Part shown: piece after piece, positions 1 through 64,000 of the stretch
Layout of the letters: each line of letters starts with the position of its first letter
Position numbering within the stretch: position 1 is the first letter of the stretch
Assembly: GCA_963744145.1 (NCBI GenBank)
Contig: CAVUSO010000001.1
Coordinates: 1,280,001 to 1,344,000 of the forward strand
Length of the DNA stretch: 64,000 nt
Source of the DNA: an uncultured cyanobacterium
GTDB taxonomy: Bacteria > Cyanobacteriota > Cyanobacteriia > Cyanobacteriales > CAWUOF01
Direction of reading: 5' to 3'
Made by a program: the position numbers and the translations under genes
The notes under the pieces: generated by a model
The model's database searches: none
Told to the model about the DNA's origin: nothing
Seen by the model: the letters and a program-made list of their open reading frames with translations, nothing else

Positions 1-292
1 AAACTGAGTTAAGAGAGCTAGTCAACACCAAAATTTATTGAAAAAACGGGCCGAAATCCTCATTTTCTACTTATTGCTAATAATTATTAATAAACTAGAG
101 ATTGATGACCTGACCATCAAGGTTTAAAAACCTCTTTTTTGACGATAGTGGGCCAAAATTTCAGCTTTGATAGAGGTTTATTTCAGTAATTACGAATTGT
201 GACAGTTCAGGGTGCGGAATGTGGGCTATAGCTTATGTTTGACAAAAAGCAAGTCTTTGTGATCAAAACAATGTTAAGATTAAGAAATATTT

Positions 293-2191
293 TCAGGTGG
301 TTAAAACCACTTGGGTCGTTTCCCTCTCAGGTCTAAAGAACCTGAGTTTCCCACTTACCATGTGTTTTTTATGATCAACCGTGGGGCAGGGATAGCGTAA
401 TGGTTCAGTTCGCTTCTCCAGGCGAGCTTGGGTCATCCCACCCATACCAGGCGTGTGTTGGACAAAGGTTGCCCAGAGGGTGCGGTAGTCTTTCCATGCG
501 AGGGGAAAAGGCTGTGACCAGTATTCTGGTGGATGCTTCTGATCGAACTTCGCGGTCGCGTGCGCCAGATCAATCCAAATCTGCCAGTCGGGCCGAGATT
601 CTCCCACAGGGGGAACCACTTGCTTTTGCCAGCGGATTGCCCGATCGTCCCGACGCATATAAACGGTTTCCATCTCAAAGCCACTTGTAACTGGCAAAAT
701 AATATCAGCGTAGTAAGCTGACTCCTCCATAAACAAGCCGGTATAAACATAAAAATCTAATTGGCGATAGGCGGCTTGAACTTTCTGGTTACCAGCCGAA
801 GCCAGTAAGGGATTGCCCTGGGTAACCAAAGCTTTTAGTGGGTAGGGCTTGCCCGTCAGAATTGCCTCCGCCAAGTAATCAGGACCCACAGGTAAAGCCA
901 CATCTTTCGGCGGCACAGGGACAGCGATCGGTGGCAGGTTCAACCCACCGGGCCAGGTATTGTGCATAAAATTGCAGCCACCACCGGGAATGCCAATATT
1001 ACCGGTAATCGCTGCCAGGAAGGTTAAAGAACGATAGGTATCAAATGCACCGAGTTGGTGAGAAATCCCGGCATTACAAAAAATCGCCGCTGGTTTGGTG
1101 ACAGCATATGCCGTTGCCAGTTGACGGATTTTCACTTCAGGCACATCAGTTATTTCAGCAGCCCATTGAGTTGTGTATTTTTGGGCGATCAGATGGCGTT
1201 TGAGTAAGTCGAATCCTAATACCCATTTCGCCACAAAGTCAGCATCGTAGAGATTGTTGGTGACAATATGGTGCAACATACCCAACACCAATGCTAAATC
1301 AGTGTGGGGTTTGGGGGCAATCCATTCATCTGCTTGGGCACCAGTGGGGGTCAAGCGTGGATCAATTACCACCAACCTAGCCTTGGTTTGAGCGCGACTG
1401 CGGAGCAGGTAAGAAAATGTCACGGGATGGGTTTCGGCTTGGTTAGTACCCAAAAAGAGGAAGAATTTCGCTGCGCCTAAATCTTCTTTCCCCGTTGCAC
1501 CATCAACGCCATAGCCATTGGTGAAATTGCCCATCCCGAGGGTCCAGGCTAAGGCATTTCCCCCAGCATCGTTACACACTGGCCCCACATCGGTATCATT
1601 GGGACTCCCTAACAGGGTGAAGTATCGCCCAACTAACGATCCGGTGCCACGGGGCAGTCGGCCAGAAGTCTTGTTGGCGATCGCCCTAGCTTCTCCCCCA
1701 TCCCTCAATGCCAGGAATTTCTTCGCGATCGTTTCTAGAGCTTCATCCCAAGAAATGGGGGCAAACTGAGAATCGGACGCTCCTTTCTCACCTCCAACCC
1801 GCTTCAGCGGGTGAGTTAAGCGAAATCGGTTATACACCAATTGGGTCATCATCGGCCCTTTGACACAGAAGCCACCTGCTTGTACCGGATCATCGGGTTC
1901 CCCAACTACATCAATAATGCGACCATCTTTGACATGCACTTTCAAGCGACAAAGACTATTACAAAACTGACAAGCGCTATCAACAATCCGATCGGGTTGC
2001 AGTGCGCCCGATTGCTGGGTAAAGTCAAACTCCACCCCTGGAGTTTGACTCGCTGGATAAAACCCTTCACTAGCAACAGCCTCTACCCTATCCTGCTTCT
2101 TTAATAAGTCTGTGCTAGTTACGACTGCTGCACTGAGTGCAACTCCTTTGAGGAAGTCCCGCCGGGAGGAGCTTTTTTGATGAGATGACAT
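293..2191 (-). CDS. Tat-exported molybdopterin oxidoreductase (DMSO reductase family), probably 3'-truncated
   Basis: Tat motif SRRDFLK; 4Fe-4S motif CQFCNSLC...C; family motifs ISWDEAL, VVIDPR, ADIILP. Family-like sequence ends at ...YPCPTVDH (about nt 373), and no C-terminal molybdopterin-dinucleotide domain is visible. Confidence 0.8.
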   Translation of the reverse strand: MSSHQKSSSRRDFLKGVALSAAVVTSTDLLKKQDRVEAVASEGFYPASQTPGVEFDFTQQSGALQPDRIVDSACQFCNSLCRLKVHVKDGRIIDVVGEPDDPVQAGGFCVKGPMMTQLVYNRFRLTHPLKRVGGEKGASDSQFAPISWDEALETIAKKFLALRDGGEARAIANKTSGRLPRGTGSLVGRYFTLLGSPNDTDVGPVCNDAGGNALAWTLGMGNFTNGYGVDGATGKEDLGAAKFFLFLGTNQAETHPVTFSYLLRSRAQTKARLVVIDPRLTPTGAQADEWIAPKPHTDLALVLGMLHHIVTNNLYDADFVAKWVLGFDLLKRHLIAQKYTTQWAAEITDVPEVKIRQLATAYAVTKPAAIFCNAGISHQLGAFDTYRSLTFLAAITGNIGIPGGGCNFMHNTWPGGLNLPPIAVPVPPKDVALPVGPDYLAEAILTGKPYPLKALVTQGNPLLASAGNQKVQAAYRQLDFYVYTGLFMEESAYYADIILPVTSGFEMETVYMRRDDRAIRWQKQVVPPVGESRPDWQIWIDLAHATAKFDQKHPPEYWSQPFPLAWKDYRTLWATFVQHTPGMGGMTQARLEKRTEPLRYPCPTVDHKKHMVSGKLRFFRPERETTQVVLTT

Positions 2192-2349
2192 GGCAGATGC
2201 TTACTAGAGTGACACCAGAAAATATAATTTTATCCGATCGCTCTTAAGTTAGGCTGGAGAAAGGGAGGTATTTGAAAATGGGATGCCCTACCCTATCAAG
2301 AATTCCGAGTCGAGCAAAAGATTCATAGGATATACTTAGATTCTGATTA

Positions 2350-2745
2350 GTGCAGAAATTTGGTAACTCATTCGGGTTAGGCATTATCCAATTTATCACA
2401 GTTTCAGAATCAGCAGCAACTCAACAAGTACAATCCTTAATTAACCAAGCCCAACAAGAAATTTATGAGCCAATTTTCCAACAAAAAGTAATCGAATTAC
2501 TTGAAAAAATTATTGTTTACAAATTTCCCAAAAAAACTAGAGCGGAGTTAGAAGTGATATTTGACTTAACCGCAGGTCAACAACCCACATTTTATCAACA
2601 AGCCAAAGAAGAAGGGAAAATCGAAGCGAAATTAGAAATGATTTCAATCTTAGTTAGATTCGGATTTACTCCTGAACAAATTGCCCAAGAATTAGGATTA
2701 GAAATTAATCTAGTTAGTAAGTTTCTTGGCCATCAAAATAACTAA
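2350..2745 (+). pseudogene. C-terminal fragment of an Rpn/DUF2887-like putative transposase/nuclease
   Basis: IIVYKFPKKTRAELE...FYQQAKEEGKIEAKLE...EQIAQELGL is the typical C-terminus; the N-terminal half is absent. Confidence 0.55.
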
Positions 2746-2980
2746 ATTTTATTGCTGAAAATTAGCAGTAGTCAGAAACCATAATAAACACAATTAAATA
2801 CATTAGCACCTTTCAAAGCTATGTTTTCCTTTGCCTATCCAGTTCCTCAAAAAGGTCCTCCATGTCTACCTAAAGAAACCTTGCAGATATTTGTAGGTCA
2901 AACAGGTAAACTAGAAAAGTAGCGGATATCCGTACTTGACCAGATAGGGCATCCGCCAGCCGCAAAAACTAAAAAAAGGT

Positions 2981-2998
2981 AATGTAAAGAATTATAAC
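2981..2998 (-). promoter_or_regulatory. HLR1-like (RpaB) direct repeat upstream of the HLIP gene
   Basis: Minus strand reads GTTATAAT-TC-TTTACATT, close to HLR1 (G/T)TTACA(T/A)(T/A)-N2-repeat; lies just 5' of an hli gene. Confidence 0.5.
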
Positions 2999-3012
2999 CA
3001 ACCAGCACAACT

Positions 3013-3195
3013 ATGACTGAACCACAACCAACCACAACCCCGAAGCTACAAGAACCCAAGTTTGGCTTTAATAGTTATGCCGAAGTCATCAATGGTCGCG
3101 CGGCAATGATTGGCTTTATCGCGATGTTGATTATTGAAGGTCTAACTGGACAGGGACTATTATCCTGGTTGGGTCTAATCCCCTGGGACAAATAA
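3013..3195 (+). CDS. High-light inducible protein (HLIP/SCP)
   Basis: AEVINGRAAMIGF chlorophyll-binding motif, 60 aa. Confidence 0.92.
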   Translation: MTEPQPTTTPKLQEPKFGFNSYAEVINGRAAMIGFIAMLIIEGLTGQGLLSWLGLIPWDK

Positions 3196-3383
3196 CTCGT
3201 CCCAGCTCCAACGAGGACAACTATTTCTGGGTCGGGGAGGTGAGGAAATAGTTTCCACCTCCCGGAAATTAGCCAGTTTGATGGTAAGTAAGTTACATTT
3301 AAAATAGCTGCTCCAAAATCTAGACTTGCCTGTAAACTGTAGGTCTTAAGATTAACAGCTCAAGCTAGAAACCTAAATTAACT

Positions 3384-3683
3384 GTGATGAATATTGCATT
3401 ATCTCGCATTTTAAAGTCAGTCTACCGGAAAGAACCCCTCTCTAGCTTTATCATTACTGTAGGGGCTGTCGATGCAGTGATTGGTGGATTGGACGATCAG
3501 TGGGCTTTATTTTCCCTCGGCATCTTGGTCGTCGCGATCGCGATCGTTATCCGTGTATGGCAATCCCAGCGCCATCAAGTCCAGGAACATCAGCAAGCCC
3601 CAGAATACTATCTACCGTCCCATTCTTCCCGTCCACCTTTACCAATGCTTAGTCCCGCTAAAAAACACCCTCCTCATTATTAA
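3384..3683 (+). CDS. Conserved cyanobacterial membrane hypothetical protein
   Basis: Hydrophobic segments and a Pro-rich tail (YYLPSHSSRPPLPML). Confidence 0.7.
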   Translation: MMNIALSRILKSVYRKEPLSSFIITVGAVDAVIGGLDDQWALFSLGILVVAIAIVIRVWQSQRHQVQEHQQAPEYYLPSHSSRPPLPMLSPAKKHPPHY

Positions 3684-3904
3684 ACGAGATGATGCTTGCT
3701 GTCTATGGGCTAGAGACGATCGCCTAAAATTGCTTCTTGAATTTCCCTCAACTCCAGTTCCAGTCGGAATCAATCCGACCGGAATTAACTCTTATAAAGA
3801 TCAAGATGCTTTCGCCAAATTAGTCAAAGAATAGACTATGTGCATCTGTAATTGACGAGATAAATCTTTGTGTATATCCATTAAATCAATTGGGGGAAAT
3901 TTTG

Positions 3905-4291
3905 CTAAACCTTAGTTTTCCCTAACAATTTTTTCACAGTTTTTACCAATTCCTCTGGATGAAAAGGTTTAGAAATATAAGCATCAGCACCTTGCTTCAT
4001 TCCCCAGTAGCGATCGAACTCTTCCCCTTTACTTGTACACATCACAACAGGAATCTTGTTGGCGTAGGGGTCATTTTTCAACCAACGACAGAGTTCATAA
4101 CCATTCATTTTAGGCATAACCACATCAGTAATGACCAAATCAATCACCATGTTGGGAGCACTAGATTCAATTTTCTGCTTTGCTTCCATCCCATCACTTG
4201 CTTCAATTACATTTAGCCCACTATCTTTTAAACGCTTTACTACCATTTGTCGGGCAGCCATACTGTCATCTACTAACAAAATTGTACTCAT
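3905..4291 (-). CDS. CheY/PilH-like single-domain response regulator
   Basis: ILLVDDS...ITDVVMPKMNG...YISKPF. Confidence 0.9.
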   Translation of the reverse strand: MSTILLVDDSMAARQMVVKRLKDSGLNVIEASDGMEAKQKIESSAPNMVIDLVITDVVMPKMNGYELCRWLKNDPYANKIPVVMCTSKGEEFDRYWGMKQGADAYISKPFHPEELVKTVKKLLGKTKV

Positions 4292-4454
4292 AGTGTCCTA
4301 CCTACTTGGTTGTTTTATATAATATAAATGTACAGAGGATTAAATTGGCTCATAATGCTAATATGCCATAAATGCAATCCAGGGATAGGTATTTCAGTTT
4401 AATAATTGACTACCTGTAGTCTCCTTCCTAGACTTAAAAAGCTTAACATTTTTT

Positions 4455-4703
4455 CTAGACTCTTTGATTCACCAATTTTTTTTCTAATCCCAGGGACAGA
4501 AACCTTTGAAAATAAAAAGGGAAGAGAACCATTTTCCTCTTCCCTTTTCGTTTTTCTTGTCCTTGTCCTTCCTTAATTTCAGACTTTAGCCTTTTGCGTA
4601 ACATTTGGGTTTGTTTTTTGAGCTGTCTTTGACGAGCAGAACCCCCAGAGCCTTTATCATTTCTACCTGATCGACGAGGAGACTCCCATCTTTTTAAGCG
4701 CAT
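4455..4703 (-). CDS. Small basic hypothetical protein
   Basis: ATG preceded by AAGGAG; K/R-rich N-terminus. The 3' extent is uncertain. Confidence 0.55.
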   Translation of the reverse strand: MRLKRWESPRRSGRNDKGSGGSARQRQLKKQTQMLRKRLKSEIKEGQGQEKRKGKRKMVLFPFYFQRFLSLGLEKKLVNQRV

Positions 4704-4803
4704 ATATTACTCCTTTACCAAGACCAGCTTTTTTAACCAGGCTTCAATCTCAACAGAGACATAACAGCAACATGGGGACTGAGTTACTGTTTTGACCTGA
4801 GAG

Positions 4804-4885
4804 TGGGCGAGGAGAGAATCGAACTCTCATACCTTTCGGTGCCACATTTTGAGTGTGGTGCGTCTACCAGTTTCGCCACCCGCCC
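4804..4885 (-). tRNA. trnL: tRNA-Leu (CAA)
   Basis: Reverse complement GGGCGGGTGGCGAAACTGGTAGACGCACCACACTCAAAATGTGG...GTTCGATTCTCTCCTCGCCCA; long variable arm, anticodon CAA. Confidence 0.95.
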
Positions 4886-5738
4886 TTGAAGTCGGTTTCT
4901 TCATTATACACCATAGATCGATTTTTTAGCAAGCATTGATAATCTTTACTACTTGCCCAGAGATCAATTTCTCTAGCTCGCAATACGGGGACAGGATGAG
5001 TTAACTGCTCAGTTTGCATTTGCTTGAGGAGCTGACCAATTTCCGTGATGCTAATTTGATCATAGGCTCGAGCTTGGGCTAAAAAAGCATCGAGATTAAG
5101 TTGAGCAGCGATCGCGGGGAGCCCCCAGCTAACTTCATCAATACAGAACTGACCACTCGCGGGTTTTGAGTAGCTAAGAGAGCTGCGCGATCGCAAGTAA
5201 ATTCAGCACAACGCAACCATTCTAAAATTTGGGATTGCCAACCTTGAGCGATCGCCGGACCCAACAAAGGTAACTGACCAGCAGCCAACATAATTAAATT
5301 AGCTAAAGTCAAATAAACCCCATGGTCACATTTTAAGTGACCAAGTTCATGAGCAATCACAGCCTGAGTTTCTGCGGGAGTCAGCAAATCTAGCAGAGAA
5401 GTGTGCATCACAATAAAAGGTTGTTTTCCTCGCATCGCAAAGGTATAAGCATTCGGAACAGGATGTTGACGCACATAAAGCTGGGGTGGTTCGAGATCCA
5501 AAATCTGACAAGCTTCGAGCAGCAATTGATGCAGATCGGGAAGCTGTTTTTCTGTCACCAACACACTTGAAGCAATATTTTCCAGATAAAAAAACTGTTC
5601 TCCCAATGGTCCGACTAATTGCCGAACTAATAAATCCAGCCCTGCTAATTGCTTGAGAGCATTAGTAGCTTCTAAATCTAGGGGATGACGAAATTGGTTA
5701 GAAGTTAACCCAATCAAAGGGATTTTGACAAAAGTCAT
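4864..5738 (-). pseudogene. M48 (HtpX-like) Zn metallopeptidase with a 1-nt frameshift near 5116-5119
   Basis: HELGH and EFTCDRAA motifs in 5079..5738; the C-terminus continues in the frame of ORF 4864..5196. Adding one C to the C4 run gives a continuous ...LAGGSPAIAAQLNLDAF. Confidence 0.8.
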
Positions 5739-5846
5739 GCTGAAAAAATCACTAAAAAGTTTTTAATGCCAGTCAATTTGTCAAATTTTAACATTTATTG
5801 ACTAACGTTGATTTCCGTTGTCCTCCTCAGCAACACTATTTATTTT

Positions 5847-6545
5847 ATGCACCAGAAAACACTTGTGCCGAGCGCTTGCCATGAGCGTAGTCGAAGGGTA
5901 GTCGAGGCATTACAGATATTTCATCGTCAATCTCCCGTGAGTGTGCTTGGTCCTGGTCAGCGAGCTGTTGTGTGGGTACAGGGCTGTCAGTTTGCTTGCA
6001 AAAACTGTATTGTCCCTGATTCTTGGGATGAGAAAGGTGGAGAATTGGTAACAGTAGCAGAGTTAAGCGATTGGATCTTAGCACAACCTGGAATAGAGGG
6101 TGTTACATTCTCTGGAGGGGAACCGATGCTACAAGCTGAGGCGCTATCTAAGCTGGTAGAATGTGTGAGAAATAAATCCAATTTAGGGGTAGTATGTTAT
6201 ACAGGCTATCGCTTAGAGCATCTACAACAGCAAGGGACATCAGCCCAGCAAGCCTTATTGCACCAAATTGACTTGTTAATAGATGGAGTTTATCTCGAAC
6301 AACAACATAGAGACTTACTGTGGAGAGGATCTGCTAATCAACGATTATTGCCATTAACAGAACGCTATCAAGCACTAATTGCTAATCTGCTTGATCAGGG
6401 CGATCGCTCAGTAGGACTAGAGTTTTTTATGGAAGAAACTGGAGAACTTGGGTTTGTGGGAGTACCTAATCAACCAGGTTTTTACCAAGAGTTTGTATCT
6501 CGAATGTTAAATCGTGGAGTAATGATCAACCCGATCAAACAATAA
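5847..6545 (+). CDS. NrdG-like radical SAM (glycyl-radical activase-like) protein
   Basis: VWVQGCQFACKNC (CxxxCxxC), GVTFSGGEPMLQ, IDLLIDG, WRGSANQR. The start is uncertain (ATG 5847 or TTG 5808). Confidence 0.85.
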   Translation: MHQKTLVPSACHERSRRVVEALQIFHRQSPVSVLGPGQRAVVWVQGCQFACKNCIVPDSWDEKGGELVTVAELSDWILAQPGIEGVTFSGGEPMLQAEALSKLVECVRNKSNLGVVCYTGYRLEHLQQQGTSAQQALLHQIDLLIDGVYLEQQHRDLLWRGSANQRLLPLTERYQALIANLLDQGDRSVGLEFFMEETGELGFVGVPNQPGFYQEFVSRMLNRGVMINPIKQ

Positions 6546-6565
6546 AGTTCTTGCAAAAATAACTA

Positions 6566-6630
6566 GGACAGGCAAGATGCCTGTCCCACAACAAAAAAAA
6601 ACTCTTGTGGGACAGGCATCTTGCCTGTCC
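6566..6630. repeat. Perfect inverted-repeat pair (REP doublet-like)
   Basis: GGACAGGCAAGATGCCTGTCCCACAA ... TTGTGGGACAGGCATCTTGCCTGTCC, 26-bp arms. Confidence 0.85.
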
Positions 6631-6684
6631 AATAAATTGATCAACATGACTTTTGCCTTCTTGTCTAATAAAGTTCAGTCAACC

Positions 6685-6754
6685 GTAGGGGCGAAGCATT
6701 CGGGCGACAACTAATCGGATCAGCCCGTTAACACTATATCCGAATGCTTCGCCC
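6685..6754 (+). repeat. GTAG-type REP-like hairpin, family A
   Basis: GTAGGGGCGAAGCATTCGG...CCGAATGCTTCGCCC; the same element occurs at 14340, 14923, 17748 and 20938. Confidence 0.85.
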
Positions 6755-6821
6755 ATTCTTTGCCGATATCCCCCAAAATACTCTTAAGTGAACCATATTG
6801 CCCGATAAAGGAGAAAAACTG

Positions 6822-8111
6822 ATGAGTGGTAGTCCAAAACATACCCCAGCAGAGTTAGAAAGACGAAGACAGGAACAGCTAGAAAAAGAACGACAACGTA
6901 AAGCCAAAGAAGAAGCAAGACAAAGAGCAGCAGCAGCAGAGAGAGAAAGACTTCAGCGGTTGGAGACTCTCAGAAACCAGTTAATTGCCCAAGTTCAGGC
7001 GATCGCTTCACAAGTGCAGCAACAACAAAATAATATATATAGTGAGGATGGAACAGCACTCCAGAAACGCTGTCAGAATTTGCGTGATACTCTGGGTCAA
7101 GCCCAAACCGAATCTCAACTCCAGAAGATAGCCCAAGCATCACCTCAGATTGAACAAGATTTGCATAAAGCGGTTAGTCGCAAACGTCGAGATGAGGAGG
7201 AGAAAAAGCGACGGTTAGAATTAGAAAAACAACAGTTTGAACTAGAGGAATTAGAGCGACAAATTTCTCAAATTCCTAAAGCGGATGCAACTAAATTTGA
7301 TGCTAATGGATATGCAACAGTACAGCAAGCAATTGGAACAGTAAAAACCGCGATCGCAAGTAGTAATCCGGAAAGCGTCCGCGCACCCCTAGCTAATGCT
7401 ATAAAAGCATTACAAGATCATACCAATTTAGTAATCCAACATCGAACCGAATGGCTGCAACGTAAAGCTGAAGCGGAACAAGCTATTGGTGAACTTCAAG
7501 CATTTATTGTGGGATTAAGAGCTGATCCAGTAGTGATGCGGTGGCACGGACATACTATAACTGAATTGGAAACTCAAGCACAAACAGCAGTGCAAGCCTT
7601 AGCAGCAGAACAGTTTGAGCAACCCGCCAATATTCTAGCAGTAGCCCAGACGCGAGGACAGCAAATCGTAGAAGAAGCTAATGCCGAGCAAATTAAAGCT
7701 GACCAACGGGATTATATTGCTACCAGTATTGCTCAAACCTTGCAAGACATGGGTTTTATCGTTAGTCCTCCTCAAGCTGAATATGCTGATCATCCAAAAA
7801 CAGCCATGATTTTAAAAGCAGCTACTGCTTCAGGTAAAGGAATTAGTGTCAGTGTTCCAGTAGAAGGTGAAGTCTGGTACGACGTAGATGGATATACCAA
7901 AAGTACCGAAGCAGTTGTTGGTGGTGGTAATGCTGCGGTATGCGATGAAGCGGAACAGGTTTTAACCGATATGCACACTGCTTTAGAGGCAGAATTTGGC
8001 GTTAAAATGGGTGAAATTTCTTGGGAAGGAAAAGACCCTAACCGCAAACCGCGTAAAGCGGATGGACTACCTAATAACGATCAACAGCAGGGTAGAGGAG
8101 GTAATCGATGA
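6822..8111 (+). CDS. Coiled-coil protein with a small C-terminal alpha/beta domain (possibly DUF2997-like)
   Basis: AAGGAG RBS then ATG at 6822; long E/Q/R/K heptad region; C-terminal ISVSVPVEGEVWYDVDG...VCD...LEAEFGV. Confidence 0.75.
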   Translation: MSGSPKHTPAELERRRQEQLEKERQRKAKEEARQRAAAAERERLQRLETLRNQLIAQVQAIASQVQQQQNNIYSEDGTALQKRCQNLRDTLGQAQTESQLQKIAQASPQIEQDLHKAVSRKRRDEEEKKRRLELEKQQFELEELERQISQIPKADATKFDANGYATVQQAIGTVKTAIASSNPESVRAPLANAIKALQDHTNLVIQHRTEWLQRKAEAEQAIGELQAFIVGLRADPVVMRWHGHTITELETQAQTAVQALAAEQFEQPANILAVAQTRGQQIVEEANAEQIKADQRDYIATSIAQTLQDMGFIVSPPQAEYADHPKTAMILKAATASGKGISVSVPVEGEVWYDVDGYTKSTEAVVGGGNAAVCDEAEQVLTDMHTALEAEFGVKMGEISWEGKDPNRKPRKADGLPNNDQQQGRGGNR

Positions 8112-10093
8112 ATAGCTCAACTCCCACATCTTCCCGCTGGATTCTCGAATTTGAGAAACAAGTCCATCGCCGTCTGCATATTGTTTTGTATGGTAATATT
8201 CACGACCAGTTTCTCTGGCGCGGTAATTATCAAAATATCCACGAATTTCTCACCGCATACTTTCAAGACTTAAACTTTGAGCTAATTCTTCGGTATGACC
8301 CCATAGATGGGTTTAATTTTGTCAATCCAAAAATGAGACAGGGATTTGATGAATTAGTACGAAGTGGGGTAGCTAAACGGAACCCAGATTTAGGACAAAA
8401 TCCCCCAGTACCTTCACCAGCTCCAAATCCAATGGCACCTCCTCCAAGAGCTAATCCGGGTGCTGTGGGTCCTTCCCTAAATACTAGAGTCTCACCAGAG
8501 GATGCTTTTGGTAATTTGCGAGCTGTCGTATCTCAATCTAAAACTTCAGTAGCTGCAATTGTTGATTTAGGAGATATGCTCACCTCTGATCCAAGTCGCT
8601 ATATTGCTGAAGAGCGAAACGCTTTGGTGTTACTGAATAAATGCACCCTAGAAGCATCTGTGATCAGAGAGGGGGCTTTGAGCGGTTATCGCAATACTTT
8701 GGTGATTTTAGCTAGGGATTTGAAACGGGTGCCAGAGTGGTTTCATCAAAATAATCCCTTTGTCGGGATGGTGCAAATGTCGCGTCCCAATAAAGACGAA
8801 CGATGTCAGTTTATGATGCGTTTTTTCCAGGGATTTTATGAAGGCGATCGCATCAATACTAAACGCTCTTCTCCTCAAGCACCTTCAGAGCTAGAAATTC
8901 TCGCAGAAGAATTTGCTGATCTCACCGAAGGCTTTCGAGCAATGGATTTAGATGCGTTGCGTGCGACTTCTTGGCGTGAGCGCATTCCTCTCCGTGTTAA
9001 AGAAGTCTGGCGGTTAGTGGACTTTTTTAAATTTGGTCTACGGGATGATCCTTGGGAGCAGTTAAGCCCCGAAAAAGTTCGCTCTGCTAGAGAACAACTT
9101 TCTCGCACTGTGATTGGTCAACCTCGTGCAGTTGAATCTGTTACTACTATGCTCACTAGCGCAAGGGTGGGATTGAGCATAAGTAGTAGTGGTCGTAGTG
9201 GCAAACCTAAAGGTATTTTCTTTTTTGTTGGTCCGACAGGAGTTGGCAAAACTGAACTAGCCAAAGCTATGACCAAATTAGTGTTTGGCGATGAGCGATC
9301 GTTTGTCCGTTTTGATATGAGTGAGTACAAAGAAGAACACGCGGCTGAGAAATTAGCAGGCGCTCCTCCCGGTTTTGTGGGTTATGAAGAAGGGGGACAG
9401 CTAACCAATCGCGTGATTGAGCAGCCCTATAGTATTTTGCTGTTTGATGAAATTGAAAAAGCTCATCCCAAGGTGTTAGATAAGTTTTTGCAAATTTTAG
9501 AAGATGGAAGGCTTACTGATGGTAAAGGACAGACTGCTTATTTCAACCAAACTGCAATTATTTTTACTAGCAATATCGGCGCATCGGATTTAACTGATCC
9601 TCAGACAGGTGCGATCGTTCGGTGTGGGATTATGAACAAAGTGCAGCAAGGAAATACTAATGATTTCTCTTACGAAGAGGTAGAAAATCACTTCCGAACT
9701 GAAGTAGATTGGCACTTTACCAGTCGCATTGGTCGGGCGGAACTGCTCAACCGTTTGGGTGATAATATTGTGGTATTTGACTTGCTACGTCCAGATTTTG
9801 TGACTTTAATTGGGCAGAAGTTTTTACGACAACTATCAGATACAGCTCAGGAAAAGTACCGACTCAATTTAAACTTTTTGCCTTCAGTTCTAGATGTTTT
9901 GAGGGTGCGGATGGAACAAGGTAACAATTTACTATTCGGAGGAAGACGGATTAAAACCCTTTTAGAATCATTAGTGGAACGTCCCCTCAATAGTTGGATT
10001 TTTCAAAATTGCCCTGAAACCAGTAAATTAGCAGGGGGCACATTGAGGATTGGGATGACAGTTGATGGATGTTTAGAGGTGACTCATGTTTGA
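8108..10093 (+). CDS. ClpA/ClpB-like AAA+ ATPase (one intact D2-type module, degenerate N-terminal module)
   Basis: Walker A GPTGVGKT, RFDMSEY, pore loop GAPPGFVGY, Walker B LLFDEIEK; ATGA overlap with the upstream gene. Confidence 0.9.
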   Translation: MNSSTPTSSRWILEFEKQVHRRLHIVLYGNIHDQFLWRGNYQNIHEFLTAYFQDLNFELILRYDPIDGFNFVNPKMRQGFDELVRSGVAKRNPDLGQNPPVPSPAPNPMAPPPRANPGAVGPSLNTRVSPEDAFGNLRAVVSQSKTSVAAIVDLGDMLTSDPSRYIAEERNALVLLNKCTLEASVIREGALSGYRNTLVILARDLKRVPEWFHQNNPFVGMVQMSRPNKDERCQFMMRFFQGFYEGDRINTKRSSPQAPSELEILAEEFADLTEGFRAMDLDALRATSWRERIPLRVKEVWRLVDFFKFGLRDDPWEQLSPEKVRSAREQLSRTVIGQPRAVESVTTMLTSARVGLSISSSGRSGKPKGIFFFVGPTGVGKTELAKAMTKLVFGDERSFVRFDMSEYKEEHAAEKLAGAPPGFVGYEEGGQLTNRVIEQPYSILLFDEIEKAHPKVLDKFLQILEDGRLTDGKGQTAYFNQTAIIFTSNIGASDLTDPQTGAIVRCGIMNKVQQGNTNDFSYEEVENHFRTEVDWHFTSRIGRAELLNRLGDNIVVFDLLRPDFVTLIGQKFLRQLSDTAQEKYRLNLNFLPSVLDVLRVRMEQGNNLLFGGRRIKTLLESLVERPLNSWIFQNCPETSKLAGGTLRIGMTVDGCLEVTHV

Positions 10094-11327
10094 TTTGGAA
10101 TTGCTGTGGGATCGACCCGCAAAAATTAGCTCTCAATCGACAACTCATGTGCTGCGATCGCGGATCTATCCTCAATCGGTCGGAAATGCTTTACCTAGCT
10201 TACCCCTACGGATCGCGATCGCTCTCGATACTAGCCAATCAATGCAAGGGGAAAAGCTACAATGTGCTAAGGAAGCTTGCCGTGCGGTTGTTTCTCATTT
10301 ACGTGACACAGATCGCTTATTTCTAGCAGGTTTTTCTACGAGAGTAACACCTTTACTACAATCTCTTACAGGTGGTGCTAATGCTGTTTCATCGGCTAAT
10401 ACAGCGATCGCTAGTTTGCAACCAGAGGGAGTTACTCGCACCGATTTGGCATTAGAATGGATTCAGAATGCCTTACCAAAGGAAACTGGAGTCACAAGAG
10501 TGGGGATTTTGATTACAGATGGTCATGCGACTACTCCCCAAGGTAATCTATTAGATGACGTAACGCCGCTAATTAACCAATCTAGCCAACTGAGTAGTGC
10601 TGGAATTGTGCTGTGTACTGTAGGATTAGGAGATGCAGCTAATTTTAATACAGCTTTTTTAACTGATTTGAGCGACAAGGGAAGGGGTGCGTTTCTCTAT
10701 GCTGACACACCAACTATCCTAAAATCTCTACTCCAAGAAAGACTGGCTGCTTGTCAAGCGATCGCGACGGAAGAAGCTAAACTCCGATTCACTCTAAGTT
10801 CTGGTGTTACCCTCAAAGGTTTTTGTCGTTTCCGTCCCGAATATTTACCTTTGGAAGAAACTGCAAAAAATGAATTAACACTGGGTACGATCGGAACAAA
10901 CTCCCCAACCGATGTATTAATTGACTTAGAAATTCCAGCAAGTGGTTTTGGAGAACCAATGGGTAGTCGAGAAGTAGTTTCAGTCCAGTTAACAGCTAGA
11001 GGAATGACCAACCCGATTACTAAGACAGCAGCGATTACCTATACTAATTCCTACTCAGAAGCGCAAAAAGTTAACGCTGAAGTCAATAACGATCGACTCT
11101 GTTGGGATATTAACGTTTATAGTAATGACCTAACCCGCACTAACGATCCGAAGCGCACAGGAGAATTACTAGATAATATCCAGTTTACAGCTACCCAAGC
11201 CGGACAAGCAAATATTGCGAACCAAGCAGCTCAACAGCTAGATGATCTGAAAAAGACTGGAGTATTGAACCCCCACAAATCAACTGGACTCTTGCGGGAT
11301 TCTCGAAATTTGGGAGGGACAAAATGA
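10086..11327 (+). CDS. vWA domain protein
   Basis: MIDAS LDTSQSM, ILITDG, TVGLG; overlaps the AAA stop codon. Confidence 0.9.
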   Translation: MFDLELLWDRPAKISSQSTTHVLRSRIYPQSVGNALPSLPLRIAIALDTSQSMQGEKLQCAKEACRAVVSHLRDTDRLFLAGFSTRVTPLLQSLTGGANAVSSANTAIASLQPEGVTRTDLALEWIQNALPKETGVTRVGILITDGHATTPQGNLLDDVTPLINQSSQLSSAGIVLCTVGLGDAANFNTAFLTDLSDKGRGAFLYADTPTILKSLLQERLAACQAIATEEAKLRFTLSSGVTLKGFCRFRPEYLPLEETAKNELTLGTIGTNSPTDVLIDLEIPASGFGEPMGSREVVSVQLTARGMTNPITKTAAITYTNSYSEAQKVNAEVNNDRLCWDINVYSNDLTRTNDPKRTGELLDNIQFTATQAGQANIANQAAQQLDDLKKTGVLNPHKSTGLLRDSRNLGGTK

Positions 11328-11728
11328 ATAGTGGTTTTGGGATCGACCCCATTCCTGGGTTATCTCGACTTACCCCGGATAATGCTAAGTTACTATTATT
11401 AAACGGACCAGCAGCAGCAAGTCGGTTTCCTCTTCATCGAATACGATCGCTGATTGGTCGGAATGATCTACCTTTGATAACAGTAGATATTGATCTAACT
11501 GAATGCGAAATTGGCGATCCAATTGCTATATCTCGTCGTCATGCAGTGATTGAGTGGGTAGAAGGGGAATTACAAATTGTGGATTTGTGCAGTAGGAACG
11601 GTACTTTTGTTGATGGTCAAAAATTGACAGCGATCGCTCCTAATCAACCATCAGCTCCTGTCATTTTAAAAGCGGGAAGTAAGGTAAAACTAGGAAACTT
11701 GGAATTTGAGGTGATCACTCATGGATAA
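11324..11728 (+). CDS. FHA domain protein
   Basis: IGR...ISRRHA...DLCSRNGTFVDG; ATGA overlap. Confidence 0.92.
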   Translation: MNSGFGIDPIPGLSRLTPDNAKLLLLNGPAAASRFPLHRIRSLIGRNDLPLITVDIDLTECEIGDPIAISRRHAVIEWVEGELQIVDLCSRNGTFVDGQKLTAIAPNQPSAPVILKAGSKVKLGNLEFEVITHG

Positions 11729-12518
11729 GCCGATTGTAAAACTAGCCTACGGTTCCAAAACCGATCCTGGCAAAATTCGTAAAATCAATGAAGATAATCT
11801 TTTATTAGAATCATGGTCAGATGCTTTACTAGCAGTAGTTGCTGATGGAATGGGAGGACATAAAGGAGGAGAGGTAGCAGCCAAAATTGCCGTTGATACT
11901 TTTCGAGAGTTATTAGATCAGCCCTTACCTAAAGAACCTGTTGAACGATACGAACAACTGTTAAAAAAATTTTATGATGCTGATACTGCTATCCGCGAGC
12001 AATCCTCTCAAGAGTTCAGATTGATGGATATGGGAACTACTTTAATGGCAGCGATCGTTACTCCCACAGAATATATTCATCTATATGCTGGTGACTGTCG
12101 TTTATATCACTTCCACCAGGGAGAATTTACTTATATCTCGGCTGATCATTCAGTAGTCAGGATACTGCAAAACTTGGGAAAGATCACCCCAGAAGAAGCA
12201 GCTACTCATCCAATGCGTTCAGTGGTCAACTCCTGTCTAGGTGGTAAGGGAAATACACAATTCTCTGTTGACCCAAAATGGGACGATGAAAAGTTACCTG
12301 TGTTGCGTGAATTATGTCCAGGTGATGTATTACTACTATGCAGCGACGGACTAAATAGCGAAGTAAGTGACAATCAGTTACAAAATTTGGTGCAACAGTC
12401 TGGAAACTCGACCGAAGAACTGACTAAAGCTTGTGCCGAAGCAGCTTTAGAGCATGGTGGTAAAGATAATATTACAGTTATTGCTATTCAGGTACAGGAG
12501 GAAGATCAGCAAAAATAA
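11721..12518 (+). CDS. PP2C (PPM) Ser/Thr phosphatase
   Basis: RKINED, VADGMGG, MGTT, AGDCR, LLCSDGL, GGKDNIT. Confidence 0.93.
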   Translation: MDKPIVKLAYGSKTDPGKIRKINEDNLLLESWSDALLAVVADGMGGHKGGEVAAKIAVDTFRELLDQPLPKEPVERYEQLLKKFYDADTAIREQSSQEFRLMDMGTTLMAAIVTPTEYIHLYAGDCRLYHFHQGEFTYISADHSVVRILQNLGKITPEEAATHPMRSVVNSCLGGKGNTQFSVDPKWDDEKLPVLRELCPGDVLLLCSDGLNSEVSDNQLQNLVQQSGNSTEELTKACAEAALEHGGKDNITVIAIQVQEEDQQK

Positions 12519-12575
12519 GACAAAATTATCAGCAGAAATAGATAGCAAACTTTAACTAATTGGATTGAAAAGTAT

Positions 12576-14000
12576 ATGAACAATGAGCAACTATACCGAC
12601 GAATGTTGGAAGGACAATGGGTCAATGGACAATATCATCTCAAAAAACTCCTGGGAGCAGGAAGTTACGGAGTAGTTTTTCAAGCAGATGAAGTAGTCGG
12701 AAATCGCCTAGTTCGAGAAGTAGCTATTAAACTAATTTCTCCCAATGATGATGATCGCGATCTCCAGCTCCAAGAATTAATTGATGCAGTTAATTTAGAT
12801 CACCCCAATTTAGTGCGATGCTTTACTTCTGGTTTAGTTAAACTCAACGGAGTTGAATTTTTATATTTAGTCATGGAGCTAGCCCAAAAAACTCTCGCTA
12901 AACATTTAGAAAAAAGCTCTTTGTCTGTAGGAGAAGTGCAAAAAATCGTCCAGGAAATTGCTGCTGGATTAGTTTATCTTCATCGTGAACCCCATCCGCG
13001 AGTGCATCGTGATTTGAAACCAGCTAATGTCCTATGGGTAAGCGATCGCTGGAAATTATCAGATTTTGGGTTATTGCGGTCAACTGGTTCTAAGGGTTCA
13101 GCTCGCACCAGTAAAGTTAGGAGAACTGACGGTTATGCTCCCCCAGAAGCTTATCTCGGAGTGGTGGCTCCCACTTGGGATGTGTGGTCATTAGGGGTGA
13201 TCATGGTGGAAATGCTCACGGGACAGCTACCCTTTACAGGAGATACAGAGCAGGAATTGATCGTAAAAGTAATGGACGGAAAACCATCAATCGAATGGTC
13301 AAAAGTCCACCAATCATTCAGAGAGATCATCAAGGGAGCTTTAGAGAAAGAGCGGAAAGACCGATGGACGGCACAAAGGGTGCTGAATACTTTTACCAAA
13401 AAATATCTCCCTCCAACCATCCCATCTATTGTGAGTCCATTTCCTGGGAAAATAGAAATAGGACAGAATCCTTTTACCGCAAAAGGTATCCCTCTATTTG
13501 ACCCAACTCCAAGCATAGTGAGTCAGCCTCCTGTGCAATTGAAGTCAGCAAAAGGGGTAGATTACACTAATTTACAACGCTTACTAGCCGCAGGAAAATG
13601 GAAGGAAGCGGATGAGGAAACAGGCAAAAAAATGTGCGAGGTCATGGGGCGACAAAAAGAAGGTTGGCTAGATGTCGAACATATCGATAATTTTCCCTGT
13701 GAAGACCTTCGCACAATTGATCAACTTTGGGTAAAATCTAGTAACGGTCATTTTGGCTTTTCTGTGCAAAAGCGTATCTATCAAAGTCTCGGTGGAACCC
13801 GGAACTATGATGAGAAAATCTGGGCTGCTTTTGGCGATCGCGTCGGCTGGAGGAAAAATGGAGACTGGATATACTACAGCGACCTCACCTTCTCAACCAA
13901 ATCTCCCGGTGGCCACCTCCCCTTGTGGTGGGGGAAAGGTCCGTGTGTGGTGGTTGGTGCCTCTTCTCTCGCGTCGAGACTTGTAGACTGTAACATATAA
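12576..14000 (+). CDS. Hanks-type Ser/Thr kinase with C-terminal GUN4-like domain (copy 1)
   Basis: LGAGSYG, VAIK, HRDLKPAN, DFG, APPE; GUN4-like motifs YTNLQRLLAAGKWKEADEET, DLRTIDQLW, GHFGFSVQ, GHLP. Confidence 0.92.
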   Translation: MNNEQLYRRMLEGQWVNGQYHLKKLLGAGSYGVVFQADEVVGNRLVREVAIKLISPNDDDRDLQLQELIDAVNLDHPNLVRCFTSGLVKLNGVEFLYLVMELAQKTLAKHLEKSSLSVGEVQKIVQEIAAGLVYLHREPHPRVHRDLKPANVLWVSDRWKLSDFGLLRSTGSKGSARTSKVRRTDGYAPPEAYLGVVAPTWDVWSLGVIMVEMLTGQLPFTGDTEQELIVKVMDGKPSIEWSKVHQSFREIIKGALEKERKDRWTAQRVLNTFTKKYLPPTIPSIVSPFPGKIEIGQNPFTAKGIPLFDPTPSIVSQPPVQLKSAKGVDYTNLQRLLAAGKWKEADEETGKKMCEVMGRQKEGWLDVEHIDNFPCEDLRTIDQLWVKSSNGHFGFSVQKRIYQSLGGTRNYDEKIWAAFGDRVGWRKNGDWIYYSDLTFSTKSPGGHLPLWWGKGPCVVVGASSLASRLVDCNI

Positions 14001-14008
14001 AGCTTACA

Positions 14009-14245
14009 AAAAATTGTTACATTTTGTAAATACACGATTTCCCACGAAGCCATGCGCCTTCTAGCTTTCCGATACCTGGCACCGACGCCGAGCGAAGTAC
14101 CGACAGTTATTCTGTAGTTTTCTGTAGTATCTGACCCACTACTTCGGGGTTATAACAATTAGCAATGACAAATTTATCAGCCACAGCTAAGATATCTGGA
14201 TTCATTTCCTCAAAATCAGCCCAAGGTAAATTCTTTTCATCTCTT
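14009..14245 (-). pseudogene. 3' remnant of a convergent unknown gene
   Basis: Minus strand reads RDEKNLPWADFEEMNPDILAVADKFVIANCYNPEVVGQ, then about 50 extra nt containing a stop, then PGIGKLEGAWLRGKSCIYKM*. A homologous remnant lies after kinase 3. Confidence 0.5.
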
Positions 14246-14339
14246 TAATAAGCTCGCGATCGGTGTTGGTGGTGGATGGCGATCGGTGTTTAAAGATTTT
14301 TAATAGGTCGCGATCGGTGTTTCCAATAATCAGTTAATT

Positions 14340-14698
14340 GTAGGGGCGAAGCATTCGGGCGACAATTAATCGCATAAAACTTTACCCTGAGCGGAGTCGA
14401 AGGGCAGTAATATTATATCCGAATGCTGATGCCGTAGGCATCGCTACGCGAACGCCCTTCTTCGCCGATATCTCCCAAAACATTCTTAATTGAACCGGAT
14501 TGATATATCATTAATTGAACCGGATTTATATATTAATTGAACCGGATTTATATATTAATTGAACCGGGTTTATATATTAATTGAACCGGATTTATATATA
14601 GTTGATCTGTTGGTTGCATAGATGGTGAGGGCAAAGCATTTCGGTAATGGTTTCTTCGTTTCAGCGATAATTTCTTCGCCGAAATGCTTTGCCCCTAC
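14340..14698. repeat. Composite REP-like module: hairpin A + 5x TTAATTGAACCGG.TT.ATAT + inverted hairpin B
   Basis: GTAG at both outer ends facing inward; hairpin B is GGGCAAAGCATTTCGG...CCGAAATGCTTTGCCCCTAC. Confidence 0.85.
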
Positions 14699-14922
14699 AG
14701 GGAACCGAATCGGATTGTGTTTTCTTATATAGATCGATATTAAATATAATAAATGATGTTTTATTGCGATCGCGTTATGTCTTGAATTGGCGGCGATCGC
14801 AGTTAGATAACTAATTAACTGAAACAAGCGATCGCCAATTCCAGTAATCAGAATCTAATCACTATTGTTGGTGGATGGTGATGGCGTTGGCGTGATAATT
14901 TTCATTGACAGTTGAGTTCTTT

Positions 14923-15164
14923 GTAGGGGCGAAGCATTCGGGCGACAATTTATCGCATAAAACCAATAACATTTTATCCGAATGCTTCGCCCTTCTTCGC
15001 CGATATCTCCCAAAACATTCTTAATTGAACCGGGTTTATCTATTAATTGAACCGGATTTATATATAGTTGATCTGTTGGTTTCATGGATGGTGAGGGCAA
15101 AGCATTTCGGTAATGGTTTCTTCGTTTCAACGATAATTTCTTCGCCGAAATGCTTTGCCCCTAC
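14923..15164. repeat. Composite REP-like module (2 central units)
   Basis: Same A + tandem + B layout as 14340-14698. Confidence 0.85.
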
Positions 15165-15339
15165 AGGGAACCGAATCGGAGTATTGTTATATAGATCGAT
15201 ATTAAATATAATAAATGATGTTTAATTGCGATCGCGTTATGTCTTGAATTGGCGGCGATCGCAGTTAGATAAATAATTTTTGTTAAAATTAGAATATTTA
15301 TAGATTTTTGCTTCTTGTAAGTCTATGGATCTATGGGTG

Positions 15340-15369
15340 TTGATATTTTCGGTTATTCAGGTATATAGT
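15340..15369 (+). promoter_or_regulatory. Putative sigma70-type promoter
   Basis: TTGATA-N18-TATAGT immediately before the structured segment. Confidence 0.4.
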
Positions 15370-15377
15370 AAAGTTAA

Positions 15378-15543
15378 CCATCCGACCTAAACGCATTAAT
15401 ACGAGGGTTTACCATGAGTTTCGACTCACATCGACTCCCAGTGTGCGCTTCCTTCGGTTCCTCCTTTCGACGACCCTCAGAGTAAACGAGCAGGTAAGCG
15501 AACGGGCACACGCAGGTTATGTTTATCCATGTAGGTCGGACTG
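15378..15543. ncRNA. Putative structured RNA or DNA hairpin element, family unknown
   Basis: GC-richer than its flanks; closed by TCCGACCTA/TAGGTCGGA; contains the hairpin TGAGT-TTCG-ACTCA and a long bulged GTGTGC...GCACAC stem. Confidence 0.4.
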
Positions 15544-15594
15544 CGATCGCTCTTAACCGTTTCCTTGAAGTTAACAACAACAAAAACTAAATTT

Positions 15595-15774
15595 ATGGAA
15601 AAAGTTGTATTCAAAACTACTAATAAACAACAACCTACTGACTTTGCTTACTGGCAAAAACAAACGCCTCAAAAACGTTTAGACACTCTCGAACAAATCC
15701 GCCAAGAATATCATCAATATAAATATAATGCTCAACCAAGATTTCAAAGAATTTATACAATTATTAAACGATAA
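15595..15774 (+). CDS. Small protein (59 aa), putative partner of the downstream nucleotidyltransferase
   Basis: DFAYWQKQTPQKRL...RFQRIYTIIKR; overlaps the nucleotidyltransferase start. Confidence 0.6.
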   Translation: MEKVVFKTTNKQQPTDFAYWQKQTPQKRLDTLEQIRQEYHQYKYNAQPRFQRIYTIIKR

Positions 15775-15990
15775 TCAGGTTAAATACCTGGTTATTGGTG
15801 GTTATGCTGTGGCAATTCATTAGTTACTTCACCTGATGGAGTAGATTTTCAAACTTGCTATGATTCAAAAATGGAGTTTATTATTGATGAGATGATGATT
15901 AAATTTATCGATCTTGATAATCTCATAAAAAATAAATTAGCATCGGTTAGACTTCAGGATTTGGCAGATTTAGAAAATTTACAGAACTAA
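15728..15990 (+). pseudogene. Nucleotidyltransferase (TA-associated type) with internal deletion and stop
   Basis: MLNQDFKEFIQLLNDNQVKYLVIGGYAVAIH*, then TSPDGVDF...DNLIKNKLASVRLQDLADLENLQN*. The catalytic RxTxDxD segment expected after the GG motif is missing. Confidence 0.7.
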
Positions 15991-16031
15991 TTATTGCACA
16001 ATCAATTTGAATAAATTGAGCGAAAAAGTCT

Positions 16032-17456
16032 ATGAACAATGAGCAACTATGGCGAATGTTAGCAGGAGAATGTGTCAACGGACAATATCACCTCAAAAAA
16101 CTCCTGGGTGTCGGCAGTTACGGCGCAGTTTTTCAAGCAGATGAAGTGGTCGGCGATCGCCTAGTTCGAGAAGTAGCTATTAAGATAATTTCCCCAGATA
16201 ATGATGAAAAAACCCGCGATCGCCAGCTCCAAGAATTGATTGTCGCGGTTAATTTAGATCACCCGAATTTAATCCGTTGTTTTGCTCCAGGGTTAGCTCA
16301 AATTAAAGGATTTGAATTTTTGTATTTGCTAATGGAGTTAGCAGAAGAAACCCTCGCTAAACGTCTAGAAAAAAGTTCTTTGTCATTGGAAGAAGTACAG
16401 AAAATAGTTCAAGAAATAGCTGCCGGATTAGTTTATCTTCATCGTGAACCCCATCCGAAAGTACATCGTGATTTGAAGCCCGCTAATGTACTACGAGTGG
16501 GCGATCGCTGGAAATTATCAGATTTTGGCTTATTGCGCTCAATCGATTCTCAGGGTTCAGCTCGCACTAGTAAAGGTCAGGGAACTAACGGCTATGCTCC
16601 CCCAGAAGCTTATGATGGAGTAGTTGCTCCAGCTTGGGATGTGTGGTCATTAGGAGTAATCATGGTGGAACTGCTCACGGGACAGCTACCCTTTACAGGA
16701 GATACAGAGCAGGAATTGCTCAAAAAAGTAATGGAGGGTAAACCATCAATCGAATGGTCAAAAGTCCACCAATCATTCAGAGAGATGATCAAGGGAGCTT
16801 TAGAGAAAGAGCGGCAAAACCGATGGACGGCAGAAATGGTGCTGAATACTTTTACCAAAAAAGATCTCCCTCCAACTACCCCATCCATTGAGAGTCAGCC
16901 TCCTTTGCAATTGAAGTCAGCAAAAGGAGTAGACTACACTAATTTACAACGCTTACTAGCCGCAGGGAAATGGAAAGAAGCGGATGAGGAAACAAGCAAA
17001 AAAATGTGCGGGGTCATGGGGCGACAAGAAGAAGGTTGGTTAAGAAGCGAAGATATTGATAATTTTCCCTGCGAAGACCTTCGCACAATTGATCAACTTT
17101 GGGTAAAATCTAGTAACGGTCATTTTGGCTTTTCTGTGCAAAAGCGCATCTATCAAAGTCTCGGTGGAACCCGGAACTATGATGAGAAAATTTGGGAAGC
17201 TTTTGGCGATCGCGTTGGCTGGAGGAAAAATGGAGCTTGGATATACTACAGTGACCTCACTTTCTCAACCACTTCTTTGGTGGGCCATATCCCTGGGTTA
17301 CCACTTCTTTGTTTGGAGGGCTATCTCCCTGTTGTATTGGTGGTGAGTGTTTGGATAGGTAAAGAGGTTTTTTGGGTTGTCTCTTCTCTCGCGTCGAGAC
17401 TTGTAGACTCTTCTCCAAGCCAGGCGCATTCTGATTCAGATATCATCCTATTGTAA
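16032..17456 (+). CDS. Ser/Thr kinase-GUN4 protein (copy 2)
   Basis: Same motifs as copy 1; different linker and tail. Confidence 0.92.
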   Translation: MNNEQLWRMLAGECVNGQYHLKKLLGVGSYGAVFQADEVVGDRLVREVAIKIISPDNDEKTRDRQLQELIVAVNLDHPNLIRCFAPGLAQIKGFEFLYLLMELAEETLAKRLEKSSLSLEEVQKIVQEIAAGLVYLHREPHPKVHRDLKPANVLRVGDRWKLSDFGLLRSIDSQGSARTSKGQGTNGYAPPEAYDGVVAPAWDVWSLGVIMVELLTGQLPFTGDTEQELLKKVMEGKPSIEWSKVHQSFREMIKGALEKERQNRWTAEMVLNTFTKKDLPPTTPSIESQPPLQLKSAKGVDYTNLQRLLAAGKWKEADEETSKKMCGVMGRQEEGWLRSEDIDNFPCEDLRTIDQLWVKSSNGHFGFSVQKRIYQSLGGTRNYDEKIWEAFGDRVGWRKNGAWIYYSDLTFSTTSLVGHIPGLPLLCLEGYLPVVLVVSVWIGKEVFWVVSSLASRLVDSSPSQAHSDSDIILL

Positions 17457-17459
17457 TAA

Positions 17460-17740
17460 TACCGTGATCGGTGTTAGGGGTGGATGGTGATCGCAGTTTA
17501 ACGATTTTCAATAATAAGATCGCGATCGGTGTTTCCGGTAATCAAAATCTAATTGCTGTTAGTGGATGGCGATCGCAGGTTGACGATTTTAATAATAAGA
17601 CAATCTTAAATTGAATCAATCTATCATCATAAATTTGGATAATAAATGACATTTAAGCGCGATCGCATTATGTCTTTAATTGCAGGCGATCGCAGTTTAA
17701 CGATTTTCACGGTTGTCGCGATCGGTGTTTCCAATAATCA
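17460..17740. repeat. Degenerate HIP1-centred short repeats
   Basis: Recurring GCGATCGGTGTT / GTGGATGGCGATCGCAGTTT.ACGATTTT units; similar units at 14254-14335. Confidence 0.6.
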
Positions 17741-17747
17741 GTTAATT

Positions 17748-18063
17748 GTAGGGGCGAAGCATTCGGGCGACAATTAATCGCACAAAACTTTACCCTGAGC
17801 GGAGTCGAAGGGCAGTAACATTATATCCGAATGCTTCGCCCTTCTTCGCCGATATCTCCCAAAACATTCTTAATTGAACCGGATTTATATATCATTAATT
17901 GAACTGGATTTATATATCATTAATTGAACCGGATTTATATATTAATTGAACCGGATTTATATATAGTTGATCTGTTGGTTGCATAGATGGTGAGGGCAAA
18001 GCATTTCGGTAATGGTTTCTTCGTTTCAGCGATAATTTCTTCGCCGAAATGCTTTGCCCCTAC
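17748..18063. repeat. Composite REP-like module (4 central units)
   Basis: Near-identical to 14340-14698. Confidence 0.85.
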
Positions 18064-18226
18064 AGGGAACCGAATCGGATTGTGTTTTCTTATATAGATC
18101 GATATTAAATATAATAAATGATGTTTAATTGCGATCGCATTATGTCTTTAATTGGCGGCGATCGCAGTTAGATAACTAATTATCTGCTAAAATAAGAAAG
18201 AAGTCAACCACTATTAAAGTTCCTCA

Positions 18227-19235
18227 ATGCAAGACAAACCCCGCGCCGACTACGATAGTCCTTGGAAAGAAGCCATTAACAGTTACTTTGAACCTTTCAT
18301 GAATTTTTTCTTTCCGGTCATCCATCAAGAAATCGACTGGACAAAAGGCTATGAAACCTTAGATGCAGACTTACAAGAAGTCGTAAGAGATGCAGAAACG
18401 GGGAATCGTTTAGCCGATAAGCTCGTGAAAGTTTGGTTAAATCATAGCACCCAGGAAATTTTAATCCTGGTGCATATCGAAATCCAAGGAGGAGTAGATC
18501 CGAACTTTGCGAAACGGATGTTTATCTACAATCACCGTTTATTTGACCGATACGATCGAGAAGTGATTAGTTTAGCAGTATTAGGAGATGAGCAAAAATC
18601 CTGGCGTCCCAATAGTTATGGTTATGCAATGTGTGGATTTAGTAGCCAATTGCAGTTTCCCATCGTCAAACTCTTAGACTACCAAGAACAATGGGAGTTG
18701 CTTGAACAAAGCACTAATCCTTTTGCTGTAATTGTCATGGCACATTTAACTGCAAAGGAAACCACCAGAGATCCACAAAGAAGATTACAAGGGAAACTCA
18801 GCATAGTGCGGGGGCTATATGAACGGGGCTATAATAGGGAGGAAATCAAGCGAACTATTTCGGTTAATTGACTGGATGATGGTATTACCAGACCAGCTAG
18901 AACAGGATTTTCGGGTGGAATACAAACGGTTTCAGGAGGAAAATCAAGTGCCATATATCACCAGTATTGAACGTTTAGCGAAAGCAGAAGGTAGAGAAGA
19001 AGGCTTAGAAGAAGGGATCGAACAAGGAATCGAACAAGGAATCGAACGAGGCAGTGTACAAACAGCACAGGAAAATATCATCACAGTGTTGGAGACTAGG
19101 TTTGGAGAAGTACCAGAAATCTTCAGAGAGCGGATTAATCAAATCGAAGATTTAGCCACATTAAGACAACTTCTCATTCGTGGCATTACGATCGCTTCTT
19201 TCGAGGATTTTGAGCAAGAAATCTCTTCAAATTAG
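18227..19235 (+). pseudogene. Rpn/transposase_31-like protein, frameshifted near 18848
   Basis: DYDSPWKE...HIEIQG...RMFIYNHR, continuing in another frame as ELFRLIDWMMVLP...EEGIEQG...LETRFGEVP; one extra A in GAAATCAAGCGAA. Confidence 0.8.
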
Positions 19236-19376
19236 TCACTAGGTTCTAGTTAATTCCCCTATTGGGTTGAGGGGCGATCGCTATTTATCTGCTCTGATAT
19301 AGAGATTTAGATGCGATCGCCTCTTCTCACAAAATACCACCCCGAGACAAATTGAATAAATTGATCGAAAAATCCT

Positions 19377-20699
19377 ATGAACAATGAGCAACTGTGGCGA
19401 ATGTTGACAGGAGAATGTGTCAATGGACAATATCACCTCAAAAAACTCCTGGGCGTCGGCAGTTACGGCGCAGTTTTTCAAGCGGATGAAGTTGTTGGCG
19501 ATCGCTTAATTCGCCAAGTAGCTGTTAAGCTAATTTCTCCAGATGGAGATGATAAAAATCGCGATCGCCAGCTCCAAGAATTAATTACTGCCGTTAATCT
19601 AGATCACCCGAATTTAGTACGCTGCTTTACTTCAGGGTTAGCTGAAATCAAAGGATTTGAATTTTTGTATTTAGTCATGGAGTTAGCAGAAGAAACCCTC
19701 ACCAAAAGTCTTTCAGAAAAAAGCTCTTTGTCTGTGGGAGAAGTGCAAAAAATAGTTGAGGAAATAGCTTCAGCATTGGTTTATCTTCATCATGAACCCG
19801 AGCGGAGAGTACATCGCGATTTGAAACCAGCTAATGTACTAAGAGTAGGCGATCGCTGGAAATTATCAGATTTTAGCTTATTGCGGTCAATCGGTTCTAA
19901 GGGTTCAGCTCGCACCAGTAAAGGTCAGGGAACTAACGGCTATGCTCCTCCAGAAGCTTATGATGGAGTAGTTGCTCCAGCTTGGGATGTGTGGTCATTA
20001 GGAGTAATCATGGTGGAACTGCTCACGGGACAGCCACCCTTTACAGGAGATACAGAGCAGGAATTGATCAAAAAAGTCATGGAGGGTAAACCATCAATCG
20101 AATGGTCAAAAGTCCACCAATCATTCAGAGAGATGATCAAGGGAGCTTTAGAGAAAGAGCGGAAAGACCGATGGACGGCAGAAATGGTGTTGAATACTTT
20201 TAAAGAGCGCCCGACCATATTACCGTCAGCAGATTACCAAAAGTTAGAAAGCTTACTAGCCGCAGGAAAATGGGAAGAAGCTGATCAGGAAACAGCAAAA
20301 AAAATGTGCGCGGTAATGGAGCGAGAAAAAGAAGGTTGGCTAAGACCCGAAGATATTGATAATTTTCCCTGCGAAGACCTTCGCACAATTGATCAACTTT
20401 GGGTACATTATAGCAATGGTCATTTTGGCTTTTCCGTGCAGAAGCGGATCTATCAAAGTCTGGGTGGAACTTGCAACTACGATCAAAACATTTGGACTGC
20501 TCTTGGCGATCGCGTTGGTTGGAGGCAAAATGAACAATGGCTATACTACAATGATCTCACATTCTCAGTCGAAAATTCTCCCGAAGGCCATCTTCCATTG
20601 GGAGTGAGAAAAGCGATTTGGCGCGGTTGTGGTTTTGCAGGTTGGTTTGGTCTTTGTGGCACTTCTCTCGCGTCGAGACTTGGAGATTGTAACATCTAA
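19377..20699 (+). CDS. Ser/Thr kinase-GUN4 protein (copy 3; DFG changed to DFS)
   Basis: Kinase and GUN4-like motifs; LSDFSLL; short linker. Confidence 0.9.
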   Translation: MNNEQLWRMLTGECVNGQYHLKKLLGVGSYGAVFQADEVVGDRLIRQVAVKLISPDGDDKNRDRQLQELITAVNLDHPNLVRCFTSGLAEIKGFEFLYLVMELAEETLTKSLSEKSSLSVGEVQKIVEEIASALVYLHHEPERRVHRDLKPANVLRVGDRWKLSDFSLLRSIGSKGSARTSKGQGTNGYAPPEAYDGVVAPAWDVWSLGVIMVELLTGQPPFTGDTEQELIKKVMEGKPSIEWSKVHQSFREMIKGALEKERKDRWTAEMVLNTFKERPTILPSADYQKLESLLAAGKWEEADQETAKKMCAVMEREKEGWLRPEDIDNFPCEDLRTIDQLWVHYSNGHFGFSVQKRIYQSLGGTCNYDQNIWTALGDRVGWRQNEQWLYYNDLTFSVENSPEGHLPLGVRKAIWRGCGFAGWFGLCGTSLASRLGDCNI

Positions 20700-20716
20700 G
20701 ACTTTCAGACAATTTT

Positions 20717-20820
20717 TAGATTTTATGAATACAATATTTTTCACGAAGCCATCTGCTTGATTTCTTTCCGATACCTGAATGATCCACGACTTGGGGGTTA
20801 TAACAATTAGCGATCGCATT
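20717..20820 (-). pseudogene. 3' remnant of a convergent unknown gene (second copy)
   Basis: Minus strand AIANCYNPQVVDHSGIGKKSSRWLREKYCIHKI*, homologous to the remnant after kinase 1. Confidence 0.5.
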
Positions 20821-20937
20821 TTATCTCTTTGTTAATAAGATTGCGATCGCTGTTTCGGGTAATCAGAATATAATCACTGTTATTGGTGGATGGCGATGGC
20901 GTTGCCGTGATAATTTTCATTGATAGTTCAGTTACTT

Positions 20938-21290
20938 GTAGGGGCGAAGCATTCGGGCGACAATTAATCGCACAAAACTTTACCCTGAGCGTTCCCTGAG
21001 CGGAGTCGAAGGGCGGAGTCGAAGGGCGGAGTCGAAGGGCAGTAATATTATATCCGAATGCTTCGCCCTTCTTCGCCGATATCTCCCAAAACATTCTTAA
21101 TTGAACCGGATTGATATATCATTAATTGAACCGGATTGATATATCATTAATTGAACCGGGTTTATCTATTAATTGAACCGGATTTATATATAGTTGATCT
21201 GTTGGTTTCATCGATGGTGAGGGCAAAGCATTTCGGTAATGGTTTCTTCGTTTGGGCGATAATTTCTTCACCGAAATGCTTTGCCCCTAC
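20938..21290. repeat. Composite REP-like module (4 central units; 13-bp GGCGGAGTCGAAG triplicated in the loop of hairpin A)
   Basis: Same A + tandem + B layout. Confidence 0.85.
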
Positions 21291-21350
21291 AGGGAACTGA
21301 ATCGGCTGGTGTTTTCTCCTATAGATCGCTATTAAATTGAATTAATCTAT

Positions 21351-21958
21351 TATGGTTATGCAATGTGTGGATTTAGTAGCCAATTGCAGTTTCCCATCGT
21401 CAAACTCTTAGACTACCAAGAACAATGGGAGTTTTTGGAACAAAGTACCAATCATGAAAGCAGTAATTGTCATGGCACATTTAACAGCAAAGGAAACCAC
21501 CAGAGATCCACAAAGAAGATTACAAGGGAAACTCAGCATAGTGCGGGGACTATATGAACGGGGCTATAATAGGGAGGAAATCAAGCGAACTATTTCGGTT
21601 AATTGACTGGATGATGGTATTACCAGACCAGCTAGAACAGGATTTTCGGGTGGAATACAAACGGTTTCAGGAGGAAAATCAAGTGCCATATATCACCAGT
21701 ATTGAACGTTTAGCCAAAGCAGAAGGTAGAGAAGAAGGCTTAGAAGAAGGGATCGAACAAGGAATCGAACGAGGCAGTGTACAAAATTCACGGGAAAATA
21801 TCATCACGGTGTTGGAGACTAGGTTTGGAGAAGTGCCAGAAATCTTCAGAGAGCGGATTAATCAAATCGAAAATTTAGCCACATTAAGACAACTTCTCAT
21901 TCGTGGCATTACGATCGCTTCTTTCGAGGATTTTGAGCAAGAAATCTCTTCAAATTAG
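21351..21958 (+). pseudogene. 5'-truncated duplicate of the Rpn-like gene
   Basis: Near-identical to 18616-19235, with the same frameshift plus a further lesion near 21455. Confidence 0.85.
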
Positions 21959-22096
21959 TCACTAGGATCTAGTTAATTCCAATATTGGGTTGAGGAGCGA
22001 TCGCAATTTATCTGCTCTTATATAGAGATTTAGATGCGATCGCCTCTTCTCAAAATACACCCCGATACAAATTGAAGAAATTGAGCGAAAAAGTCT

Positions 22097-23488
22097 ATGC
22101 ACGATCAGCAACTGTGGCGAATCTTAGAAGGAGAATGTGTCAACGGACAATATCATCTCAAAAAACTATTAGGAGTAGGAGGCTTTGGAGGAGTTTTTCA
22201 AGCAGATGAAGTGGTCGGCGATCGCCTAGTTCGAGAAGTAGCTATTAAGCTAATTTCCCCAGATAGTGATGAAAAAAATCGCGATCGCCAGCTCCAAGAA
22301 TTGATTGATGCTGTTAATCTAGATCACCCCAATTTAGTGCGATGCTTTACTTCTGGTTTAGTTGAAATCAAAGGGTTTAAATTTTTGTATTTAGTAATGG
22401 AACTAGCCCAAGAAACCCTGGCTAAACGTCTAGAAAAAAGCTCTTTGTCGGTGGAAGAAGTGCAAAAAATCGTCCAGGAAATCGCTGCTGGATTGGTTTA
22501 TCTTCATCATGAACCCGATCCGAAAGTACATCGCGATTTGAAGCCTGCTAATGTACTAAGAGTAGGCGATCGCTGGAAATTATCAGATTTTGGCTTATTG
22601 CGTTCAATCGGTTCTAAAGGTTCAGCTCGTACCAGTAAAGGTGGGGGAACTTACAGCTATGCTCCCCCAGAAGCTTATGACGGAGTAGTTGCTCCAGCTT
22701 GGGATGTATGGTCATTAGGAGTAATCATGGTGGAAATGCTCACAGGACAGCTACCCTTTACAGGAGATACAGAGCAGGAATTGATCGTAAAAGTAATGGA
22801 GGGTAAACCATCAATCGAATGGTCAAAAGTCCACCAATCATTCAGAGAGATGATCAAGGGAGCTTTAGAGAAAGAGCGGAAAGACCGATGGACAGCAGAA
22901 ATGGTGCTGAATACTTTGACCGGACTAACCCCAACTCGTCCAACAGAAAGCCAGCAGACTGTATCCTTGAAGTCAGCAAAAGGAATAGATTACACTAATT
23001 TACAATGCTTACTAGCCGCAGGGAAATGGGAGGAAGCTGATGAAGAAACATATAAAAAAATGTGCGAGGTCATGGGACGACAAAGAGAAGGTTGGCTAGA
23101 TGTCGAACAGATCGATAATTTTCCTAGTGAAGACCTTCGCACAATTGATCAACTTTGGGTAAAATCTAGTAACGGTCATTTTGGCTTTTCTGTGCAAAAG
23201 CGCATCTATCAAAGTCTGGGTGGAACCCAGAACTATGATCAGACAATTTGGGAAGCTTTTGGCGATCGCATCGGTTGGAGGAAAAATGGATACTGGATAT
23301 CTACCAGTAAACACACCTTCTCAAAGGATTCTCCCGTTGGCCATCTCCCCTCGGCGAGGTGGGGGCGCGATTGGGGTACTATGGTGGCGGCGGCGGCTGT
23401 GTGGGGGTGGCGTTATTTTATCGGGGGGGAAGGGATTTTTGATGGTTTTAAATGTGGGTGGTCTCTTCTCTCGCGTCGAGACTTGTAA
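22097..23488 (+). CDS. Ser/Thr kinase-GUN4 protein (copy 4)
   Basis: LGVGGFGG, HRDLKPAN, DFG, GUN4-like motifs; ends LLSRRDL* by reading the shared 3' anchor in another frame. Confidence 0.92.
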   Translation: MHDQQLWRILEGECVNGQYHLKKLLGVGGFGGVFQADEVVGDRLVREVAIKLISPDSDEKNRDRQLQELIDAVNLDHPNLVRCFTSGLVEIKGFKFLYLVMELAQETLAKRLEKSSLSVEEVQKIVQEIAAGLVYLHHEPDPKVHRDLKPANVLRVGDRWKLSDFGLLRSIGSKGSARTSKGGGTYSYAPPEAYDGVVAPAWDVWSLGVIMVEMLTGQLPFTGDTEQELIVKVMEGKPSIEWSKVHQSFREMIKGALEKERKDRWTAEMVLNTLTGLTPTRPTESQQTVSLKSAKGIDYTNLQCLLAAGKWEEADEETYKKMCEVMGRQREGWLDVEQIDNFPSEDLRTIDQLWVKSSNGHFGFSVQKRIYQSLGGTQNYDQTIWEAFGDRIGWRKNGYWISTSKHTFSKDSPVGHLPSARWGRDWGTMVAAAAVWGWRYFIGGEGIFDGFKCGWSLLSRRDL

Positions 23489-23499
23489 ACATCAAAACA

Positions 23500-23672
23500 T
23501 TCTTAATTGAACCGGATTTATATATAGTTGATCTGTTGGTTTCATAGATGGTGAGGGCAAAGCATTTCGGTAATGTTTTCTGCCCTTCGACTTCGCCCTT
23601 CGACTTCGCTCAGGGAACACTCAGGGTAAACGTTTGGGCAATAATTTCTTCGCCGAAATGCTTTGCCCCTAC
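23500..23672. repeat. Partial composite module (1 central unit + hairpin B with inserted CTTCGACTTCGC repeats)
   Basis: TTAATTGAACCGGATTTATAT followed by hairpin B. Confidence 0.8.
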
Positions 23673-23864
23673 AGGGAACTGAATCGGCTGGTGTTTTCTC
23701 ATGTAGATCGATATTAAATTGAATTAATCTATTATCGTAAATTGGGATAATCAATGATGTTTAAGTGCGATCGCATTATGGTTTTAATTGGAGGCGATCT
23801 CACTTAGATAACTAATTATTTGCTAAAATGAGAAAGAAGTCAAGGTGATCACTGGGTTGTTTCG

Positions 23865-24170
23865 TCAAATTTCGCGATTTCTATTTTTCCAGTAATTCGG
23901 TTTGCGTCTGCTATGCGCGATCGCCATAACCAAAATCTCTTCTTCTAGCTCTGTATAGAAAATTACATAGGGAAACCTTTGAATAGGATAACGGCGTATT
24001 CCTTGAATATGGTGCAAAGCTCCTAAGTTGGGGTTGTCCTGAATTTTAAGCAGGCTTTTTTCTACTTCAGACAACAAATCTAATCCCAAGCCTACTTGTT
24101 GAGTTTCATAGTAAGCTATTGCAGCGTCAAGCTCTGCCCGAGCTTCAATGTGGATACTAATAAACTTCAC
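23865..24170 (-). CDS. RelE/ParE-family toxin
   Basis: HIEARAELDAAIAYYE...RFPYVIFY...MAIAHSRRKPNYW. Confidence 0.88.
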   Translation of the reverse strand: MKFISIHIEARAELDAAIAYYETQQVGLGLDLLSEVEKSLLKIQDNPNLGALHHIQGIRRYPIQRFPYVIFYTELEEEILVMAIAHSRRKPNYWKNRNREI

Positions 24171-24397
24171 GAATATTTTTCTCGTAATTCAGCAAAAACT
24201 TTAGATGCTGGTTCTACAACAGCGGTTTTGTTATTAAAACTTTCTAACCTTTTGACTAATTCCATATCCCAAGCTGTTTCTAGATCATCATCTATCCCTT
24301 CATGTAGAGAATGAATCAAAAAATAGGCAATTTCAGCACGCTCTTTTAGAGAAAGCTGAGAAAGTTCGAGTTTAAGTTTTTCTGCCGTTTCACTCAT
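24167..24397 (-). CDS. Addiction-module antitoxin (TIGR02574-like)
   Basis: LSLKERAEIAYFLIHSL...AWDMELVKRL; 4-nt overlap with the toxin. Confidence 0.85.
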   Translation of the reverse strand: MSETAEKLKLELSQLSLKERAEIAYFLIHSLHEGIDDDLETAWDMELVKRLESFNNKTAVVEPASKVFAELREKYS

Positions 24398-24752
24398 ATT
24401 TTTAATATTTTCCCAACCAGTCTGATTATATTGTATTCAACCATCTCAATAGTCGGGACAGTTTTTAGAGAAATAGTTGAAACCGTCATTCGATCGTTGG
24501 CGATCATTAGGATCTTGGATGCCAAAACCCTCATTCTACCGTTGCCAATTAAAAAGTGTTTGAAGTATTTATATAATAATATAGCCGATTATTACCTAAT
24601 TAGTCAACAATTTTGTCAATGAGCGAGCGTTTGTCCGTTTTGATATGAGTTAGAATAATGAGCCTCGGGGTAAACGATCATTTTAAAATCAAAATACCCC
24701 TAGTAGCTAACAAGTCAGCCCCAGGGGTAAAATTAGGCTAGCACTGAAAAAA

Positions 24753-26129
24753 TCAGGTAGTTGGAGAAGCTAGTTTTTTCTCCAGAGTGGAAATTGGGCT
24801 AGTTTCCAAGTCATGTTCAGCTTGCGATCGCTGTAATTTAGCGCCTAATTGTTGTAATTTCAGATCCAATTTCTCATAACCTCGGTCTAAATGATGGAGA
24901 GAGTGGATCGTGGTCTTTCCTTCTGCTGCTAATGCAGCTAGTACCAAAGCTGCGGAAGCTCTTAAATCTGTCGCTACTACCGGAGCTCCAGATAAGATCG
25001 GCACTCCACGGATAATCGCATTATTACCTTTGACCCGGATATCAGCACCCATCCGATTTAACTCAGCGACATGTCGCAACCGATTTTCAAACACTGTTTC
25101 TGTAATTACACTATCACCCTCACATAGAGTCAGCAAAGCCATAAATTGAGCTTGCATATCAGTGGGAAAACCGGGATAGGGTAAAGTTTCAATATCCGTT
25201 GCGATCGGGTTTTGCTTACAAACAATCCGGAGTTGATTAGGAGTTTCGACGATAATCTCTGCTCCCATCGTCCGCAGTTTAGAAATCACCGCTTTGAGAT
25301 GATCTGGGATTAAGGGAGCCAAAGTCAGTTCCGATCGGGTAATTGCTGCAGCGACCAGAAAAGTTCCTGCCTCAATCCGATCGGGAATAATGCTATAGTC
25401 AGCCGCGTGTAATTTGGGCACTCCAGCAATGACGATCGTCTTAGTCCCAGCACCCTGAATCCGAGCGCCCATGGACTGACAGAAATTGGCTAAATCGATT
25501 ACCTCTGGCTCTTGGGCAGCATTTTCAATGGTAGTTTCTCCATCCGCTAGAGTTGCAGCCATCATTAAGGTTTCTGTTGCACCAACACTGGGGTAATCCA
25601 GATAAATATTGGCACCTTTTAACCTTTTACCGGGAGCATAAGCATGGACAATCCCATGATCGATCTGAACATTAGCCCCCATTGCTGCTAAACCTCGGAC
25701 ATGGAGTTCCACGGGTCTAGCACCGATCGCACATCCACCCGGTAGGGGAATTTCCGCTACTCCCAACCTTGCTAGCATTGGTCCAATCACAAAAAAACTG
25801 GCCCGGAGTTGGCTGACCAGCTCGTAGGGTGCTTGCGATTGTTTGATGTTACTAGCATTGATATCTAAAACATCACCATTTCTTTCTAACTTGACACCTA
25901 AAGTTGACAGGATTTGGCCCATGCGGTCCACATCAACTAGAGATGGTACATTCTGGATGCGACAATCTTGGGGACAAAGTAAAGCTCCAGCCATAATTGC
26001 TAAAGCTGAATTTTTGGCACCACTGATTTTGACTTGTCCTTGCAATTGAGAGCGTCCCCAAATTTGCAAAACTGACTTCTCTACTTCCGGTGAAGCAGGA
26101 ACATTTGGCAGCTTGAAAGAGTCAGTAAT
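24753..26129 (-). CDS. murA: UDP-N-acetylglucosamine 1-carboxyvinyltransferase
   Basis: [32 protein letters not shown]. Start is either ATT 26129 (after GGAGG) or TTG 26069. Confidence 0.95.
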
Positions 26130-26344
26130 GGGTCTATCCTCCGCTATCTATGAAGTTTAGATTTCTTCAAATTTGGTTTTGATTCTACCGGAAAGATTCT
26201 AAATGTCGAGTATTATTAGTCAATCTGACCAAATTGTTCATTAATCTCTCATTTTCTCTATGTGTCAGCTTTCTCTTGCCTTAGTCTTGACAAGATAAAA
26301 AATTGTGTTAGGATGGTAAATCGCAACTCTAAATTGTGTTAGAT

Positions 26345-26428
26345 GCGGATCTGGCGGAATTGGTAGACGCGCTAGATTCAGGTTCTAGTGTCCGCAAGGA
26401 CTTCCGGGTTCAAGTCCCGGGTTCCGCA
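26345..26428 (+). tRNA. trnL: tRNA-Leu (CAG)
   Basis: GCGGATCTGGCGGAATTGGTAGACGCGCTAGATTCAGGTTCTAG...GTTCAAGTCCCGGGTTCCGCA. Confidence 0.95.
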
Positions 26429-26502
26429 TTTTTTTTGATTACAACTGGAATAAAATTGTCGTTAGCCATGAAAACGGTCAGTTTAATCATCACCATTGGT
26501 CA

Positions 26503-27306
26503 ATGCTAACCAGTCTCCAGAATCCATTAGTGAAGCAGATGCGTAAACTGCATCAAGCTAAAGAACGACGGGAACAGCAGTTGTTTTTATTAGAAGGGAC
26601 ACACTTATTAACTGAAGCTTGTGCTGTAAATTACCCTCTAGTTACAGTTTGCTGTACTCCCGCTTGGCAGGAACATCAGTCTCAATTATGGCAGCTCCTG
26701 TCGGAAAAAGCGGATCGGACAGAAATTGTCTCAGCAGAAGTATTAGGGGCGATCGCCTCGACGGTTAACCCTGATGGTATAGTCGCTACAGCCAAACGAC
26801 TTCCTCTGGTTACTTATCCCCAAACAAAAATTAAATTAGGATTAGCTTTAGAAACTTTACAAGACCCAGGAAATTTGGGCACAATTATTCGCACTGCGGC
26901 GGCAGCAAATGTTCAGTCATTATGGTTAAGTGCTGATAGTGTAGATGTAGATCACCCAAAAGTCTTGCGAGCCTCAGCTGGAGCATGGTTTCACTTACCA
27001 ATGGTTCAATATCCTGATTTAAAAACAGAAATATTGGACTGCAAAAAGCAAGGGATACAAATAATTGGCACTCTTCCCCAAGCCGAGCAGGTCTATTGGG
27101 AAGTAAACTTTCAACAACCAAGTCTAATTTTATTAGGAAATGAAGGTGCAGGACTCTCAGCCGATCTAATCGCCCTCACAGATCAGCAAGTAAAAATTCC
27201 GATCAGTGCTAGGGTAGAATCTCTAAATGTGGCGATCGCTGCTGCCCTGATTTTATATGAAGCCCAACGCCAACACCATCTGATGTCCTCTCATTCTGGA
27301 GAATGA
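26503..27306 (+). CDS. TrmH/SpoU family RNA methyltransferase
   Basis: QDPGNLGTIIRTA, LGNEGAG, ESLNVAIA. Confidence 0.92.
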   Translation: MLTSLQNPLVKQMRKLHQAKERREQQLFLLEGTHLLTEACAVNYPLVTVCCTPAWQEHQSQLWQLLSEKADRTEIVSAEVLGAIASTVNPDGIVATAKRLPLVTYPQTKIKLGLALETLQDPGNLGTIIRTAAAANVQSLWLSADSVDVDHPKVLRASAGAWFHLPMVQYPDLKTEILDCKKQGIQIIGTLPQAEQVYWEVNFQQPSLILLGNEGAGLSADLIALTDQQVKIPISARVESLNVAIAAALILYEAQRQHHLMSSHSGE

Positions 27307-27527
27307 GGATGCAAAGATTCGATATATTGCTCAATATCGGCTGCTGCTGCTTCTAAATCATGCAGATCAAAAGCTTTTTCTGGATGGTAGGCAGAATTTG
27401 ACCCATTATGCTCAGGTTTAGCTCTAGACTTGGACAGAGGTTCCTCATCGACGGCTAAAGTTTTTGGTAACTCTTCTAGTGCATCAAAAAAGGCTTTCGT
27501 TGCATCTTGACGCTCGTGAATGCTCAT
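27291..27527 (-). CDS. Hypothetical protein
   Basis: 78 aa ORF ending LEAAAADIEQYI. Confidence 0.6.
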   Translation of the reverse strand: MSIHERQDATKAFFDALEELPKTLAVDEEPLSKSRAKPEHNGSNSAYHPEKAFDLHDLEAAAADIEQYIESLHPHSPE

Positions 27528-27762
27528 GTTGATGATCTATCATCATAGGTTCCCCCTTTTGGTATAAAAAAACTTTAACTATCTGTTTTAAACCTTTATA
27601 CCTACATTTTCAGCCAATCCAGGAATATAAACCAGGTACTAACCCAATTGTCAATTTAGAATCAACCTCATGCTGAGTGTACCCAGATTTTCTTGATGTT
27701 GCTACTTTTAGATTTTGCGTCTACAGAACCATTACCATTAAAAAATAGATCTAGGGAAACTG

Positions 27763-29196
27763 ATGGAGAGTAATGTGACTCAAGGATTTGATTATGATCT
27801 TGTAATTATTGGCGCTGGTGTAGGGGGACATGGTGCTGCCTTACACGCGGTGAGCTGCGGTTTAAAAACAGCGATTGTGGAAGCAGCAGAAATGGGTGGA
27901 ACCTGTGTGAATCGTGGTTGTATTCCCTCAAAAGCTCTTTTAGCTGCATCCGGTAAAGTCCGAGAGTTACGCAATGCTCACCATTTAAAAGCTTTAGGTA
28001 TTCAAGTTGCTCAGGTTGAATACGATCAACAAGCGATCGCGAGTCATGCTAGCAATCTGGTGACTAAGATTCGCACAGATCTGACTAATAGCTTGAAGCG
28101 GTTAGGGGTTGATGTCTTGACTGGACATGGTCAAGTTACGGCTGTCCAAAAAGTCCAAATTGGTGAAAAGACGGTCACAGCTAAGGATATAATTCTTGCT
28201 CCCGGTTCGGTTCCTTGGGTCCCACCAGGAATTGAAATTGATGGCAAAACCGTTTTTACCAGTGATGATGGTGTAAAATTGGCGTCTCTTCCTCCTTGGA
28301 TCGCAATTATTGGTAGTGGCTATATCGGGTTAGAATTTTCTGATATCTATTCCGCTTTGGGCTGCGAGATTACCATGATTGAAGCCCTAGATCAACTTAT
28401 GCCCGGATTTGACCCTGATATTGCTAAACAAGCTAAACGGGTACTTATTGATCCCCGTGATATTGAAACCAAAGTTGGTTTATTAGCGAAAAAAGTTACT
28501 CCTGGTTCTCCGGTTGTCATTGAATTAGCAGATGCTAAGACTAAAGAAGTAGTTGAAGTTTTGGAAGTAGATGCTTGTCTGGTCGCTACAGGTCGGATTC
28601 CAGCTACTAGTAATTTAGGATTAGAAACTGTCGGAATTACACTTGATCGGCGCGGTTTTATTGCCGTTAATGATCAAATGGCAGTATTGTTAGATGGAGA
28701 ACCTATCCCTCATCTCTGGGCTATTGGTGATGCTACTGGCAAAATGATGCTAGCTCATGCTGCTTCTGCTCAAGGGATTGTGGCTGTAGAAAATATTTGT
28801 GGACGCGATCGCACAGTCGATTATAACAGTATTCCGGCGGCTGCTTTTACCCATCCAGAAATTAGCTTTGTGGGAATGACTGAACCAGCAGCTCAAGCAA
28901 AAGCTGAAGCTGAAGGGTTTAAGATATCCACAGTCAAAACTTATTTTAAAGGTAATTCTAAGGCGATCGCCGAGGGTGAAACTGACGGGTTAGCAAAGGT
29001 AATCTATCGTCAAGATACGGGTGAACTCTTAGGTGCCCATATTTTTGGTTTGCACGCTGCGGATTTAATCCAAGAAGCAGCTAATGCGATCGCTCTCCAC
29101 CAGTCAGTCCGTGATTTAGCTTTTCTAGTTCATACCCATCCGACTCTTTCGGAAGTGCTAGATGAAGCTTTCAAACGAACAGTTAGCACTCATTAA
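27763..29196 (+). CDS. lpdA: Dihydrolipoamide dehydrogenase
   Basis: [27 protein letters not shown]. Confidence 0.95.
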
Positions 29197-29206
29197 AACT
29201 AGCCTG

Positions 29207-29233
29207 AATAGGGTGAGTATTGCTCACCCTATT
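29207..29233. terminator. Hairpin after lpdA
   Basis: AATAGGGTGAG-TATTG-CTCACCCTATT. Confidence 0.55.
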
Positions 29234-29304
29234 AAATTAGATTTTTCTTGAATTGATAATTTAGAGAAATTATCGATCACAGCTTATTTAGCTACAATTA
29301 TCCT

Positions 29305-30189
29305 ATGCAAATCCGTCGTCGTTCTCCCAATCCTGCTGTTACGGTTCAGGAATTATCCTATCAAATTACCGTTCCTGATGCTAAACCACGTCATATTTTA
29401 GAGGAAATAGTCTGGCAAAAAGAAACCGAAGTAGACCAGATGCGGTCAAAAGTTTCTTTGGCTGATTTACAAAAAAAAGTCCAGACCTTACCCCCAGTTC
29501 GTGATTTTATTGCTGCTTTACAAGCAGGAAAGACCCAACCTGCATTAATTGCGGAGGTAAAAAAAGCTTCTCCCAGTAAGGGTGTGATTAGAGCTGATTT
29601 TGATCCAGTTGCGATCGCGACAGCTTACCAGCAAGGTGGTGCTAGTTGTATCTCTGTACTGACTGATGAAAAATTCTTTCAAGGTAGTTTTGACAATTTA
29701 GCCAAAATTCGGGCTACTGTGGACTTACCACTGTTATGTAAAGATTTTCTGATCTATCCTTATCAAATCTATCTAGCTCGGACCCAAGGTGCCGATGCAG
29801 TTTTATTAATTGCGGCGATTCTGTCGGACAAAGACTTACAATATTTTGTCAAAATTGTCAAGATGCTCAACATGACAGCTTTAATTGAAGTACATACCCT
29901 AGCAGAATTAGATCGAGTATTAGAATTGACAGATATAAATCTGATCGGGATCAATAATCGGAATTTAGAGGATTTTTCCGTTAGTCTAGAAACCACTACC
30001 AATTTATTAGCCCTGCGAGGTGACCAAATCAGACAGCGTAAGATCATGTTAGTCAGTGAATCAGGATTGCATCACAGTGAGGATCTACAAATAGTAGCCC
30101 AAGCTGGTGTCCAAGCTGTCCTGATTGGTGAATCTTTGGTGAAACAGCCCGATCCAGGTGCGGCGATCGCCCGTTTATTTGGCCAATAA
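29305..30189 (+). CDS. trpC: Indole-3-glycerol phosphate synthase
   Basis: [29 protein letters not shown]. Confidence 0.95.
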
Positions 30190-30404
30190 ATAGTTTTTTT
30201 TTTTCCAGAAACATCTGTTAAGATTAAAAAAACATGAGTGAAATAAAACTTGGTTTAAGTTTTAAAATATTAATTATTTGCGAGCCATTAGGAACTCCGT
30301 GATCTCCTCAATGCTGCTACCTAAACTGGCTGATTAATTTCTGTAGCAATCACTCCTCACACATTCACGGTGATTTGTATCAGTTCTTTTGAGGTTAACC
30401 AGCT

Positions 30405-30689
30405 TTGACCCAGCCAATTCCTCTCCCTTCCCATATTCATTACGAACTGCTCCTCCAAATTTTGGAGAGACAAACTGCTTTTGCTGTCGGACAAGGATCT
30501 CCCCAGCATGAGCAAGTACATCAATTGATCATTACTCTTAGGAAAGCGTTAGCTCAACAAAAACGGCTCGAAGAAAGCTGTGAACAAGCTAACTTAAAGA
30601 TCGAATATCGTTGGTCCCTGAACGAACAGCATGGTGAACGAGATGTACCCTCCGATTTGCTGACTACACCCCCAAAACCCCAGGTGTAG
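30405..30689 (+). CDS. Conserved cyanobacterial protein (DUF5340-like)
   Basis: PLPSHIHYELLLQILERQT...IEYRWSLN. Confidence 0.7.
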   Translation: MTQPIPLPSHIHYELLLQILERQTAFAVGQGSPQHEQVHQLIITLRKALAQQKRLEESCEQANLKIEYRWSLNEQHGERDVPSDLLTTPPKPQV

Positions 30690-30791
30690 TTAGAGTGATC
30701 CTGACCTTTTACCGATTAAATATGAGTATTCAGACTCAGGGAAACATCCTGATTTCTGATCATAACTCTGCTCTCTAATCAAGAAAAGTTA

Positions 30792-31946
30792 ATGGACGAT
30801 AAACTATTACTAATGATTCCTGGCCCGACCCCCGTGCCAGAAAGGGCTTTATTGGCCCTAGCCAAACATCCAATTGCCCATCGGAGCCGCGAATTTGAAG
30901 CTATTACAGCCGAGGTTACGGAAAATCTGAAATGGCTTCACCAAACTAAAAGTGATGTATTGGTCTTGACAGCTAGCGGTACTGGTGCTATGGAAGCAGG
31001 AATAATCAACTTCCTGAGTCCAGGCGATCGCGTATTAGTAGGATCTAATGGTAAGTTTGGGGAACGCTGGGTTGAGGTTGCTCGGATCTATAGTTTAGAG
31101 GTAGAAGAAATTAAAGCGGATTGGGGTAAACCTCTTGATCCAGAGTTATTTCACCAAAAACTAGCAGCGGATACAGATAAACAAATTAAAGCTGTAATTA
31201 TTACCCATAATGAAACATCCACTGGGGTGCTGAATGATTTAGCTGCGATTAACCAGTATGTAAAAAATCATGGGAAAGCTCTGATCATAGTTGATGGTGT
31301 TACCAGTTTGGGTGCAGTCAATATTCCTTTTGATGATTGGGGTATTGATGTCATGGTCTCTGGTTCTCAAAAAGGTTATATGCTTCCTCCTGGAGTTGGT
31401 TTTGTCGCGGTGAGTCCGAAAGCGTGGGAAGCTTATAAAACTGCTAAATTACCCCGGTATTATCTAGATTTGGGTAAGTATCGTCAAGATGCAGCCAAAA
31501 ACACCACTCCGTTTACACCACCAGTAAATATGTATTATGCTTTGCAAACGACGCTAAAAATGATGAAAGCAGAAGGTTTAGAAAATATTTTTGCTAGACA
31601 TCAACGCTTAATGTTAGCGACTCGTGCTGCGATGAAAAGCTTGAATTTAGAGCTTTATGCTCCGGATGATGCAGCTAGTCCCGCGATTACTGCGGTAGCT
31701 CCAACCCAAGTGGAAGCTGAAAAAATTCGGGCAACTATCAAGAAACGGTTTGATATTATACTCGCTGCGGGACAAGATCACTTGAAGGAGAAAGTCTTCC
31801 GGATTGGTCATTTAGGGTTTGTCAGCGATCGCGATATTTTAGCTGCGATCGCTTCTTTGGAATTAGTCCTGAAAGACTTAGACTACAAAAATTTCACTCC
31901 TGGAGCTGGTGTAACCGCAGCAAATGAGGTTTTTCTCAAATCCTAG
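30792..31946 (+). CDS. Class V aminotransferase (alanine/serine-glyoxylate aminotransferase family)
   Basis: MIPGPTP, HNETSTG, SGSQKG (PLP Lys), FRIGHLG. Confidence 0.92.
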   Translation: MDDKLLLMIPGPTPVPERALLALAKHPIAHRSREFEAITAEVTENLKWLHQTKSDVLVLTASGTGAMEAGIINFLSPGDRVLVGSNGKFGERWVEVARIYSLEVEEIKADWGKPLDPELFHQKLAADTDKQIKAVIITHNETSTGVLNDLAAINQYVKNHGKALIIVDGVTSLGAVNIPFDDWGIDVMVSGSQKGYMLPPGVGFVAVSPKAWEAYKTAKLPRYYLDLGKYRQDAAKNTTPFTPPVNMYYALQTTLKMMKAEGLENIFARHQRLMLATRAAMKSLNLELYAPDDAASPAITAVAPTQVEAEKIRATIKKRFDIILAAGQDHLKEKVFRIGHLGFVSDRDILAAIASLELVLKDLDYKNFTPGAGVTAANEVFLKS

Positions 31947-31980
31947 TTAATTTCTGCATTGATTAGCGCTGATCATCGTT

Positions 31981-32010
31981 AAAAAAAGCGGGTTTATTGC
32001 CCGCTTTTTT
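31981..32010. terminator. Bidirectional intrinsic terminator
   Basis: AAAAAAAGCGGG-TTTATTG-CCCGCTTTTTT between convergent genes. Confidence 0.8.
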
Positions 32011-32069
32011 GTTGATTTTGATTAATTTCAGCACAGAAATAGCCATAACCTAAGAATCTGGGGAAAATT

Positions 32070-32270
32070 TTAAGCAGTCTCCAACCAGTCATATATTCGA
32101 TCTAACTGTTCAAGTGTGATGAAACCATACTGCCACAGAATCATGGGTAATGGACCTTGATCCTGTTCTTGATGTCGCTGAACCATCGCAATTGAAGATG
32201 GACAAATAGCCAAATCTTCTTGTAAAAAATGAATGAGCCGATTATAAGTTATAGGTGCCATTTTATTCAC
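32070..32270 (-). CDS. DUF2949-like protein
   Basis: GPLPMILWQYGFITLEQLDRIYDWLE. Confidence 0.8.
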   Translation of the reverse strand: MNKMAPITYNRLIHFLQEDLAICPSSIAMVQRHQEQDQGPLPMILWQYGFITLEQLDRIYDWLETA

Positions 32271-32624
32271 CCCTGTGATTAAACCAATTTTGTTACATTA
32301 CTCTTGCATCCTTGAGCGACTAGGAGCCAGTCTTTGATCTGTCTAGTGCTAGTAAATCAGTCTTTACTTGCTTAGACATCCGCAGATTCACAGATTCCAG
32401 ATTTACCGTACTAATTTGGTACGGTTTTTTTGCTGATCGTAATTTCTGTTTTGAGCAAAGACATGGATGAGAAGGCAAAGTTTGATTAGAAAGCTAAAGC
32501 TTTTATGATAAAATCTTTTTTAATTAAGCTTTCTGTTAATTTTCCTACTTAGAATCGCTATTGTAGCAAAGACTTTCAATCACGTCAAGTCTTATATGTT
32601 ACTTTTTTCGTAAATTTTTGTAAA

Positions 32625-33152
32625 TTACTGAGGCAAAAACTCAACAGATACTGAATCACCTAGATTTAAGCCTAATTGGGATGAGCGTCCACCACCTAGC
32701 TCAATTACTTGGTCAATTGGGCTTCCGGATGGATATACAGGACAAGGTTCTTGGGTACAGGGAGGAACATTATTGGCGATCGCGACAATTTTCCCCTTCA
32801 GGAGAAAAACCATATCCAGATGAATATAGCAGTTTTTCATCCAAAAACTGACCTTCTTAGCTGGGTTAAACAGAAACAGCATTCCCTGATCATCACCGAT
32901 CGTCTGACGATACATTAACCCCATTTCTTGTTGAGCTGGAGTCTGAGCTACTTCGAGGTTAATCTTTTTACCTCCCATCATGGCATAGGCAGGAAAATCT
33001 CTTGTTGGATTAAGATTAGAGCTAGGGGAAGGTGTCATCGGATTGACTTGGGAGCGATCGCTTTGGTGAGCAGAACCCAAATGGTCGGGGAAGGAACAAC
33101 CCATTACTATGAAACTTACCATCAGTGCTGACCAAAAATTTTGATTAATCAT
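32625..33152 (-). CDS. DUF192 family (lipo)protein
   Basis: LEVAQT...GLMYR...GMLF...FWMKN...VIELGGG. Confidence 0.85.
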   Translation of the reverse strand: MINQNFWSALMVSFIVMGCSFPDHLGSAHQSDRSQVNPMTPSPSSNLNPTRDFPAYAMMGGKKINLEVAQTPAQQEMGLMYRQTIGDDQGMLFLFNPAKKVSFWMKNCYIHLDMVFLLKGKIVAIANNVPPCTQEPCPVYPSGSPIDQVIELGGGRSSQLGLNLGDSVSVEFLPQ

Positions 33153-33195
33153 GGCTCATTCTGTTCCTTAGCAGATTTTAGATCAAAAGTAATTT

Positions 33196-33891
33196 TTAAG
33201 CTTCTCGTAACACATAACCAACACCCCGGACAGTTTGAATCAAACGTTTTTCCCCATCATCTTCGATTTTGAGACGTAAATAACGAACATAAACCTCAAT
33301 CACATTGGACTCACCCATAAAATCATAACCCCAAACATTTTCCAAAATCTGTTCTCGGGTCAAAACTTCGCGAGGGTGTTCCATCATATATTTAAGTAGT
33401 TCAAACTCTTTCATAGTTAGATCAATAACTCGTCCATTTCGCATCGCACAACGAGTCGCTAGATCTAAAACCAATTCTCCAAACCTTAACTGCTCGGTAT
33501 TACTAGTGTCAGTTTGTAAATACAAACGAACCAAATGCAAAAACTCTTCACTCCGATAGGGTTTGAGAAAATAATCATCAGCTCCAGCTTCCAGACAAGC
33601 TATCCGATCTTCCACCGTATCACGAGCCATCAGCATGAGTACAGGGACACGATTACCCAGACTGCGTAAATGACTACAAAAAGGTAATCCTGTATCTCCA
33701 CCTAGCATCCGATCAACCACGATCAGTGCTGGTTGGAGTTCAGTTGCTCGGAGCAAACCCGTCTTAGGATCATTAGCGATCGCTAGTTCATAACCGGATT
33801 CTTTCAGATCGAGAGTGATGAGTTGAGTAAGAGCTTCGTCAGCTACAACCAACAAGACACAAGGGTGACGATCGCCAGGAATTGTACTCAT
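33196..33891 (-). CDS. nblR: OmpR-family response regulator NblR
   Basis: Atypical receiver (VVDRML, MLMARD) plus winged helix (NVIEVYVRYLRLK). Confidence 0.85.
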   Translation of the reverse strand: MSTIPGDRHPCVLLVVADEALTQLITLDLKESGYELAIANDPKTGLLRATELQPALIVVDRMLGGDTGLPFCSHLRSLGNRVPVLMLMARDTVEDRIACLEAGADDYFLKPYRSEEFLHLVRLYLQTDTSNTEQLRFGELVLDLATRCAMRNGRVIDLTMKEFELLKYMMEHPREVLTREQILENVWGYDFMGESNVIEVYVRYLRLKIEDDGEKRLIQTVRGVGYVLREA

Positions 33892-33965
33892 AAAAGAAAA
33901 GATTAATTATTTCATACCCTGCTGGGGGGAAAATCATACCCGTGCTGGCTGCAAATTTTCTTTTT

Positions 33966-34883
33966 TTATGGTAACTCGACAGAAGTTGGTTTCGCGATAT
34001 GGGGCAGACCCCAACCTAATTTTTCGCGTAAAACATGGAAAAATTCTGGGGGTTGAAGACGAATAAATCGAGCTGGGTAACGCGATCGCTCTATACAAAC
34101 CCGATCATCTGGAAGAACATAACAACCAGCATTTCCATCCACCACCATCACCAATGGATTGGGATTAGCGGGAAAAATCGTCACTGGTTCAGTATTAGCA
34201 AATACCAAAGCTCGGGAAGCTAGGGAATGAGGACAGATCGGTACTAATTGTAACACTGGGACTCCGGGAGTAATAACCGGACCACCGGCGGACAGAGCAT
34301 AAGCGGTCGAACCTGTAGGTGTGGATATAATAATGCCATCTGCGGCAATATCTACAGGTGCGTGTCGTCCCACTTTGATTTCAAAATGACACATACTGGT
34401 GAGTGGTTCGCGATGAATCACTACTTCATTCAAGCAAAGTGCTTCCCAGAGTAAATAATTCTCACGAAACAGTTGAACTGTCAGCATGGAGCGTTTTTCA
34501 ATTTCATACTTTCCGTCTAAAACCATTTCTATCCCTAGAGATAAATGGTTTATATAGAGTTCTGTTAAAAAGCCCATGTGACCAGTATTAACGGTGAGGA
34601 GGGGAATCCTCCAGGGGGCAACTTGGCGAAAAGCGGATAGTACCGTACCATCTCCACCTAATACTACGGCAAATTTCATCTCGCGATCGAACCCTGGAGG
34701 GGCTAGTTGTTCGATGGGGCTATGACAGATGGGTTTATTTGGACTAGAATAGCCCAGAATCCCACCTGCACCAGTAGCCATACAGACTTCCCAACCTAGG
34801 GAGAGGAGCTTGTCTTTTAACTCTTGGGCTACACGACAAGCTACAGGTTTAATATCGTTGTAAATAATCCCAGCTTTGGGCAC
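33966..34883 (-). CDS. nadK: NAD+ kinase
   Basis: [26 protein letters not shown]. Confidence 0.93.
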
Positions 34884-34979
34884 GCTCTATTTTTGTCGGA
34901 TGGTGATCGTAAATGCAGAAATATCTATTTCCTGGTTAGTTGAAATTCTACCACGAAGTAGAGACAGGAATTAGGATGT

Positions 34980-35957
34980 TTAACGAAAGAGAGTTTTTTT
35001 CGCTTCTGCTTTTTTCTTGATCTTAGTCCGTTCGTAATCTAATTCTTTGAGTTTTTTCAAAATTCGGCTGAAATATTCTTGCATATAGGATTCTAGGGTG
35101 GTAGTTTCCTGGGGGTCTAAGCTAAAAACTTGATAAATTTCCGTCATGGAAGCATTCAGAGGTTGACCGGTTGCTAAGACTTCTACAAATGCTAATCGAT
35201 CGGCGATATTCCCACCCCATTCAAAAAATCTGGCAATCTGACGTACTGCGCGTAAAACGACAAGGGGCATTCTAGTTATTTTAGCTTCTTGTGATGCTAG
35301 CCGTTCACACAAACGGATAATTTCATCAGCAGTCCAAGCACGAGTTCCTACTACGGGAAAGGTTTTATTTGCGGTTTCGGGTAGTGCTAAAGCACGGATC
35401 GCAAATTTAGCGATATCTTGGGTATCCATATAAGCGATCGGTGATGCTTGACCTGTCACCCAAACCGCTTGTTTTTCTAAAATTGGAATGGCATATTGAC
35501 CAATTAAGCCTTGCATAAATCCACACAGACTGAAAATTGTGTAGTTTAATCCTGATTCAGCTAGAAACAATTCGTTACATCGCTTGATTTCCATCAGGGG
35601 GACATGGGGATATTTAGCCGCATCGAGGATGGAAAAGAAGATGTATCTTTCAATATTAGCAGCTTTAGCCGCTTGGATCAGATTGACTTTTCCGTCCCAA
35701 TCCACCTGTTTAATGCTTAAGGAATCGGTAGCTCGCGCTGTCGCTGCATCAATCACTGCGGTAATATTAGCCAACGCTGGTGGTAGGGTTTCTGGTTTAC
35801 ATAAATTTCCCTGGACCAGCTTCGCTCCCCATTCTTTTAAGAAAGCTGCTTTTTTCAGACTCCGGACTAAACAGTGAACTTCGTATCCTTCTTCGATCGC
35901 ACGGCGGGTTATTTGTCTGCCTAATGTGCCTGTGGCACCTACAATTAATAAACTCAT
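34980..35957 (-). CDS. ycf39: Ycf39-like atypical SDR
   Basis: GATGTLGRQ, FLKEWGA, GFMQGLIGQYAIPILE. Confidence 0.85.
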   Translation of the reverse strand: MSLLIVGATGTLGRQITRRAIEEGYEVHCLVRSLKKAAFLKEWGAKLVQGNLCKPETLPPALANITAVIDAATARATDSLSIKQVDWDGKVNLIQAAKAANIERYIFFSILDAAKYPHVPLMEIKRCNELFLAESGLNYTIFSLCGFMQGLIGQYAIPILEKQAVWVTGQASPIAYMDTQDIAKFAIRALALPETANKTFPVVGTRAWTADEIIRLCERLASQEAKITRMPLVVLRAVRQIARFFEWGGNIADRLAFVEVLATGQPLNASMTEIYQVFSLDPQETTTLESYMQEYFSRILKKLKELDYERTKIKKKAEAKKTLFR

Positions 35958-36302
35958 TTATCGCTGAATCTTAATATTTCTATAAGATGGTAACAGGATT
36001 TTCTTATTTTTATACAAAACTTAACAATTAAATTAAGGAAATTTGGCAGAAAAGCCAAAAAAAATAGCCGGGTAATAAGGGACCGTGACCAACAAAAACT
36101 GCGATTGATCGAGCAGAGCTGTTTTGTACCCGCAGAGCTAAATTATTGACCTAACCCTCCAACCCCTTTTCCGACAAGGGATAGGGAGTAATTTAGATGG
36201 TTAAATTGATGGGAGATTTAATCAGCATTCTGCTCCCCTTGACTTTTAGGAGAGAGGTTGGGGGGATCAGATTATATGCAGTTTCATCAAAAATTGGTAT
36301 AA

Positions 36303-36363
36303 AAAAATAAAAACCCCCAGGAGGTTAAGCTTGGGGGTATTAATATCAGGGTGCATTTACAAG
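36303..36363 (-). ncRNA. NsiR1-like small RNA
   Basis: Minus strand TTGTAAATGCACCCTGATATTAATACCCCCAAG...CTGGGGG + T-run; TCCGGA at about -35 (36392-36397). The resemblance to NsiR1 is from memory. Confidence 0.55.
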
Positions 36364-36489
36364 ATGGTTATTCTGACCTGGTATGATCAGATCCGGATCA
36401 ATTTGCCAAAAAGTTCTTTGGGATTAAGCGTGATAATATCTACCTAGTGATTATTTGGCTAAAAAAAGATTATATAATTGGCCTAAATT

Positions 36490-39036
36490 ATGTTAGTTAC
36501 TACCGATCATGACCATTATTCTTTACTAGCTGAACTAGGAGAGTCTTACCAATCAAACCATCCCCTGGAAAAGAAACAGTGGGTGGAAGTTTTAGTAGAC
36601 TGTCCAGGGGTGATCGGACTTTTTACTTATCGATTACCAGTCAACCTGGAAGTAAATCCCGGAGATATTTTAAGTGTTCCCTTTGGAACTCAACAGGTAG
36701 GAGCGATCGCGATTAGACTGATCGCTCAACCACCACCAAATCTACCATTAGCAAAAATTCGTGATATTGAAGATATAATTACCACAGGTTTTTTCCCTCC
36801 GACCTATTGGGAACTACTGGAGCGAGTAGCTGCTTATTATTATACACCATTGATCCAAGTCATTAAAACTGCTTTACCACCAGGATTACTAGGACGATCG
36901 CAACTGCGGATTCGACTAACTCAAACTGATGAAAAACCGGAAAAGTTCGACCAACCTGGGACAAAAATTTTTCTGACCCACACTGCTCGTCAGATTTGGC
37001 AATTATTACAAGTTTCACCCACGAGAGATTATACTTGTAAATATATTCAACGACAGGTAAAAGGGGCTGACCGGGGACTGAAAGAATTAGTCAAACATGG
37101 TTTAGTCGAACGCTATTTAGAACCCCCCAAAGCACAACGAAGCAAACAACAAAAAGCGATTATTTTAGTTACTAATAATTCGACGTTGGAACTTACATCT
37201 CGTCAACAGGAAGTCTTAGAAATTTTAAAGCGTCAGGGGGGGGAAATGTGGTTAACTCAGTTTTTGCAAATCCCCCAAGTTACTGATCCAATAGTCAAAA
37301 AATTAGTCCAAAAAGGCTGTGTTATACTGCAAGAACGAGAAGTATTACGCATAGCTAAATCCCCAGATCAGGAAGCAGATCAACCGAAAATATTGACAAA
37401 TAATCAACAATCTGCTGTGGCAGAAATTAATAAAATAACTGGATATGCAAAAATCCTATTACATGGAGTCACCGGTTCTGGGAAAACAGAAGTTTATTTA
37501 CAAGCGATCGCACCAATCATCACATCAGGAAAATCGGCTCTTGTGTTAGTTCCAGAAATCGGATTAACCCCCCAACTAACTGACAGATTTAAAGCCCGTT
37601 TTGGTGAAAAAGTTTATGTTTATCATAGCGGTTTATCCGCAGGAGAACGCTTTGATACTTGGAGACAAATGCTCATGGGTGAACCCCAAATTATTATTGG
37701 TACTCGTTCAGCTATATTTGCTCCTTTACCCCAATTAGGTTTAATTATCCTCGATGAAGAATATGATAGTAGTTATAAACAAGACCAACCTATTCCCACT
37801 TACCATGCAAGGACAGTAGCAAATTGGAGAGCAGAATTAGAAAATTGTCCTTTAGTGTTAGGATCAGCTACTCCCTCCTTAGAAACTTGGGTAGATATCG
37901 CTCAAAACTGCATTAACAAAGAACCGGATCAAATTAACTATTATCTATCTTTACCAGAACGAATTCAAGCGCGACCTATGCCCCCGATCGAAGTGGTGGA
38001 TATGCGTCGAGAATTACGACTAGGTAATCGTTCAATTTTTAGTTTGTCACTGCAATCAGCATTAAAACAATTATCTGCACAAAAACAACAGGGAATCTTA
38101 TTTATTCATCGACGTGGACATAGCACCTTTGTTTCTTGTCGCAGTTGCGGTTATGTAATTGAGTGCCCTAACTGTGATGTATCTTTAGCCTATCATTATA
38201 CTGATGAGGGAGCAACACAGTTATTAAGATGTCATTATTGTAATTATGTGCAATTACATCCAGATTGTTGCCCAGAATGTACCTCACCTTATCTCAAAAA
38301 TTTTGGGAGTGGTACACAAAGAGTTGAAGAAGAATTAAAGCGAGACTTTCCCCAATTACGTTCTATTCGCTTTGATAGTGATACTACTAGAACCAAAGAT
38401 GCACATCGAATTTTATTAACCAAATTTGCTAATGGGGAAGCCGATCTTTTAATCGGTACACAAATGTTAACTAAGGGATTAGACTTACCTCAAGTAACTT
38501 TAGTGGGAGTCGTTGCAGCTGATGGATTATTAAATTTAGCAGATTATCGAGCGAGTGAAAGAGGATTTCAAACTTTAACTCAAGTAGCAGGTCGAGCTGG
38601 GAGAGGAGCAGATCCTGGTCGAGTAATTTTGCAAACTTATACACCGGATCATCCTGTTATTTTAGCCGTAAAACGACATGAATATGAATCTTTTATTGAG
38701 ACAGAATTACAAACAAGAAGATATTTGAATTATCCTCCCTATGGACGTTTAATTTTGTTACGTCTGAGTGGAATAGATGAAGCAGAAGTAGAACAAACTG
38801 CTCAAAATTTAGCCCAAATCTTACAACCAGCAGATGATGCTCTGATCTTAGGGTATGAGGTGTTAGGACCAGCACCAGCTACAATTATGCGGATAGCTAA
38901 TCGTTATCGGTGGCAAATTTTGCTCAAGTTTTCTCCTCAAAACCTAGTCAAATTACCTGATTGGGAGCAGTTACGCGATCGCTGTCCCCCTTCCGTCAAT
39001 CTGACTATTGATGTTGATCCACTGAATGTGGGTTAG
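36490..39036 (+). CDS. priA: Primosomal protein N'
   Basis: GVTGSGKT, CRSC/CPNC/CHYC/CPEC Zn motifs, QVAGRAGR. Confidence 0.95.
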   Translation: MLVTTDHDHYSLLAELGESYQSNHPLEKKQWVEVLVDCPGVIGLFTYRLPVNLEVNPGDILSVPFGTQQVGAIAIRLIAQPPPNLPLAKIRDIEDIITTGFFPPTYWELLERVAAYYYTPLIQVIKTALPPGLLGRSQLRIRLTQTDEKPEKFDQPGTKIFLTHTARQIWQLLQVSPTRDYTCKYIQRQVKGADRGLKELVKHGLVERYLEPPKAQRSKQQKAIILVTNNSTLELTSRQQEVLEILKRQGGEMWLTQFLQIPQVTDPIVKKLVQKGCVILQEREVLRIAKSPDQEADQPKILTNNQQSAVAEINKITGYAKILLHGVTGSGKTEVYLQAIAPIITSGKSALVLVPEIGLTPQLTDRFKARFGEKVYVYHSGLSAGERFDTWRQMLMGEPQIIIGTRSAIFAPLPQLGLIILDEEYDSSYKQDQPIPTYHARTVANWRAELENCPLVLGSATPSLETWVDIAQNCINKEPDQINYYLSLPERIQARPMPPIEVVDMRRELRLGNRSIFSLSLQSALKQLSAQKQQGILFIHRRGHSTFVSCRSCGYVIECPNCDVSLAYHYTDEGATQLLRCHYCNYVQLHPDCCPECTSPYLKNFGSGTQRVEEELKRDFPQLRSIRFDSDTTRTKDAHRILLTKFANGEADLLIGTQMLTKGLDLPQVTLVGVVAADGLLNLADYRASERGFQTLTQVAGRAGRGADPGRVILQTYTPDHPVILAVKRHEYESFIETELQTRRYLNYPPYGRLILLRLSGIDEAEVEQTAQNLAQILQPADDALILGYEVLGPAPATIMRIANRYRWQILLKFSPQNLVKLPDWEQLRDRCPPSVNLTIDVDPLNVG

Positions 39037-39166
39037 CATTTATGATAGTCTAATCCCAATTTTTGATGAAGCTGCATAAAATTGATCCTAAGCCGGGGGA
39101 TCTAGCTCTGTGCAACTTCACATTAAATTGGTATAACTAGTTGAACAAGTTGACCGATCAATTTCG

Positions 39167-39757
39167 TTAATTAAATAGCTGCTCAACAGTCAGAGAAAAT
39201 GCCTGAACTACCGCCGATGCGATCGGATCACTACCCTTAAACACCTTGTCTTCATAAGCTCCGTCAACCCAATTGCAGATGGTAATCTGTTGTTCTTGAG
39301 GATCAACGATCCAATACTCCAGAATGCGTCGAGCAGCATACTCAGTTCGCTGGTGTCGATAGTCACGGAGACGATTTGTGGCACCAGGACTAACCACTTC
39401 AATCACCAGAGCAGGGGGTGGTAGATCGCGGGTGATTGTTGCCCTTGTTTTCCCTTCTAGAGCAGCAGCTGCTTCTGGTGTCAGAACCACCAGATCGGGA
39501 CATCTTGTATTGGCTAACCGTCCACTGACTTCAATTTCAGTGTTCCAGGCAATCAGGTGTTCGGGAGTGTGTTTAGCAATTTCTAGCAAGATTTTAACGG
39601 CGATAGCATTGTTTTTTCTGGTTTCTGGTGGCATTTCTACTAGTTCTCCGTCCACCAATTCGTAGCGGGTGTCGGTGTGGTCGTCATAGGCGAGATATTC
39701 CTCGAAGGTCATGAGTTTGGGTTTGGATGAGGCGGTTTGGGTCATGGCGGTATTCAC
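39167..39757 (-). CDS. Uma2 (DUF820) family endonuclease-like protein
   Basis: [31 protein letters not shown]. Confidence 0.9.
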
Positions 39758-39828
39758 CTCTCAAGGATGGCAGAGTTCGGATAGTTCCAACGAGATAAAT
39801 TCTCTGGTAATTTTACTATATTTGTGAT

Positions 39829-42800
39829 CTAAATAGATAAACTGATTTGAGAACCATTGGGAGTTTTCAAAATTTCAATTCGAGACTGAAAGGCTTCTTT
39901 AAAATAAGGCATATGTGTTACAGCTAGAATGCAGGAAAAATCAGTTGCGATCGCGTTAATCGCAGCAATTAAGCGATCGCAACCTTCTTGATCTTGGGTG
40001 CCAAATCCTTCATCTACAATTAACATTTGCAAAGCTGTACCTGCTTTTTGAGCGAGCATTTTCGCTAAAGCTAAACGAATTGAGAAGTTAATCCGAAATG
40101 CTTCTCCTCCGGAATAGGTTTCATAGGGTCTCGTCCCATTTGCATCAGCAATGACAATATCTAAGGTATCAATTAATTTACTAGCACCTTTAGCTGTAGA
40201 ACGCCCTTTTTTTCCAGCTTTTTGTGTCACAAACTGTACATGTAATTGGTTCGCACTTAACCGAGCTAAAAATTGATTTGTTTCTGCTTCTAATTGGGGC
40301 AAAACATTTTCAATCATTAGTGCTTGAATCCCATTCTTACCAAAAGCTTGTGCTAATTCTTGATAAATTCGATATTGCTTCCGGGTCGTTTGAAGATGAG
40401 TTTTTTGTTCATCCAGTTGAGCCTGAAGAATGGTAAAATGTTGCTGTTGTTGTTGTAACCTTCCACTGGTCGCTATTTGCTCATCGAGTTGACGACGACG
40501 ATCTTGCATTTTTTCTTCTAAAGCTTTAATCTCTATCTCAAATTTTGGCATTGATTCTAGTTGTTGGTTCAGCAATTGGATTTGCTCCATTATGGTTTTT
40601 AAATCCTGCGATCGCTTGTCTTTTTGCTGCATTAATTCACTAATTCGATTGACTATTTGGGGAAATTGCTCCTTCCCTCGACCTAATTCTTGATAACGGA
40701 ATTGCCATTTTTGCTCATTTTGCCGTTGTTTAATTAAGTTATTATGATGTTCTCGCTCATACCCAATTTCACTTAAACGTTTCTCTAGTGCATCAAGATT
40801 CCAACGTAAGGATGAACGAGTTTGTAATTCTTCGATTTTATTTTGTAGAATGGTAATTTGGGTTTCTAGCTCAGGACGACGTAGGTTAATTTGTCCCTGT
40901 TTCTTGTTAGCATCTTTGATCTTTTCCTGCTTAATTTCAGCCCAACGCCAACGCTCTACTTGACCCCGGGCTAGAGCATGATCTTTTTCATTATAATTAA
41001 GTTGAGCTAATTTCTGTTCGATTTGGTGTAATTCTTGCTGTAATTCGCTCCCATAATCTCCCGCTTTGAGCGATCGCTCTAAATGATCTACTTCTTGGGT
41101 GATTTCTTGGATGCGATATTGCAGATCAGCGGTGAGATTTAATTGCGCTTGGAGTTGTCCCCGTTTTTCTACGGCATTTTCATATTGTGATAGTTCTTGA
41201 TCTAATTGTCGGTATTCTTCCCGTAATACTTGAATTTCTCGTTCTGATACGGTGAGCTGTTCTCTTACTACCCAAAGATGATTGAGCAGTTCTTGTTGTT
41301 TGCTTTGTTGTTTTTGCACAACTAAGTTCCAATGATGTTCGTCTAAAGGTCGATCGCATAATGGACAAACTGCATCGGGATTTTGCAGTAGTTGCACTTT
41401 TTGCTCTAGTTCAGCTAAGTGTGCTTCATAATTACGTTGATGTGCTTGGAGACGTTCCATGAAACTACGTCTTTCTAATCCTTTTTCACGTACCCGTTGT
41501 TGATAAATTCGTTTTTTTTCTAAATTAGTAATTTGTCCGCTAACTTCCATCACTGCTTGTTGAAGTTGGGGTTGACGTTGTTGTTGGACTTGTAATTGAC
41601 GCGCTGAGGAATATAATTCTTGTAATCTGGCGCTAATTTTTGCCTGAGCTCGATCTATTTCACTGTGCAGTTTTTGTTGACGTTGTACAAGTGGTGAAAC
41701 TTCCATTTGTAACCGATCTAAATAAATCACCCGATCGCGAGCTATTTGTAGTTGTTCTACTCCAGCTTCAATTTCATTCTGTTTCGCGAGAATGTCTTTA
41801 ATTTCTTGTTCTTGTTGTAAGAGTAATTCTAATTTCGTTTTAGTTTGATTTAGCTCGGTTTGGAGGTTATTAGTTTCTTGAGTTAGCTGTTGTTGCAACA
41901 TTTGCCGACGTTCTTGGGTGTCTTGATAGGCTTGAAATTTTGCTGCTTGCACTTCTTCTTGGGCTTGAAGTTGTTGCCAATTAGCATAACCAGAGACTAT
42001 TATACTTTCTTGTTCTAATAATGATTCTAGTTCTTTTTGTTGCTGTTGGGTATGATTTAATTCTTGTTCTAGACGACGATATTCGACTCCAATATTTTGA
42101 TATTCTTGTTTTTGCCAATTTAATCGCTGTTCCCAGGTTTGTCTTCCATGTTGTTGGGTTTGTAATTGTAATAGTTGTTGTTGATCTGCGGTTTGATCTG
42201 CTTGAAGTTGAACTACATTCGCTTCAACTGCTCCTAACTTTTGGGCAATTTCTTCTCGCTGCTGTAATTGATTTTCAATCGATTCTAGATTCTGCTCTAA
42301 CCATTCTAATTGCCCTTTTAATTGCCGAGATTTATCCTTAGCTTGTTCTGCTAATTTGTCATATTGAGAGAGTTTGAGTAAATCTGCTAAAATTTGTTTG
42401 CGATCGCTAGGTCGCTTGAGCATAAATTCATCCGCACGACCTTGACGGAGATAAGCGGAATTAATAAAAGTTTCGTAATCGAGTTTGAGGTGTTGGATGA
42501 TAATTTGCTGGGTGGAACGTAATCCTTTTTCGGTTAGAGGTCGAAAATTGGGACGATCCCCTTGAAAGTCTGTAGCGATTTGAAATTCTAAGGAAGATGA
42601 TTGTCCTCTCTGTCTGGTCCGAATTACACGATATATTGATGAATGACTTTGCAAGATGAAATCTACTCGGACTTCTTTAGCACCAATATGAATAATATCA
42701 TCTTCTGCTGCTACCCGACTCATTCCCCAAATTGCCCAAGCGATCGCTTCGAGCAGGGAAGATTTACCTGCACCATTGGGCCCGCAGATGCAAGCGATAT

Positions 42801-42873
42801 GTAATCCGCGAAAGTCTAGGGTAGTTTCACGATAGCTCAGAAAATTTTTCAGGGTAATTTGGAGGGGAATCAT
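39829..42873 (-). CDS. sbcC: SbcC (SMC-like exonuclease subunit)
   Basis: GPNGAGKSS, CPLC Zn hook, YSGGE, LIVDEGFG. Confidence 0.93.
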   Translation of the reverse strand: MIPLQITLKNFLSYRETTLDFRGLHIACICGPNGAGKSSLLEAIAWAIWGMSRVAAEDDIIHIGAKEVRVDFILQSHSSIYRVIRTRQRGQSSSLEFQIATDFQGDRPNFRPLTEKGLRSTQQIIIQHLKLDYETFINSAYLRQGRADEFMLKRPSDRKQILADLLKLSQYDKLAEQAKDKSRQLKGQLEWLEQNLESIENQLQQREEIAQKLGAVEANVVQLQADQTADQQQLLQLQTQQHGRQTWEQRLNWQKQEYQNIGVEYRRLEQELNHTQQQQKELESLLEQESIIVSGYANWQQLQAQEEVQAAKFQAYQDTQERRQMLQQQLTQETNNLQTELNQTKTKLELLLQQEQEIKDILAKQNEIEAGVEQLQIARDRVIYLDRLQMEVSPLVQRQQKLHSEIDRAQAKISARLQELYSSARQLQVQQQRQPQLQQAVMEVSGQITNLEKKRIYQQRVREKGLERRSFMERLQAHQRNYEAHLAELEQKVQLLQNPDAVCPLCDRPLDEHHWNLVVQKQQSKQQELLNHLWVVREQLTVSEREIQVLREEYRQLDQELSQYENAVEKRGQLQAQLNLTADLQYRIQEITQEVDHLERSLKAGDYGSELQQELHQIEQKLAQLNYNEKDHALARGQVERWRWAEIKQEKIKDANKKQGQINLRRPELETQITILQNKIEELQTRSSLRWNLDALEKRLSEIGYEREHHNNLIKQRQNEQKWQFRYQELGRGKEQFPQIVNRISELMQQKDKRSQDLKTIMEQIQLLNQQLESMPKFEIEIKALEEKMQDRRRQLDEQIATSGRLQQQQQHFTILQAQLDEQKTHLQTTRKQYRIYQELAQAFGKNGIQALMIENVLPQLEAETNQFLARLSANQLHVQFVTQKAGKKGRSTAKGASKLIDTLDIVIADANGTRPYETYSGGEAFRINFSIRLALAKMLAQKAGTALQMLIVDEGFGTQDQEGCDRLIAAINAIATDFSCILAVTHMPYFKEAFQSRIEILKTPNGSQISLSI

Positions 42874-42945
42874 TATGATGATTAATGTACGGATACGAAT
42901 GAGGCTTCAAAATATCAATGTACTCTATGCGAGGAATATTTGTAA

Positions 42946-43800
42946 ATGAAAGATTCTGAATATAGTCTAGAAAAAGATTTATTGAAGCAAGCGATTCTCC
43001 ATCGCAGTGTGTCGGAAGTAGAACAGATTACTAATAAGTTGGGAGATCATCTTTCTGCTCAAGAAATTGGTTCGCTGTTGTTTGAGCTGATTAAAACTCT
43101 TCCTGCGGTCGATATGGCTTGGTGTTACGCAAATCTACTTCCACCAGAAGCTTGGGAGGAAATGCAGCAAGAAGCGTTAGGTACTCTATGCGAGATTTTA
43201 CTGGAAAAAGGGATGCGTCCTGGTAGGGATTTTAGCACTAGGGTGGATGGGATTAATCTCAGTCTAGCCGCTAAAGCCAGTTTGCTCGAAGATATCCCGG
43301 AAGATTCCTTATCGATGTTTGAGGATTTGATTGCGACAGGAGCAATCATAGTTCAGGATAAGTCTTCGATTCAGCTCCTTGAAGAACGTTTAGGTATGCC
43401 TTTTATCGATAATTTACTCCAACGAATTGAACAGCGTTTACCTAGTTTATCCGATCAGGAGGCGGCTACCTACTTTTGTAGCATTTTTCAAGGAGTAGAA
43501 GCAAGGACGGGTATCCCGATGTTAGATCTACTCGCGGGCCATTTTCACGCTGATTTGCGCTTTGCTAAAATTTTTGAGGTGATTCAATCTGGGGAATTAG
43601 TCGAAAATAACGATTGGGTTTTTGATCTAGTTGCAGCACTCGGAGGTGAATCGGAATTTTTACCCGATCCTCTCGATCCCGAACAAAAAATTCTCACCGA
43701 TCGCGGTAATGAACTCTTAGCTTTGGTTTATCAAGAAGAAATTCCCTTTTTTCCTTTCGTTGATGATGATGGGGAAGAAGGTATTATTGCAGAATCTTAA
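42946..43800 (+). CDS. Acidic hypothetical protein
   Basis: 284 aa ORF with no recognised motif. Confidence 0.7.
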   Translation: MKDSEYSLEKDLLKQAILHRSVSEVEQITNKLGDHLSAQEIGSLLFELIKTLPAVDMAWCYANLLPPEAWEEMQQEALGTLCEILLEKGMRPGRDFSTRVDGINLSLAAKASLLEDIPEDSLSMFEDLIATGAIIVQDKSSIQLLEERLGMPFIDNLLQRIEQRLPSLSDQEAATYFCSIFQGVEARTGIPMLDLLAGHFHADLRFAKIFEVIQSGELVENNDWVFDLVAALGGESEFLPDPLDPEQKILTDRGNELLALVYQEEIPFFPFVDDDGEEGIIAES

Positions 43801-43995
43801 ATTCGATCATTAGGGTAGCGATCGCTATTTCTAGTCTGATGATTTTGGAGGCGATCGCTTGATCTCTAAATTTTGATAATTTGACATTTGGCGACATCTA
43901 TGTTATCTTTAGCATAATCAGGAAGAATTATCAAATAAATTTTACCATTAGCGCTAATTCCTAAATAATATCGAAGTGTCCGGGTTAGACATATT

Positions 43996-46173
43996 ATGAA
44001 TCTCATCAAACAATATTACACCCGGATGATCAAGAGGTTACCACTGCGTTTATTGCTGATTGTTCCCTTTGTCCTGGAAATTGTAGGAGTTGTGGGACTG
44101 ACGGGTTATCTCAGTATCCGTAATGGTCAGAATGCTGTGACTAAACTTGCGATCGAACTCCGTCAAGAAATTAGCGATCGCACTAAGGAGAAAATTCTGT
44201 TTTTTTTAGATAAACCTTACAGCACTATTCAAATGCTGAATAGGATGATTGGAACAGAAACAATTAACCTAAATAATCTGGAAAATTTACAGAATATTTT
44301 CTGGCATTTACTGAATAATGATTCTTTAGAAAATCTGATATTTGCCACTCCTAAAGGTACGGGTGTAACGTTTTCCATTACAGCAGATCACCAGATTCTT
44401 GCTAGCATAATTGATGATTCTAAATTATATATTCGTCGAATCTATCGTCTTGATGATCAAGGTCATCCAGCAGAATTAATTGAAACTCAGAAATATGACG
44501 CTAGGACTCGTGATTGGTATCAAAATGCGATTAAAGCTGGTCAACTGATCTGGAATGATTTTTTTATCGCTGCTTCGACTAAGGTAGTGTCAATTTCCCT
44601 TTCTCAACCTATCTACAATCAAAACAAACAATTATTAGGAGTTGCCAATATATCCTTTCACATCCAACAGATTTATCAATTTTTACAAAGTGTGAAAGTC
44701 AGTCAAACTGGACAAATTTTTATTATTGATCGTCAGGGGAATTTAATCGCAAGTTCAGTTATTGCTGAACCTTATCTGATTAAAGGTAAAGAAATCAAGC
44801 AAATTCCCGGCACCAAAATTGATAACCTCATGATTCGCTCCACCACCCAAATGATCTGGCAACATTTTCCGGATCTGACTAAAATTAATCGGAGTGAGCA
44901 ATTAGATTTTCAGCTCAATGGGGAACGGGTATTTGTGCAAATTTCACCCCTCCAGGATGGGAGAGGAATTGATTGGTTAAATGTGGTGGTTGTTCCTGAA
45001 TCTGATTTCATGTCCGAAATTACTGCGAATACACACACTACTATTCTGATCTGTTTAATTGCCTTAATTATAGCAATTATTATGGGAATCTATACCGCCC
45101 AATGGTTGACTAAACCAATTCTGAAATTACATCAAGCTGCTCTCGCGATCGCCACTGGTCAGTTAGACCAAACCGTAGAAACACCCCAGATTCAGGAACT
45201 GGAAACTTTAGCATCTGCTTTTAATTATATGGCTAAACAGCTCCGAGAATCCTTTACGGAATTAGCCCAAATTAATGAACAATTAGAAGTAAAAGTAGCG
45301 ACCAGAACTAGCGAACTTCAGGATACTCTCACCCACCTAAAATCTACCCAAGCTCAACTGATTCAATCGGAAAAAATCTCCAGTTTAGGTAAATTAGTCG
45401 CGGGAATTGCCCATGAAATTAATAATCCTACCAGTTTTATTCATGGTAATCTTATTCATCTGAGTGAATATATTGACAATCTCCTCGAGTTAATTGCACT
45501 CTATCAAACTGAAATTCCCGATAAGTCAGCCGCAATTACTAATAAAACTGCTGACATAGATTTAGAATTTATCCAAGCAGATGTGGTGAAATTACTCACT
45601 TCGATGAAAAGTGGTACGGAAAGAATTAAAGCAATTGTCCTCTCTCTCCGCAATTTTTCCCGACTGGATGAGTCCCAAATTAAAACTGTCAATATTCATG
45701 ATGGGATTGACAGTACCCTCCTAATCTTACAATATCGTCTCCACTCTCAATCCCACGATCCGGACATTGAAGTTATTCGTCATTATGGTAATCTACCCCT
45801 GATCGAATGCTATCCTGGACAGCTTAATCAAGTCTTGATGAATATTTTAAGTAATGCGATCGATGCTCTAGAAGAATCTTACCTCAACTCTACTCAACTT
45901 CATCCTCAAATTCAAATTCGCACTACTCTGATTACTCCTGAGTCGATCGCAATTGCGATCGCAGATAATGGACCTGGAATTCCTGAATCTGTTCAATCCC
46001 ACATCTTTGACCCATTTTTTACGACCAAACCTGTGGGTAAAGGGACAGGAATGGGATTATCTATTAGTTATCAGATTATTGTGGAACAACATCACGGTCA
46101 ACTTAAATGTCATTCTACCTTCGGACAAGGTACGGAATTTATCATTCAAATCCCCATTCATCAACCTAACTGA
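43996..46173 (+). CDS. Cache-HAMP sensor histidine kinase (copy 1)
   Basis: TM, periplasmic YDARTRDWY, TM, HAMP, AHEINNP, N box, DNGPGI, FFTTK, GTGMGL. Confidence 0.92.
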   Translation: MNLIKQYYTRMIKRLPLRLLLIVPFVLEIVGVVGLTGYLSIRNGQNAVTKLAIELRQEISDRTKEKILFFLDKPYSTIQMLNRMIGTETINLNNLENLQNIFWHLLNNDSLENLIFATPKGTGVTFSITADHQILASIIDDSKLYIRRIYRLDDQGHPAELIETQKYDARTRDWYQNAIKAGQLIWNDFFIAASTKVVSISLSQPIYNQNKQLLGVANISFHIQQIYQFLQSVKVSQTGQIFIIDRQGNLIASSVIAEPYLIKGKEIKQIPGTKIDNLMIRSTTQMIWQHFPDLTKINRSEQLDFQLNGERVFVQISPLQDGRGIDWLNVVVVPESDFMSEITANTHTTILICLIALIIAIIMGIYTAQWLTKPILKLHQAALAIATGQLDQTVETPQIQELETLASAFNYMAKQLRESFTELAQINEQLEVKVATRTSELQDTLTHLKSTQAQLIQSEKISSLGKLVAGIAHEINNPTSFIHGNLIHLSEYIDNLLELIALYQTEIPDKSAAITNKTADIDLEFIQADVVKLLTSMKSGTERIKAIVLSLRNFSRLDESQIKTVNIHDGIDSTLLILQYRLHSQSHDPDIEVIRHYGNLPLIECYPGQLNQVLMNILSNAIDALEESYLNSTQLHPQIQIRTTLITPESIAIAIADNGPGIPESVQSHIFDPFFTTKPVGKGTGMGLSISYQIIVEQHHGQLKCHSTFGQGTEFIIQIPIHQPN

Positions 46174-46500
46174 AACTCTGCTCACTAATTTATCTGTAAT
46201 CTTATCTCATCCTCCCATTAATGGCGATCGCATCTTCAAATTACTCCTCCTAAAGTGGAATTTTATTCTTGGCAAATATTGTCAATTTTTGGTGGAATTA
46301 CGCTTGACATTATTTTGCAAGCTATGTTATAGTCAATTTGATAAGGAAGAAATATTTAAACTCAATATCCAGATCAATCTAGCCAAGTCCCGATATTTTT
46401 TGTGCCTATTATCAATTATTTCCTGATATTTTAGATTCAAATTTAACAGGTTCTCAGCTAGAACCTAACTAAGATAGTATATATCTAGTGAAGAAATATT

Positions 46501-48678
46501 ATGAATCCGCTCAAAGAATATTATTTTCAGATCAGCAAACAATTACCCATCCGTTTACTACTAATTATTCCTTTTGTATTAGAAATTGTGGGGACTGTGG
46601 GACTGACGGGTTATCTCAACATCCGTAATGGTCAGAATGCTGTGACTAAACTTGCGATCGAACTCCGTCAAGAAATTAGCGATCGCACTAACGAGAAAAT
46701 TCTGTTTTTTTTAGATAAACCTTACACCATTATTCAAATGGTGAATAGGATGATTGGAACACAACAAATTGACCCAAATAATCTCGAAAATTTGCGAAAT
46801 ATTTTCTGGCATTTATTGAGTGATAATTCTTTAGAAAATTTGATATTTATCAATCATCAAGGTACGGGTGTAACGTTTTCTACTACAGCAGATCACCAGG
46901 TTTTTGCTAGTATAATTGATGGTAATAAGTCACATATTCGTCAAATTTATCGTCTTGATGATCAAGGTCATCCAGCAGAATTAATTGAAACTCAGAAATA
47001 TGACCCTCTGACTCGTGATTGGTATCAAAACGCCATTAAATCTGGTCAACCGATCTGGAGTGATTTTTTTATCGCTAGTGCAATTAAGGAAGTTAAAATT
47101 GCGCTTTCTCAAGCTGTCTACAATCAAAACAAACAATTATTAGGAGTTGCTAGTACATCCTTTTACCTCGAACAGATTTATCAATTTTTACAAAGTGTGA
47201 AAGTCAGTCAAACTGGACAAATTTTTATTATTGATCGCCAGGGGAATTTAATCGCAAGTTCAGTTATTGCTGAACCTTATCTGATTAAAGGTAAAGAAAT
47301 CAAGCAAATTCCCGGCACCAAAATTGATAACCTCATGATTCGCTCCACCACCCAAATGATCTGGCAACATTTTCCGGATCTGACTAAAATTAATCGGAGT
47401 GAGCAATTAGATTTTCAGCTCAATGGGGAACGGGTATTTGTGCAAATTTCACCCCTCCAGGATGGGAGAGGAATTGATTGGTTAAATGTGGTGGTTGTCC
47501 CTGAATCTGATTTCATGTCCGAAATTACTGCGAATACACACACTACTATTCTGATCTGTTTAATTGCCTTAATTATAGCAATTATTATGGGAATCTATAC
47601 CTCCCAATGGTTGACTAAACCAATTTTGAAATTACATCAAGCTGCTCTCGCGATCGCCACTGGTCAGTTAGACCAAACCTTAGAAACACCCCAGATTCAG
47701 GAACTGGAAACTTTAGCATCTGCTTTTAATTATATGGCTAAACAGCTCCGAGAATTCTTTACGGAATTAGCCCAAATTAATGAACAATTAGAAGTAAAAG
47801 TAGCGACCAGAACTAGCGAACTTCAGGATACTCTCACCCACCTAAAATCTACCCAAGCTCAACTGATTCAATCGGAAAAAATCTCCAGTTTAGGTAAATT
47901 AGTCGCGGGGATTGCTCATGAAATTAATAATCCTACCAGTTTTATTCATGGTAATCTTGTCCATCTGAGTGAATACATTGATAATCTGTTAGAGTTAATC
48001 TCACTCTATCAAACTGAAATTCCCCATGAGTCAGCTACAATTACTAATAAAGTTGCTGACATAGATTTAGAATTTATCCAAGCAGATGTGGTGAAAATCC
48101 TCGCTTCGATGAAAAGTGGTACGGAAAGAATTAAAGCAATTGTCCTCTCTCTCCGCAATTTTTCCCGACTGGATGAGTCCCAAATTAAAACTGTCAATAT
48201 TCATGATGGGATTGACAGTACCCTCCTGATCTTACAATATCGTCTCCACTCTCAATCCCACGATCCGGACATTGAAGTTATTCGTCATTATGGTAATTTA
48301 CCCCTGATCGAATGCTATCCTGAACAACTTAATCAAGTCTTGATGAATATTTTAAGTAATGCGATCGATGTTCTAGAAGAATCTTATCTCAAATCCACTC
48401 AACTTCACCCTCAAATTTACATTCGCACTACTCTGATTACTCCTGAGTCGATCGCAATTGCGATCGCAGATAATGGACCTGGAATTCCTGAATCTGTTCA
48501 ATCCCACATCTTTGACCCATTTTTTACGACCAAACCTGTGGGTAAAGGGACAGGAATGGGATTATCTATTAGTTATCAGATTATTGTGGAACAACATCAC
48601 GGTCAACTTAAATGTCATTCTACCTTCGGACAAGGTACGGAATTTATCATTCAAATCCCCATTCATCAATCTAACTGA
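46501..48678 (+). CDS. Cache-HAMP sensor histidine kinase (copy 2)
   Basis: Paralog starting 2505 nt after copy 1. Confidence 0.92.
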   Translation: MNPLKEYYFQISKQLPIRLLLIIPFVLEIVGTVGLTGYLNIRNGQNAVTKLAIELRQEISDRTNEKILFFLDKPYTIIQMVNRMIGTQQIDPNNLENLRNIFWHLLSDNSLENLIFINHQGTGVTFSTTADHQVFASIIDGNKSHIRQIYRLDDQGHPAELIETQKYDPLTRDWYQNAIKSGQPIWSDFFIASAIKEVKIALSQAVYNQNKQLLGVASTSFYLEQIYQFLQSVKVSQTGQIFIIDRQGNLIASSVIAEPYLIKGKEIKQIPGTKIDNLMIRSTTQMIWQHFPDLTKINRSEQLDFQLNGERVFVQISPLQDGRGIDWLNVVVVPESDFMSEITANTHTTILICLIALIIAIIMGIYTSQWLTKPILKLHQAALAIATGQLDQTLETPQIQELETLASAFNYMAKQLREFFTELAQINEQLEVKVATRTSELQDTLTHLKSTQAQLIQSEKISSLGKLVAGIAHEINNPTSFIHGNLVHLSEYIDNLLELISLYQTEIPHESATITNKVADIDLEFIQADVVKILASMKSGTERIKAIVLSLRNFSRLDESQIKTVNIHDGIDSTLLILQYRLHSQSHDPDIEVIRHYGNLPLIECYPEQLNQVLMNILSNAIDVLEESYLKSTQLHPQIYIRTTLITPESIAIAIADNGPGIPESVQSHIFDPFFTTKPVGKGTGMGLSISYQIIVEQHHGQLKCHSTFGQGTEFIIQIPIHQSN

Positions 48679-51086
48679 AACTCTGCTCACTAATTTATCT
48701 GTAATCTGATCTCATCCTCCCATTAATGGCGATCGCATCTTCAAATTACTCCTCCTAAAGTGGAATTTTATTCTTGGCAAATATTATCAATTTTTGGTGG
48801 AATTACGCTTGACATTATTTTGCAAGCTATGTTATATTTAACTTGATAAGGAAGAAATATTTAAACTCAATATCCAGATCAATCTAGCCAAGTCCCGATA
48901 TTTTTTGTGCCTATTATCAATTATTTCCTGATATTTTAGATTCAAATTTAACAGGATCTCAGCTAGAACCTAACTAAGATAGTATATATCTAGTGAAGAA
49001 ATATTATGAATCCGCTCAAAGAATATTATTTTCAGATCAGCAAACAATTACCCATCCGTTTACTACTAATTATTCCTTTTGTATTGGAAATTGTCGGAAC
49101 CGTGGGACTAACTGGTTATCTCAGCATCCGTAATGGTCAGAATGCTGTAACTAAAATTGCGACCGAACTTCGTCAAGAAATTAGCGATCGCACTAACGAG
49201 AAAATTCTGTTTTTTTTAGATAAATCTTATAGCATTAGTCAAATGCTGACTACGATGATTGGAACAGAACAAATTGATCTAAATAATCTGAAAAACTTAC
49301 AGAATTTTTTTTGGCATTTACTGAATAATAATTCTTTAGAAAATGTGATATTTGCCACTCCTAAAGGTGCAGCTGTAACGTTTTCCATGATAGCAGATCA
49401 CCAGATTCTTGCTAGCATAATTGATGATACTAAGTCATATATTCGTCCAGTTTATCGTCTTGATGATCAAGGTCACCCAGCAGAATTAGTTGAAACTCGG
49501 AAATATGACGCTAGGACTCGTGCTTGGTATAAAAATGCGATTAAAACTGGTCAGATCAGCTGGAGTGATTTTTCTCTCACCTCTTCGAGTAAGGTAGTTG
49601 CAATTTCCCTTTCTCAACCTATCTACAATCGAAACAAACAATTATTAGGAGTTGTTAATACAGCCTTTCATATGGAACAGATTTATCAATTTTTACAAAA
49701 TGTGAAAGTTAGTCAAACTGGACAAATTTTTATTATTGATCGTCAGGGAAATTTAATCGCTAGTTCCGTAATTGCTCAACCTTATGTAATTAAAGATCAA
49801 GAAATTAAGCAAATTCCTGGCACCAAAATTGATAACCTCATGATTCGCTCCACCACCCAAATGATCTGGCAACATTTTCCGGATCTGACTAAAATTAATC
49901 GGAGTGAGCAATTAGATTTTCAGCTCAATGGGGAACGGGTATTTGTGCAAATTTCACCCCTCCGGGATGGGAGAGGAATTGATTGGTTAAATGTGGTGGT
50001 TGTCCCTGAATCTGATTTCATGTCCGAAATTATTGCAAATACACGAACTACTATTCTGATCTGTTTAATTGCCTTAATTATAGCAATTATTATGGGAATC
50101 TATACCTCCCAATGGTTGACTAAACCAATTCTGAAATTACATCAAGCTGCTCTCGCGATCGCCACTGGTCAGTTAGACCAAACCGTAGAAATATCCCAGA
50201 TTCAGGAACTGGAAACTTTAGCATCTGCTTTTAATTATATGGCTAAACAGCTCCGAGAATCCTTTACAGAATTAGCCCAAATTAATGAACAATTAGAAGT
50301 AAAAGTAGCGACCAGAACTAGCGAACTTCAGGATACTCTCACCCACCTAAAATCTACCCAAGCTCAACTGATTCAATCGGAAAAAATCTCCAGTTTAGGT
50401 AAATTAGTCGCGGGAATTGCCCATGAAATTAATAATCCTACCAGTTTTATTCATGGTAATCTTATCCATCTGAGTGAATATATTGACAATCTCCTCGAGT
50501 TAATTGCACTCTATCAAACTGAAATTCCCGATAAGTCAGCCGCAATTACTAATAAAATTGCTGACATAGATTTAGAATTTATCCAAGCAGATGTGGTGAA
50601 ATTACTCACTTCGATGAAAAGTGGTACGGAAAGAATTAAAGCAATTGTCCTCTCTCTCCGCAATTTTTCCCGACTGGATGAGTCCCAAATTAAAACTGTC
50701 AATATTCATGATGGGATTGACAGTACCCTCCTGATCTTACAATATCGTCTCCACTCTCAATCCCACGATCCGGACATTGAAGTTATTCGTCATTATGGTA
50801 ATCTACCCCTGATCGAATGCTATCCTGGACAGCTTAATCAAGTCTTGATGAATATTTTAAGTAATGCGATCGATGCTCTAGAAGAATCTTACCTCAACTC
50901 TACTCAACTTCATCCTCAAATTCAAATTCGCACTACTCTGATTACTCCTGAGTCGATCGCAATTGCGATCGCAGATAATGAACCCGGAATTCCTGAGTCA
51001 ATCCAACTGCAAATCTTTGATCCATTTTTTACGACCAAACCTGTGGGTAAAGGGACAGGAATGGGATTATCTATTAGTTATCAGAT

Positions 51087-52234
51087 AAGAATCTCCAAAA
51101 TTTAAACTTCGTGCTAAAATAAGAAAAAATATCGTCAAGTTGGTCAAAAGGTTAGAGCTAATGAGCCTGATATTAGAATACCTGGAAAAGCATCCCAAAG
51201 AGGCAAACGTCTAATTGGAATTACGGCTGAACAATTTCAGCAATTATGCGGTCATGCAGAAATTTTGGTCAAGCAAAAACAAGAGAAAATTGAAACTAAG
51301 AAAATTCGGATTAATCGTCAAGGAGCTGGTTGTAAATCCAAACTTTCAATCAAAGAACAAGTATTGTTAACCTTGGTATATTTGTCCCAATTTCCGACTT
51401 TTCAATACTTAGGTATTCAATTTGAAGTGAGCGAGTCTACCGCACATAACATTTTTCATGAGTGGGTGATTACTTTGGGAGAGTTACTACCAGCAACTCT
51501 GTTAGAACAATTGAAAAAAAAAGAGACAGATTACGAATTAGTGCAAGAAATATTGACTCAGTATGAATTAATCGTAGATAGCGCTGAACAGCCGATAGAA
51601 AGACCATCTGACTACGAAGAGCAGAAAAAATTCTTTTCAGGAAAAAAGAAAAGGCATACCAGAAAAACTCAATTTATTGTTTTGCCTAAAGCCAAAGATA
51701 TTGTCGATCTAAAAGTAGGTGACCCTGGTCCAAAAAGCGATATTAATCAATTTCGAGAACGGCAAAAAGAATTTAGGAGTGAGCAAAAATTCCGAGGAGA
51801 TAAAGCTTATATAGGAGCTGAACAAATATCTACTCCCCACAAAAAACCGAAAAATCGTCAATTAACTGAACAGCAAAATGAGGAAAATCAAAAATCTGCA
51901 CAGAAACGTATTTATGTGGAACATGTAATTAGATTAGTAAAAATCTTCCGCATCGCTCAAGAAAGATTTCGACTGAGGGCGAAAAATTATGAGCAAGTTA
52001 TTCGGCTGGTATGTGGGTTAGTAAGACTCCGAATTGAAGCCTTAGTTCTGTCGAGGTTATCTACTGAGTAAATAGTCTGAATATGAAGTGAATTCAATTT
52101 TCTATATTTTGGCAAGTTTTTAACAACAAATGCTTCAAATGCTTATAATCTCGTAATTCAACCTTGCATTAAAAAAGTAAGCAAAAACTACCAAATTATT
52201 ACCCACAAAGAACTTCCTAATTTTTGGAGATGTC
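51087..52234 (+). mobile_element. IS5-family insertion sequence (about 1.15 kb)
   Basis: Inverted ends ATCTCCAAAA / TTTTGGAGAT; removing the element restores the kinase sequence TCAGAT|TATTGTGG. Confidence 0.88.
51161..52071 (+). pseudogene. DDE transposase (HTH + DDE_Tnp_4-like), 1-nt frameshift near 51206
   Basis: MSLILEYLEKHPKEA, then RLIGITAEQF in the frame of ORF 51265..52071; IVDSAE, GDKAY, RIYVEHVIR. Confidence 0.8.
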
Positions 52235-52659
52235 TATTGTGGAACAACATCATGGTCAACTTAAATGTCATTCTACCCTCGGACAAGGTACGGAATTTAT
52301 CATTCAAATCCCCATTCATCAACCTAACTGAAACTCTGCTCACTAATTTATCTGTAATCTTATCTCATCCTCCCATTAATGGCGATCGCATCTTCAAATT
52401 ACTTTGCCCAAAGTGTCATCTTATTCTTGGCAAATATTGTCAATTTTTGGTAGAATTACGCTTGACATTACTTTCAGAGTAGTGTTATAGTTAAGTTGAT
52501 AAGGAAGAACTATTTAAACTCAAAGTCTAGATAAATTTGGCCAAGTTCCAGTATTTTTTTATGCCTATAATCAATTATTTCTTGATATTTTAGATTCAAT
52601 TTTAACAATATCTCAGCTAGAGCCTAACTAAGATAATAGATATCTAGTGAAGAAATATT

Positions 52660-54840
52660 ATGAATCAGCTCAAAGAATATTATCTCCAGATCAGCAAACG
52701 GTTACCAATCCGTTTACTGTTGATTGTTCCTTTTGTATTAGAAATTGTGGGGACTGTGGGTCTCACTGGTTATCTTAGCATCCGTAATGGTCAAAGTGCA
52801 GTGACTAAACTTGCGATCGAACTCCGTCAAGAAATTAGCGATCGCACTAAAGAGCAAATTCTTACTTTTTTAGATAAACCATACAGCACCAGTCAGACGT
52901 TGAATATTATGGTGAGTGAAAAACTAATCGACTTAGATGATCCTGAACAGTTGCAACATATTTTATGGCGGATCTTAAAAGAGAATTCTCTCGAAAACCT
53001 GGCATTTACCACTCCCAAGGGTATTAATGTTTTCATTTCACGTATGCTCAATAACCAGATAGTTGCTAGTATTATGAAAGACCCCACTTCATTGATCCGC
53101 CAAACCTATACTCTTGATGAGTATGGAAAACCAATTAAATTGATTAATACTCATAAATTTGAACCCCTGACTCGAGCTTGGTATAAAAAGGCGATCAAAG
53201 CTCAAAAAGCAGTTTGGAATGATTTTTATATTTCTGCTTCTACTGGAATGGTTTCTATTTCTATTTCCCAACCTATTTATAATCAAAACAAAGAATTATT
53301 AGGTGTCCAAAGTAGCGATTTTCGGATCAAAGAAATTTATCAATTTTTACAAGGGATACAAACTAGTCAGACTGGACAAATTTTTATTATTGATCGTCAA
53401 GGTAATCTAGTCGCTAGTTCAGTAATTAAACAACCTTTTATCATTAAAGACCAGAAAGTTGAGCGAATTCCAGCCACCAAAATTGATAATTATCTAATTA
53501 CCTCTACCGCTCAAATACTGTGGCAAAGATTTAATCAACTTACGGATATTAATACTACTAAACAATTAGATTTTTTTGTCAAAGGCGAAAAAATATTTGT
53601 GCAAGTGTCACCAATTATAGATCACAGAGGAATCGATTGGTTAAGTGTCGTAGTTATACCTGAATCGCATTTTATGGCTGAAATTAATGCCAATACACAA
53701 ACTACTATTCTAATCTGTTTAATTGCCTTAATGGTCGCAATTATCATGGGAATCTATACATCCCAATGGTTGACTAAACCAATTTTAAATTTCAGTCAAG
53801 TATCTCTAGCGATCGCGGGTGGGAATTTAGATCAAGTCATAGAAATATCGCATATTAAGGAGTTACAAGACTTAGCATTTTCTTTCAATCTGATGGCTAA
53901 AAAACTGCGAGAATCATTTATGGAATTAGCCCAAATTAATGAACAATTAGAAGAAAAAGTAGCTACCAGAACCGCTGAACTTAAAGATACTCTTACCCAC
54001 TTAAAATCTACCCAAGCTCAACTGATTCAATCGGAAAAAATCTCCAGTTTAGGTAAATTAGTTGCGGGAATTGCCCATGAAATTAATAATCCCATCAGCT
54101 TTATTCATGGTAATATTGTGCATATTAGTGAATATCTAGACAATCTGTTAGAGTTAATCTCACTCTATCAAACTGAAATTCACCATGAGTCAGCCGCAAT
54201 TACTAATAAAATTGCCGATATGGAGTTAGAATTTATCAAAGAAGATGTAGTGAAAATACTCGCTTCGATGAAAAGTGGTACGGAAAGAATTAAAGCAATT
54301 GTCCTCTCCCTCCGTAATTTTTCCCGACTGGATGAATCCCAAATTAAAACTGTTAATATCCATGACGGGATTGACAGTGCCCTTCTGATCTTACAATATC
54401 GTCTGGAAACTCAGCCCAACTATCCCAAAATTGAAGTAATTCGTCATGATGGTAATCTACCCCCAGTCGAATGTTATCCCGGACAGCTTAATCAAGTATT
54501 GATGAATATCTTAAGTAATGCGATCGATGCTCTAGAAGAATCTTACCTCAACTCTACTCAACTTCATCCTCAAATTCAAATTCGGACTACTCTCCTTACT
54601 CCTGAGTCGATCGAAATTGCGATCGCAGATAATGGACCAGGAATTCCTGAATCTATCCAAGCTCAAATCTTTGACCCATTTTTTACGACCAAACCCGTAG
54701 GTAAAGGGACAGGAATGGGACTATCTATTAGTTATCAGATTATTGTGGAACAACATCACGGTCAACTTAAATGTCATTCCACAGAACAAGGAACCGAATT
54801 TCTGATCCAAATTCCCATCTCTCAATCCAGCATGATCTAA
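52660..54840 (+). CDS. Cache-HAMP sensor histidine kinase (copy 4, most divergent)
   Basis: Same architecture as copies 1-3. Confidence 0.92.
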   Translation: MNQLKEYYLQISKRLPIRLLLIVPFVLEIVGTVGLTGYLSIRNGQSAVTKLAIELRQEISDRTKEQILTFLDKPYSTSQTLNIMVSEKLIDLDDPEQLQHILWRILKENSLENLAFTTPKGINVFISRMLNNQIVASIMKDPTSLIRQTYTLDEYGKPIKLINTHKFEPLTRAWYKKAIKAQKAVWNDFYISASTGMVSISISQPIYNQNKELLGVQSSDFRIKEIYQFLQGIQTSQTGQIFIIDRQGNLVASSVIKQPFIIKDQKVERIPATKIDNYLITSTAQILWQRFNQLTDINTTKQLDFFVKGEKIFVQVSPIIDHRGIDWLSVVVIPESHFMAEINANTQTTILICLIALMVAIIMGIYTSQWLTKPILNFSQVSLAIAGGNLDQVIEISHIKELQDLAFSFNLMAKKLRESFMELAQINEQLEEKVATRTAELKDTLTHLKSTQAQLIQSEKISSLGKLVAGIAHEINNPISFIHGNIVHISEYLDNLLELISLYQTEIHHESAAITNKIADMELEFIKEDVVKILASMKSGTERIKAIVLSLRNFSRLDESQIKTVNIHDGIDSALLILQYRLETQPNYPKIEVIRHDGNLPPVECYPGQLNQVLMNILSNAIDALEESYLNSTQLHPQIQIRTTLLTPESIEIAIADNGPGIPESIQAQIFDPFFTTKPVGKGTGMGLSISYQIIVEQHHGQLKCHSTEQGTEFLIQIPISQSSMI

Positions 54841-54927
54841 CCATGAAATAACTATCAAAAGCGAATTTTTGCCAATCATAAATTCGCTTTTCGATAGCTA
54901 TCCCCATCTTGCCAAAAACATGGGCAG

Positions 54928-55227
54928 TTATTTTAATTCCAATTTTTCCAACAAACTAATTTTGTGGATGATGGCTGCGATCGTTACAGTTTTACTATCG
55001 ATCCGATAGATAATACGATAAGTGTAGGCAACCAGTTCCTTAATATTGTCTTGGTCAAACTCCGTTAGCGGTTTGCCCGACAAAGGAGAGTTACTCAGAT
55101 TAGCAGTCATGTCCAGGATTTTTTTCACCACCGCGGCAGCATAGTAATCCGAATCACGCGCTATATAGGTGGCGATCGCATCGACATCTTCTAAAGCTTT
55201 AGCAGACCATACTACTCGATAAGCCAT
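54928..55227 (-). CDS. RelE/ParE-family toxin
   Basis: VVWSAKALEDVDAIATYIARDS...YRIIYRI...IAAIIH. Confidence 0.88.
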   Translation of the reverse strand: MAYRVVWSAKALEDVDAIATYIARDSDYYAAAVVKKILDMTANLSNSPLSGKPLTEFDQDNIKELVAYTYRIIYRIDSKTVTIAAIIHKISLLEKLELK

Positions 55228-55400
55228 TTGCTTAAACTCTCTTCAACTTCTTTTTGGGTAATCGTTCTTTGGGTATCAGCTATCGCTAACCCTTGACGGA
55301 CTTTTTCTAAGACATACAAATGGTATTGAATATCTTCGATCGAACAATTATCTGGGAGCTGGTTTAACAAAAATTGTATTTCTTTTTTGGCATTATTCAT
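55212..55400 (-). CDS. Putative antitoxin
   Basis: LPDNCSIEDIQYHLYVLEKVRQGL; overlaps the toxin start. Confidence 0.8.
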   Translation of the reverse strand: MNNAKKEIQFLLNQLPDNCSIEDIQYHLYVLEKVRQGLAIADTQRTITQKEVEESLSKWLIE

Positions 55401-55562
55401 ATTTTTTACTCATCGCTATTTGACTTGATTTTTAAGTTTTTCCATTCCCCTTTTCCCCCTAATCTAAACATATCATATTCTCCCGGATAATTTTCCCTAC
55501 TTCTCCCCAAATTCATCTAAACACCCTCTAGATTCCTTCACCCATGTTTCCCTGAAAAATCC

Positions 55563-57440
55563 TTAAACAATTGTCGGCAAAAATTTCTGATGTTTTTGCT
55601 CAATTGCCGTTAATATTTCTGTGATTGTTTGGGCTACTGATAATACTCCCACATCACCATTAGCACGAGTCCGAATACTGATGCTTTCAGTTTCTACCTC
55701 CTTCGGTCCAATCACTCCCATCACCGGAATTTTATCTTTTTCTGCATTGCGAATCAACTTACCTAAACGTTCCTTGCTTTCATCAGCTTCGGCCCGAATT
55801 CCTCGCGATCGCATTTGTTGAGCCACATCGATTGCCAACGCCCGAAATTCATCACTTACTGGTAACAATCGTACTTGTACAGGTGCTAACCATAACGGAA
55901 AATCACCAACGTACTCTTCAATCAAAATCCCAATTAACCTTTCTAACGAGCCAAACGGAGCGCGATGAATCATCACAGGACGTTTCCGAGTGCCATCTTC
56001 TGCTACATATTCTAAATCAAACCGTTCTGGTAAATTATAATCTACTTGAACCGTTCCTAACTGCCATTCTCGATCTAAAGCATCACGAAAGATAAAATCT
56101 AACTTTGGACCATAAAACGCCGCTTCTCCTGGTGCTTCAAAAGAAGCCATTCCTAGAGTTTCTACCGCACGACGGATTGCACCTTCAGCTTTTTCCCAAG
56201 CTGCTTCTGAGCCAATATACTTATCTGAAGCGGGATCACGGAAACTTAATCTCGCTTTAAAGTTTTGTAAGTGCAAACTTTTGAACACGGACAAAATTAA
56301 ATCGACCACGCTCAAAAATTCTGAGTCTAGCTGTTCTGGGGTAACAAACAGATGGGAATCATCCACCGTAAAACCCCGGACTCTAGTTAACCCTCCCAAT
56401 TCCCCTGATTGCTCATATCGATAAACCGTCCCAAATTCTGCTAAACGCATTGGTAATTCTCGATAGGAACGCAACTCGCTTTTATAGATTTGGATGTGAA
56501 ACGGACAATTCATCGGTTTCAACACGAATCCTTGTTCTGCGGCTGCGGCAACTTCATCCTCTGCCATCATGGGAAACATATCTTCTTTATATTTTTGCCA
56601 GTGACCGGAGGTTTTGAATAAATCTACTCTACCAATATGAGGTGTCACTACAGGTAAATAACCACGTTTAATTTGCTCCTGTTTGAGAAAATCTTCGAGT
56701 AGACTGCGTAATAAAGTTCCCTTCGGAGTCCATAGTGGTAATCCTGGTCCCACCACATCAGCGAAAATAAATAATCCTAATTCTTTACCGAGTTTCCGGT
56801 GATCGCGTTTGAGTGCTTCTTCTTTACGACGTTTATACTCAGCTAATTGTGCAGGTGTTTCCCAAGCAGTACCATAGATCCGTTGGAGTTGAGCTTTGGT
56901 CGCATCACCCCTCCAGTAAGCACCAGCCACACTTTCTAGTTCAATGGCTTTAGGATCAATTTCACTGGTATTGCTAACATGGGGCCCAGCACATAAATCC
57001 CACCAGCGATCGCCCAGATGATAAATGGTAATAGGCTCTTGTAGCCCTGCTAAGATTTCCAGTTTATAAGGTTCATTGATTTCCCGAATCCGTCGTTCTG
57101 CTTCCTGACGACTAACTTCTTCCCTGACTACGGGTAATTTACTATTGATAATTTTGACCATTTCTTTTTGGATAGCTTTAAGATCCTTTTCGGTAAAAGG
57201 TTCTGGTTGGTCAAAATCGTAATAAAATCCGTAATCTATCCAAGGACCGATTGTGACTTGCGCTTTCGGAAATAGCTTTTGGACCGCCATAGCCATGACA
57301 TGAGAGCTGGTATGGCGAATTTTTTTCAGGCTTTCAGATTCACCAGTCCGAAGTAATACGATTGATTCTGGCTGATCTGGGAGTGGTGAAGCGGATTGGT
57401 TAGGCATTGGCAGATTGATGGGTTGACCGAACTGGATCAA
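55563..57440 (-). CDS. thrS: Threonine--tRNA ligase
   Basis: DLCAGPH, RDHRKLG, KPMNCP, IHRAPFGSLER. The exact start is uncertain. Confidence 0.96.
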   Translation of the reverse strand: MIQFGQPINLPMPNQSASPLPDQPESIVLLRTGESESLKKIRHTSSHVMAMAVQKLFPKAQVTIGPWIDYGFYYDFDQPEPFTEKDLKAIQKEMVKIINSKLPVVREEVSRQEAERRIREINEPYKLEILAGLQEPITIYHLGDRWWDLCAGPHVSNTSEIDPKAIELESVAGAYWRGDATKAQLQRIYGTAWETPAQLAEYKRRKEEALKRDHRKLGKELGLFIFADVVGPGLPLWTPKGTLLRSLLEDFLKQEQIKRGYLPVVTPHIGRVDLFKTSGHWQKYKEDMFPMMAEDEVAAAAEQGFVLKPMNCPFHIQIYKSELRSYRELPMRLAEFGTVYRYEQSGELGGLTRVRGFTVDDSHLFVTPEQLDSEFLSVVDLILSVFKSLHLQNFKARLSFRDPASDKYIGSEAAWEKAEGAIRRAVETLGMASFEAPGEAAFYGPKLDFIFRDALDREWQLGTVQVDYNLPERFDLEYVAEDGTRKRPVMIHRAPFGSLERLIGILIEEYVGDFPLWLAPVQVRLLPVSDEFRALAIDVAQQMRSRGIRAEADESKERLGKLIRNAEKDKIPVMGVIGPKEVETESISIRTRANGDVGVLSVAQTITEILTAIEQKHQKFLPTIV

Positions 57441-57607
57441 TTTGAGTTTAGGATTATAATACCCTGATCGCTTCTATCCGAGCAAAAGATTAATTCTCCC
57501 GTCCCATTTCCCCCTTTGCTGATCTTCCTCCCCATCTAGATGAGTTTAATGTAAAGAAACGTAAATTAGGTTAAGATTAGATTCAGCTCCTAGTAAATGA
57601 AAAATTC

Positions 57608-57949
57608 ATGTTTAACTCCAATCTGCCGGAGTCCAATTTGCTCAAAAGCATTTTAGAGCCATTGTTAGCGGATTTTCAATCTAGTCTAGAAAAGGCGCGA
57701 TCGCTCCTCGAAACAGAAAGTATTTCTTTTTTGAGCCCTCAGGCACAATTAGATCTGACTACCCGTGTTCAGCAAGCCCAAAAAGAAGTCCAGACAGCCC
57801 AAATCCTCCTCGATGCTACTAATGGTCAAGTAGGAGTCGAAATGTCTGTCCTGATTCCTTGGCACCGATTGCTGATTGAATGTTGGCAAGTGGCCATGCG
57901 TCATCGCTTAGAAAAATCTATCCCAGAAAAGCTATCTTCATCCAGCTAG
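57608..57949 (+). CDS. DUF2605-like protein
   Basis: LLKSILEPLLADF...PWHRLLIECWQVA. Confidence 0.75.
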   Translation: MFNSNLPESNLLKSILEPLLADFQSSLEKARSLLETESISFLSPQAQLDLTTRVQQAQKEVQTAQILLDATNGQVGVEMSVLIPWHRLLIECWQVAMRHRLEKSIPEKLSSSS

Positions 57950-58068
57950 CGCGATTAACGAAAACATTTAGAATCAAAAAAAGCGATCGCGGTTCTTACA
58001 CCAATCTCAACCCATTTTCACCATTGACTCAATTTCTGCATTGTCCGTTGGCAAGGGAGGAACTAAAA

Positions 58069-58404
58069 ATGTTACATTTACTTTACATACTGGCCTTTAC
58101 TATTTTGGCTGTTTTAGCAGTTGGCAACTTAATTCGCAACCTAATTAATTTAAGTATTGAATCTCACCGTCCACCCCACCCTTCCCGGTGGAATAGCATC
58201 GATCAAGTCAACCGAATTCCTCATTTCCCCAGTGCTGAATCTCGACCGGTCCCACACCCTGAACTTTTTGATGCTACTGGTCGAGTCATAGATGAACCAC
58301 TGTTAATTATGCGCTCTATTACTGTTGAAGATGCTCGGGAACAACTAGATGCACTTTATGAAGCTTCTCCTAGCTCAAATAGCGAACCATCAGAAGAAGC
58401 TTAA
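58069..58404 (+). CDS. DUF2973-like protein
   Basis: GGAGG RBS then MLHLLYILAFT...HPELFD...VEDAREQLDALY. Confidence 0.75.
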   Translation: MLHLLYILAFTILAVLAVGNLIRNLINLSIESHRPPHPSRWNSIDQVNRIPHFPSAESRPVPHPELFDATGRVIDEPLLIMRSITVEDAREQLDALYEASPSSNSEPSEEA

Positions 58405-58419
58405 AAAATGACCAAAATC

Positions 58420-59052
58420 TTAAGCCATATTACTTTCGATCGCCCAACGCGCTAGTTCGGTCCGATTTTTCAGGTCCGTTTTACTCAGCATATTAGAAAC
58501 ATGACTTTCGATCGTCCGCTGACTCACATTCATAATGTCTGCAATATCACGGTTAGCTAACCCACGCGCTACATACTGTACTACTTTTAATTCGGTTGGG
58601 GTTAACTCTACACCATAAGGAACTTGGATTTTTGGGCTATTTTCCGATTCTTGTGATTGACGTTGAATCAGACGAGAGGTTTGTTTGAGGGATGATTCCA
58701 CTTGAGCTACCAGCTCTTCTGGTTCAAACGGTTTCACCATATAAACATCTGCACCAATATTCAATCCTTTGACTCGATCTTGACTTTGACCCTTAGCTGA
58801 CAAAAATAATACGGGAATCCAACTGGTGCGCTGATCTTCACGGATATGTTTGACAAAAGAATAACCGTCCATTTCGGGCATCATGACATCACAAATAATC
58901 ATATCTGGCATTTCCCGCTCTAGTAGTTCCAAAGCTTCTCTACCATTTTCCGCGGTAATGACATGATAGCCCCGAAATTCTAGGTAATCTTTGACTAACA
59001 AAATTAAATTGGGATCATCATCAATCAATAGTAACCGTTTTTGTTCATTCAT
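58420..59052 (-). CDS. NarL/LuxR-family response regulator
   Basis: Receiver (ICDVMMPEMDG) plus LuxR HTH (LTPTELKV...TIESHVSNML). Confidence 0.92.
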   Translation of the reverse strand: MNEQKRLLLIDDDPNLILLVKDYLEFRGYHVITAENGREALELLEREMPDMIICDVMMPEMDGYSFVKHIREDQRTSWIPVLFLSAKGQSQDRVKGLNIGADVYMVKPFEPEELVAQVESSLKQTSRLIQRQSQESENSPKIQVPYGVELTPTELKVVQYVARGLANRDIADIMNVSQRTIESHVSNMLSKTDLKNRTELARWAIESNMA

Positions 59053-59288
59053 CCTACTTTATTTCATCCTGTAATACTTTGCTATTGATCAAATCCATCT
59101 ATTTTCTCAACTATTTTTCCAATTTTATCCAGGTTTTAACGATTTACATTTAACACTTGAGGGCTTACTGCTAGTCATTGATTTGGAGAAATAGGCAACA
59201 ACCAATATCAAAATTATTATATATAATAGGATCTATTTGATCGACTCTATGATTATGATCTCTTATATTTTCAGAGAAAAATATAGGT

Positions 59289-59762
59289 TTAAATACTGAC
59301 TTCCGGAGCAAATGACAAAGGACGGATCAAAAAAGCATATTCTTGAACAACCTGATTGTCAATTAAATGTTCATTAATAATTCGTTCAATTACTGGGGGA
59401 GTTACCTGATAATACCAGACACCATCGGGATAAACTACTAAAATTGGCCCTTGAGTACAAACTCTTAAACAGTTAGCTTTAGTCCGAAATACACTGCTAG
59501 GTCGAGTTTCACTAGGTACATCCAGTTTTAATTCTTTTAAACGTTTTTTTAAATATTCCCAAGCAGCTAGGCTAGTTTCGGTGGAACAGCACTTGGGGAT
59601 ACTCGGATCAGCACAAATAAAAATGTGTCTTTGCATTCTGTCCATCCCTAAAGCTTGGACAGAAGCAGCCAAGATATTTTTTGGATGTTCCAGCTCAAAA
59701 TCTTGTTCTGGTCCAGTTATACCTGGGGGAATGTTAATTGGGCTGAAGGAATTGTCATTCAT
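59289..59762 (-). CDS. Thioredoxin-like [2Fe-2S] ferredoxin
   Basis: HIFIC...KCC...ANCLRVCTQGPILVVYPDGVWY. Confidence 0.88.
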   Translation of the reverse strand: MNDNSFSPINIPPGITGPEQDFELEHPKNILAASVQALGMDRMQRHIFICADPSIPKCCSTETSLAAWEYLKKRLKELKLDVPSETRPSSVFRTKANCLRVCTQGPILVVYPDGVWYYQVTPPVIERIINEHLIDNQVVQEYAFLIRPLSFAPEVSI

Positions 59763-59868
59763 GGGGTTAGCGCTCCATCACTAGGTAAATAGCTAAATCA
59801 ATCAAAGCAATTAAATTCGCTCTTTGTCCTGCCCATACCTCTACTCTACGATTTTCTAGACTAAATTA

Positions 59869-59884
59869 GTTCGGGAACCCGTAC
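59869..59884 (+). promoter_or_regulatory. K-box of the groESL promoter
   Basis: GTTCGG-GAAC-CCGTAC fits GTTCGG-NNAN-CCNNAC. Confidence 0.75.
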
Positions 59885-59922
59885 CAGTAAGTCTGTTGCG
59901 ATCGCTTTGGCCTTAGCTTACA

Positions 59923-59949
59923 TTAGCACTCAGGAGGAGAGAGTGCTAA
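59923..59949. promoter_or_regulatory. CIRCE element (HrcA operator)
   Basis: Perfect TTAGCACTC-N9-GAGTGCTAA, overlapping a -10-like TACATT. Confidence 0.95.
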
Positions 59950-60027
59950 GTGCGAGAACAACCAACTCGCTCAAAAGAGTAACTCGCTTCCCCTGTTTAG
60001 TAAATCTATAGTAATCGAGATTGTGGT

Positions 60028-60339
60028 ATGGCAGCAGTATCTCTAAGCGTTTCTACCGTTAAACCTCTGGCCGATCGCGTGTTCGTCAAAGTAAGCGCAT
60101 CGGAAGAAAAAACCCCTGGTGGTATCCTTCTTCCTGACACTGCTAAAGAAAAACCCCAAGTGGGCGAAGTTGTCCAAGTTGGCCCAGGTAAGCGTAATGA
60201 TGACGGCTCTCGTCAAGAATTAGAAGTTAAAGTTGGGGACAAAGTTCTCTACTCGAAATACGCTGGGACTGACATCAAGCTAGGTACAGATGAATATGTC
60301 TTGCTGTCAGAAAAAGACATTCTAGCTGTTGTTAACTAA
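60028..60339 (+). CDS. groES: Co-chaperonin GroES
   Basis: KPLADRV...[14 protein letters not shown]. Confidence 0.97.
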
Positions 60340-60429
60340 TAATTCAACTTTAATCAGGGATTAAGGTTGAGCGATCGTCACCAAAAACACTTAAAGACAA
60401 AATTCACTTACCGACAGAGTTCCAAATAT

Positions 60430-62073
60430 ATGGCTAAACGCATCATTTACAACGAAAACGCTCGTCGCGCTCTCGAAAGAGGTATGGATATTCTCGCGGA
60501 AGCGGTGGCTGTGACCCTCGGTCCTAAAGGTCGGAATGTAGTGCTAGAAAAGAAATTCGGCGCTCCTCAGATCGTTAATGATGGGATCACCATTGCCAAA
60601 GAAATTGAACTCGAAGACCATGTAGAAAATACTGGTGTTGCTCTAATCCGTCAAGCAGCTTCAAAAACTAATGATGCTGCTGGTGATGGAACCACCACCG
60701 CGACCGTATTAGCTCATGCGATGGTAAAAGAAGGTCTGCGGAATGTAGCCGCAGGGGCTAATGCGATCGCCCTCAAACGCGGAATTGATAAAGCAACTAA
60801 TTTCCTAGTAGAAAAAATTGCCGCTCACTCCCGTCCCGTCGAAGATTCCAAAGCGATCGCCCAAGTTGGTGCAATTTCTGCTGGTAATGATGACGAAGTT
60901 GGTCAAATGATTGCCAACGCAATGGATAAGGTGGGTAAAGAAGGTGTAATTTCCCTCGAAGAAGGGAAGTCCATGACCACCGAACTGGAAATTACAGAAG
61001 GGATGCGTTTTGATAAAGGCTACATCTCTCCTTACTTCGCTACAGATATGGAGCGGATGGAAGCTATTTTTGATGAGCCTTTTATTCTCCTCACCGATAA
61101 GAAAATTACCCTAGTCCAAGACTTAGTACCTGTCCTCGAACAAGTAGCTCGAGCTGGTCGTCCTTTAGTGATTATCGCTGAAGATATTGAAAAAGAAGCT
61201 CTCGCTACCTTGGTTGTCAACCGTCTCCGGGGTGTACTCAATGTCGCTGCGGTGAAAGCTCCAGGATTTGGCGATCGTCGTAAAGCGATGTTGGAAGATA
61301 TTGCTGTCCTCACTGGTGGTCAACTGATCACCGAAGATGCAGGATTAAAGCTAGAAAATACTAAGTTAGATTCTCTAGGTAAAGCTCGTCGGATCACGAT
61401 TACCAAAGACAACACCACTATTGTGGCTGAAGGTAACGAAAAAGAAGTTAAAGCTCGTTGTGAACAAATCCGTCGTCAAATGGACGAAACTGATTCTTCC
61501 TATGACAAGGAAAAACTGCAAGAGCGTCTGGCTAAACTAGCTGGTGGAGTTGCTGTCATTAAAGTTGGCGCTGCAACCGAAACCGAAATGAAAGATCGCA
61601 AACTCCGCTTAGAAGATGCGATCAATGCTACCAAAGCCGCAGTGGAAGAAGGAATTGTTCCTGGTGGTGGTACTACTTTAGCGCACTTAGCACCAGACCT
61701 GGAAACTTGGGCTAATACCAATCTCGTTGGGGAAGAACTCACAGGTGCTCAAATTGTGGCTCGTGCTTTAGCTGCTCCTTTAAAACGGATTGCAGAAAAT
61801 GCAGGTCAAAATGGCGCTGTAATTGCCGAACGAGTTAAAGAGAAAGAATTTAATGTCGGCTATAATGCTGCTACTGGTGAGTTTGTGGATCTGTTCGCGG
61901 CTGGAATTGTTGACCCAGCTAAAGTAACTCGTTCCGCTCTCCAAAATGCCGCTTCGATCGCTGGGATGGTCTTAACCACTGAATGTATTGTGGTTGATAA
62001 ACCTGAACCCAAAGAAGGTGCTGCTGCTGGTGCTGGTGCTGGTGGTATGGGTGGTGGCGATTTTGATTACTAA
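60430..62073 (+). CDS. groEL: Chaperonin GroEL
   Basis: MAKRIIY...GDGTTT...[10 protein letters not shown]. Confidence 0.97.
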
Positions 62074-62168
62074 TTTCAGCTATAATCTGGCGATCGAGAA
62101 CTAGATTTAACTAAACCAATCTAATTTCTCGAACAAGGATTTGTGATCTGATTCTGTAATTAAACATC

Positions 62169-62196
62169 ATCGGGGCAATCCGTCATTGCCCCGATT
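62169..62196 (+). terminator. Hairpin after groEL
   Basis: ATCGGGGCAAT-CCGTC-ATTGCCCCGAT. Confidence 0.55.
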
Positions 62197-62255
62197 AACT
62201 ATGGGAAAAAATTGATCCCAAAATTTTTCCGATCATACTGTAGGTCAAGTTAAGT

Positions 62256-62831
62256 ATGAGTGTCACAATTGCTAAACATCAATATTCTTTTGAAGAATAT
62301 CTAGCTTTTGACGATGGAACAGATCATCGCTATGAATTAGTTGATGGGAGATTAGAACTAATGAATCCACCAACTTTTAGACATTTGCTTATCGCTAAGT
62401 TACTTGAGCAAATATTTGATACAGAAATTAAACGATTAAAATTACCTTGGCTATGTTTTCGGGAAGCAGGAATTAGAACAGGATGGAGAAAGTCTAGATT
62501 ATGTGATCTTTATATTGTACCGATTGAGCAGGTGAGAGATTTTTTACATCTTTCTGCTGTGGTGGAAGTAGCACCTTTATTAGCGGTAGAGATTGTTAGT
62601 CCTGAATCTGTCAATCGAGACTATCGTTATAAGCGTTCTGAATATGCAGCTGTAGAGATTCCTGAATATTGGATTGTCGATCCGATCGCATCAAAAGTAA
62701 CAGTTTTATTATGGGAAGATGGTTGGTATGAAGCCACAGCTTTTCTAGCTAATCAAAATATTGTTTCTCCCACTTTTCCAGAATTAGTTTTAACAGTTGA
62801 GCAAATCTTAGCTGCTGGTAATATTAGTTAG
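62256..62831 (+). CDS. Uma2 (DUF820) family endonuclease-like protein
   Basis: RYELVDG, VEIVSP, YRYKRSEY, EYWIVDP. Confidence 0.9.
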   Translation: MSVTIAKHQYSFEEYLAFDDGTDHRYELVDGRLELMNPPTFRHLLIAKLLEQIFDTEIKRLKLPWLCFREAGIRTGWRKSRLCDLYIVPIEQVRDFLHLSAVVEVAPLLAVEIVSPESVNRDYRYKRSEYAAVEIPEYWIVDPIASKVTVLLWEDGWYEATAFLANQNIVSPTFPELVLTVEQILAAGNIS

Positions 62832-62861
62832 AAAACTTGGCAATTAATCATTAAAAAATCT

Positions 62862-63275
62862 ATGTTAAAATTATTCCTGCTATTATTTTCTTTGATTTCT
62901 CTGTCAGCTTCTGACTTGACTTTAGCTCAAACCGATATCCACTCTAATTTTAAACAGATTGATCTTAAAAGATTATTACCGAATCAGCCGAATTCTTTTA
63001 CTAGTCCGAAAGCCCTAGCATTACAACTTTTTGGTAATGATCAAGACCGAGAAGGTAGAAAATCTGAGGAAATTTCAATTGAATATCTAACCAGCGATAC
63101 AGCAGTAATAGTTGAAACTTTAGTCGGTTTAGCTGATGATTCTGTAGGGGGAATCCGTTACCGAATTGAATTAGAACTTCGTCAAAATAAGTGGCAAATT
63201 GTTTGGGTGGGTCAACAAACTAAATGTCAACCCGATCGGGGACATCAAGATTGGTCTGTAGAACTTTGTTCATAA
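62862..63275 (+). CDS. Secreted hypothetical protein
   Basis: Signal-peptide-like N-terminus; DDSVGGIRYR...C..RG..W...C. Confidence 0.75.
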   Translation: MLKLFLLLFSLISLSASDLTLAQTDIHSNFKQIDLKRLLPNQPNSFTSPKALALQLFGNDQDREGRKSEEISIEYLTSDTAVIVETLVGLADDSVGGIRYRIELELRQNKWQIVWVGQQTKCQPDRGHQDWSVELCS

Positions 63276-63302
63276 ATATTTATTTCAAATCCTAGTCCAT
63301 CC

Positions 63303-63335
63303 CCCTGGTAGTAACAAGCAACCAGGGTTTTTTTT
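63303..63335 (+). terminator. Intrinsic terminator
   Basis: CCCTGGT...ACCAGGG followed by a T-run. Confidence 0.65.
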
Positions 63336-63523
63336 ACCAAGACCAAGGAATTTAACGCATAATCAATCAGAAAACCATCTGATTTTTTAAGTTTTATTAA
63401 AAATCTGAGCAAAATTAAGAAAATTGGCTAGCGGTCAATTAGATCCCAAATAGGTTCTATACTACGTGAACGCAAAACTAACAGACAGCTATAATAAAAT
63501 TGAACGAAATCAACTAAAGCAAC

Positions 63524-63856
63524 ATGGAAACCAATTCACTACAAGAACAAATAACTAATTTAAGGGAACGAGTTAGCCAGAACGAGACAGAGTTTGGGAA
63601 AAGAACGAATATTTTACTAGATGAAATGCTCGTAGTTCAACAAAATCTTGCATCTATTACTGAGAAAATAGAGCGATTAACTGAAAGGGTAGATTTAATG
63701 GCTTACGGTCAGTTGCAACTACAAAATACCGTTACAGACTTGTCGGGATTAATGGTGGAATTGGCACAACGTGGTGCAGAAGATCGAACCGAGATTAGAC
63801 GCATCTGGGAATATTTACAACTGCAACAGAGAAACCAAGGCAACGGACAAGGGTAA
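63524..63856 (+). CDS. Coiled-coil hypothetical protein
   Basis: 110 aa; ends EIRRIWEYL...NGQG. Confidence 0.7.
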   Translation: METNSLQEQITNLRERVSQNETEFGKRTNILLDEMLVVQQNLASITEKIERLTERVDLMAYGQLQLQNTVTDLSGLMVELAQRGAEDRTEIRRIWEYLQLQQRNQGNGQG

Positions 63857-64000
63857 TAAAACTAATCAATCGGATTCAATCGCTGTAAACATTTATAGCT
63901 AACACTTTTAAGCTTCGTATCCGTTTGATTAATTTTGAAAACTTTAATCGATTTCCCAATCTTCAATAGTCAAGTCATCAATACGCTGAAAGTGGTTAGT

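Follow-up and report, generated by a model that had tools for sequence, protein, structure and literature searches.

Many GUN4-like genes of an uncultured cyanobacterium carry, at a fixed site near their 3' ends, a G/T-rich insert that differs between copies in sequence and length. The case is somewhat better than even that these inserts are products of a dedicated, reverse transcriptase (RT)-free module for junctional diversification, made up of the GUN4 loop, a 3' cis element and a facing nuclease gene, with a mechanism that we infer. That the nuclease drives replacement of the insert is quite likely.

Variable inserts in four kinase-GUN4 genes

The window analysed was a stretch of 64,000 nt, in which four Ser/Thr kinase-GUN4 genes (PF00069, PF05419) lie on the forward strand at 12576..14000 (gene 1, 474 aa), 16032..17456 (gene 2, 474 aa), 19377..20699 (gene 3, 440 aa) and 22097..23488 (gene 4, 463 aa). 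The operon 5' of this array (6798..12518, forward strand), which encodes a coiled-coil protein, an AAA+ ATPase and vWA, FHA and PP2C proteins, was regarded as context outside the rewriting module. The GH(L/I)P codons were confirmed at 13911 (13911..13922, the left junction of insert 1), 17283, 20586 and 23339. Exact matches in the window to the 21-mer that follows were limited to 13963, 17383, 20662 and 23465; the earlier note had called it invariant, which holds for the four genes, but the anchor found genome-wide is longer and the 21-mer is one of its variants. Between these landmarks lie inserts of 40 nt (13923..13962; G20 T13 A3 C4), 88 nt (17295..17382), 64 nt (20598..20661) and 114 nt (23351..23464), all on the forward strand, with 20, 29, 26 and 55 G, respectively. 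Insert 2 includes a 12-nt copy of the DNA immediately 5' of GHIP. As had been described, the inserts were mutually unalignable, all six pairs scoring like shuffles (36–94% of 1000 shuffles reached the real score), and the paralogs were alike outside them, with 78–90% identity over the 312 nt upstream and 85–90% in the kinase DNA. The G/T richness is unusual, since, when both strands of the window were divided into 3198 tiles of 40 nt, only one contained at least 20 G and at least 32 G+T.

The GUN4-paralogue domain, which is fused to kinases, caspases and other domains, is homologous to canonical GUN4 (PDB 1Y6I) up to GHLP. In canonical GUN4, GHLP is followed by LxNxLR, described as the bilin-binding motif (PMC10156173), whereas in the paralogues of the window the insert, a putative ligand loop, begins at this site. 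None of the four window genes has the motif, the insert taking its place, and it is present in the true GUN4 of the genome at C1:1114417. The earlier placing of the variable segment on a putative ligand-binding surface of the GUN4-like domain is supported.

Distribution, composition and edges of the inserts

A private insert was present in at least 30 of the 45 GUN4-like domains parsed in the source genome, and about 180 distinct insert-bearing copies were collected across cyanobacteria. On its left the insert is bounded by GHLP, and on its right by an end that is conserved at the DNA level and can be read through to a stop in any of the three frames. Lengths ranged from 13 to 158 nt and were not confined to whole codons (length classes 75/46/59 in 180 copies). 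With this larger set of homologs, the inserts remained unrelated to one another, near-identical loci excepted.

The overall composition was G 39%, T 33%, A 17% and C 12%. The skew goes beyond amino-acid preference, being present also at four-fold degenerate sites (G718 T605 A287 C185 in the inserts vs A1650 C1614 T1554 G1119 upstream). In-frame stops occurred in 5 of 180 inserts, compared with 102 in shuffles. At the left edge, the Leu codon of GHLP was CTC in 114 of 180 copies compared with 153 of 1140 upstream Leu codons. The right edge was sharp in all frames, with T at −5 (97%), C at −6 (69%) and T at −7 (71%), and a near-insert composition from −8; the conservation of the anchor at −4 to +6 is partly a product of the search patterns used. 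Copies of upstream DNA were found in 20 of the 180 inserts (4.5 expected), about half of them ending at the end of GHLP. A genome scan for G/T tracts returned 192 segments, 23 of them in GUN4, with no second target family among the matches listed, where the other tracts were mostly antisense Pro/Thr repeats.

A conserved 3' cis element

The insert is followed by a cis element of about 125 bp that is conserved as DNA, 74 such elements aligning without gaps. Whichever frame is used, its first 35 nt encode a helix-like C-terminus and a stop, and 147 of 181 anchors carried a stop in every frame. Further downstream, a 14-bp motif, CCGATACCTGGCAC, sits about 109 bp from the insert junction; in 58 of 69 copies its distance from the anchor core is exactly 101 nt. 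In the window, the element behind gene 1 (13961..14091, forward strand) is complete and gapless, with its three-frame anchor and stops, and is the best match in the genome to the element profile; its 14-bp motif (14069..14082, forward strand) is common to procA- and cyanobactin-linked copies. The element of gene 3 (20662..20777, forward strand) ends inside the motif. By the element profile, gene 2 retains the anchor alone (17381..17409, forward strand), the remainder being lost, as does gene 4 (23463..23490, forward strand), where the anchor frame reads SLLSRRDL, unlike genes 1–3.

The profile matched 26 places in the source genome, nearly all of them GUN4 ends, and all 12 close anchor matches were GUN4 ends. 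Known Y1 enzymes require hairpins; folding and covariation analysis of the 74 elements revealed no conserved hairpin, structure or covariation. When the motif alone was searched, 20 of the 27 loci read were GUN4 ends, and seven were set aside as chance matches inside unrelated genes. The motif search also led to arrays of procA and cyanobactin precursors, whose cores are hypervariable and which face the same nuclease clade. Nine procA cores facing the sister nuclease showed no G/T skew (A28 C21 G29 T22), and only one of four cyanobactin cores was G/T-rich.

A facing TnpA-REP-like nuclease

The earlier note had found no recombinase in the window. This was wrong in detail, because the cis element behind copy 1 is adjoined by the 45-codon 3' remnant of a TnpA-REP-like (Y1/HUH) nuclease gene (14107..14244, reverse strand; E 3e-7 vs a profile of 16 relatives) that faces gene 1. 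No family neighboured anchor loci more often than the nuclease (16 of 61 long loci, tail-to-tail in every case); when loci were collected by the nuclease alone, 25 of 30 had a facing GUN4 gene, and, whole or as a remnant, the nuclease stood behind 61 of 136 anchors with at least 400 nt of flank. No recurring partner gene such as tnpB was seen among the neighbours of anchor loci.

Residues H60, H62, Y122, N126 and P127, corresponding to the HUH motif and the catalytic Tyr of YxxxNP, were invariant in 11 nuclease sequences. The predicted structure (pLDDT 84) matched best to TnpA-REP 4er8 (Z 16.8, rmsd 2.7 over 156 residues). Matches to Thg1-like structures (Z 7.0–7.4) were not used as evidence, because a common fold can give scores of this size. 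A first model of the nuclease had been poor (pLDDT 55). Against the RAYT profile NF047646 the nuclease scored 72.5 and 68.7 bits, under the curated cut-off of 80 bits, and against NF033573 25 bits (cut-off 55). TnpA-REP is described as cleaving at C|T, leaving a 5'-phosphotyrosine and a 3'-OH (PMC8266576).

Turnover and frozen tails

Orthologous loci had been expected to vary. Inserts were indeed unrelated in all three locus pairs with slightly diverged flanks, strain-level turnover thus resting on few pairs; however, among the 12 groups of the protein set whose terminal domains are at least 93% identical, 11 kept a single tail (one of these groups with 17 members), and many loci are therefore frozen. 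At L232 and L254, the nuclease gene is in place at both loci and the downstream DNA is 98.9% identical over 1489 nt, yet the inserts differ. Replacement of the segment at a fixed site, as proposed earlier, is supported, whereas its non-templated addition is what we infer. No alternative insert was found in three contig sets; the sole run with the window locus gave low-depth contigs, probably from the source sample, and no RNA run was listed as containing it. Terminal domains were not found to be more variable than internal ones (1/12 vs 2/10 groups).

Inserts beside long nuclease matches were only slightly purer, with a median G+T of 0.80 (n=27) compared with 0.67–0.76 in the other classes (p 0.015 vs 101 others). 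The full-length nuclease gene of the source genome appears to be broken, and the four tails of the window are therefore probably frozen products.

Proposed mechanism

Under the proposed module, the element would recruit the nuclease via the 14-bp motif, and at the edge of the anchor the nuclease would nick single-stranded DNA, a C|T step of the sense strand being the probable site. The enzyme would stay linked to the anchor through a 5'-phosphotyrosine, and the free 3'-OH end would meanwhile be trimmed as far as GHLP. This end may then be extended in the order of preference G>T>A>C, for the most part without a template but now and then slipping onto nearby DNA, before it is re-joined to the anchor. 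The three-frame end would tolerate any insert length, and stop-bearing alleles would be purged by selection. The exact chemistry of nicking, trimming, extension and rejoining is offered tentatively. No polymerase with such a bias was found; a housekeeping enzyme or the nuclease complex itself is a likelier candidate for the extension than an RT.

More broadly, there may be a general RT-free diversity generator of cyanobacteria, although we put its chances a little short of even. It would combine a domesticated HUH nuclease, a portable 14-bp motif and near-random, G/T-biased untemplated writing at a fixed junction, and would have been recruited to GUN4 sensor loops and to lanthipeptide and cyanobactin cores, as a bacterial counterpart of CDR3 N-addition.

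Alternative explanations

The nuclease gene and the 125-bp end could instead be a selfish one-ended element, a mobile unit that inserts at the 3' ends of GUN4 genes or travels with them. The G/T tract would then be filler, produced once for each insertion or repair event and fixed afterwards. The nuclease 3' remnants of varying length behind many targets, the tails frozen in many lineages and the same end adjoining unrelated gene families are all consistent with such a unit. We nevertheless consider it unlikely: the upstream regions of 46 nuclease matches contained no second conserved end, conserved DNA or inverted repeat, no displaced old gene ends were seen at the 26 element places, nearly all GUN4 ends, and L232 and L254 differ in insert with the nuclease in place. 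The three-frame stops of most anchors also argue against it.

It is rather improbable that the nuclease nicks and an RT in trans (DGR- or Abi/DRT-type) writes the antisense strand, reading C,A>T>>G. The product of AbiA is described as almost only A and C, with dTTP taken poorly and dGTP not at all (PMC11077055), and a misincorporation order of A>C>G is given for DGR RT (PMC7826257). DGR RTs were enriched in nuclease-bearing genomes (14/36 vs 12/115, p 2.5e-4, kinship uncorrected), and a Drt5 gene is present in the source genome, as is a truncated RT of DGR type. On the other hand, 22 of the 36 nuclease genomes had no DGR RT by the query used, RTs were absent from the recurring neighbours of anchor loci, and no template repeat was found. 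Genome G101, a single contig with an intact pair, gave no RVT_1, Y-family, LigD-type or PolX match. Short-template (telomerase-like) synthesis was unsupported, the enriched k-mers being G/T runs and GHLP copies only.

Several RTs were examined as candidates and set aside. In the source genome (96% complete), the Drt5 gene and a CRISPR-linked RT beside cas1/cas2 are unlinked to GUN4, and the truncated DGR-type RT has no GUN4 link and no Avd or target nearby. For an RT of about 470 aa that recurs in relatives, none of the 16 RT loci read placed it beside GUN4, and the matches of the source genome did not include it.

Without any dedicated machinery, an unconstrained loop might drift by G/T-run slippage and paralogue recombination, the three-frame end being tolerant and the nuclease gene a hitch-hiker. 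TTT and GGG are over-represented in the inserts (z 9 and 7), direct repeats within inserts number 21 (6.8 expected), and two pairs have a partly common insert (L203/L309, 44 nt; L104/L222, 14 nt). However, the inserts show no periodicity, their G/T steps have dinucleotide ratios close to 1, their edges are sharp, and the whole insert was replaced at 98–99% flank identity. Nine anchor-less GUN4 paralogues of the same genome were of ordinary composition at the insert site (A30 C16 G27 T27). Slippage also leaves the nuclease–GUN4 linkage and the fixed spacing unexplained, and we hold this reading to be very improbable.

That the insert is a canonical DGR target, or a cassette swapped in from a silent donor, suggested by the resemblance of the C-terminal site on kinase-fused sensors to described cyanobacterial DGR targets (PMC7517822), is already largely refuted and scarcely credible, as lengths fall in all three classes without a template repeat (bearing out the earlier view that the insert is not DGR-like), the blastn search proposed earlier found no donor in the genome for 30 inserts (short or simple-repeat matches only), the close anchor matches are all GUN4 ends, and the target is not a C-type lectin.

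Comparison with known systems

No publication describing the module was found in the literature on GUN4 with hypervariability or a transposase, most subscription journals lying outside the coverage. Bacteria are known to diversify proteins in a targeted way chiefly by DGRs, inversion and donor-cassette exchange. If the RT-free module is real, it would add another route, one that is HUH-initiated, changes length and is mostly untemplated, giving antibody-style rewriting of sensors without an RT. A class of domesticated transposases would gain a testable function, and one 255-aa enzyme and one motif would provide a concrete handle on the hypervariability of prochlorosin and cyanobactin cores. 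The module could also be turned into a small in vivo device for making libraries of random loops.

The procA/TnpA-REP pairs are the closest known system. In marine picocyanobacteria, procA (prochlorosin) genes face tnpA-REP, and a role in diversification was hypothesized in a preprint whose authors did not find a phylogenetic link between the adjacent genes, and according to which the closest relatives are not beside lanthipeptide genes; the hypothesis was later tempered and the causal claim withdrawn in a later note (bioRxiv 10.1101/2020.03.09.984088). As at the GUN4 loci, the facing genes lie at a conserved distance with conserved intergenic DNA, C-terminal nuclease fragments are many, and the variable 3' region is rich in indels. 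The procA nuclease is the sister of the GUN4-linked one (about 50% identity), and the same 14-bp motif lies behind procA genes in the present data. The target there is a lanthipeptide, whereas here it is a GUN4 sensor domain of filamentous and unicellular cyanobacteria. Unlike procA, the GUN4 loci have a three-frame constant end after the variable part and a strong G/T bias, absent in the nine procA cores, and an intergenic hairpin was seen only in picocyanobacterial loci. The preprint names neither GUN4 nor the 14-bp motif.

With RAYT/TnpA-REP subclass 2.1 (TIRYT), as far as described, the GUN4-linked nuclease shares the HUH-x-H and YxxxNP motifs, a C-terminal extension, the fold (PDB 4ER8) and a low copy number (PMC6006769, PMC3733652, PMC8266576). 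In contrast to RAYT, REPtron and TIRtron, no flanking REPs or inverted repeats were found, and its single conserved end points into a coding gene. Neither trait of IS200/IS605, two hairpin ends and a tnpB partner, was found at the GUN4-linked nuclease.

Cyanobacterial DGRs are described as placing a variable C-terminal ligand surface on kinase, caspase, TIR and similar domains, with many dispersed paralogues (PMC7517822), and in this they resemble the GUN4 tails. In contrast to DGRs, the GUN4 tails vary in length, are not adenine-restricted and were found without an RT, template repeat or Avd partner, and the target has the GUN4 fold rather than that of a C-type lectin. In V(D)J recombination and CDR3, a transposase-derived nuclease acts at a signal sequence, and junction trimming and untemplated addition are followed by selection for open frames. 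The likeness is an analogy only: the GUN4 module would use single-strand HUH chemistry, involves one gene with no joining of segments, and solves the problem of frame by its three-frame end.

Inserts at the ends of the GUN4 genes

The window (C1:1280001-1344000 of the source genome G000, a cyanobacterial assembly of 7.7 Mb) carries four kinase-GUN4 genes in tandem. The earlier note had placed an invariant 21-mer at the end of each gene (13963, 17383, 20662 and 23465), and a search of the window returned all four positions exactly; the 21-mer proved to be one variant of a longer conserved anchor. The lengths it reported for the G/T-rich segments between the GHLP codons and the anchor (here called inserts), 40, 88, 64 and 114 nt, were confirmed, with G counts of 20, 29, 26 and 55, respectively. 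The inserts were indeed mutually unalignable, as pairwise alignment was no better than for shuffled sequences; the flanking coding DNA was 78-90% identical. The anchor was read as SSLASRL... in genes 1-3 and as SLLSRRDL in gene 4.

A profile of the four window domains gave 56 matches in 49 ORFs of G000. A GHLP-like motif was present in 45 domains, of which 30 had a recognisable anchor; the 15 omitted comprised six G/T-rich domains whose anchors are degenerate and nine ordinary paralogues, which lack the anchor and exhibited ordinary base composition at the insert site. The 30 inserts measured 30-158 nt and had a composition of A14 C9 G43 T34%, similar at every codon position, and two (46 and 30 nt) were pure G/T. 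At four-fold sites, G reached 39.5%, compared to 16% in the genome and 11% upstream in the same genes. No donor sequence for these inserts was found by blastn. A single protein (C1:7458205-7461405) contained four near-identical GUN4 repeats with a different G/T insert in each; it also has a second anchor type.

Pattern scans identified at least 122 genome and at least 120 metagenome loci; with loci from relatives, at least 199 records with at least 182 distinct inserts were obtained (A17 C12 G39 T33%). Among the matches listed, 180 non-redundant inserts were distributed 75/46/59 over the length classes, and their four-fold sites held G718 T605 A287 C185, with a flat distribution upstream. In-frame stops were present in five of these 180 inserts compared to 102 after shuffling, and the other two frames gave 98 and 104. 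The skew at four-fold sites and the scarcity of in-frame stops imply that inserts are produced with a base preference and afterwards selected for an open frame. In 147 of 181 anchors among the matches listed, each of the three frames reaches a stop within 42 nt, which yields three possible helix-like endings. The GUN4-tail pattern is real, widespread and strange.

The start of the insert coincides with the site of LxNxLR, described in PMC10156173 as the bilin-binding motif of true GUN4. In the paralogues, the variable loop may set ligand specificity.

Genomic context of the array

An operon encoding coiled-coil, AAA+, vWA, FHA and PP2C proteins (window 6798-12518) lies ahead of the array. In another genome (G011, locus L407), a tandem array of four kinase-GUN4 genes with an intact facing nuclease adjoins a homologue of the operon's first gene and an AAA-like gene, and the like arrangement in both genomes suggests a conserved signalling or conflict locus. 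Two split copies of one gene (18227-19235 and 21363-21958), duplicated along with the kinase genes, had no Pfam match; we take them to resemble Rpn-type proteins. Immediately 3' of the array are a ParE-family toxin gene and a neighbouring small gene (23865-24397).

The facing nuclease

Clustering of 885 neighbour proteins revealed a single dominant family, a Y1/HUH transposase-like protein of ~255 aa. Of 61 long loci (80 minus 19 non-cyanobacterial chance matches or duplicates), 16 contained the nuclease gene, which in every case faced the GUN4 gene and ended ~20-100 bp from the GUN4 stop codon. A nuclease-first search, which does not depend on the anchor pattern, found the protein in 36 of 151 genomes of the class. 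At 25 of the 30 loci fetched it faced a GUN4 domain; the other five were a contig end with an anchor, a cyanobactin cluster, G000's own copy and two picocyanobacterial loci. HUH and YxxxNP were retained, the score was slightly below the RAYT cut-off, and the predicted fold was TnpA-REP-like (pLDDT 84; match to 4er8, Z 16.8). Near the protein end, a conserved SPGQ-x-x-L-W (alignment A1, positions 212-220) presumably resembles a sliding-clamp binding motif, for which it is a candidate.

The sole near-full-length copy in G000 (C1:6188688-6189506) is probably inactive: it carries a 24-nt repeat insertion and an early stop, and the element is missing behind it. Nuclease 3' remnants were observed behind or near six G000 GUN4 genes, including one at window 14107-14244 on the minus strand. 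In a 1226-aa ORF (C1:6347661-6351341), residues 617-735 of the frame are Y1-like (E 3e-9), which may reflect a fusion or an embedded nuclease domain.

The cis element and its motif

The ~125 bp between the junction and the nuclease, starting with the anchor, aligned without gaps in 74 copies, in which no consensus fold or covariation was found. This element ends in the motif CCGWTACCTGGCAC. In 58 of 69 cases, the spacing between motif and anchor core is exactly 101 nt. The motif is retained both where it falls outside the nuclease gene and where it overlaps the gene in different frames. Of the window copies, the first retains the complete element, the third most of it, and the second and fourth the anchor alone. 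For 46 matches, the DNA upstream of the nuclease gene showed no conservation. Exact copies of the 14-bp motif were found in 30 of 151 genomes (control matches, 5); the 27 motif loci read comprised 20 GUN4 ends and 7 chance matches.

In two picocyanobacteria the motif lies behind prochlorosin precursor (procA) genes, facing the same nuclease clade. The same clade also faces four cyanobactin precursor genes with the motif behind them, whose flanks are identical and cores different. The cyanobactin cluster (L329, G096:C1:1714000-1730000) encodes two PatA/G proteases and a LynF/TruF prenyltransferase, and the motif follows all four of its precursor copies; one 104-nt core there is G/T-rich and frameshifted, with junction duplications. 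PMC6162287 notes, without discussing it, a transposase located between the precursor and the prenyltransferase.

Some element-bearing GUN4 variants have a GE(F/L)P-like left motif in place of GHLP (L165, L166, L172, L178-L181, L188, L192); the left junction therefore allows some variation in sequence. Isolated distal element halves were found at G000 C1:2540525-2540583 and 5579206-5579239, one not beside any GUN4 gene and the other 2 kb behind one.

Junction and candidate writers

The right edge of the insert is sharp in all three frames, with T at -5 (97%), C at -6 (69%) and T at -7 (71%) and insert-like sequence beyond; anchor positions -4 to +6 are partly fixed by the search patterns. TnpA-REP cleaves C|T, leaving a 5'-phosphotyrosine and a 3'-OH (PMC8266576). 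Cutting the sense strand between -6 and -5 would free the GHLP side and protect the anchor. Twenty inserts contained copies of upstream DNA (4.5 expected), and roughly half of these copies ended at the GHLP end; direct repeats inside inserts numbered 21 compared to 6.8; and at L212, L242 and L104 a partial copy of the anchor was followed by new G/T sequence. Together, these features fit extension of the free end with template slips. Involvement of the nuclease in insert replacement is strongly indicated by the genomics, and the chemistry would follow the scheme outlined here.

Alternatively, a reverse transcriptase (RT) acting in trans could write the tract. It stays a rival because the insert bias, read on the antisense strand, matches the nucleotide preference of AbiA given in PMC11077055, and DGR RT co-occurs with the nuclease above chance, kinship uncorrected. 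However, no RT recurred among the clustered neighbours of the anchor loci, and DGR RT was not found, by the query used, in 22 of the 36 nuclease genomes. G101, a one-contig, 99% complete genome with an intact pair, gave no RVT_1, Y-family, LigD-type or PolX match, but the insert at the G101 locus is a short one. Nine procA cores showed no G/T skew, which weakens the case for a single shared writer. Elsewhere in G000, a Drt5 antiviral RT gene was observed at L002 (6608-8089), and at L001 an RT gene immediately precedes cas1 and cas2; that locus also has a long CRISPR array.

Rate of the proposed rewriting

Nineteen locus pairs with both flanks at least 93% identical were compared. The 16 with identical upstream DNA all had the same insert, and several look like one assembly filed twice; the three with any upstream difference all had unrelated inserts. 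Unrelated inserts were seen for L240/L312 (flanks 98.2%/99.4%) and for L232/L254, the latter with the nuclease in place. Against ongoing rewriting, one tail was kept in 11 of 12 groups of terminal domains at least 93% identical (120 proteins), and no variant inserts were seen for the G000 locus in one sequencing run with low-depth contigs. Judged from these sequences, rewriting is either episodic or dependent on an intact nuclease. One MAG (L175) has an assembly gap precisely over the insert.

Comparison with known systems

A DGR, an IS200/IS605 element and a classical REPtron were all rejected for the GUN4 module by the features tested. The comparison drew on PMC6006769, PMC3733652, PMC7517822, PMC7159879, PMC7826257 and PMC10783134, and no published description of a GUN4-element-nuclease module was found in the literature searched. 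A preprint on procA and TnpA-REP (bioRxiv 10.1101/2020.03.09.984088) reports the same geometry and nuclease fragments as at the GUN4 loci, and the diversifying recombination proposed there works like the GUN4-nuclease module; its main text does not mention GUN4, the base bias or the 14-bp motif, and its authors later temper the causal claim. That the GUN4-element-nuclease module represents a new diversification mechanism is put forward only tentatively. It is a variant of the hypothesised procA/TnpA-REP kind.

Follow-up and report, generated by a model that had tools for sequence, protein, structure and literature searches.

Hypervariable tails between conserved DNA borders at the 3' ends of cyanobacterial kinase-GUN4 genes

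How can genes that are alike through a kinase and a GUN4 part end in tails that cannot be aligned with one another, and become alike again directly behind them? This question is raised by four kinase-GUN4 genes in a 64,000-nt stretch of DNA from an uncultured cyanobacterium (GCA_963744145.1 CAVUSO010000001.1:1280001-1344000), the whole of which was analysed and is referred to here as the window. The tails look like an apparently undescribed way of protein diversification.

Four paralogs and their tails

The paralogs lie on the plus strand at 12576..14000 (474 aa), 16032..17456 (474 aa), 19377..20699 (440 aa) and 22097..23488 (463 aa), and are about 85 % identical at the DNA level. Measured per 60 nt, identity is 83-97 % over the kinase and GUN4 parts and 0.29-0.38 in the tail, and the linker between kinase and GUN4 is a further unalignable zone. 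As the initial annotation had reported, all four diverge totally after the GH(L/I)P codons (13911, 17283, 20586 and 23339; GGCCACCTCCCC at 13911..13922, plus strand, in paralog 1) and re-align at an exact 21-mer (13963, 17383, 20662 and 23465). The four 21-mer matches are all on the plus strand, against a chance expectation of 0 in 100 shuffles, and a fifth copy was not found on either strand of the window at up to three mismatches. By star-tree arithmetic at about 15 % divergence, the chance of 21 nt being identical in all four copies is roughly 1e-3.

Between these anchors the tails occupy, on the plus strand, 13923..13962 (40 nt, G+T 0.82), 17295..17382 (88 nt), 20598..20661 (64 nt) and 23351..23464 (114 nt). 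The lengths and the G contents counted earlier by hand (20/40 in copy 1, 26/64 in copy 3 and 55/114 in copy 4) were exact on recount, and the G/T skew was confirmed, with G+T of 0.75-0.82 in the tails vs 0.49 in the gene bodies. In tail 2 the ...ACCACTTCTTTG...CCCTG segment that precedes it recurs as a degenerate tandem copy, and the GHIP codons recur with it; the 12-nt repeat lies at 17268-17279. Since the tail lengths of copies 1-4 are 1, 1, 1 and 0 modulo 3, copy 4 reads the 21-mer in a different frame from copies 1-3; the proteins end in SSLASRLVDCNI in copies 1-3 (frame a) and in SLLSRRDL in copy 4 (frame b), in each case before a stop codon.

All four proteins belong to the GUN4 domain family PF05419 (147-154 bits against a cut-off of 29.2, E about 1e-45, model positions 2-129 of 141), and phmmer matched the GUN4 core at E 1e-24 to 8e-22. 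The GHLP residues correspond by alignment to positions 205-208 of SynGUN4. The porphyrin-binding α6/α7 loop of GUN4 is described with L210, R214 and R217 in PMC1084334; the LxNxLR motif of this loop, which marks GUN4 orthologs, is defined there and in PMC10156173, and the latter reports its absence from paralogs. Neither LxNxLR nor Arg214 was found after GHLP in the tails, which are mutually unrelated, and an assignment to the GUN4 orthologs that act as Mg-chelatase cofactor was rejected on that ground. The variable tail stands in place of the porphyrin-binding α6/α7 loop, in agreement with its earlier placement at a putative ligand-binding surface.

An operon lies 5' of the paralogs (6798..12518, plus strand; Pfam, NCBIfam and PADLOC) and comprises an unknown ORF of 437 aa and genes for a ClpB-like AAA+ ATPase (8108-10093), a vWA protein (10086-11327), an FHA protein (11324-11728) and a PP2C phosphatase (11721-12518). 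Kinase-GUN4 matches the PADLOC kinase defence model PD-T4-6 (PDLC04062) at E 2.2e-69 over residues 19-473, including the GUN4 part, and is a member of this model with a predicted role in defence. Two more GUN4-tail proteins, P0252 and P0253, are encoded on the same 7.6-Mb contig.

The element behind the tails and its convergent gene

Loci were picked by the exact 21-mer, with one genome per species, which gave at least 120 loci across Cyanobacteria with the 21-mer after GUN4 domains; conservation within the 21-mer is true by construction in this set. The 126 matches listed comprise 122 in these loci and 4 in the window. Among them, the GUN4 domain is absent upstream in 4 of the 122 element copies, and GH[LIVFM]P stands within 450 nt upstream in 90 of the 126.

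The invariant 21-mer is the start of a DNA element and not a protein motif. It forms the first 21 nt of an element that is conserved as nucleotides throughout the Cyanobacteria, past all stop codons and up to about +125 (69 of the 124 nhmmer hits among the matches listed reach model position 120 or beyond). Conservation at positions +24 to +30, among the matches listed, is 0.86 where they are untranslated (class b) vs 0.88 in class a and 0.83 in class c. Whichever frame is read, the element provides a brief C-terminal peptide followed by a stop. The three known C-terminal motifs, seen in 120 + 120 listed homologs, are this one DNA translated in its three frames, and lineage variants in Microcystis appear in two frames together (VKCNI and ETCKM). 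Tail lengths are not frame-preserving, as the annotation had anticipated: the 90 tails among the matches listed fall 27/30/33 over the three residues modulo 3, with the ORF open up to the 21-mer in 85, and a relaxed anchor gave 109 open tails in frame classes of 46/32/31, again among the matches listed. No conserved fold of the element was found (RNAalifold -0.44 kcal/mol, z about 0), and its sole hairpin, of 5 bp (z about 0), is missing from a diverged Cylindrospermopsis copy.

In the window, nhmmer placed the element at the four GUN4 tails only, always on the plus strand. Full copies follow paralog 1 (13960..14084, model positions 3-127, E 7.8e-31, beginning with the 21-mer at 13963-13983) and paralog 3 (20660..20777, model positions 4-121, E 5.4e-22), and truncated copies holding the first ~30 nt follow paralog 2 (17379..17409), whose ORF extends beyond the element, and paralog 4 (23461..23490).

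A Y1 transposase gene or its remnant, with the element on its outer (3') side, is present in 47 of the 122 matches listed, always convergent, at a spacing of 93-250 nt in most and up to about 800 nt in some. It is full length in 14 of the 47 among the matches listed, and the HUH, W and Y motifs are intact in 10 of 16 Y1 ORFs. Public records annotate the convergent gene as 'transposase', and the Pfam Y1_Tnp model matches the homolog at E 1.6e-19; a Y1 transposase of the IS200/IS605 type that carries both the HUH and the catalytic Tyr motif is present in related loci only. The window holds two remnants on the minus strand and no intact copy, one at 14107..14244 (45 aa, C-terminal part; tblastn match 14134-14361, E 0.002) and a shorter one at 20716..20820 (...AIANCYNPQVV...), which had no tblastn match and was recognised by its likeness to the first remnant and to the genes of relatives. 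The view that the window offers no candidate enzyme is amended by these remnants and by the Y1 gene that follows the element in other genomes. Membership of the RAYT/REP system was rejected at an NCBIfam REP_Tyr_transpos (RAYT) score of 72.5 bits, below the cut-off of 80, and no REP/REPIN repeats were found in the window. Neither a second element end beyond tnpA nor a second copy in either orientation was found with nhmmer, and no conserved DNA was found beyond the 5' end of the Y1 gene except in locus L062, where a degenerate direct copy of the element lies there.

The EAD1-CHAT, AAA_35 and Pkinase genes of one Stigonema genome have in common a block of 76-96 % identity that starts at the GUN4 domain and continues through the element and tnpA. 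As such blocks indicate, GUN4 domain, tail, element and transposase gene make up a portable 3' module on unrelated N-terminal effectors.

Borders, turnover and possible origin of the tails

Tails among the matches listed are 31-201 nt long and G/T-rich on the sense strand. They are bounded at the nucleotide level by GGACACCTCCC (the GHLP codons) and TCTCTTCTCTCGCRTCGAGACTTG, and base composition changes stepwise at the tail border. In 54 loci among the matches listed, the GHLP Leu codon is CTC in 74 % vs 15 % in the background, His is CAC in 81 % vs 52 % and Gly is GGA in 63 % vs 31 %, with no constraint on the third position of the Pro codon; judged by this codon choice, the GHLP 5' site is constrained as nucleotides. 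In the pairs L058/L062 and L031/L032 the flanks are 96-100 % identical and the tails unrelated, with exact borders at ...CACCTCCC and (T)TCTCTTCTC. These borders and the nucleotide-constrained flanks support the earlier suggestion of replacement at a fixed site; where flanks are identical, however, ordinary gene conversion and a site-specific event look the same.

Tail DNA is without codon periodicity, which is seen in the preceding GUN4 codons, and for that reason amino-acid preference does not account for the G/T skew. Internal repeats of at least 8 nt were counted in 32 tails out of 88, and upstream sequence is copied over at least 9 nt in 7 tails vs 0.83 expected (both among the matches listed); these local duplications show a contribution of ordinary slippage. 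No palindromic (fold-back) signature was found in the tails.

Turnover within species was followed among proteins clustered at a minimum of 90 % identity, whose members are grouped by identity and not by orthology. Tails differing wholesale within clusters were seen in Microcystis (5), Planktothrix (4) and Microcoleus (7); P0139 and P0148 differ by one residue over 170 upstream residues and carry unrelated tails. Identical tails are also found across many strains (Microcystis 652-aa set), and the tail type RFWDDWxWKGVGGGS is common to Nostocales and Microcystis. Tails can thus be stable and selected, and ongoing 'CDR3-like' diversification was not supported, many of them being identical across strains.

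The reading favoured here, to which slightly less than an even chance is given, is that tails are replaced or written at a fixed site, with the probable help of the Y1 nuclease. The tail would be rewritten or replaced as a block, and the ligand-binding loop of GUN4 would thereby change. The likeliest trigger would be a single-strand cut by the putative Y1 nuclease at the tail/element junction, after which repair might copy another tail (gene conversion) or proceed by non-homologous, G/T-biased fill-in, and local duplication would add length changes. Copies that have lost the transposase gene, the four of the window among them, are probably frozen; as the window has Y1 remnants only, continued change of its four tails is not indicated. 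Points against this reading are the Y1 gene or remnant at no more than 47 of the 122 matches listed, the tails common to many strains, the local duplications, the RAYT score below its cut-off, and the second element end and conserved fold that were looked for and not found. From the earlier interpretation, fixed-site replacement, a non-DGR nature and the loop position are retained; ongoing diversification is not supported, and the lack of an enzyme is given up.

A wider version is possible rather than probable: a new class in which a domesticated Y1 (HUH) single-strand nuclease would cut at one set DNA site behind the GHLP codons, the loop would be rewritten with G/T-biased DNA and a three-frame 'universal ending' would rescue every length, all within a portable module. 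If this is true, GUN4, tail, element and putative nuclease gene would be grafted as one module onto the kinases, caspases, CHAT, TPR and STAND effectors of cyanobacterial conflict systems, and loop rewriting of arbitrary length and without homology would be a new targeted protein diversification.

A rather doubtful alternative is gene conversion among GUN4 paralogs, in which diversifying selection would act on tails swapped through two homology arms, conserved GUN4 DNA on one side and the conserved element on the other, and the transposase gene would be a bystander. Many GUN4 tails are available per genome (four in the window, with P0252 and P0253 on the contig), the flanks provide 21-125 nt of near-perfect homology and several proteins have a tail in common in some cases. 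Differences in Planktothrix cluster 5 extend over 3-15 codons on the upstream side of GHLP, as expected of conversion tracts, and in this cluster and Microcystis cluster 1 they reach, mosaic-like, into the GUN4 domain. However, gene conversion accounts neither for the origin of the tails nor for a sense-strand G/T bias that lacks codon structure, and neither for the constraint at synonymous sites of the GHLP codons nor for the constant convergent transposase gene; no donor of the window tails was found in the window or in the at least 120 loci (the best non-self match of tails in the window is 12 nt or less), and 88 of 90 tail sequences are distinct among the matches listed.

Neutral read-through is unlikely. 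It would place an IS200-like element behind GUN4 genes, through descent or repeated insertion, with the ORF running through unconstrained low-complexity DNA into the element's end as far as a stop codon and a functionless tail drifting fast by slippage; tail peptides resemble a random translation of the nucleotide composition, AF2 pLDDT is below 50 for tails (83-97 for the GUN4 core), elements and transposase genes are often truncated, and stops in all three frames arise in 9.3 % of shuffles of the element start. Yet among the matches listed 83 of 88 tails are open in the frame used vs 35.5 expected, and 35 and 36 of 88 in the off frames, the chance level, with only in-frame stops depleted, and both borders are nucleotide-constrained across the phylum. 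Drift cannot yield flanks of 96-100 % identity with unrelated tails, and one tail type is kept across orders.

A contingency locus, in which slippage in poly-G or short repeats would switch the frame and give three-state phase variation among C-termini, is distinctly unlikely. G runs are frequent (GGGGGG is the commonest tail hexamer, with 49 occurrences, and runs reach 12), tandem duplications of 8-18 nt are present, and a φφSR-type peptide ending in all three frames arose in 10 of 200,000 shuffles when tested post hoc; but close copies differ by wholesale replacement and not by run changes of 1-2 nt, strains share identical tails, and, with off frames open only at chance, a slip would in most cases end the protein ahead of the element.

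A reverse transcriptase system writing the tail from a template elsewhere is hardly credible and, for a DGR, virtually refuted: conflict systems of cyanobacteria commonly contain DGRs and GUN4 adjoins DGR-targeted FGS domains (as described in PMC7159879 and PMC7517822), and homolog P0063 carries GUN4 with an FGE-sulfatase, yet tail lengths differ (40/88/64/114 nt), variation is not adenine-specific, and neither a reverse transcriptase (29 window ORFs scanned with Pfam), a template repeat nor a donor was found in the window, so that the initial rejection of a DGR stands. A shufflon or invertible segment was also rejected, as the four 21-mers share a strand and no inverted copy was found in the window with three mismatches allowed; no recombinase domain was found among the same 29 ORFs.

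Comparison with known systems

In DGRs the variable region keeps its length and varies at template adenines, a reverse transcriptase and a template repeat are needed, and a conserved IMH lies directly 3' of the variable region. Conserved DNA directly 3' of the variable region is a common feature, as is the occurrence in signalling or conflict proteins of cyanobacteria of a ligand-binding C-terminal region that is hypervariable; the present tails differ in their free length and in a window with no template or reverse transcriptase. Yeast MAT switching and Neisseria pilE/pilS replace cassettes after a site-specific cut, and share with the present loci a variable block replaced whole between conserved flanks with sharp borders and a nuclease gene (here putative) linked to the locus, whereas here no silent donor cassettes were found, tails form no families and frame is not preserved. 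The CDR3 of V(D)J joining is likewise a junction of variable length, without homology or regard for frame, that links conserved segments within a binding loop; the present tails carry no palindromic signature, their bias is strand-specific G/T, out-of-frame products are rescued by the three-frame-ending element, and somatic variation is a feature of V(D)J joining.

The core fold is common to the present domain and to GUN4/Ycf53, the Mg-chelatase cofactor (PDB 1Y6I, 1Z3X), which has the LxNxLR α6/α7 loop and a last helix where a variable tail stands here, and which is unlike the present GUN4 in that the latter is fused to kinases and other effectors. Kaur et al. (2020) describe MoxR-vWA 'ternary' conflict systems of a MoxR ATPase, vWA and a variable effector, and list GUN4 among cyanobacterial effector domains. 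The window encodes a vWA protein alongside FHA, PP2C and kinase-GUN4 proteins, and an ATPase of the ClpB-like AAA_2 kind instead of MoxR; in NZ_CP060823.1 a MoxR gene lies 5' of a GUN4 protein.

The class 2 TnpA-Y1 motifs of subclass 2.1 are tabulated by Quentin et al. (2018; PMC6006769), and the convergent Y1_Tnp resembles this subclass in its HUH (NHVH), WE and YIHANP motifs. Conserved flanking DNA and several copies per genome (four Stigonema loci) are further likenesses to IS200/IS605 and RAYT, and no tail-diversifying role for their enzymes was described in the literature searched. IS200/IS605 elements have two ends with subterminal hairpins, whereas one conserved flank is seen here; unlike in IS200/RAYT, this flank is in every case joined to a GUN4 ORF at its 3' end, is translated in any frame, and a hypervariable segment lies at the junction.

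Tandem kinase-GUN4 genes and the conserved element

Four tandem genes on the plus strand, identified by their Pfam domains and designated paralogs 1 (12576-14000), 2 (16032-17456), 3 (19377-20699) and 4 (22097-23488), each encode a protein with a Ser/Thr kinase domain and, C-terminal to it, a GUN4 domain (Pfam E approximately 1e-43 to 1e-45 for both). DNA identity among them is 83-97 % per 60-nt interval across the kinase and GUN4 core, and two zones cannot be aligned, namely the linker that joins kinase and GUN4, and the sequence that comes behind the GH(L/I)P codons. The latter, referred to here as the tail or insert, has its 5' boundary at GGACACCTCCC and runs to the 21-mer CTTCTCTCGCGTCGAGACTTG, which occurs exactly four times in the window, once behind each paralog, where none would be expected by chance. 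No further or inverted copies were found in the window at up to 3 mismatches. The inserts of paralogs 1-4 are 40, 88, 64 and 114 nt long and have a G+T content of 0.75-0.82, compared with 0.49 in the gene bodies. The close alignment, shared 21-mer and unalignable inserts of these lengths reported in the initial annotation were confirmed, and its hand counts of G were exact. Because the insert lengths leave remainders of 1, 1, 1 and 0 on division by three, the 21-mer is read as SSLASRL... in copies 1-3 and as SLLSRRDL* in copy 4, a difference that the initial annotation had missed.

Conservation opens with the 21-mer and extends beyond the stop codons for approximately 125 nt, to near GATACCTGGCAC, and this stretch is referred to as the element. 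Positions +21 to +37 are conserved at 0.70-0.89, equally whether translated or untranslated, so the constraint acts on nucleotides and a protein-coding cause of the conservation was ruled out. Full elements are present in copy 1 (13960-14084) and copy 3 (20660-20777), only about 30 nt are left in copies 2 and 4, and no other copies were found in the 64-kb window. Searches of Rfam with window positions 12000-24500 and with 10 loci from other genomes gave no match. No conserved secondary structure was detected using RNAalifold on 53 elements (3 pairs, -0.44 kcal/mol), single-sequence folds of the 3' part (mean z +0.19) or DNA folds of the window element copy (z -0.7 to +0.4), and compensatory substitutions that had been suspected near the 3' end were not borne out. 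The sole hairpin in the element has a stem of 5 bp (TCTCG/CGAGA), which a diverged copy from Cylindrospermopsis no longer has.

Homologous proteins from many cyanobacterial genera were inspected (120 listed of 3,559 matches, and 120 of 916 short ones). In the listed homologs the GUN4 domain ends in GHLP, an unalignable stretch and then SSLASRLVxCNI, LFSR[VI]ETCKL or LLS[RH][RQ]DL. These C-terminal motifs are three translations of a single nucleotide sequence with a stop codon in each frame, and lineage-specific nucleotide variants are visible in two frames together, such as ...VKCNI and ...ETCKM in Microcystis. A search of the full-text literature with the peptide motifs gave one match, PMC9529120. 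The first 39 nt of the element consensus (e.g. positions 1499-1537 of locus L036) give a hydrophobic-hydrophobic-Ser-Arg peptide from all three frames, and two of the frames, a and c, both end in SRxxxCxx*. Ser-Arg appeared in all three frames in 10 of 200,000 shuffles of the element start, in a post hoc test, and may be a by-product of a small palindrome.

A scan with the 21-mer, in which two positions were written as R and one genome was used per species, returned at least 120 loci. The named records are nearly all Cyanobacteria, the exceptions being one MAG titled Candidatus Sericytochromatia and one 'uncultured bacterium', and the orders among the loci listed include Nostocales, Oscillatoriales, Chroococcales, Spirulinales, Leptolyngbyales, Nodosilineales and others. 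GH[LIVFM]P lies no more than 450 nt upstream of the 21-mer in 90 of the 126 matches listed (window included). These 90 tails are 31-201 nt long (median 62.5), and the frame set by GHLP is open to the 21-mer in 85. Tail length is not frame-preserving, with 27, 30 and 33 tails in the three classes modulo 3 (n = 90), in keeping with the initial annotation. Inclusion of anchor variants (AHLP, GYLP etc.) brings the number of open tails to 109, of which 46, 32 and 31 fall into the three frame classes. A recognizable GUN4 upstream is absent in only 4 of the 122 locus matches listed (L061, L090, L107 and L117), three of which have only 300 nt of flank. At L107 (Nodosilinea sp. LEGE 07088) a G/T-rich stretch and element lie behind a membrane-protein ORF without a GUN4 domain, and this orphan copy is perhaps a relic, perhaps a donor.

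Binding-loop position and portable module

GHLP aligns to residues 205-208 of Synechocystis GUN4. Immediately C-terminal to these lies the α6/α7 loop, in which, according to PMC1084334, Leu210 is covered by the porphyrin and Arg214 is essential to binding, and PMC10156173 places a bilin-binding motif, LxNxLR, in the same stretch and describes it as absent from GUN4 paralogs. The tail therefore occupies the place that this loop and the final helix have in GUN4 proper. AF2 models gave pLDDT values of 83-97 for the core and below 50 for the tails, and are uninformative on tail structure.

The GUN4 domain, tail, element and a convergent transposase gene form a portable module. In a single Stigonema genome, three GUN4 genes with unrelated N-termini (EAD1-CHAT, AAA_35 and protein kinase) share a DNA block that is 76-96 % identical from the start of the GUN4 domain; identity is lost within the tail and is regained in the element, from where it continues across the transposase gene. 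This block fits the variety of GUN4 fusion architectures, the partners in the listed homologs including kinase, caspase, CHAT, TPR, TIR, trypsin and FGE-sulfatase. The kinase-GUN4 linkers in the window (13400-13560, 16870-16960, 20200-20260 and 22930-22990) are the second length-variable zone among the paralogs, with about 30 additional residues in copy 1 and no LKSAKG start in copy 3, and this zone coincides with the left border of the Stigonema module.

The operon upstream of the window paralogs encodes a protein without assigned family, a ClpB-like AAA+ ATPase, and vWA, FHA and PP2C phosphatase proteins, and the PADLOC PD-T4-6 model spans the entire kinase-GUN4 protein. In the excerpts of Kaur et al. 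(2020, 2021; PMC7159879, PMC8195603), GUN4 is listed among the effector domains of MoxR-vWA conflict systems, as one confined to cyanobacteria, and is interpreted as a tetrapyrrole sensor; these excerpts make no mention of a variable tail. A ParE-family toxin gene (23865-24170, minus strand; Pfam E 1.8e-10) lies directly behind the fourth kinase-GUN4 gene. ORFs located between the paralogs at 18227-19235 and 21554-21958 are without a family match: those of 214 aa and 134 aa had no match in Pfam, PADLOC or NCBIfam, and one of 138 aa had no Pfam match and weak sub-threshold matches in PADLOC and NCBIfam. The 134-aa ORF is distinct from the FHA protein of the upstream operon, which has the same length. 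A second tandem sensor duplication is present at 43996-54840, where four paralogous sensor histidine kinases (dCache-HAMP-HisKA-HATPase, approximately 725 aa each) are arrayed.

Composition, borders and turnover of the tails

Base composition is equal at all codon positions in 88 distinct tails (positions 1/2/3: A.17/.17/.14, C.14/.12/.12, G.365/.363/.385 and T.33/.35/.36), and periodicity is normal over the 300 nt that precede GHLP. Of the 88 tails, 83 are open in the frame in use, compared with 35.5 expected from shuffles; for the two off frames the counts are 35 and 36, as chance would give. The tail behaves like non-coding DNA held open in one frame. Its amino acids (G, V, L, R, F, W) approximate, by arithmetic, a random translation of the base composition, and the G/T bias begins within 6 nt past the border and stays even over the whole tail. 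Since codon periodicity is lacking, the peptides resemble random translation and the bias is immediate and uniform, the skew is not explained by amino-acid preference, which bears out the initial annotation. Antisense coding was rejected, antisense frames being open in just 49-53 of 88 tails, and minus-strand small ORFs across the tail (20565-20831 and 13874-14149) are open and were set aside with no family match.

The borders are exact. Same-genome locus pairs in Microcystis (L058/L062) and Dolichospermum (L031/L032) have flanks that are 96-100 % identical and unrelated tails, with divergence that sets in precisely behind ...CACCTCCC and stops precisely ahead of (T)TCTCTTCTCTCGCG. The GHLP codons are nucleotide-constrained in 54 loci: CTC is used for the anchor Leu in 74 % (background in the same genes 15 %), CAC for His in 81 % (52 %) and GGA for Gly in 63 % (31 %), and the Pro codon is unconstrained at its third base. 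The constrained 5' site, at 13914-13921 in the window and at its counterpart in the 54 loci, reads CACCTCC, which matches the 3' end of 16S rRNA (anti-Shine-Dalgarno) exactly. GGAGG-like strings are frequent in the G-rich tails, and the rRNA identity may be coincidence.

Within clusters of at least 90 % identity, which were grouped by protein identity and whose members may not be the same locus, the last tail is swapped wholesale among members and internal tails are constant, with 5 tails in Microcystis (in all three frames), 4 in Planktothrix and 7 in Microcoleus. The homologous proteins P0139 and P0148 are identical at all but one of the 170 residues that precede the tail and have unrelated tails; that a simple +1/+2 shift in the reading of a single DNA gave rise to the difference was rejected by hand comparison. 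Identical tails in many strains, and one tail type kept between Nostocales and Microcystis, speak against rapid change. Plain gene conversion among paralogs, which would pass existing tails from one copy to another, is a rather unlikely explanation of the tails and the most probable of the rivals considered. The initial annotation had proposed BLASTN to find a donor of each insert, and none was found in the window or the loci, blastn-short with the four window inserts against both giving self matches only.

The linked Y1 gene and the origin of the tails

The element is linked to a Y1 transposase-like gene (tnpA), present as a gene or as a remnant downstream in 47 of the 122 matches listed, always on the opposite strand and mostly 93-250 nt, in some cases up to approximately 800 nt, from the 21-mer start. 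The product is a Y1_Tnp protein (Pfam E 1.6e-19), for which the closest NCBIfam model is REP-associated tyrosine transposase, sub-threshold at 72.5 against a cut-off of 80, and its NHVH, WE and YIHANP motifs fit class 2.1 in the excerpted table of Quentin et al. 2018 (PMC6006769). There are 14 full-length copies by tblastn among the matches listed, all motifs are kept in 10 of 16 Y1 ORFs, and public plasmid records contain the same gene layout annotated 'transposase'. A PDB sequence search with the transposase gave no match. In the window, remnants lie on the minus strand at 14107-14244 (tblastn support) and 20716-20820 (short-peptide likeness alone). The spacers at 14250-15350 and 20820-21340 are filled with repeated MITE-like units, seen as the translated strings ...YINPVQL... 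and ...GAKHFGEEII..., which overwrote most of the window's transposase genes.

Repeats interrupt the region downstream of the 21-mer at L012, L015, L079, L086, L095, L036, L040, L093 and L113. In many Nostocales the element ends after ...TGTAAC, where another small repeat, ACGCCCTAACGGGAAGTCAAAAG..., truncates it and leads into (AGTCAAA)n heptamer arrays, and (GCAATTC)n arrays occur downstream in other loci; the element site seems to draw other small repeats. At L118, L105, L108 and L062 the element start is partly repeated, in tandem or as a direct second copy. The two at L118 are 84 nt apart and the second starts exactly at base 1 of the 21-mer, and at L062 a degenerate element copy is found immediately past the transposase gene on its 5' side, which gives the impression that a newer unit went in ahead of an older one.

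The 3' end of the Y1 gene overlaps the element, which is read in at least two frames there too (VPGIG... or CQVSE...). Neutral read-through of GUN4 genes into an insertion-sequence end is a quite improbable explanation. A second insertion-sequence end was not found in the searched loci. Length variation of the tails is partly ordinary: internal direct repeats of at least 8 nt occur in 32 of 88 tails, and pieces of at least 9 nt copied from the final 60 nt of GUN4 sequence occur inside 7, compared with 0.83 expected, the tail of window copy 2 being one case. Slippage-driven phase variation is very improbable as the explanation of the tails. A fold-back origin was rejected, as inverted copies of either flank were not in excess, and no element-start copies beyond chance were found inside tails. 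Variation by a retroelement is exceedingly improbable.

The explanation tentatively preferred has the tail DNA exchanged, or newly written, in one block whose two bounding DNA sites are fixed. A single-strand nuclease, the product of the linked Y1 gene, would most likely initiate the change, and the element would supply a protein ending whatever the frame. The window's four copies are probably frozen products. If this explanation is true, cyanobacteria would own a second, reverse-transcriptase-independent means to vary the binding surface of immunity or signalling proteins, and the first to tolerate out-of-frame lengths, via a DNA element with an ending for each frame. It would also provide a function for 'domesticated' Y1 transposases (class 2, RAYT-like), explain the loss of the tetrapyrrole-binding motif in GUN4 paralogs and show a route of sensor-domain shuffling onto many effectors. 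On a cautious reading too, a phylum-wide sequence of 21-125 nt translated in three frames represents nucleotide-level selection within coding DNA, which is rare in so clean a form and bears on the annotation and alignment of GUN4 genes. The full-text literature, with subscription journals and supplements outside its scope, yielded no account of the variable tail, the three-frame motif or the Y1 link, and the pattern matches none of the known diversification systems compared.

Follow-up and report, generated by a model that had tools for sequence, protein, structure and literature searches.

The 38-nt stretch that ends the first of four kinase–GUN4 genes in the window (the whole 64,000-nt stretch of cyanobacterial DNA analyzed here) is the 5′ edge of a module that follows GUN4-like sensor domains at their 3′ end and is conserved as nucleotide sequence. 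The explanation that we favor, to which we give roughly even chances, is that this stretch, hereafter the anchor, is the frame-neutral 3′ border of a localized tail-diversification cassette, with a Y1 enzyme as the candidate actor. That the anchor opens a conserved module leading into a convergent Y1 gene is new here, and the combination of a three-frame anchor, a tail of free length, and an adjoining transposase-like gene points to an undescribed way of varying the tail of a protein. The features of the window are as follows.

12576-14000, plus strand: copy 1, a Ser/Thr kinase + GUN4 gene of 474 aa (ORF), with the anchor in frame 0 and the ending SSLASRLVDCNI before the stop.
13911-13922, plus strand: 5′ border of the tail, codons GGC CAC CTC CCC (G-H-L-P), where homology to solved GUN4 structures ends.
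13923-13958, plus strand: G/T-rich tail of copy 1, 36 nt as defined by script (window comparison).
13960-14000, plus strand: anchor of copy 1, with Ser-Arg in all three frames, a mini-palindrome, and staggered stops.
14001-14082, plus strand: non-coding continuation of the module, ending in TTTCCGATACCTGGCAC (14066-14082), from a consensus of 123 sequences and an alignment of 40.
14107-14229, minus strand: decayed 3′ end of a convergent Y1 (IS200/RAYT-like) transposase gene (tblastn).
16032-17456, plus strand: copy 2, with its tail at 17295-17378 and its 19-mer at 17385-17403, frame 0.
19377-20699, plus strand: copy 3, with its tail at 20598-20657 and its 19-mer at 20664-20682, frame 0; the downstream module runs to ~20790.
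22097-23488, plus strand: copy 4, with its tail at 23351-23460 and its 19-mer at 23467-23485, frame 2.

The four Ser/Thr-kinase–GUN4 genes lie in tandem, each with a G/T-rich tail of a different length. All four score 147-154 bits against the GUN4 model PF05419 (gathering cut-off 29.2), and in each the match stops at profile position 124-129 of 141, which is GHLP. Canonical GUN4 (the Mg-chelatase cofactor; PDB 1Y6I and 1Z3X) likewise resembles the window domain through GHLP inclusive (E 4.8e-25 and 6.5e-22), where the similarity ceases; these structures have no tail-plus-anchor ending to align. In the available text of Kaur et al. (PMC7159879), a sensing role is put forward for GUN4 domains as a suggestion only. 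Copy 1, with Pfam matches to Pkinase (E 1.5e-42) and GUN4 (E 3.5e-45), also matches almost the whole PADLOC model PDLC04062 of the PD-T4-6 anti-phage Ser/Thr kinases (E 2.2e-69; protein residues 19-473, profile positions 33-448 of 450). Judged by this HMM match alone, copy 1 fits the PD-T4-6 defense kinase family at full length; none of the PD-T4-6 descriptions seen mentions a tail or an anchor. Anchor-bearing GUN4-like domains occur in cyanobacterial signaling or defense proteins, in fusions with kinase, caspase, CHAT, NACHT/AAA, or TPR domains.

The anchor of copy 1 (window positions 13960-14000) reads CCTCTTCTCTCGCGTCGAGACTTGTAGACTGTAACATATAA. Its coordinates and letters are those given in a preliminary description of this DNA, which was also right that stops fall in all three frames within 17 nt (TAG 13984-13986, TAA 13991-13993, and TAA 13998-14000), and the mini-palindrome that it claimed was located at 13967-13979 (TCTCG 13967-13971, CGT 13972-13974, and CGAGA 13975-13979). 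The 19-mer TCTCTCGCGTCGAGACTTG occurs four times in the window, at 13965, 17385, 20664, and 23467, always on the plus strand, and none of 100 shuffles matched it, even at three mismatches. In copies 1-4, the 19-mer lies 42, 90, 66, and 116 nt from the Pro codon of GH[LI]P, corresponding to phases 0, 0, 0, and 2. Copies 1-3 do read the anchor as S-L-A-S-R-L and copy 4 reads it in another phase as L-L-S-R-R-D-L-stop, as had been described; the phase difference behind the 114-nt insert reported for copy 4 is therefore real, while the length itself depends on the insert start chosen. In copy 2, the module breaks off after ~17409, so that all three stops are lost and the ORF extends to 17456. Copy 4 ends in …SLLSRRDL (stop 23486-23488), and a repeat element cuts its module directly behind the anchor.

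An exact scan of species genomes found the 19-mer in at least 121 loci, nearly all of them cyanobacterial and from many orders; this set was chosen by the 19-mer, whose invariance within it is by construction. Among the matches listed, 114 of 126 anchors could be assigned to a GUN4 end, and these 114 are distributed over the three phases as 36/44/34. Again among the matches listed, 105 of the 114 ORFs end at the staggered stop of their own frame, at +33 (34 ORFs), +26 (39, plus 1 that stops nearby at +29), or +19 (32), and besides the one at +29, four stop inside the tail and four read through. To obtain an unbiased census, we took 150 representatives of 50%-identity clusters and assigned an ending type at no more than two mismatches in seven residues. 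Their 136 domain ends comprised 17 SLASRLV-type, 20 FSRVETC-type, and 22 LLSRRDL-type endings, 76 others, many of them recognizably diverged versions, and 1 truncated end; all three endings were also present in the best 120 homologs. The three peptide endings, which the preliminary description had placed among cyanobacterial GUN4-like proteins, are thus found there and are about equally common. Since all three are widespread among homologs, copy 4 is neither an isolated frameshift nor an assembly error, either of which had been named among the conditions refuting the three-frame reading.

As the fetched flanks held only three extra GUN4 ends, a plasmid sample was used for an unbiased comparison at the DNA level. 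The exact 19-mer is present in none of the 14 plasmid GUN4 ends, six of which score at least 15 against the module consensus, with three more recognizable as peptides. These ends use all three frames, and their replacements are conservative in the frame in use. Since the peptide of each frame evolves conservatively in its own lineage, the anchor is, on this comparison, coding sequence as well as a DNA element.

Selection on the peptide is accompanied by conservation where nothing is translated: positions +22 to +35 are 82-85% conserved in genes already stopped at +19, against 89-91% where they are translated. The variation is not limited to the third positions of one frame, contrary to the other refuting condition that had been named. 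Together with this conservation, the phases and the staggered stops bear out the proposal of an anchor conserved at the DNA level that can be read in every frame and closes the protein whatever the tail length. Median pairwise identity is 0.75 over +19 to +55 and 0.66 over +55 to +125, compared with 0.53 for shuffled sequences and 0.66 for GUN4 coding DNA. Ser-Arg is encoded in three frames within 13 nt of the anchor, which 2 of 200000 shuffles achieve. A self-match at a shift of 7 nt (18/35 positions; reached by 7 of 20000 shuffles, or by 225 of 20000 for the best of 14 shifts) is the reason why frames 0 and 1 yield the same pattern, [F/A]-S-R-[V/L]-x-x-C-x-[L/I]-stop. The stops stand one per frame, at +19, +26, and +33. 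Since tail length is unrestricted, translation reaches the module in each of the three frames in one gene or another. The left border favors particular codons: across loci, its Leu is encoded by CTC in 50 of 67 cases (89 of 717 for Leu in the rest of the domain) and its His by CAC in 50 of 64 (18 of 41 for His elsewhere). This synonymous-codon constraint and the conservation of the untranslated module would need a reader at the DNA level.

Between these borders, from the GHLP codons to the module, the G/T-rich tails measure 34-217 nt, and their lengths follow no triplet rule. The tails are, judging by their stops, translated, because the frame in use has only 4 stops in 2217 codons, whereas the two others have 96 (2183 codons) and 126 (2141 codons); an open tail was found in 107 of 110 cases, where 46.9 would be expected. 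In one locus, L015, the tail is untranslated, with a stop directly behind AHLPGG followed by ~95 nt of nearly pure G/T. The tails show no codon periodicity, their base composition being equal at all three codon positions, and resemble one another no more than shuffled sequences do (identity 0.44 vs 0.46). Both properties argue for new sequence rather than shuffled old sequence. A donor for the four window tails was not found within the 64-kb window, where the longest matches (10-12 nt) equal those of shuffled controls, and no G/T gradient was seen along the tail.

Turnover of the tail is sharply bounded. Among 19 locus pairs at least 93% identical over the last 200 nt of the domain, tail identity is 0.27-0.67 in 15 and at least 0.93 in 4. 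Tails can be unalignable even where the gene flanks are 95-98% identical, and they are replaced wholesale. Thus, L052 and L065, two syntenic Floridaenema loci, are 0.93-0.98 identical in the 60-nt windows that flank the tail and 0.47 in the tail window, and a like pattern, with a divergent tail between near-identical flanks, was found in the Microcystis loci L037, L038, L092, and L114. Several tails are stable across strains and species, four of nine informative 90% clusters being invariant. Given these invariant clusters and the four near-identical pairs that share their tails, any process that changes tails would have to be episodic, not continuous.

The module runs ~50-125 nt beyond the anchor into the 3′ end of a convergent Y1 (HuH) gene. 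In the window, this gene is reduced to a 40-residue remnant (tblastn of residues 237-276 of the intact L059 protein against 14229-14110, E 1.6e-05), and a 32-aa ORF lies at 14107-14205 inside the remnant region. Intact homologs stand at the corresponding place in loci L015, L038, L047, L052, L059, and L065; those of L059, L047, and L015 match Pfam Y1_Tnp (PF01797) at E 1e-18 to 2e-20, and the family shows the HuH (NHVH) and Tyr (YIHANP) motifs. Among the matches listed, Y1 homology lies downstream of 24 of 122 anchors and GUN4 upstream of 113 of 122, and Y1 similarity is near full length in 8 of 75 loci with enough flank. Six of these eight hold intact ORFs of 256-271 aa, which differ from each other mostly at third positions (e.g., 58/36/143). 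Where intact, the Y1 gene is, on such sequence comparisons, under purifying selection; in most loci, the window included, it is decayed or lost. Starting from the Y1 side, we fetched five plasmid loci and excluded the fifth, which had only a partial Y1; in 4 of 4, the Y1 gene is convergent with a GUN4-type gene bearing a diverged anchor. A Y1-positive locus of this kind, L137, is found on plasmid pNPUN02 of Nostoc punctiforme. The linkage of anchor and Y1 is, in these samples, reciprocal. Every named source of the best 120 Y1 relatives is cyanobacterial, many having no name, and the family, with 66-86% identity to the L059 protein, seems to be cyanobacteria-wide.

Under the diversification reading, a process acting on the DNA would write the tail within limits set by two cis borders, with CAC-CTC-CC to its left and the anchor to its right; service as the right-hand border would be why the anchor has been retained as DNA and shaped to frame neutrality. 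The Y1 enzyme would be the most likely agent, acting in cis or in trans from one intact copy. Enzymes of the Y1 type make site-specific nicks in single-stranded DNA, next to small hairpins, and are able to reseal them. If the DNA were nicked where tail and anchor meet, G/T-rich sequence could be added by slipped or untemplated synthesis, or cassettes could exchange strands, before the nick is closed again, which would produce the pattern observed; additionally, whole terminal GUN4 cassettes (domain, tail, and anchor) may swap between alleles and paralogs. The anchor may also be the recognition site of the diversifying enzyme, as the preliminary description had proposed, and the convergent Y1 gene contiguous with it is a concrete candidate for that enzyme.

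The alternative of a passive origin, which we consider rather unlikely, holds that an unstable, G-quadruplex-prone, G/T-rich tail changes by slippage, local duplication, and deletion, that its flanks are homogenized by gene conversion among paralogs and serve as homology arms for cassette swapping, and that the Y1 gene is an old neighbor or hitchhiker without a role. Frame neutrality would then result from frequent frameshifting indels upstream, with the loss of genes whose read-out was harmful. Several observations fit this account. Microcystis kinase alleles that are otherwise 97-100% identical have exchanged whole terminal GUN4 cassettes, and in five of the nine informative 90% clusters, members carry discrete, differing endings and also differ in residues of the domain. 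The within-species polymorphism seen alters the whole terminal GUN4 domain, a change that recombination alone could produce. The tail of copy 2 opens with a local duplicate of the GHIP border, read GYLP; 42 of 114 tails carry at least four runs of G3 or longer; and an intact Y1 is absent from most loci. The idea that tails are purer in G/T where Y1 is near full length was abandoned, the median purity being 0.79 in 7 such loci vs 0.755 in the other 106, and this independence from the Y1 state also suits a passive origin. Against it, Tandem Repeats Finder (minimum score 30) detected no repeat inside any of the four window tails, and tails are exchanged whole between sharp borders, not by small steps. 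Their composition and lack of mutual similarity favor new sequence, and the left-border codons and the conserved untranslated positions appear to require a DNA-level reader. A Y1 gene under purifying selection and reciprocally linked to the anchor is likewise not what a hitchhiker would suggest.

It is improbable, in our view, that the anchor is simply the end of an ordinary IS200/IS605-type element inserted in GUN4 tails, its frames and stops being accidental. A Y1_Tnp gene contiguous with the anchor would be expected in that case, as would the graded series observed, from full-length elements to "solo ends", with similarity breakpoints that cluster, among the matches listed, at +50 to +69 (29/122) and +100 to +129 (38/122); 5 of 122 anchors among the matches listed are solitary, without a GUN4 gene. 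The association is, however, almost exclusive from both sides, and it persists where the GUN4 domain is only ~35-45% identical to that of the window, the anchors having co-diverged. A second or displaced anchor beyond Y1, sought in nine loci including those with intact copies, gave best scores of 8-13, which is noise; inverted repeats around four Y1 genes showed nothing recurrent, and no terminal inverted repeat, second module copy, or convincing hairpin was found in the loci searched. An accidental insertion would also not explain why tails are purged of in-frame stops up to the anchor, why the peptides change conservatively in each frame and lineage, as functional coding sequence does, or why Ser-Arg appears in three frames so far from chance.

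A cause at the RNA level or on the opposite strand seems very improbable. It could be a terminator or structured 3′ UTR, an antisense RNA, or a small antisense gene such as the 59-aa ORF on the minus strand at 13874-14053, which overlaps the gene end; the ~125 nt of conserved non-coding sequence after the stops and the antisense ORFs that start near the conserved TGTAACAT in the window and in L015 would be consistent with it. A search of window positions 12000-24500 against Rfam at E up to 1 returned no relevant family, with one chance miRNA-family match, and RNAalifold on the plus strand of 40 module sequences showed no covariation and no structure besides the invariant 5-bp mini-hairpin. Each DNA strand of four loci, folded as a single strand, gave z-scores of -1.8 to +1.1. 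An antisense gene over the tails was rejected, stops occurring at 2.3-2.8% per codon in all three antisense frames with none spared, and the Y1 remnants read the conserved downstream motif in different frames. A suspected CTGTAAC...GTTACAG hairpin was not kept, many copies having GTTTCAG.

Finally, that only frame 0 (SLASRLVxCNI) is functional and the other frames are frameshifted pseudogenes or sequencing errors is scarcely credible: diverged family members do mostly resemble the frame-0 pattern, and AlphaFold2, run on frames 0 and 2, gave a 5-residue helix for the frame-0 ending alone (mean pLDDT 69 over the anchor block, vs below 50 for the tail and anchor of frame 2), but all three frames are used at similar frequency in both samples, a conserved stop exists for each of them, nearly all tails lack stops in the frame used, and the frame-1 and frame-2 endings are conserved over many strains and species and evolve conservatively.

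Among known systems, diversity-generating retroelements (DGRs) also confine variation to the C-terminal part of a ligand-binding domain, with a conserved DNA element (IMH) directly 3′ of the variable region, as the anchor is 3′ of the tail, and with an accessory enzyme gene near the target 3′ end and further targets dispersed in the genome. In the available portions of two reports (PMC7517822, PMC7159879), DGR targets lie in similar cyanobacterial multidomain proteins and GUN4 is listed among the domains. A DGR was nevertheless rejected for the GUN4 tails: a Pfam scan of the 27 window ORFs of at least 134 aa revealed no reverse transcriptase, and the 64-kb window holds no template repeat, tail matches elsewhere being at the shuffled level. 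DGRs make adenine-specific substitutions in a copy of a fixed-length template, whereas GUN4 tails are unalignable, vary in length, and do not keep the frame, and the recurrent neighbor in related GUN4 loci is a Y1 HuH protein.

That protein shares the Y1_Tnp domain with HuH and Tyr motifs with the IS200/IS605 and RAYT/REPIN systems, and in these motifs it is similar to subclass 2.1 as listed in PMC6006769 (Table 1), as far as that table is available. Further likenesses are a short palindrome plus a GTAG/GTAA tetranucleotide near the 3′ end of the Y1 gene and the many module copies that retain only the end. The GUN4-linked Y1 stays below the NCBI cut-offs for RAYT (68.8 and 68.4 bits vs 80) and IS200 (25.1 vs 55). 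Besides the Y1 HuH transposase, IS200/IS605 elements have paired ends with subterminal hairpins, which were not found in the loci searched, and copies at unrelated sites, whereas 113 of the 122 anchors among the matches listed lie behind a GUN4 domain. Instead of the inverted REP pairs of RAYT/REPIN systems, the loci searched have a single module on one side only, inside or abutting coding sequence. The GUN4 3′ end is moreover a fixed partner, and selection on the protein extends to the "end", which is translated.

A bolder version of the diversification reading, which we advance tentatively as a possibility we would sooner doubt than accept, is a reverse transcriptase-independent "junctional diversification" in bacteria, in which a domesticated Y1 HuH nuclease nicks single-stranded DNA where tail and anchor meet in genes of GUN4-bearing defense and signaling proteins, G/T-rich sequence is written without template or strands are exchanged between cassettes, and the DNA is resealed. 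The downstream border would then give an acceptable C-terminus and a stop in every frame, so that no event would be wasted. The analogy is with V(D)J junctional diversity, where D segments are readable in three frames and the machinery derives from a domesticated transposase; the GUN4 tails likewise are variable-length, G-rich, apparently untemplated inserts between conserved coding borders. The proteins and organisms are unrelated, and the GUN4 tails lack recombination signal pairs. Their downstream border is itself frame-neutral, so that no junction is out of frame, and the tail changes described here are differences between loci and alleles, whereas those of V(D)J junctions are somatic. If the junctional version is true, it would be a prokaryotic counterpart, in concept, of V(D)J N-region diversity.

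Contingency loci offer another comparison. They produce phase variation by simple-sequence repeats, the length of the tract altering the downstream frame, and changes in GUN4 tail length also shift the frame of the following sequence. Such a locus was rejected here, since a tandem short-unit tract is absent from the four window tails: GUN4 tails are not simple repeats and are replaced rather than lengthened by units, and the anchor gives a finished protein in all three frames, without on/off switching.

If the diversification reading is correct, these loci would offer natural DNA selected for a usable protein ending in all three frames; the literature, to the extent of the text available, contains no description of three-frame endings for GUN4 proteins or tyrosine transposases, the sole peptide match being an unrelated proteome listing. 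They would also reveal a sharply bordered hypervariable tail on the sensor domain of cyanobacterial conflict systems (kinases, caspases, CHAT, NACHT, and TPR proteins), the place where recognition of changing targets such as phage proteins would be expected. "REP-less" Y1 transposase relatives, an enigmatic class, would gain a concrete partner site, and DGRs would be joined by a second mechanism through which bacteria diversify proteins in a targeted way. In the bloom formers Microcystis, Planktothrix, and Dolichospermum, the tails occur as polymorphic alleles.

The window carries four tandem paralogues encoding Ser/Thr kinase-GUN4 fusions and, upstream of them, an operon:

6798-12518: operon upstream of the kinase-GUN4 genes, encoding a 437-aa protein without a family hit, a ClpB-like AAA+ ATPase, vWA, FHA and a PP2C phosphatase
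12576-14000, + strand: Ser/Thr kinase-GUN4 fusion, copy 1
16032-17456, + strand: Ser/Thr kinase-GUN4 fusion, copy 2
19377-20699, + strand: Ser/Thr kinase-GUN4 fusion, copy 3
22097-23488, + strand: Ser/Thr kinase-GUN4 fusion, copy 4

The operon gave weak PADLOC candidate-system matches (PDC-M37B, DolB and PDC-M21C), and it is in keeping with the vWA-centred conflict systems that Kaur et al. 2020 (PMC7159879) describe. Positions 43996-54840 contain a second tandem family, made up of four dCache-HAMP histidine kinase paralogues (699-726 aa).

The four kinase-GUN4 copies share ~80-92% DNA identity through the GUN4 domain. Past the G-H-[L/I]-P codons, similarity is gone for 36 to 110 nt (the tail) and is followed by an identical block (the anchor) containing the 19-mer TCTCTCGCGTCGAGACTTG, which matched four times in the window and never in 100 shuffles. 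Re-reading the window sequence confirmed all anchor coordinates of the preliminary description, as well as its frame difference: copies 1-3 enter the block as …SSLASRL…, and copy 4, in another frame, ends …SLLSRRDL-stop. The SLASRL frame of copy 4 has stops just upstream of the block, so this ending is not a single-base error. In copy 2 the border segment is duplicated at the start of the tail (…GHIP… followed by …GYLP…, 17295-17330), and the module of this copy (anchor plus conserved downstream continuation) departs ~6 nt past the 19-mer (17404-17456), where the three stops are gone and the protein is 17 residues longer.

Among the best 120 homologues, from Microcystis, Nostoc, Planktothrix, Nodularia, Dolichospermum and others, the three endings were all common, and their variants co-varied exactly as one DNA read in three frames (…VKCNI with …CKM-stop, …VNCNI with …CKL-stop). 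Their occurrence in cyanobacterial GUN4-like proteins, already put forward in the preliminary description, was borne out by an unbiased sample for which the domain alone was used to retrieve 150 cluster representatives (50% identity). The 136 domain ends of this sample comprised 17/20/22 of the three types, 76 others, many of them visibly diverged versions, and one truncated end. Scanning one genome per species for the exact 19-mer gave at least 121 loci and at least 122 matches, a set selected by that 19-mer. Nearly all the matches listed were cyanobacterial, from many orders, and a GUN4 domain lay ≤450 nt upstream in 113 of the 122 anchors listed; the other nine were two remnants, one contig edge, five solo modules and one chance match inside an unrelated GC-rich gene (L054).

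Two loci from MAGs labelled Cyanobacteriota and Candidatus Sericytochromatia (L010 and L013) share one gene end, down to a 94-nt tail without differences, which could reflect transfer or a binning artefact. At another locus (L063, 2501-2675), an anchor pair 156 nt apart encloses a linker and the first GUN4 codons (…ELKSAK…), apparently the result of a second-domain deletion in a two-domain gene. Where a homologue (among P0002-P0121) contains two to four GUN4 domains, a tail and an anchor are present at the end of the internal ones as well; there the stops are removed, and translation goes on via a linker to the domain that follows. A pair of Planktothrix alleles (P0033 vs P0279/P0282) differs in just this respect, with …IFSRVETCRL-stop in one form and …IFCRVETVECNDIQPQ… followed by a second domain in the other.

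Of 126 listed anchors, the window's four among them, 114 could be assigned to a GUN4 end, and frame statistics were drawn from these. With frames 0, 1 and 2 standing for the SLASRL-, FSRVETC- and LLSRRDL-type endings, anchor phase was 36/44/34. The stop used was +33 in 34 of these listed ORFs, +26 in 39, +29 in one and +19 in 32; four ended inside the tail and four read through. Plasmid GUN4 ends were chosen by domain only (n=14): none contained the exact 19-mer, six scored ≥15 against the module and three more were recognisable. All three frames were present among them, and changes were conservative in the frame used (e.g., YSRIESC, SSFMSRVINCNV and LLTRADL). Variation was thus not confined to the third positions of a single frame, with copy 4 as an isolated case, the outcome that the preliminary description had set against its own reading. 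By this pattern of substitution, each of the three anchor frames behaves as real coding sequence. AlphaFold2 modelled the frame-0 ending as a short helix with moderate confidence; its model of the frame-2 ending was not confident.

Conservation starts abruptly ~5 nt ahead of the 19-mer and extends beyond the stops. Where a gene has already ended at +19, conservation of positions +22 to +35 is still 82-85%, vs 89-91% in genes translating them; the anchor is therefore under DNA-level constraint plus a smaller coding constraint. Ser-Arg codons occur in three frames within 13 nt of the block, a configuration matched by 2 of 200,000 shuffles. The block is also self-similar at a 7-nt shift (18/35 positions; reached by 7/20,000 shuffles, or 225/20,000 with the best of 14 shifts), and frames 0 and 1 therefore give the same pattern, ending Cys-x-[L/I]-stop. 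No RNA family, covariation or significant fold was found for the module. Across 25 loci, median pairwise DNA identity was 0.66 in the domain, 0.44 in the tail (0.46 shuffled), and 0.75 and 0.66 in two downstream stretches (0.53 shuffled).

Tails at the loci listed are 34-217 nt long (median 63), with a composition of A 0.17, C 0.11, G 0.42 and T 0.30. Stops occupy 4/2217 codons in the used frame vs 96/2183 and 126/2141 in the others, and 107 of 110 distinct tails are open vs 46.9 predicted by mononucleotide shuffles, from which we conclude that the tails are translated. Their base composition is equal at the three codon positions, unlike that of the adjacent domain, and they do not resemble coding sequence with a long evolutionary history. 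At one locus (L015), the gene stops directly past AHLPGG with ~95 nt of almost pure G/T still ahead of the anchor; the tail is therefore a DNA feature in the first place. A repeat search found no tandem repeats in the window's tails, and no donor for them was found in the 64-kb window. A 59-aa antisense ORF (13874-14053, - strand) lies across the copy 1 tail and anchor, and L015 has a similar one; a selected antisense ORF was rejected, as no antisense frame is spared of stops across loci.

Both borders of the tail are sharp. Of 19 locus pairs ≥93% identical in the domain's last 200 nt, four share a tail and 15 have unrelated tails, differing in length and often in phase. At syntenic loci of two Floridaenema species, identity is 0.93-0.98 in the 60-nt windows to either side and drops to 0.47 in the 52-nt window covering the tail, with breakpoints precisely at the Pro codon and the anchor; the pattern recurs at four Microcystis loci. 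In its codon choice, the left border is constrained as DNA too, with Leu encoded by CTC in 50/67 cases vs 89/717 elsewhere and His by CAC in 50/64 vs 18/41. Within species, five of nine informative 90% clusters contain several discrete endings in different frames and four are invariant, so change is episodic. In the five polymorphic clusters the whole terminal GUN4 domain differs, which amounts to cassette swapping.

The conserved module runs ~125 nt to the motif TTTCCGATACCTGGCAC and then into the 3' end of a convergent gene. Where intact, this Y1 gene encodes a 256-271-aa protein with a Y1_Tnp domain and the motifs NHVH and YIHANP, scoring under the NCBI cut-offs for both RAYT and IS200. Remnants are detectable at 24 of the 122 listed anchors, and the window has a 40-residue one behind copy 1; near-full-length similarity was found at 8 of 75 listed loci with enough flank, with an intact ORF in six of the eight. 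Intact copies differ mostly at third codon positions. For an approach from the Y1 side, five plasmid loci were fetched, and one whose Y1 is partial was excluded. In all four analysed, the Y1 gene converges on a GUN4-type gene bearing a diverged anchor, the partners being CHAT, AAA-like or "GUN4 domain" proteins; one of the four is interrupted by an ISL3 element. Among the best 120 Y1 relatives, many carry no source name, and every name given is cyanobacterial. The loci searched around Y1 genes yielded neither a second end nor an inverted repeat, and no gene end displaced beyond the Y1 gene.

At the sequence level, these comparisons establish a frame-neutral, DNA-conserved 3' module that follows a translated, length-free and rapidly replaced tail with two sharp borders, and whose linkage to a conserved Y1 gene is reciprocal. 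On the favoured reading, the module would serve a localized diversification process as its cis border on the right-hand side, with the Y1 enzyme as the putative agent. The main rival is passive instability combined with gene conversion, the Y1 gene being a bystander. Chance read-through into the end of an ordinary IS accounts poorly for the exclusivity of the association, for the co-divergence and for selection at the protein level. GUN4 is placed among the domains of cyanobacterial conflict and DGR-target proteins by Kaur et al. 2020 (PMC7159879) and Vallota-Eastman et al. 2020 (PMC7517822), and the available text of the two papers does not mention the tail or anchor; our literature search found no description of either.

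A 22-25-nt tandem unit, TTAATTGAACCGGATTTATATA, forms arrays in the spacers behind the kinase-GUN4 genes (14486-14599, 15021-15065, 17870-17964 and 21097-21191), and a related sequence adjoins the copy 4 anchor (about 23489-23560) in place of the remaining module; the unit looks like a small mobile repeat. ORFs between the paralogues (18227-19235 and 21363-21958, + strand), split or truncated in the window, begin like a 347-aa ORF beside the intact Y1 gene of L015 (3505-4548). The inter-paralogue ORFs matched neither Pfam nor NCBIfam at the thresholds used, and they may be similar to the Rpn/PD-(D/E)XK "putative transposase" family of cyanobacteria.
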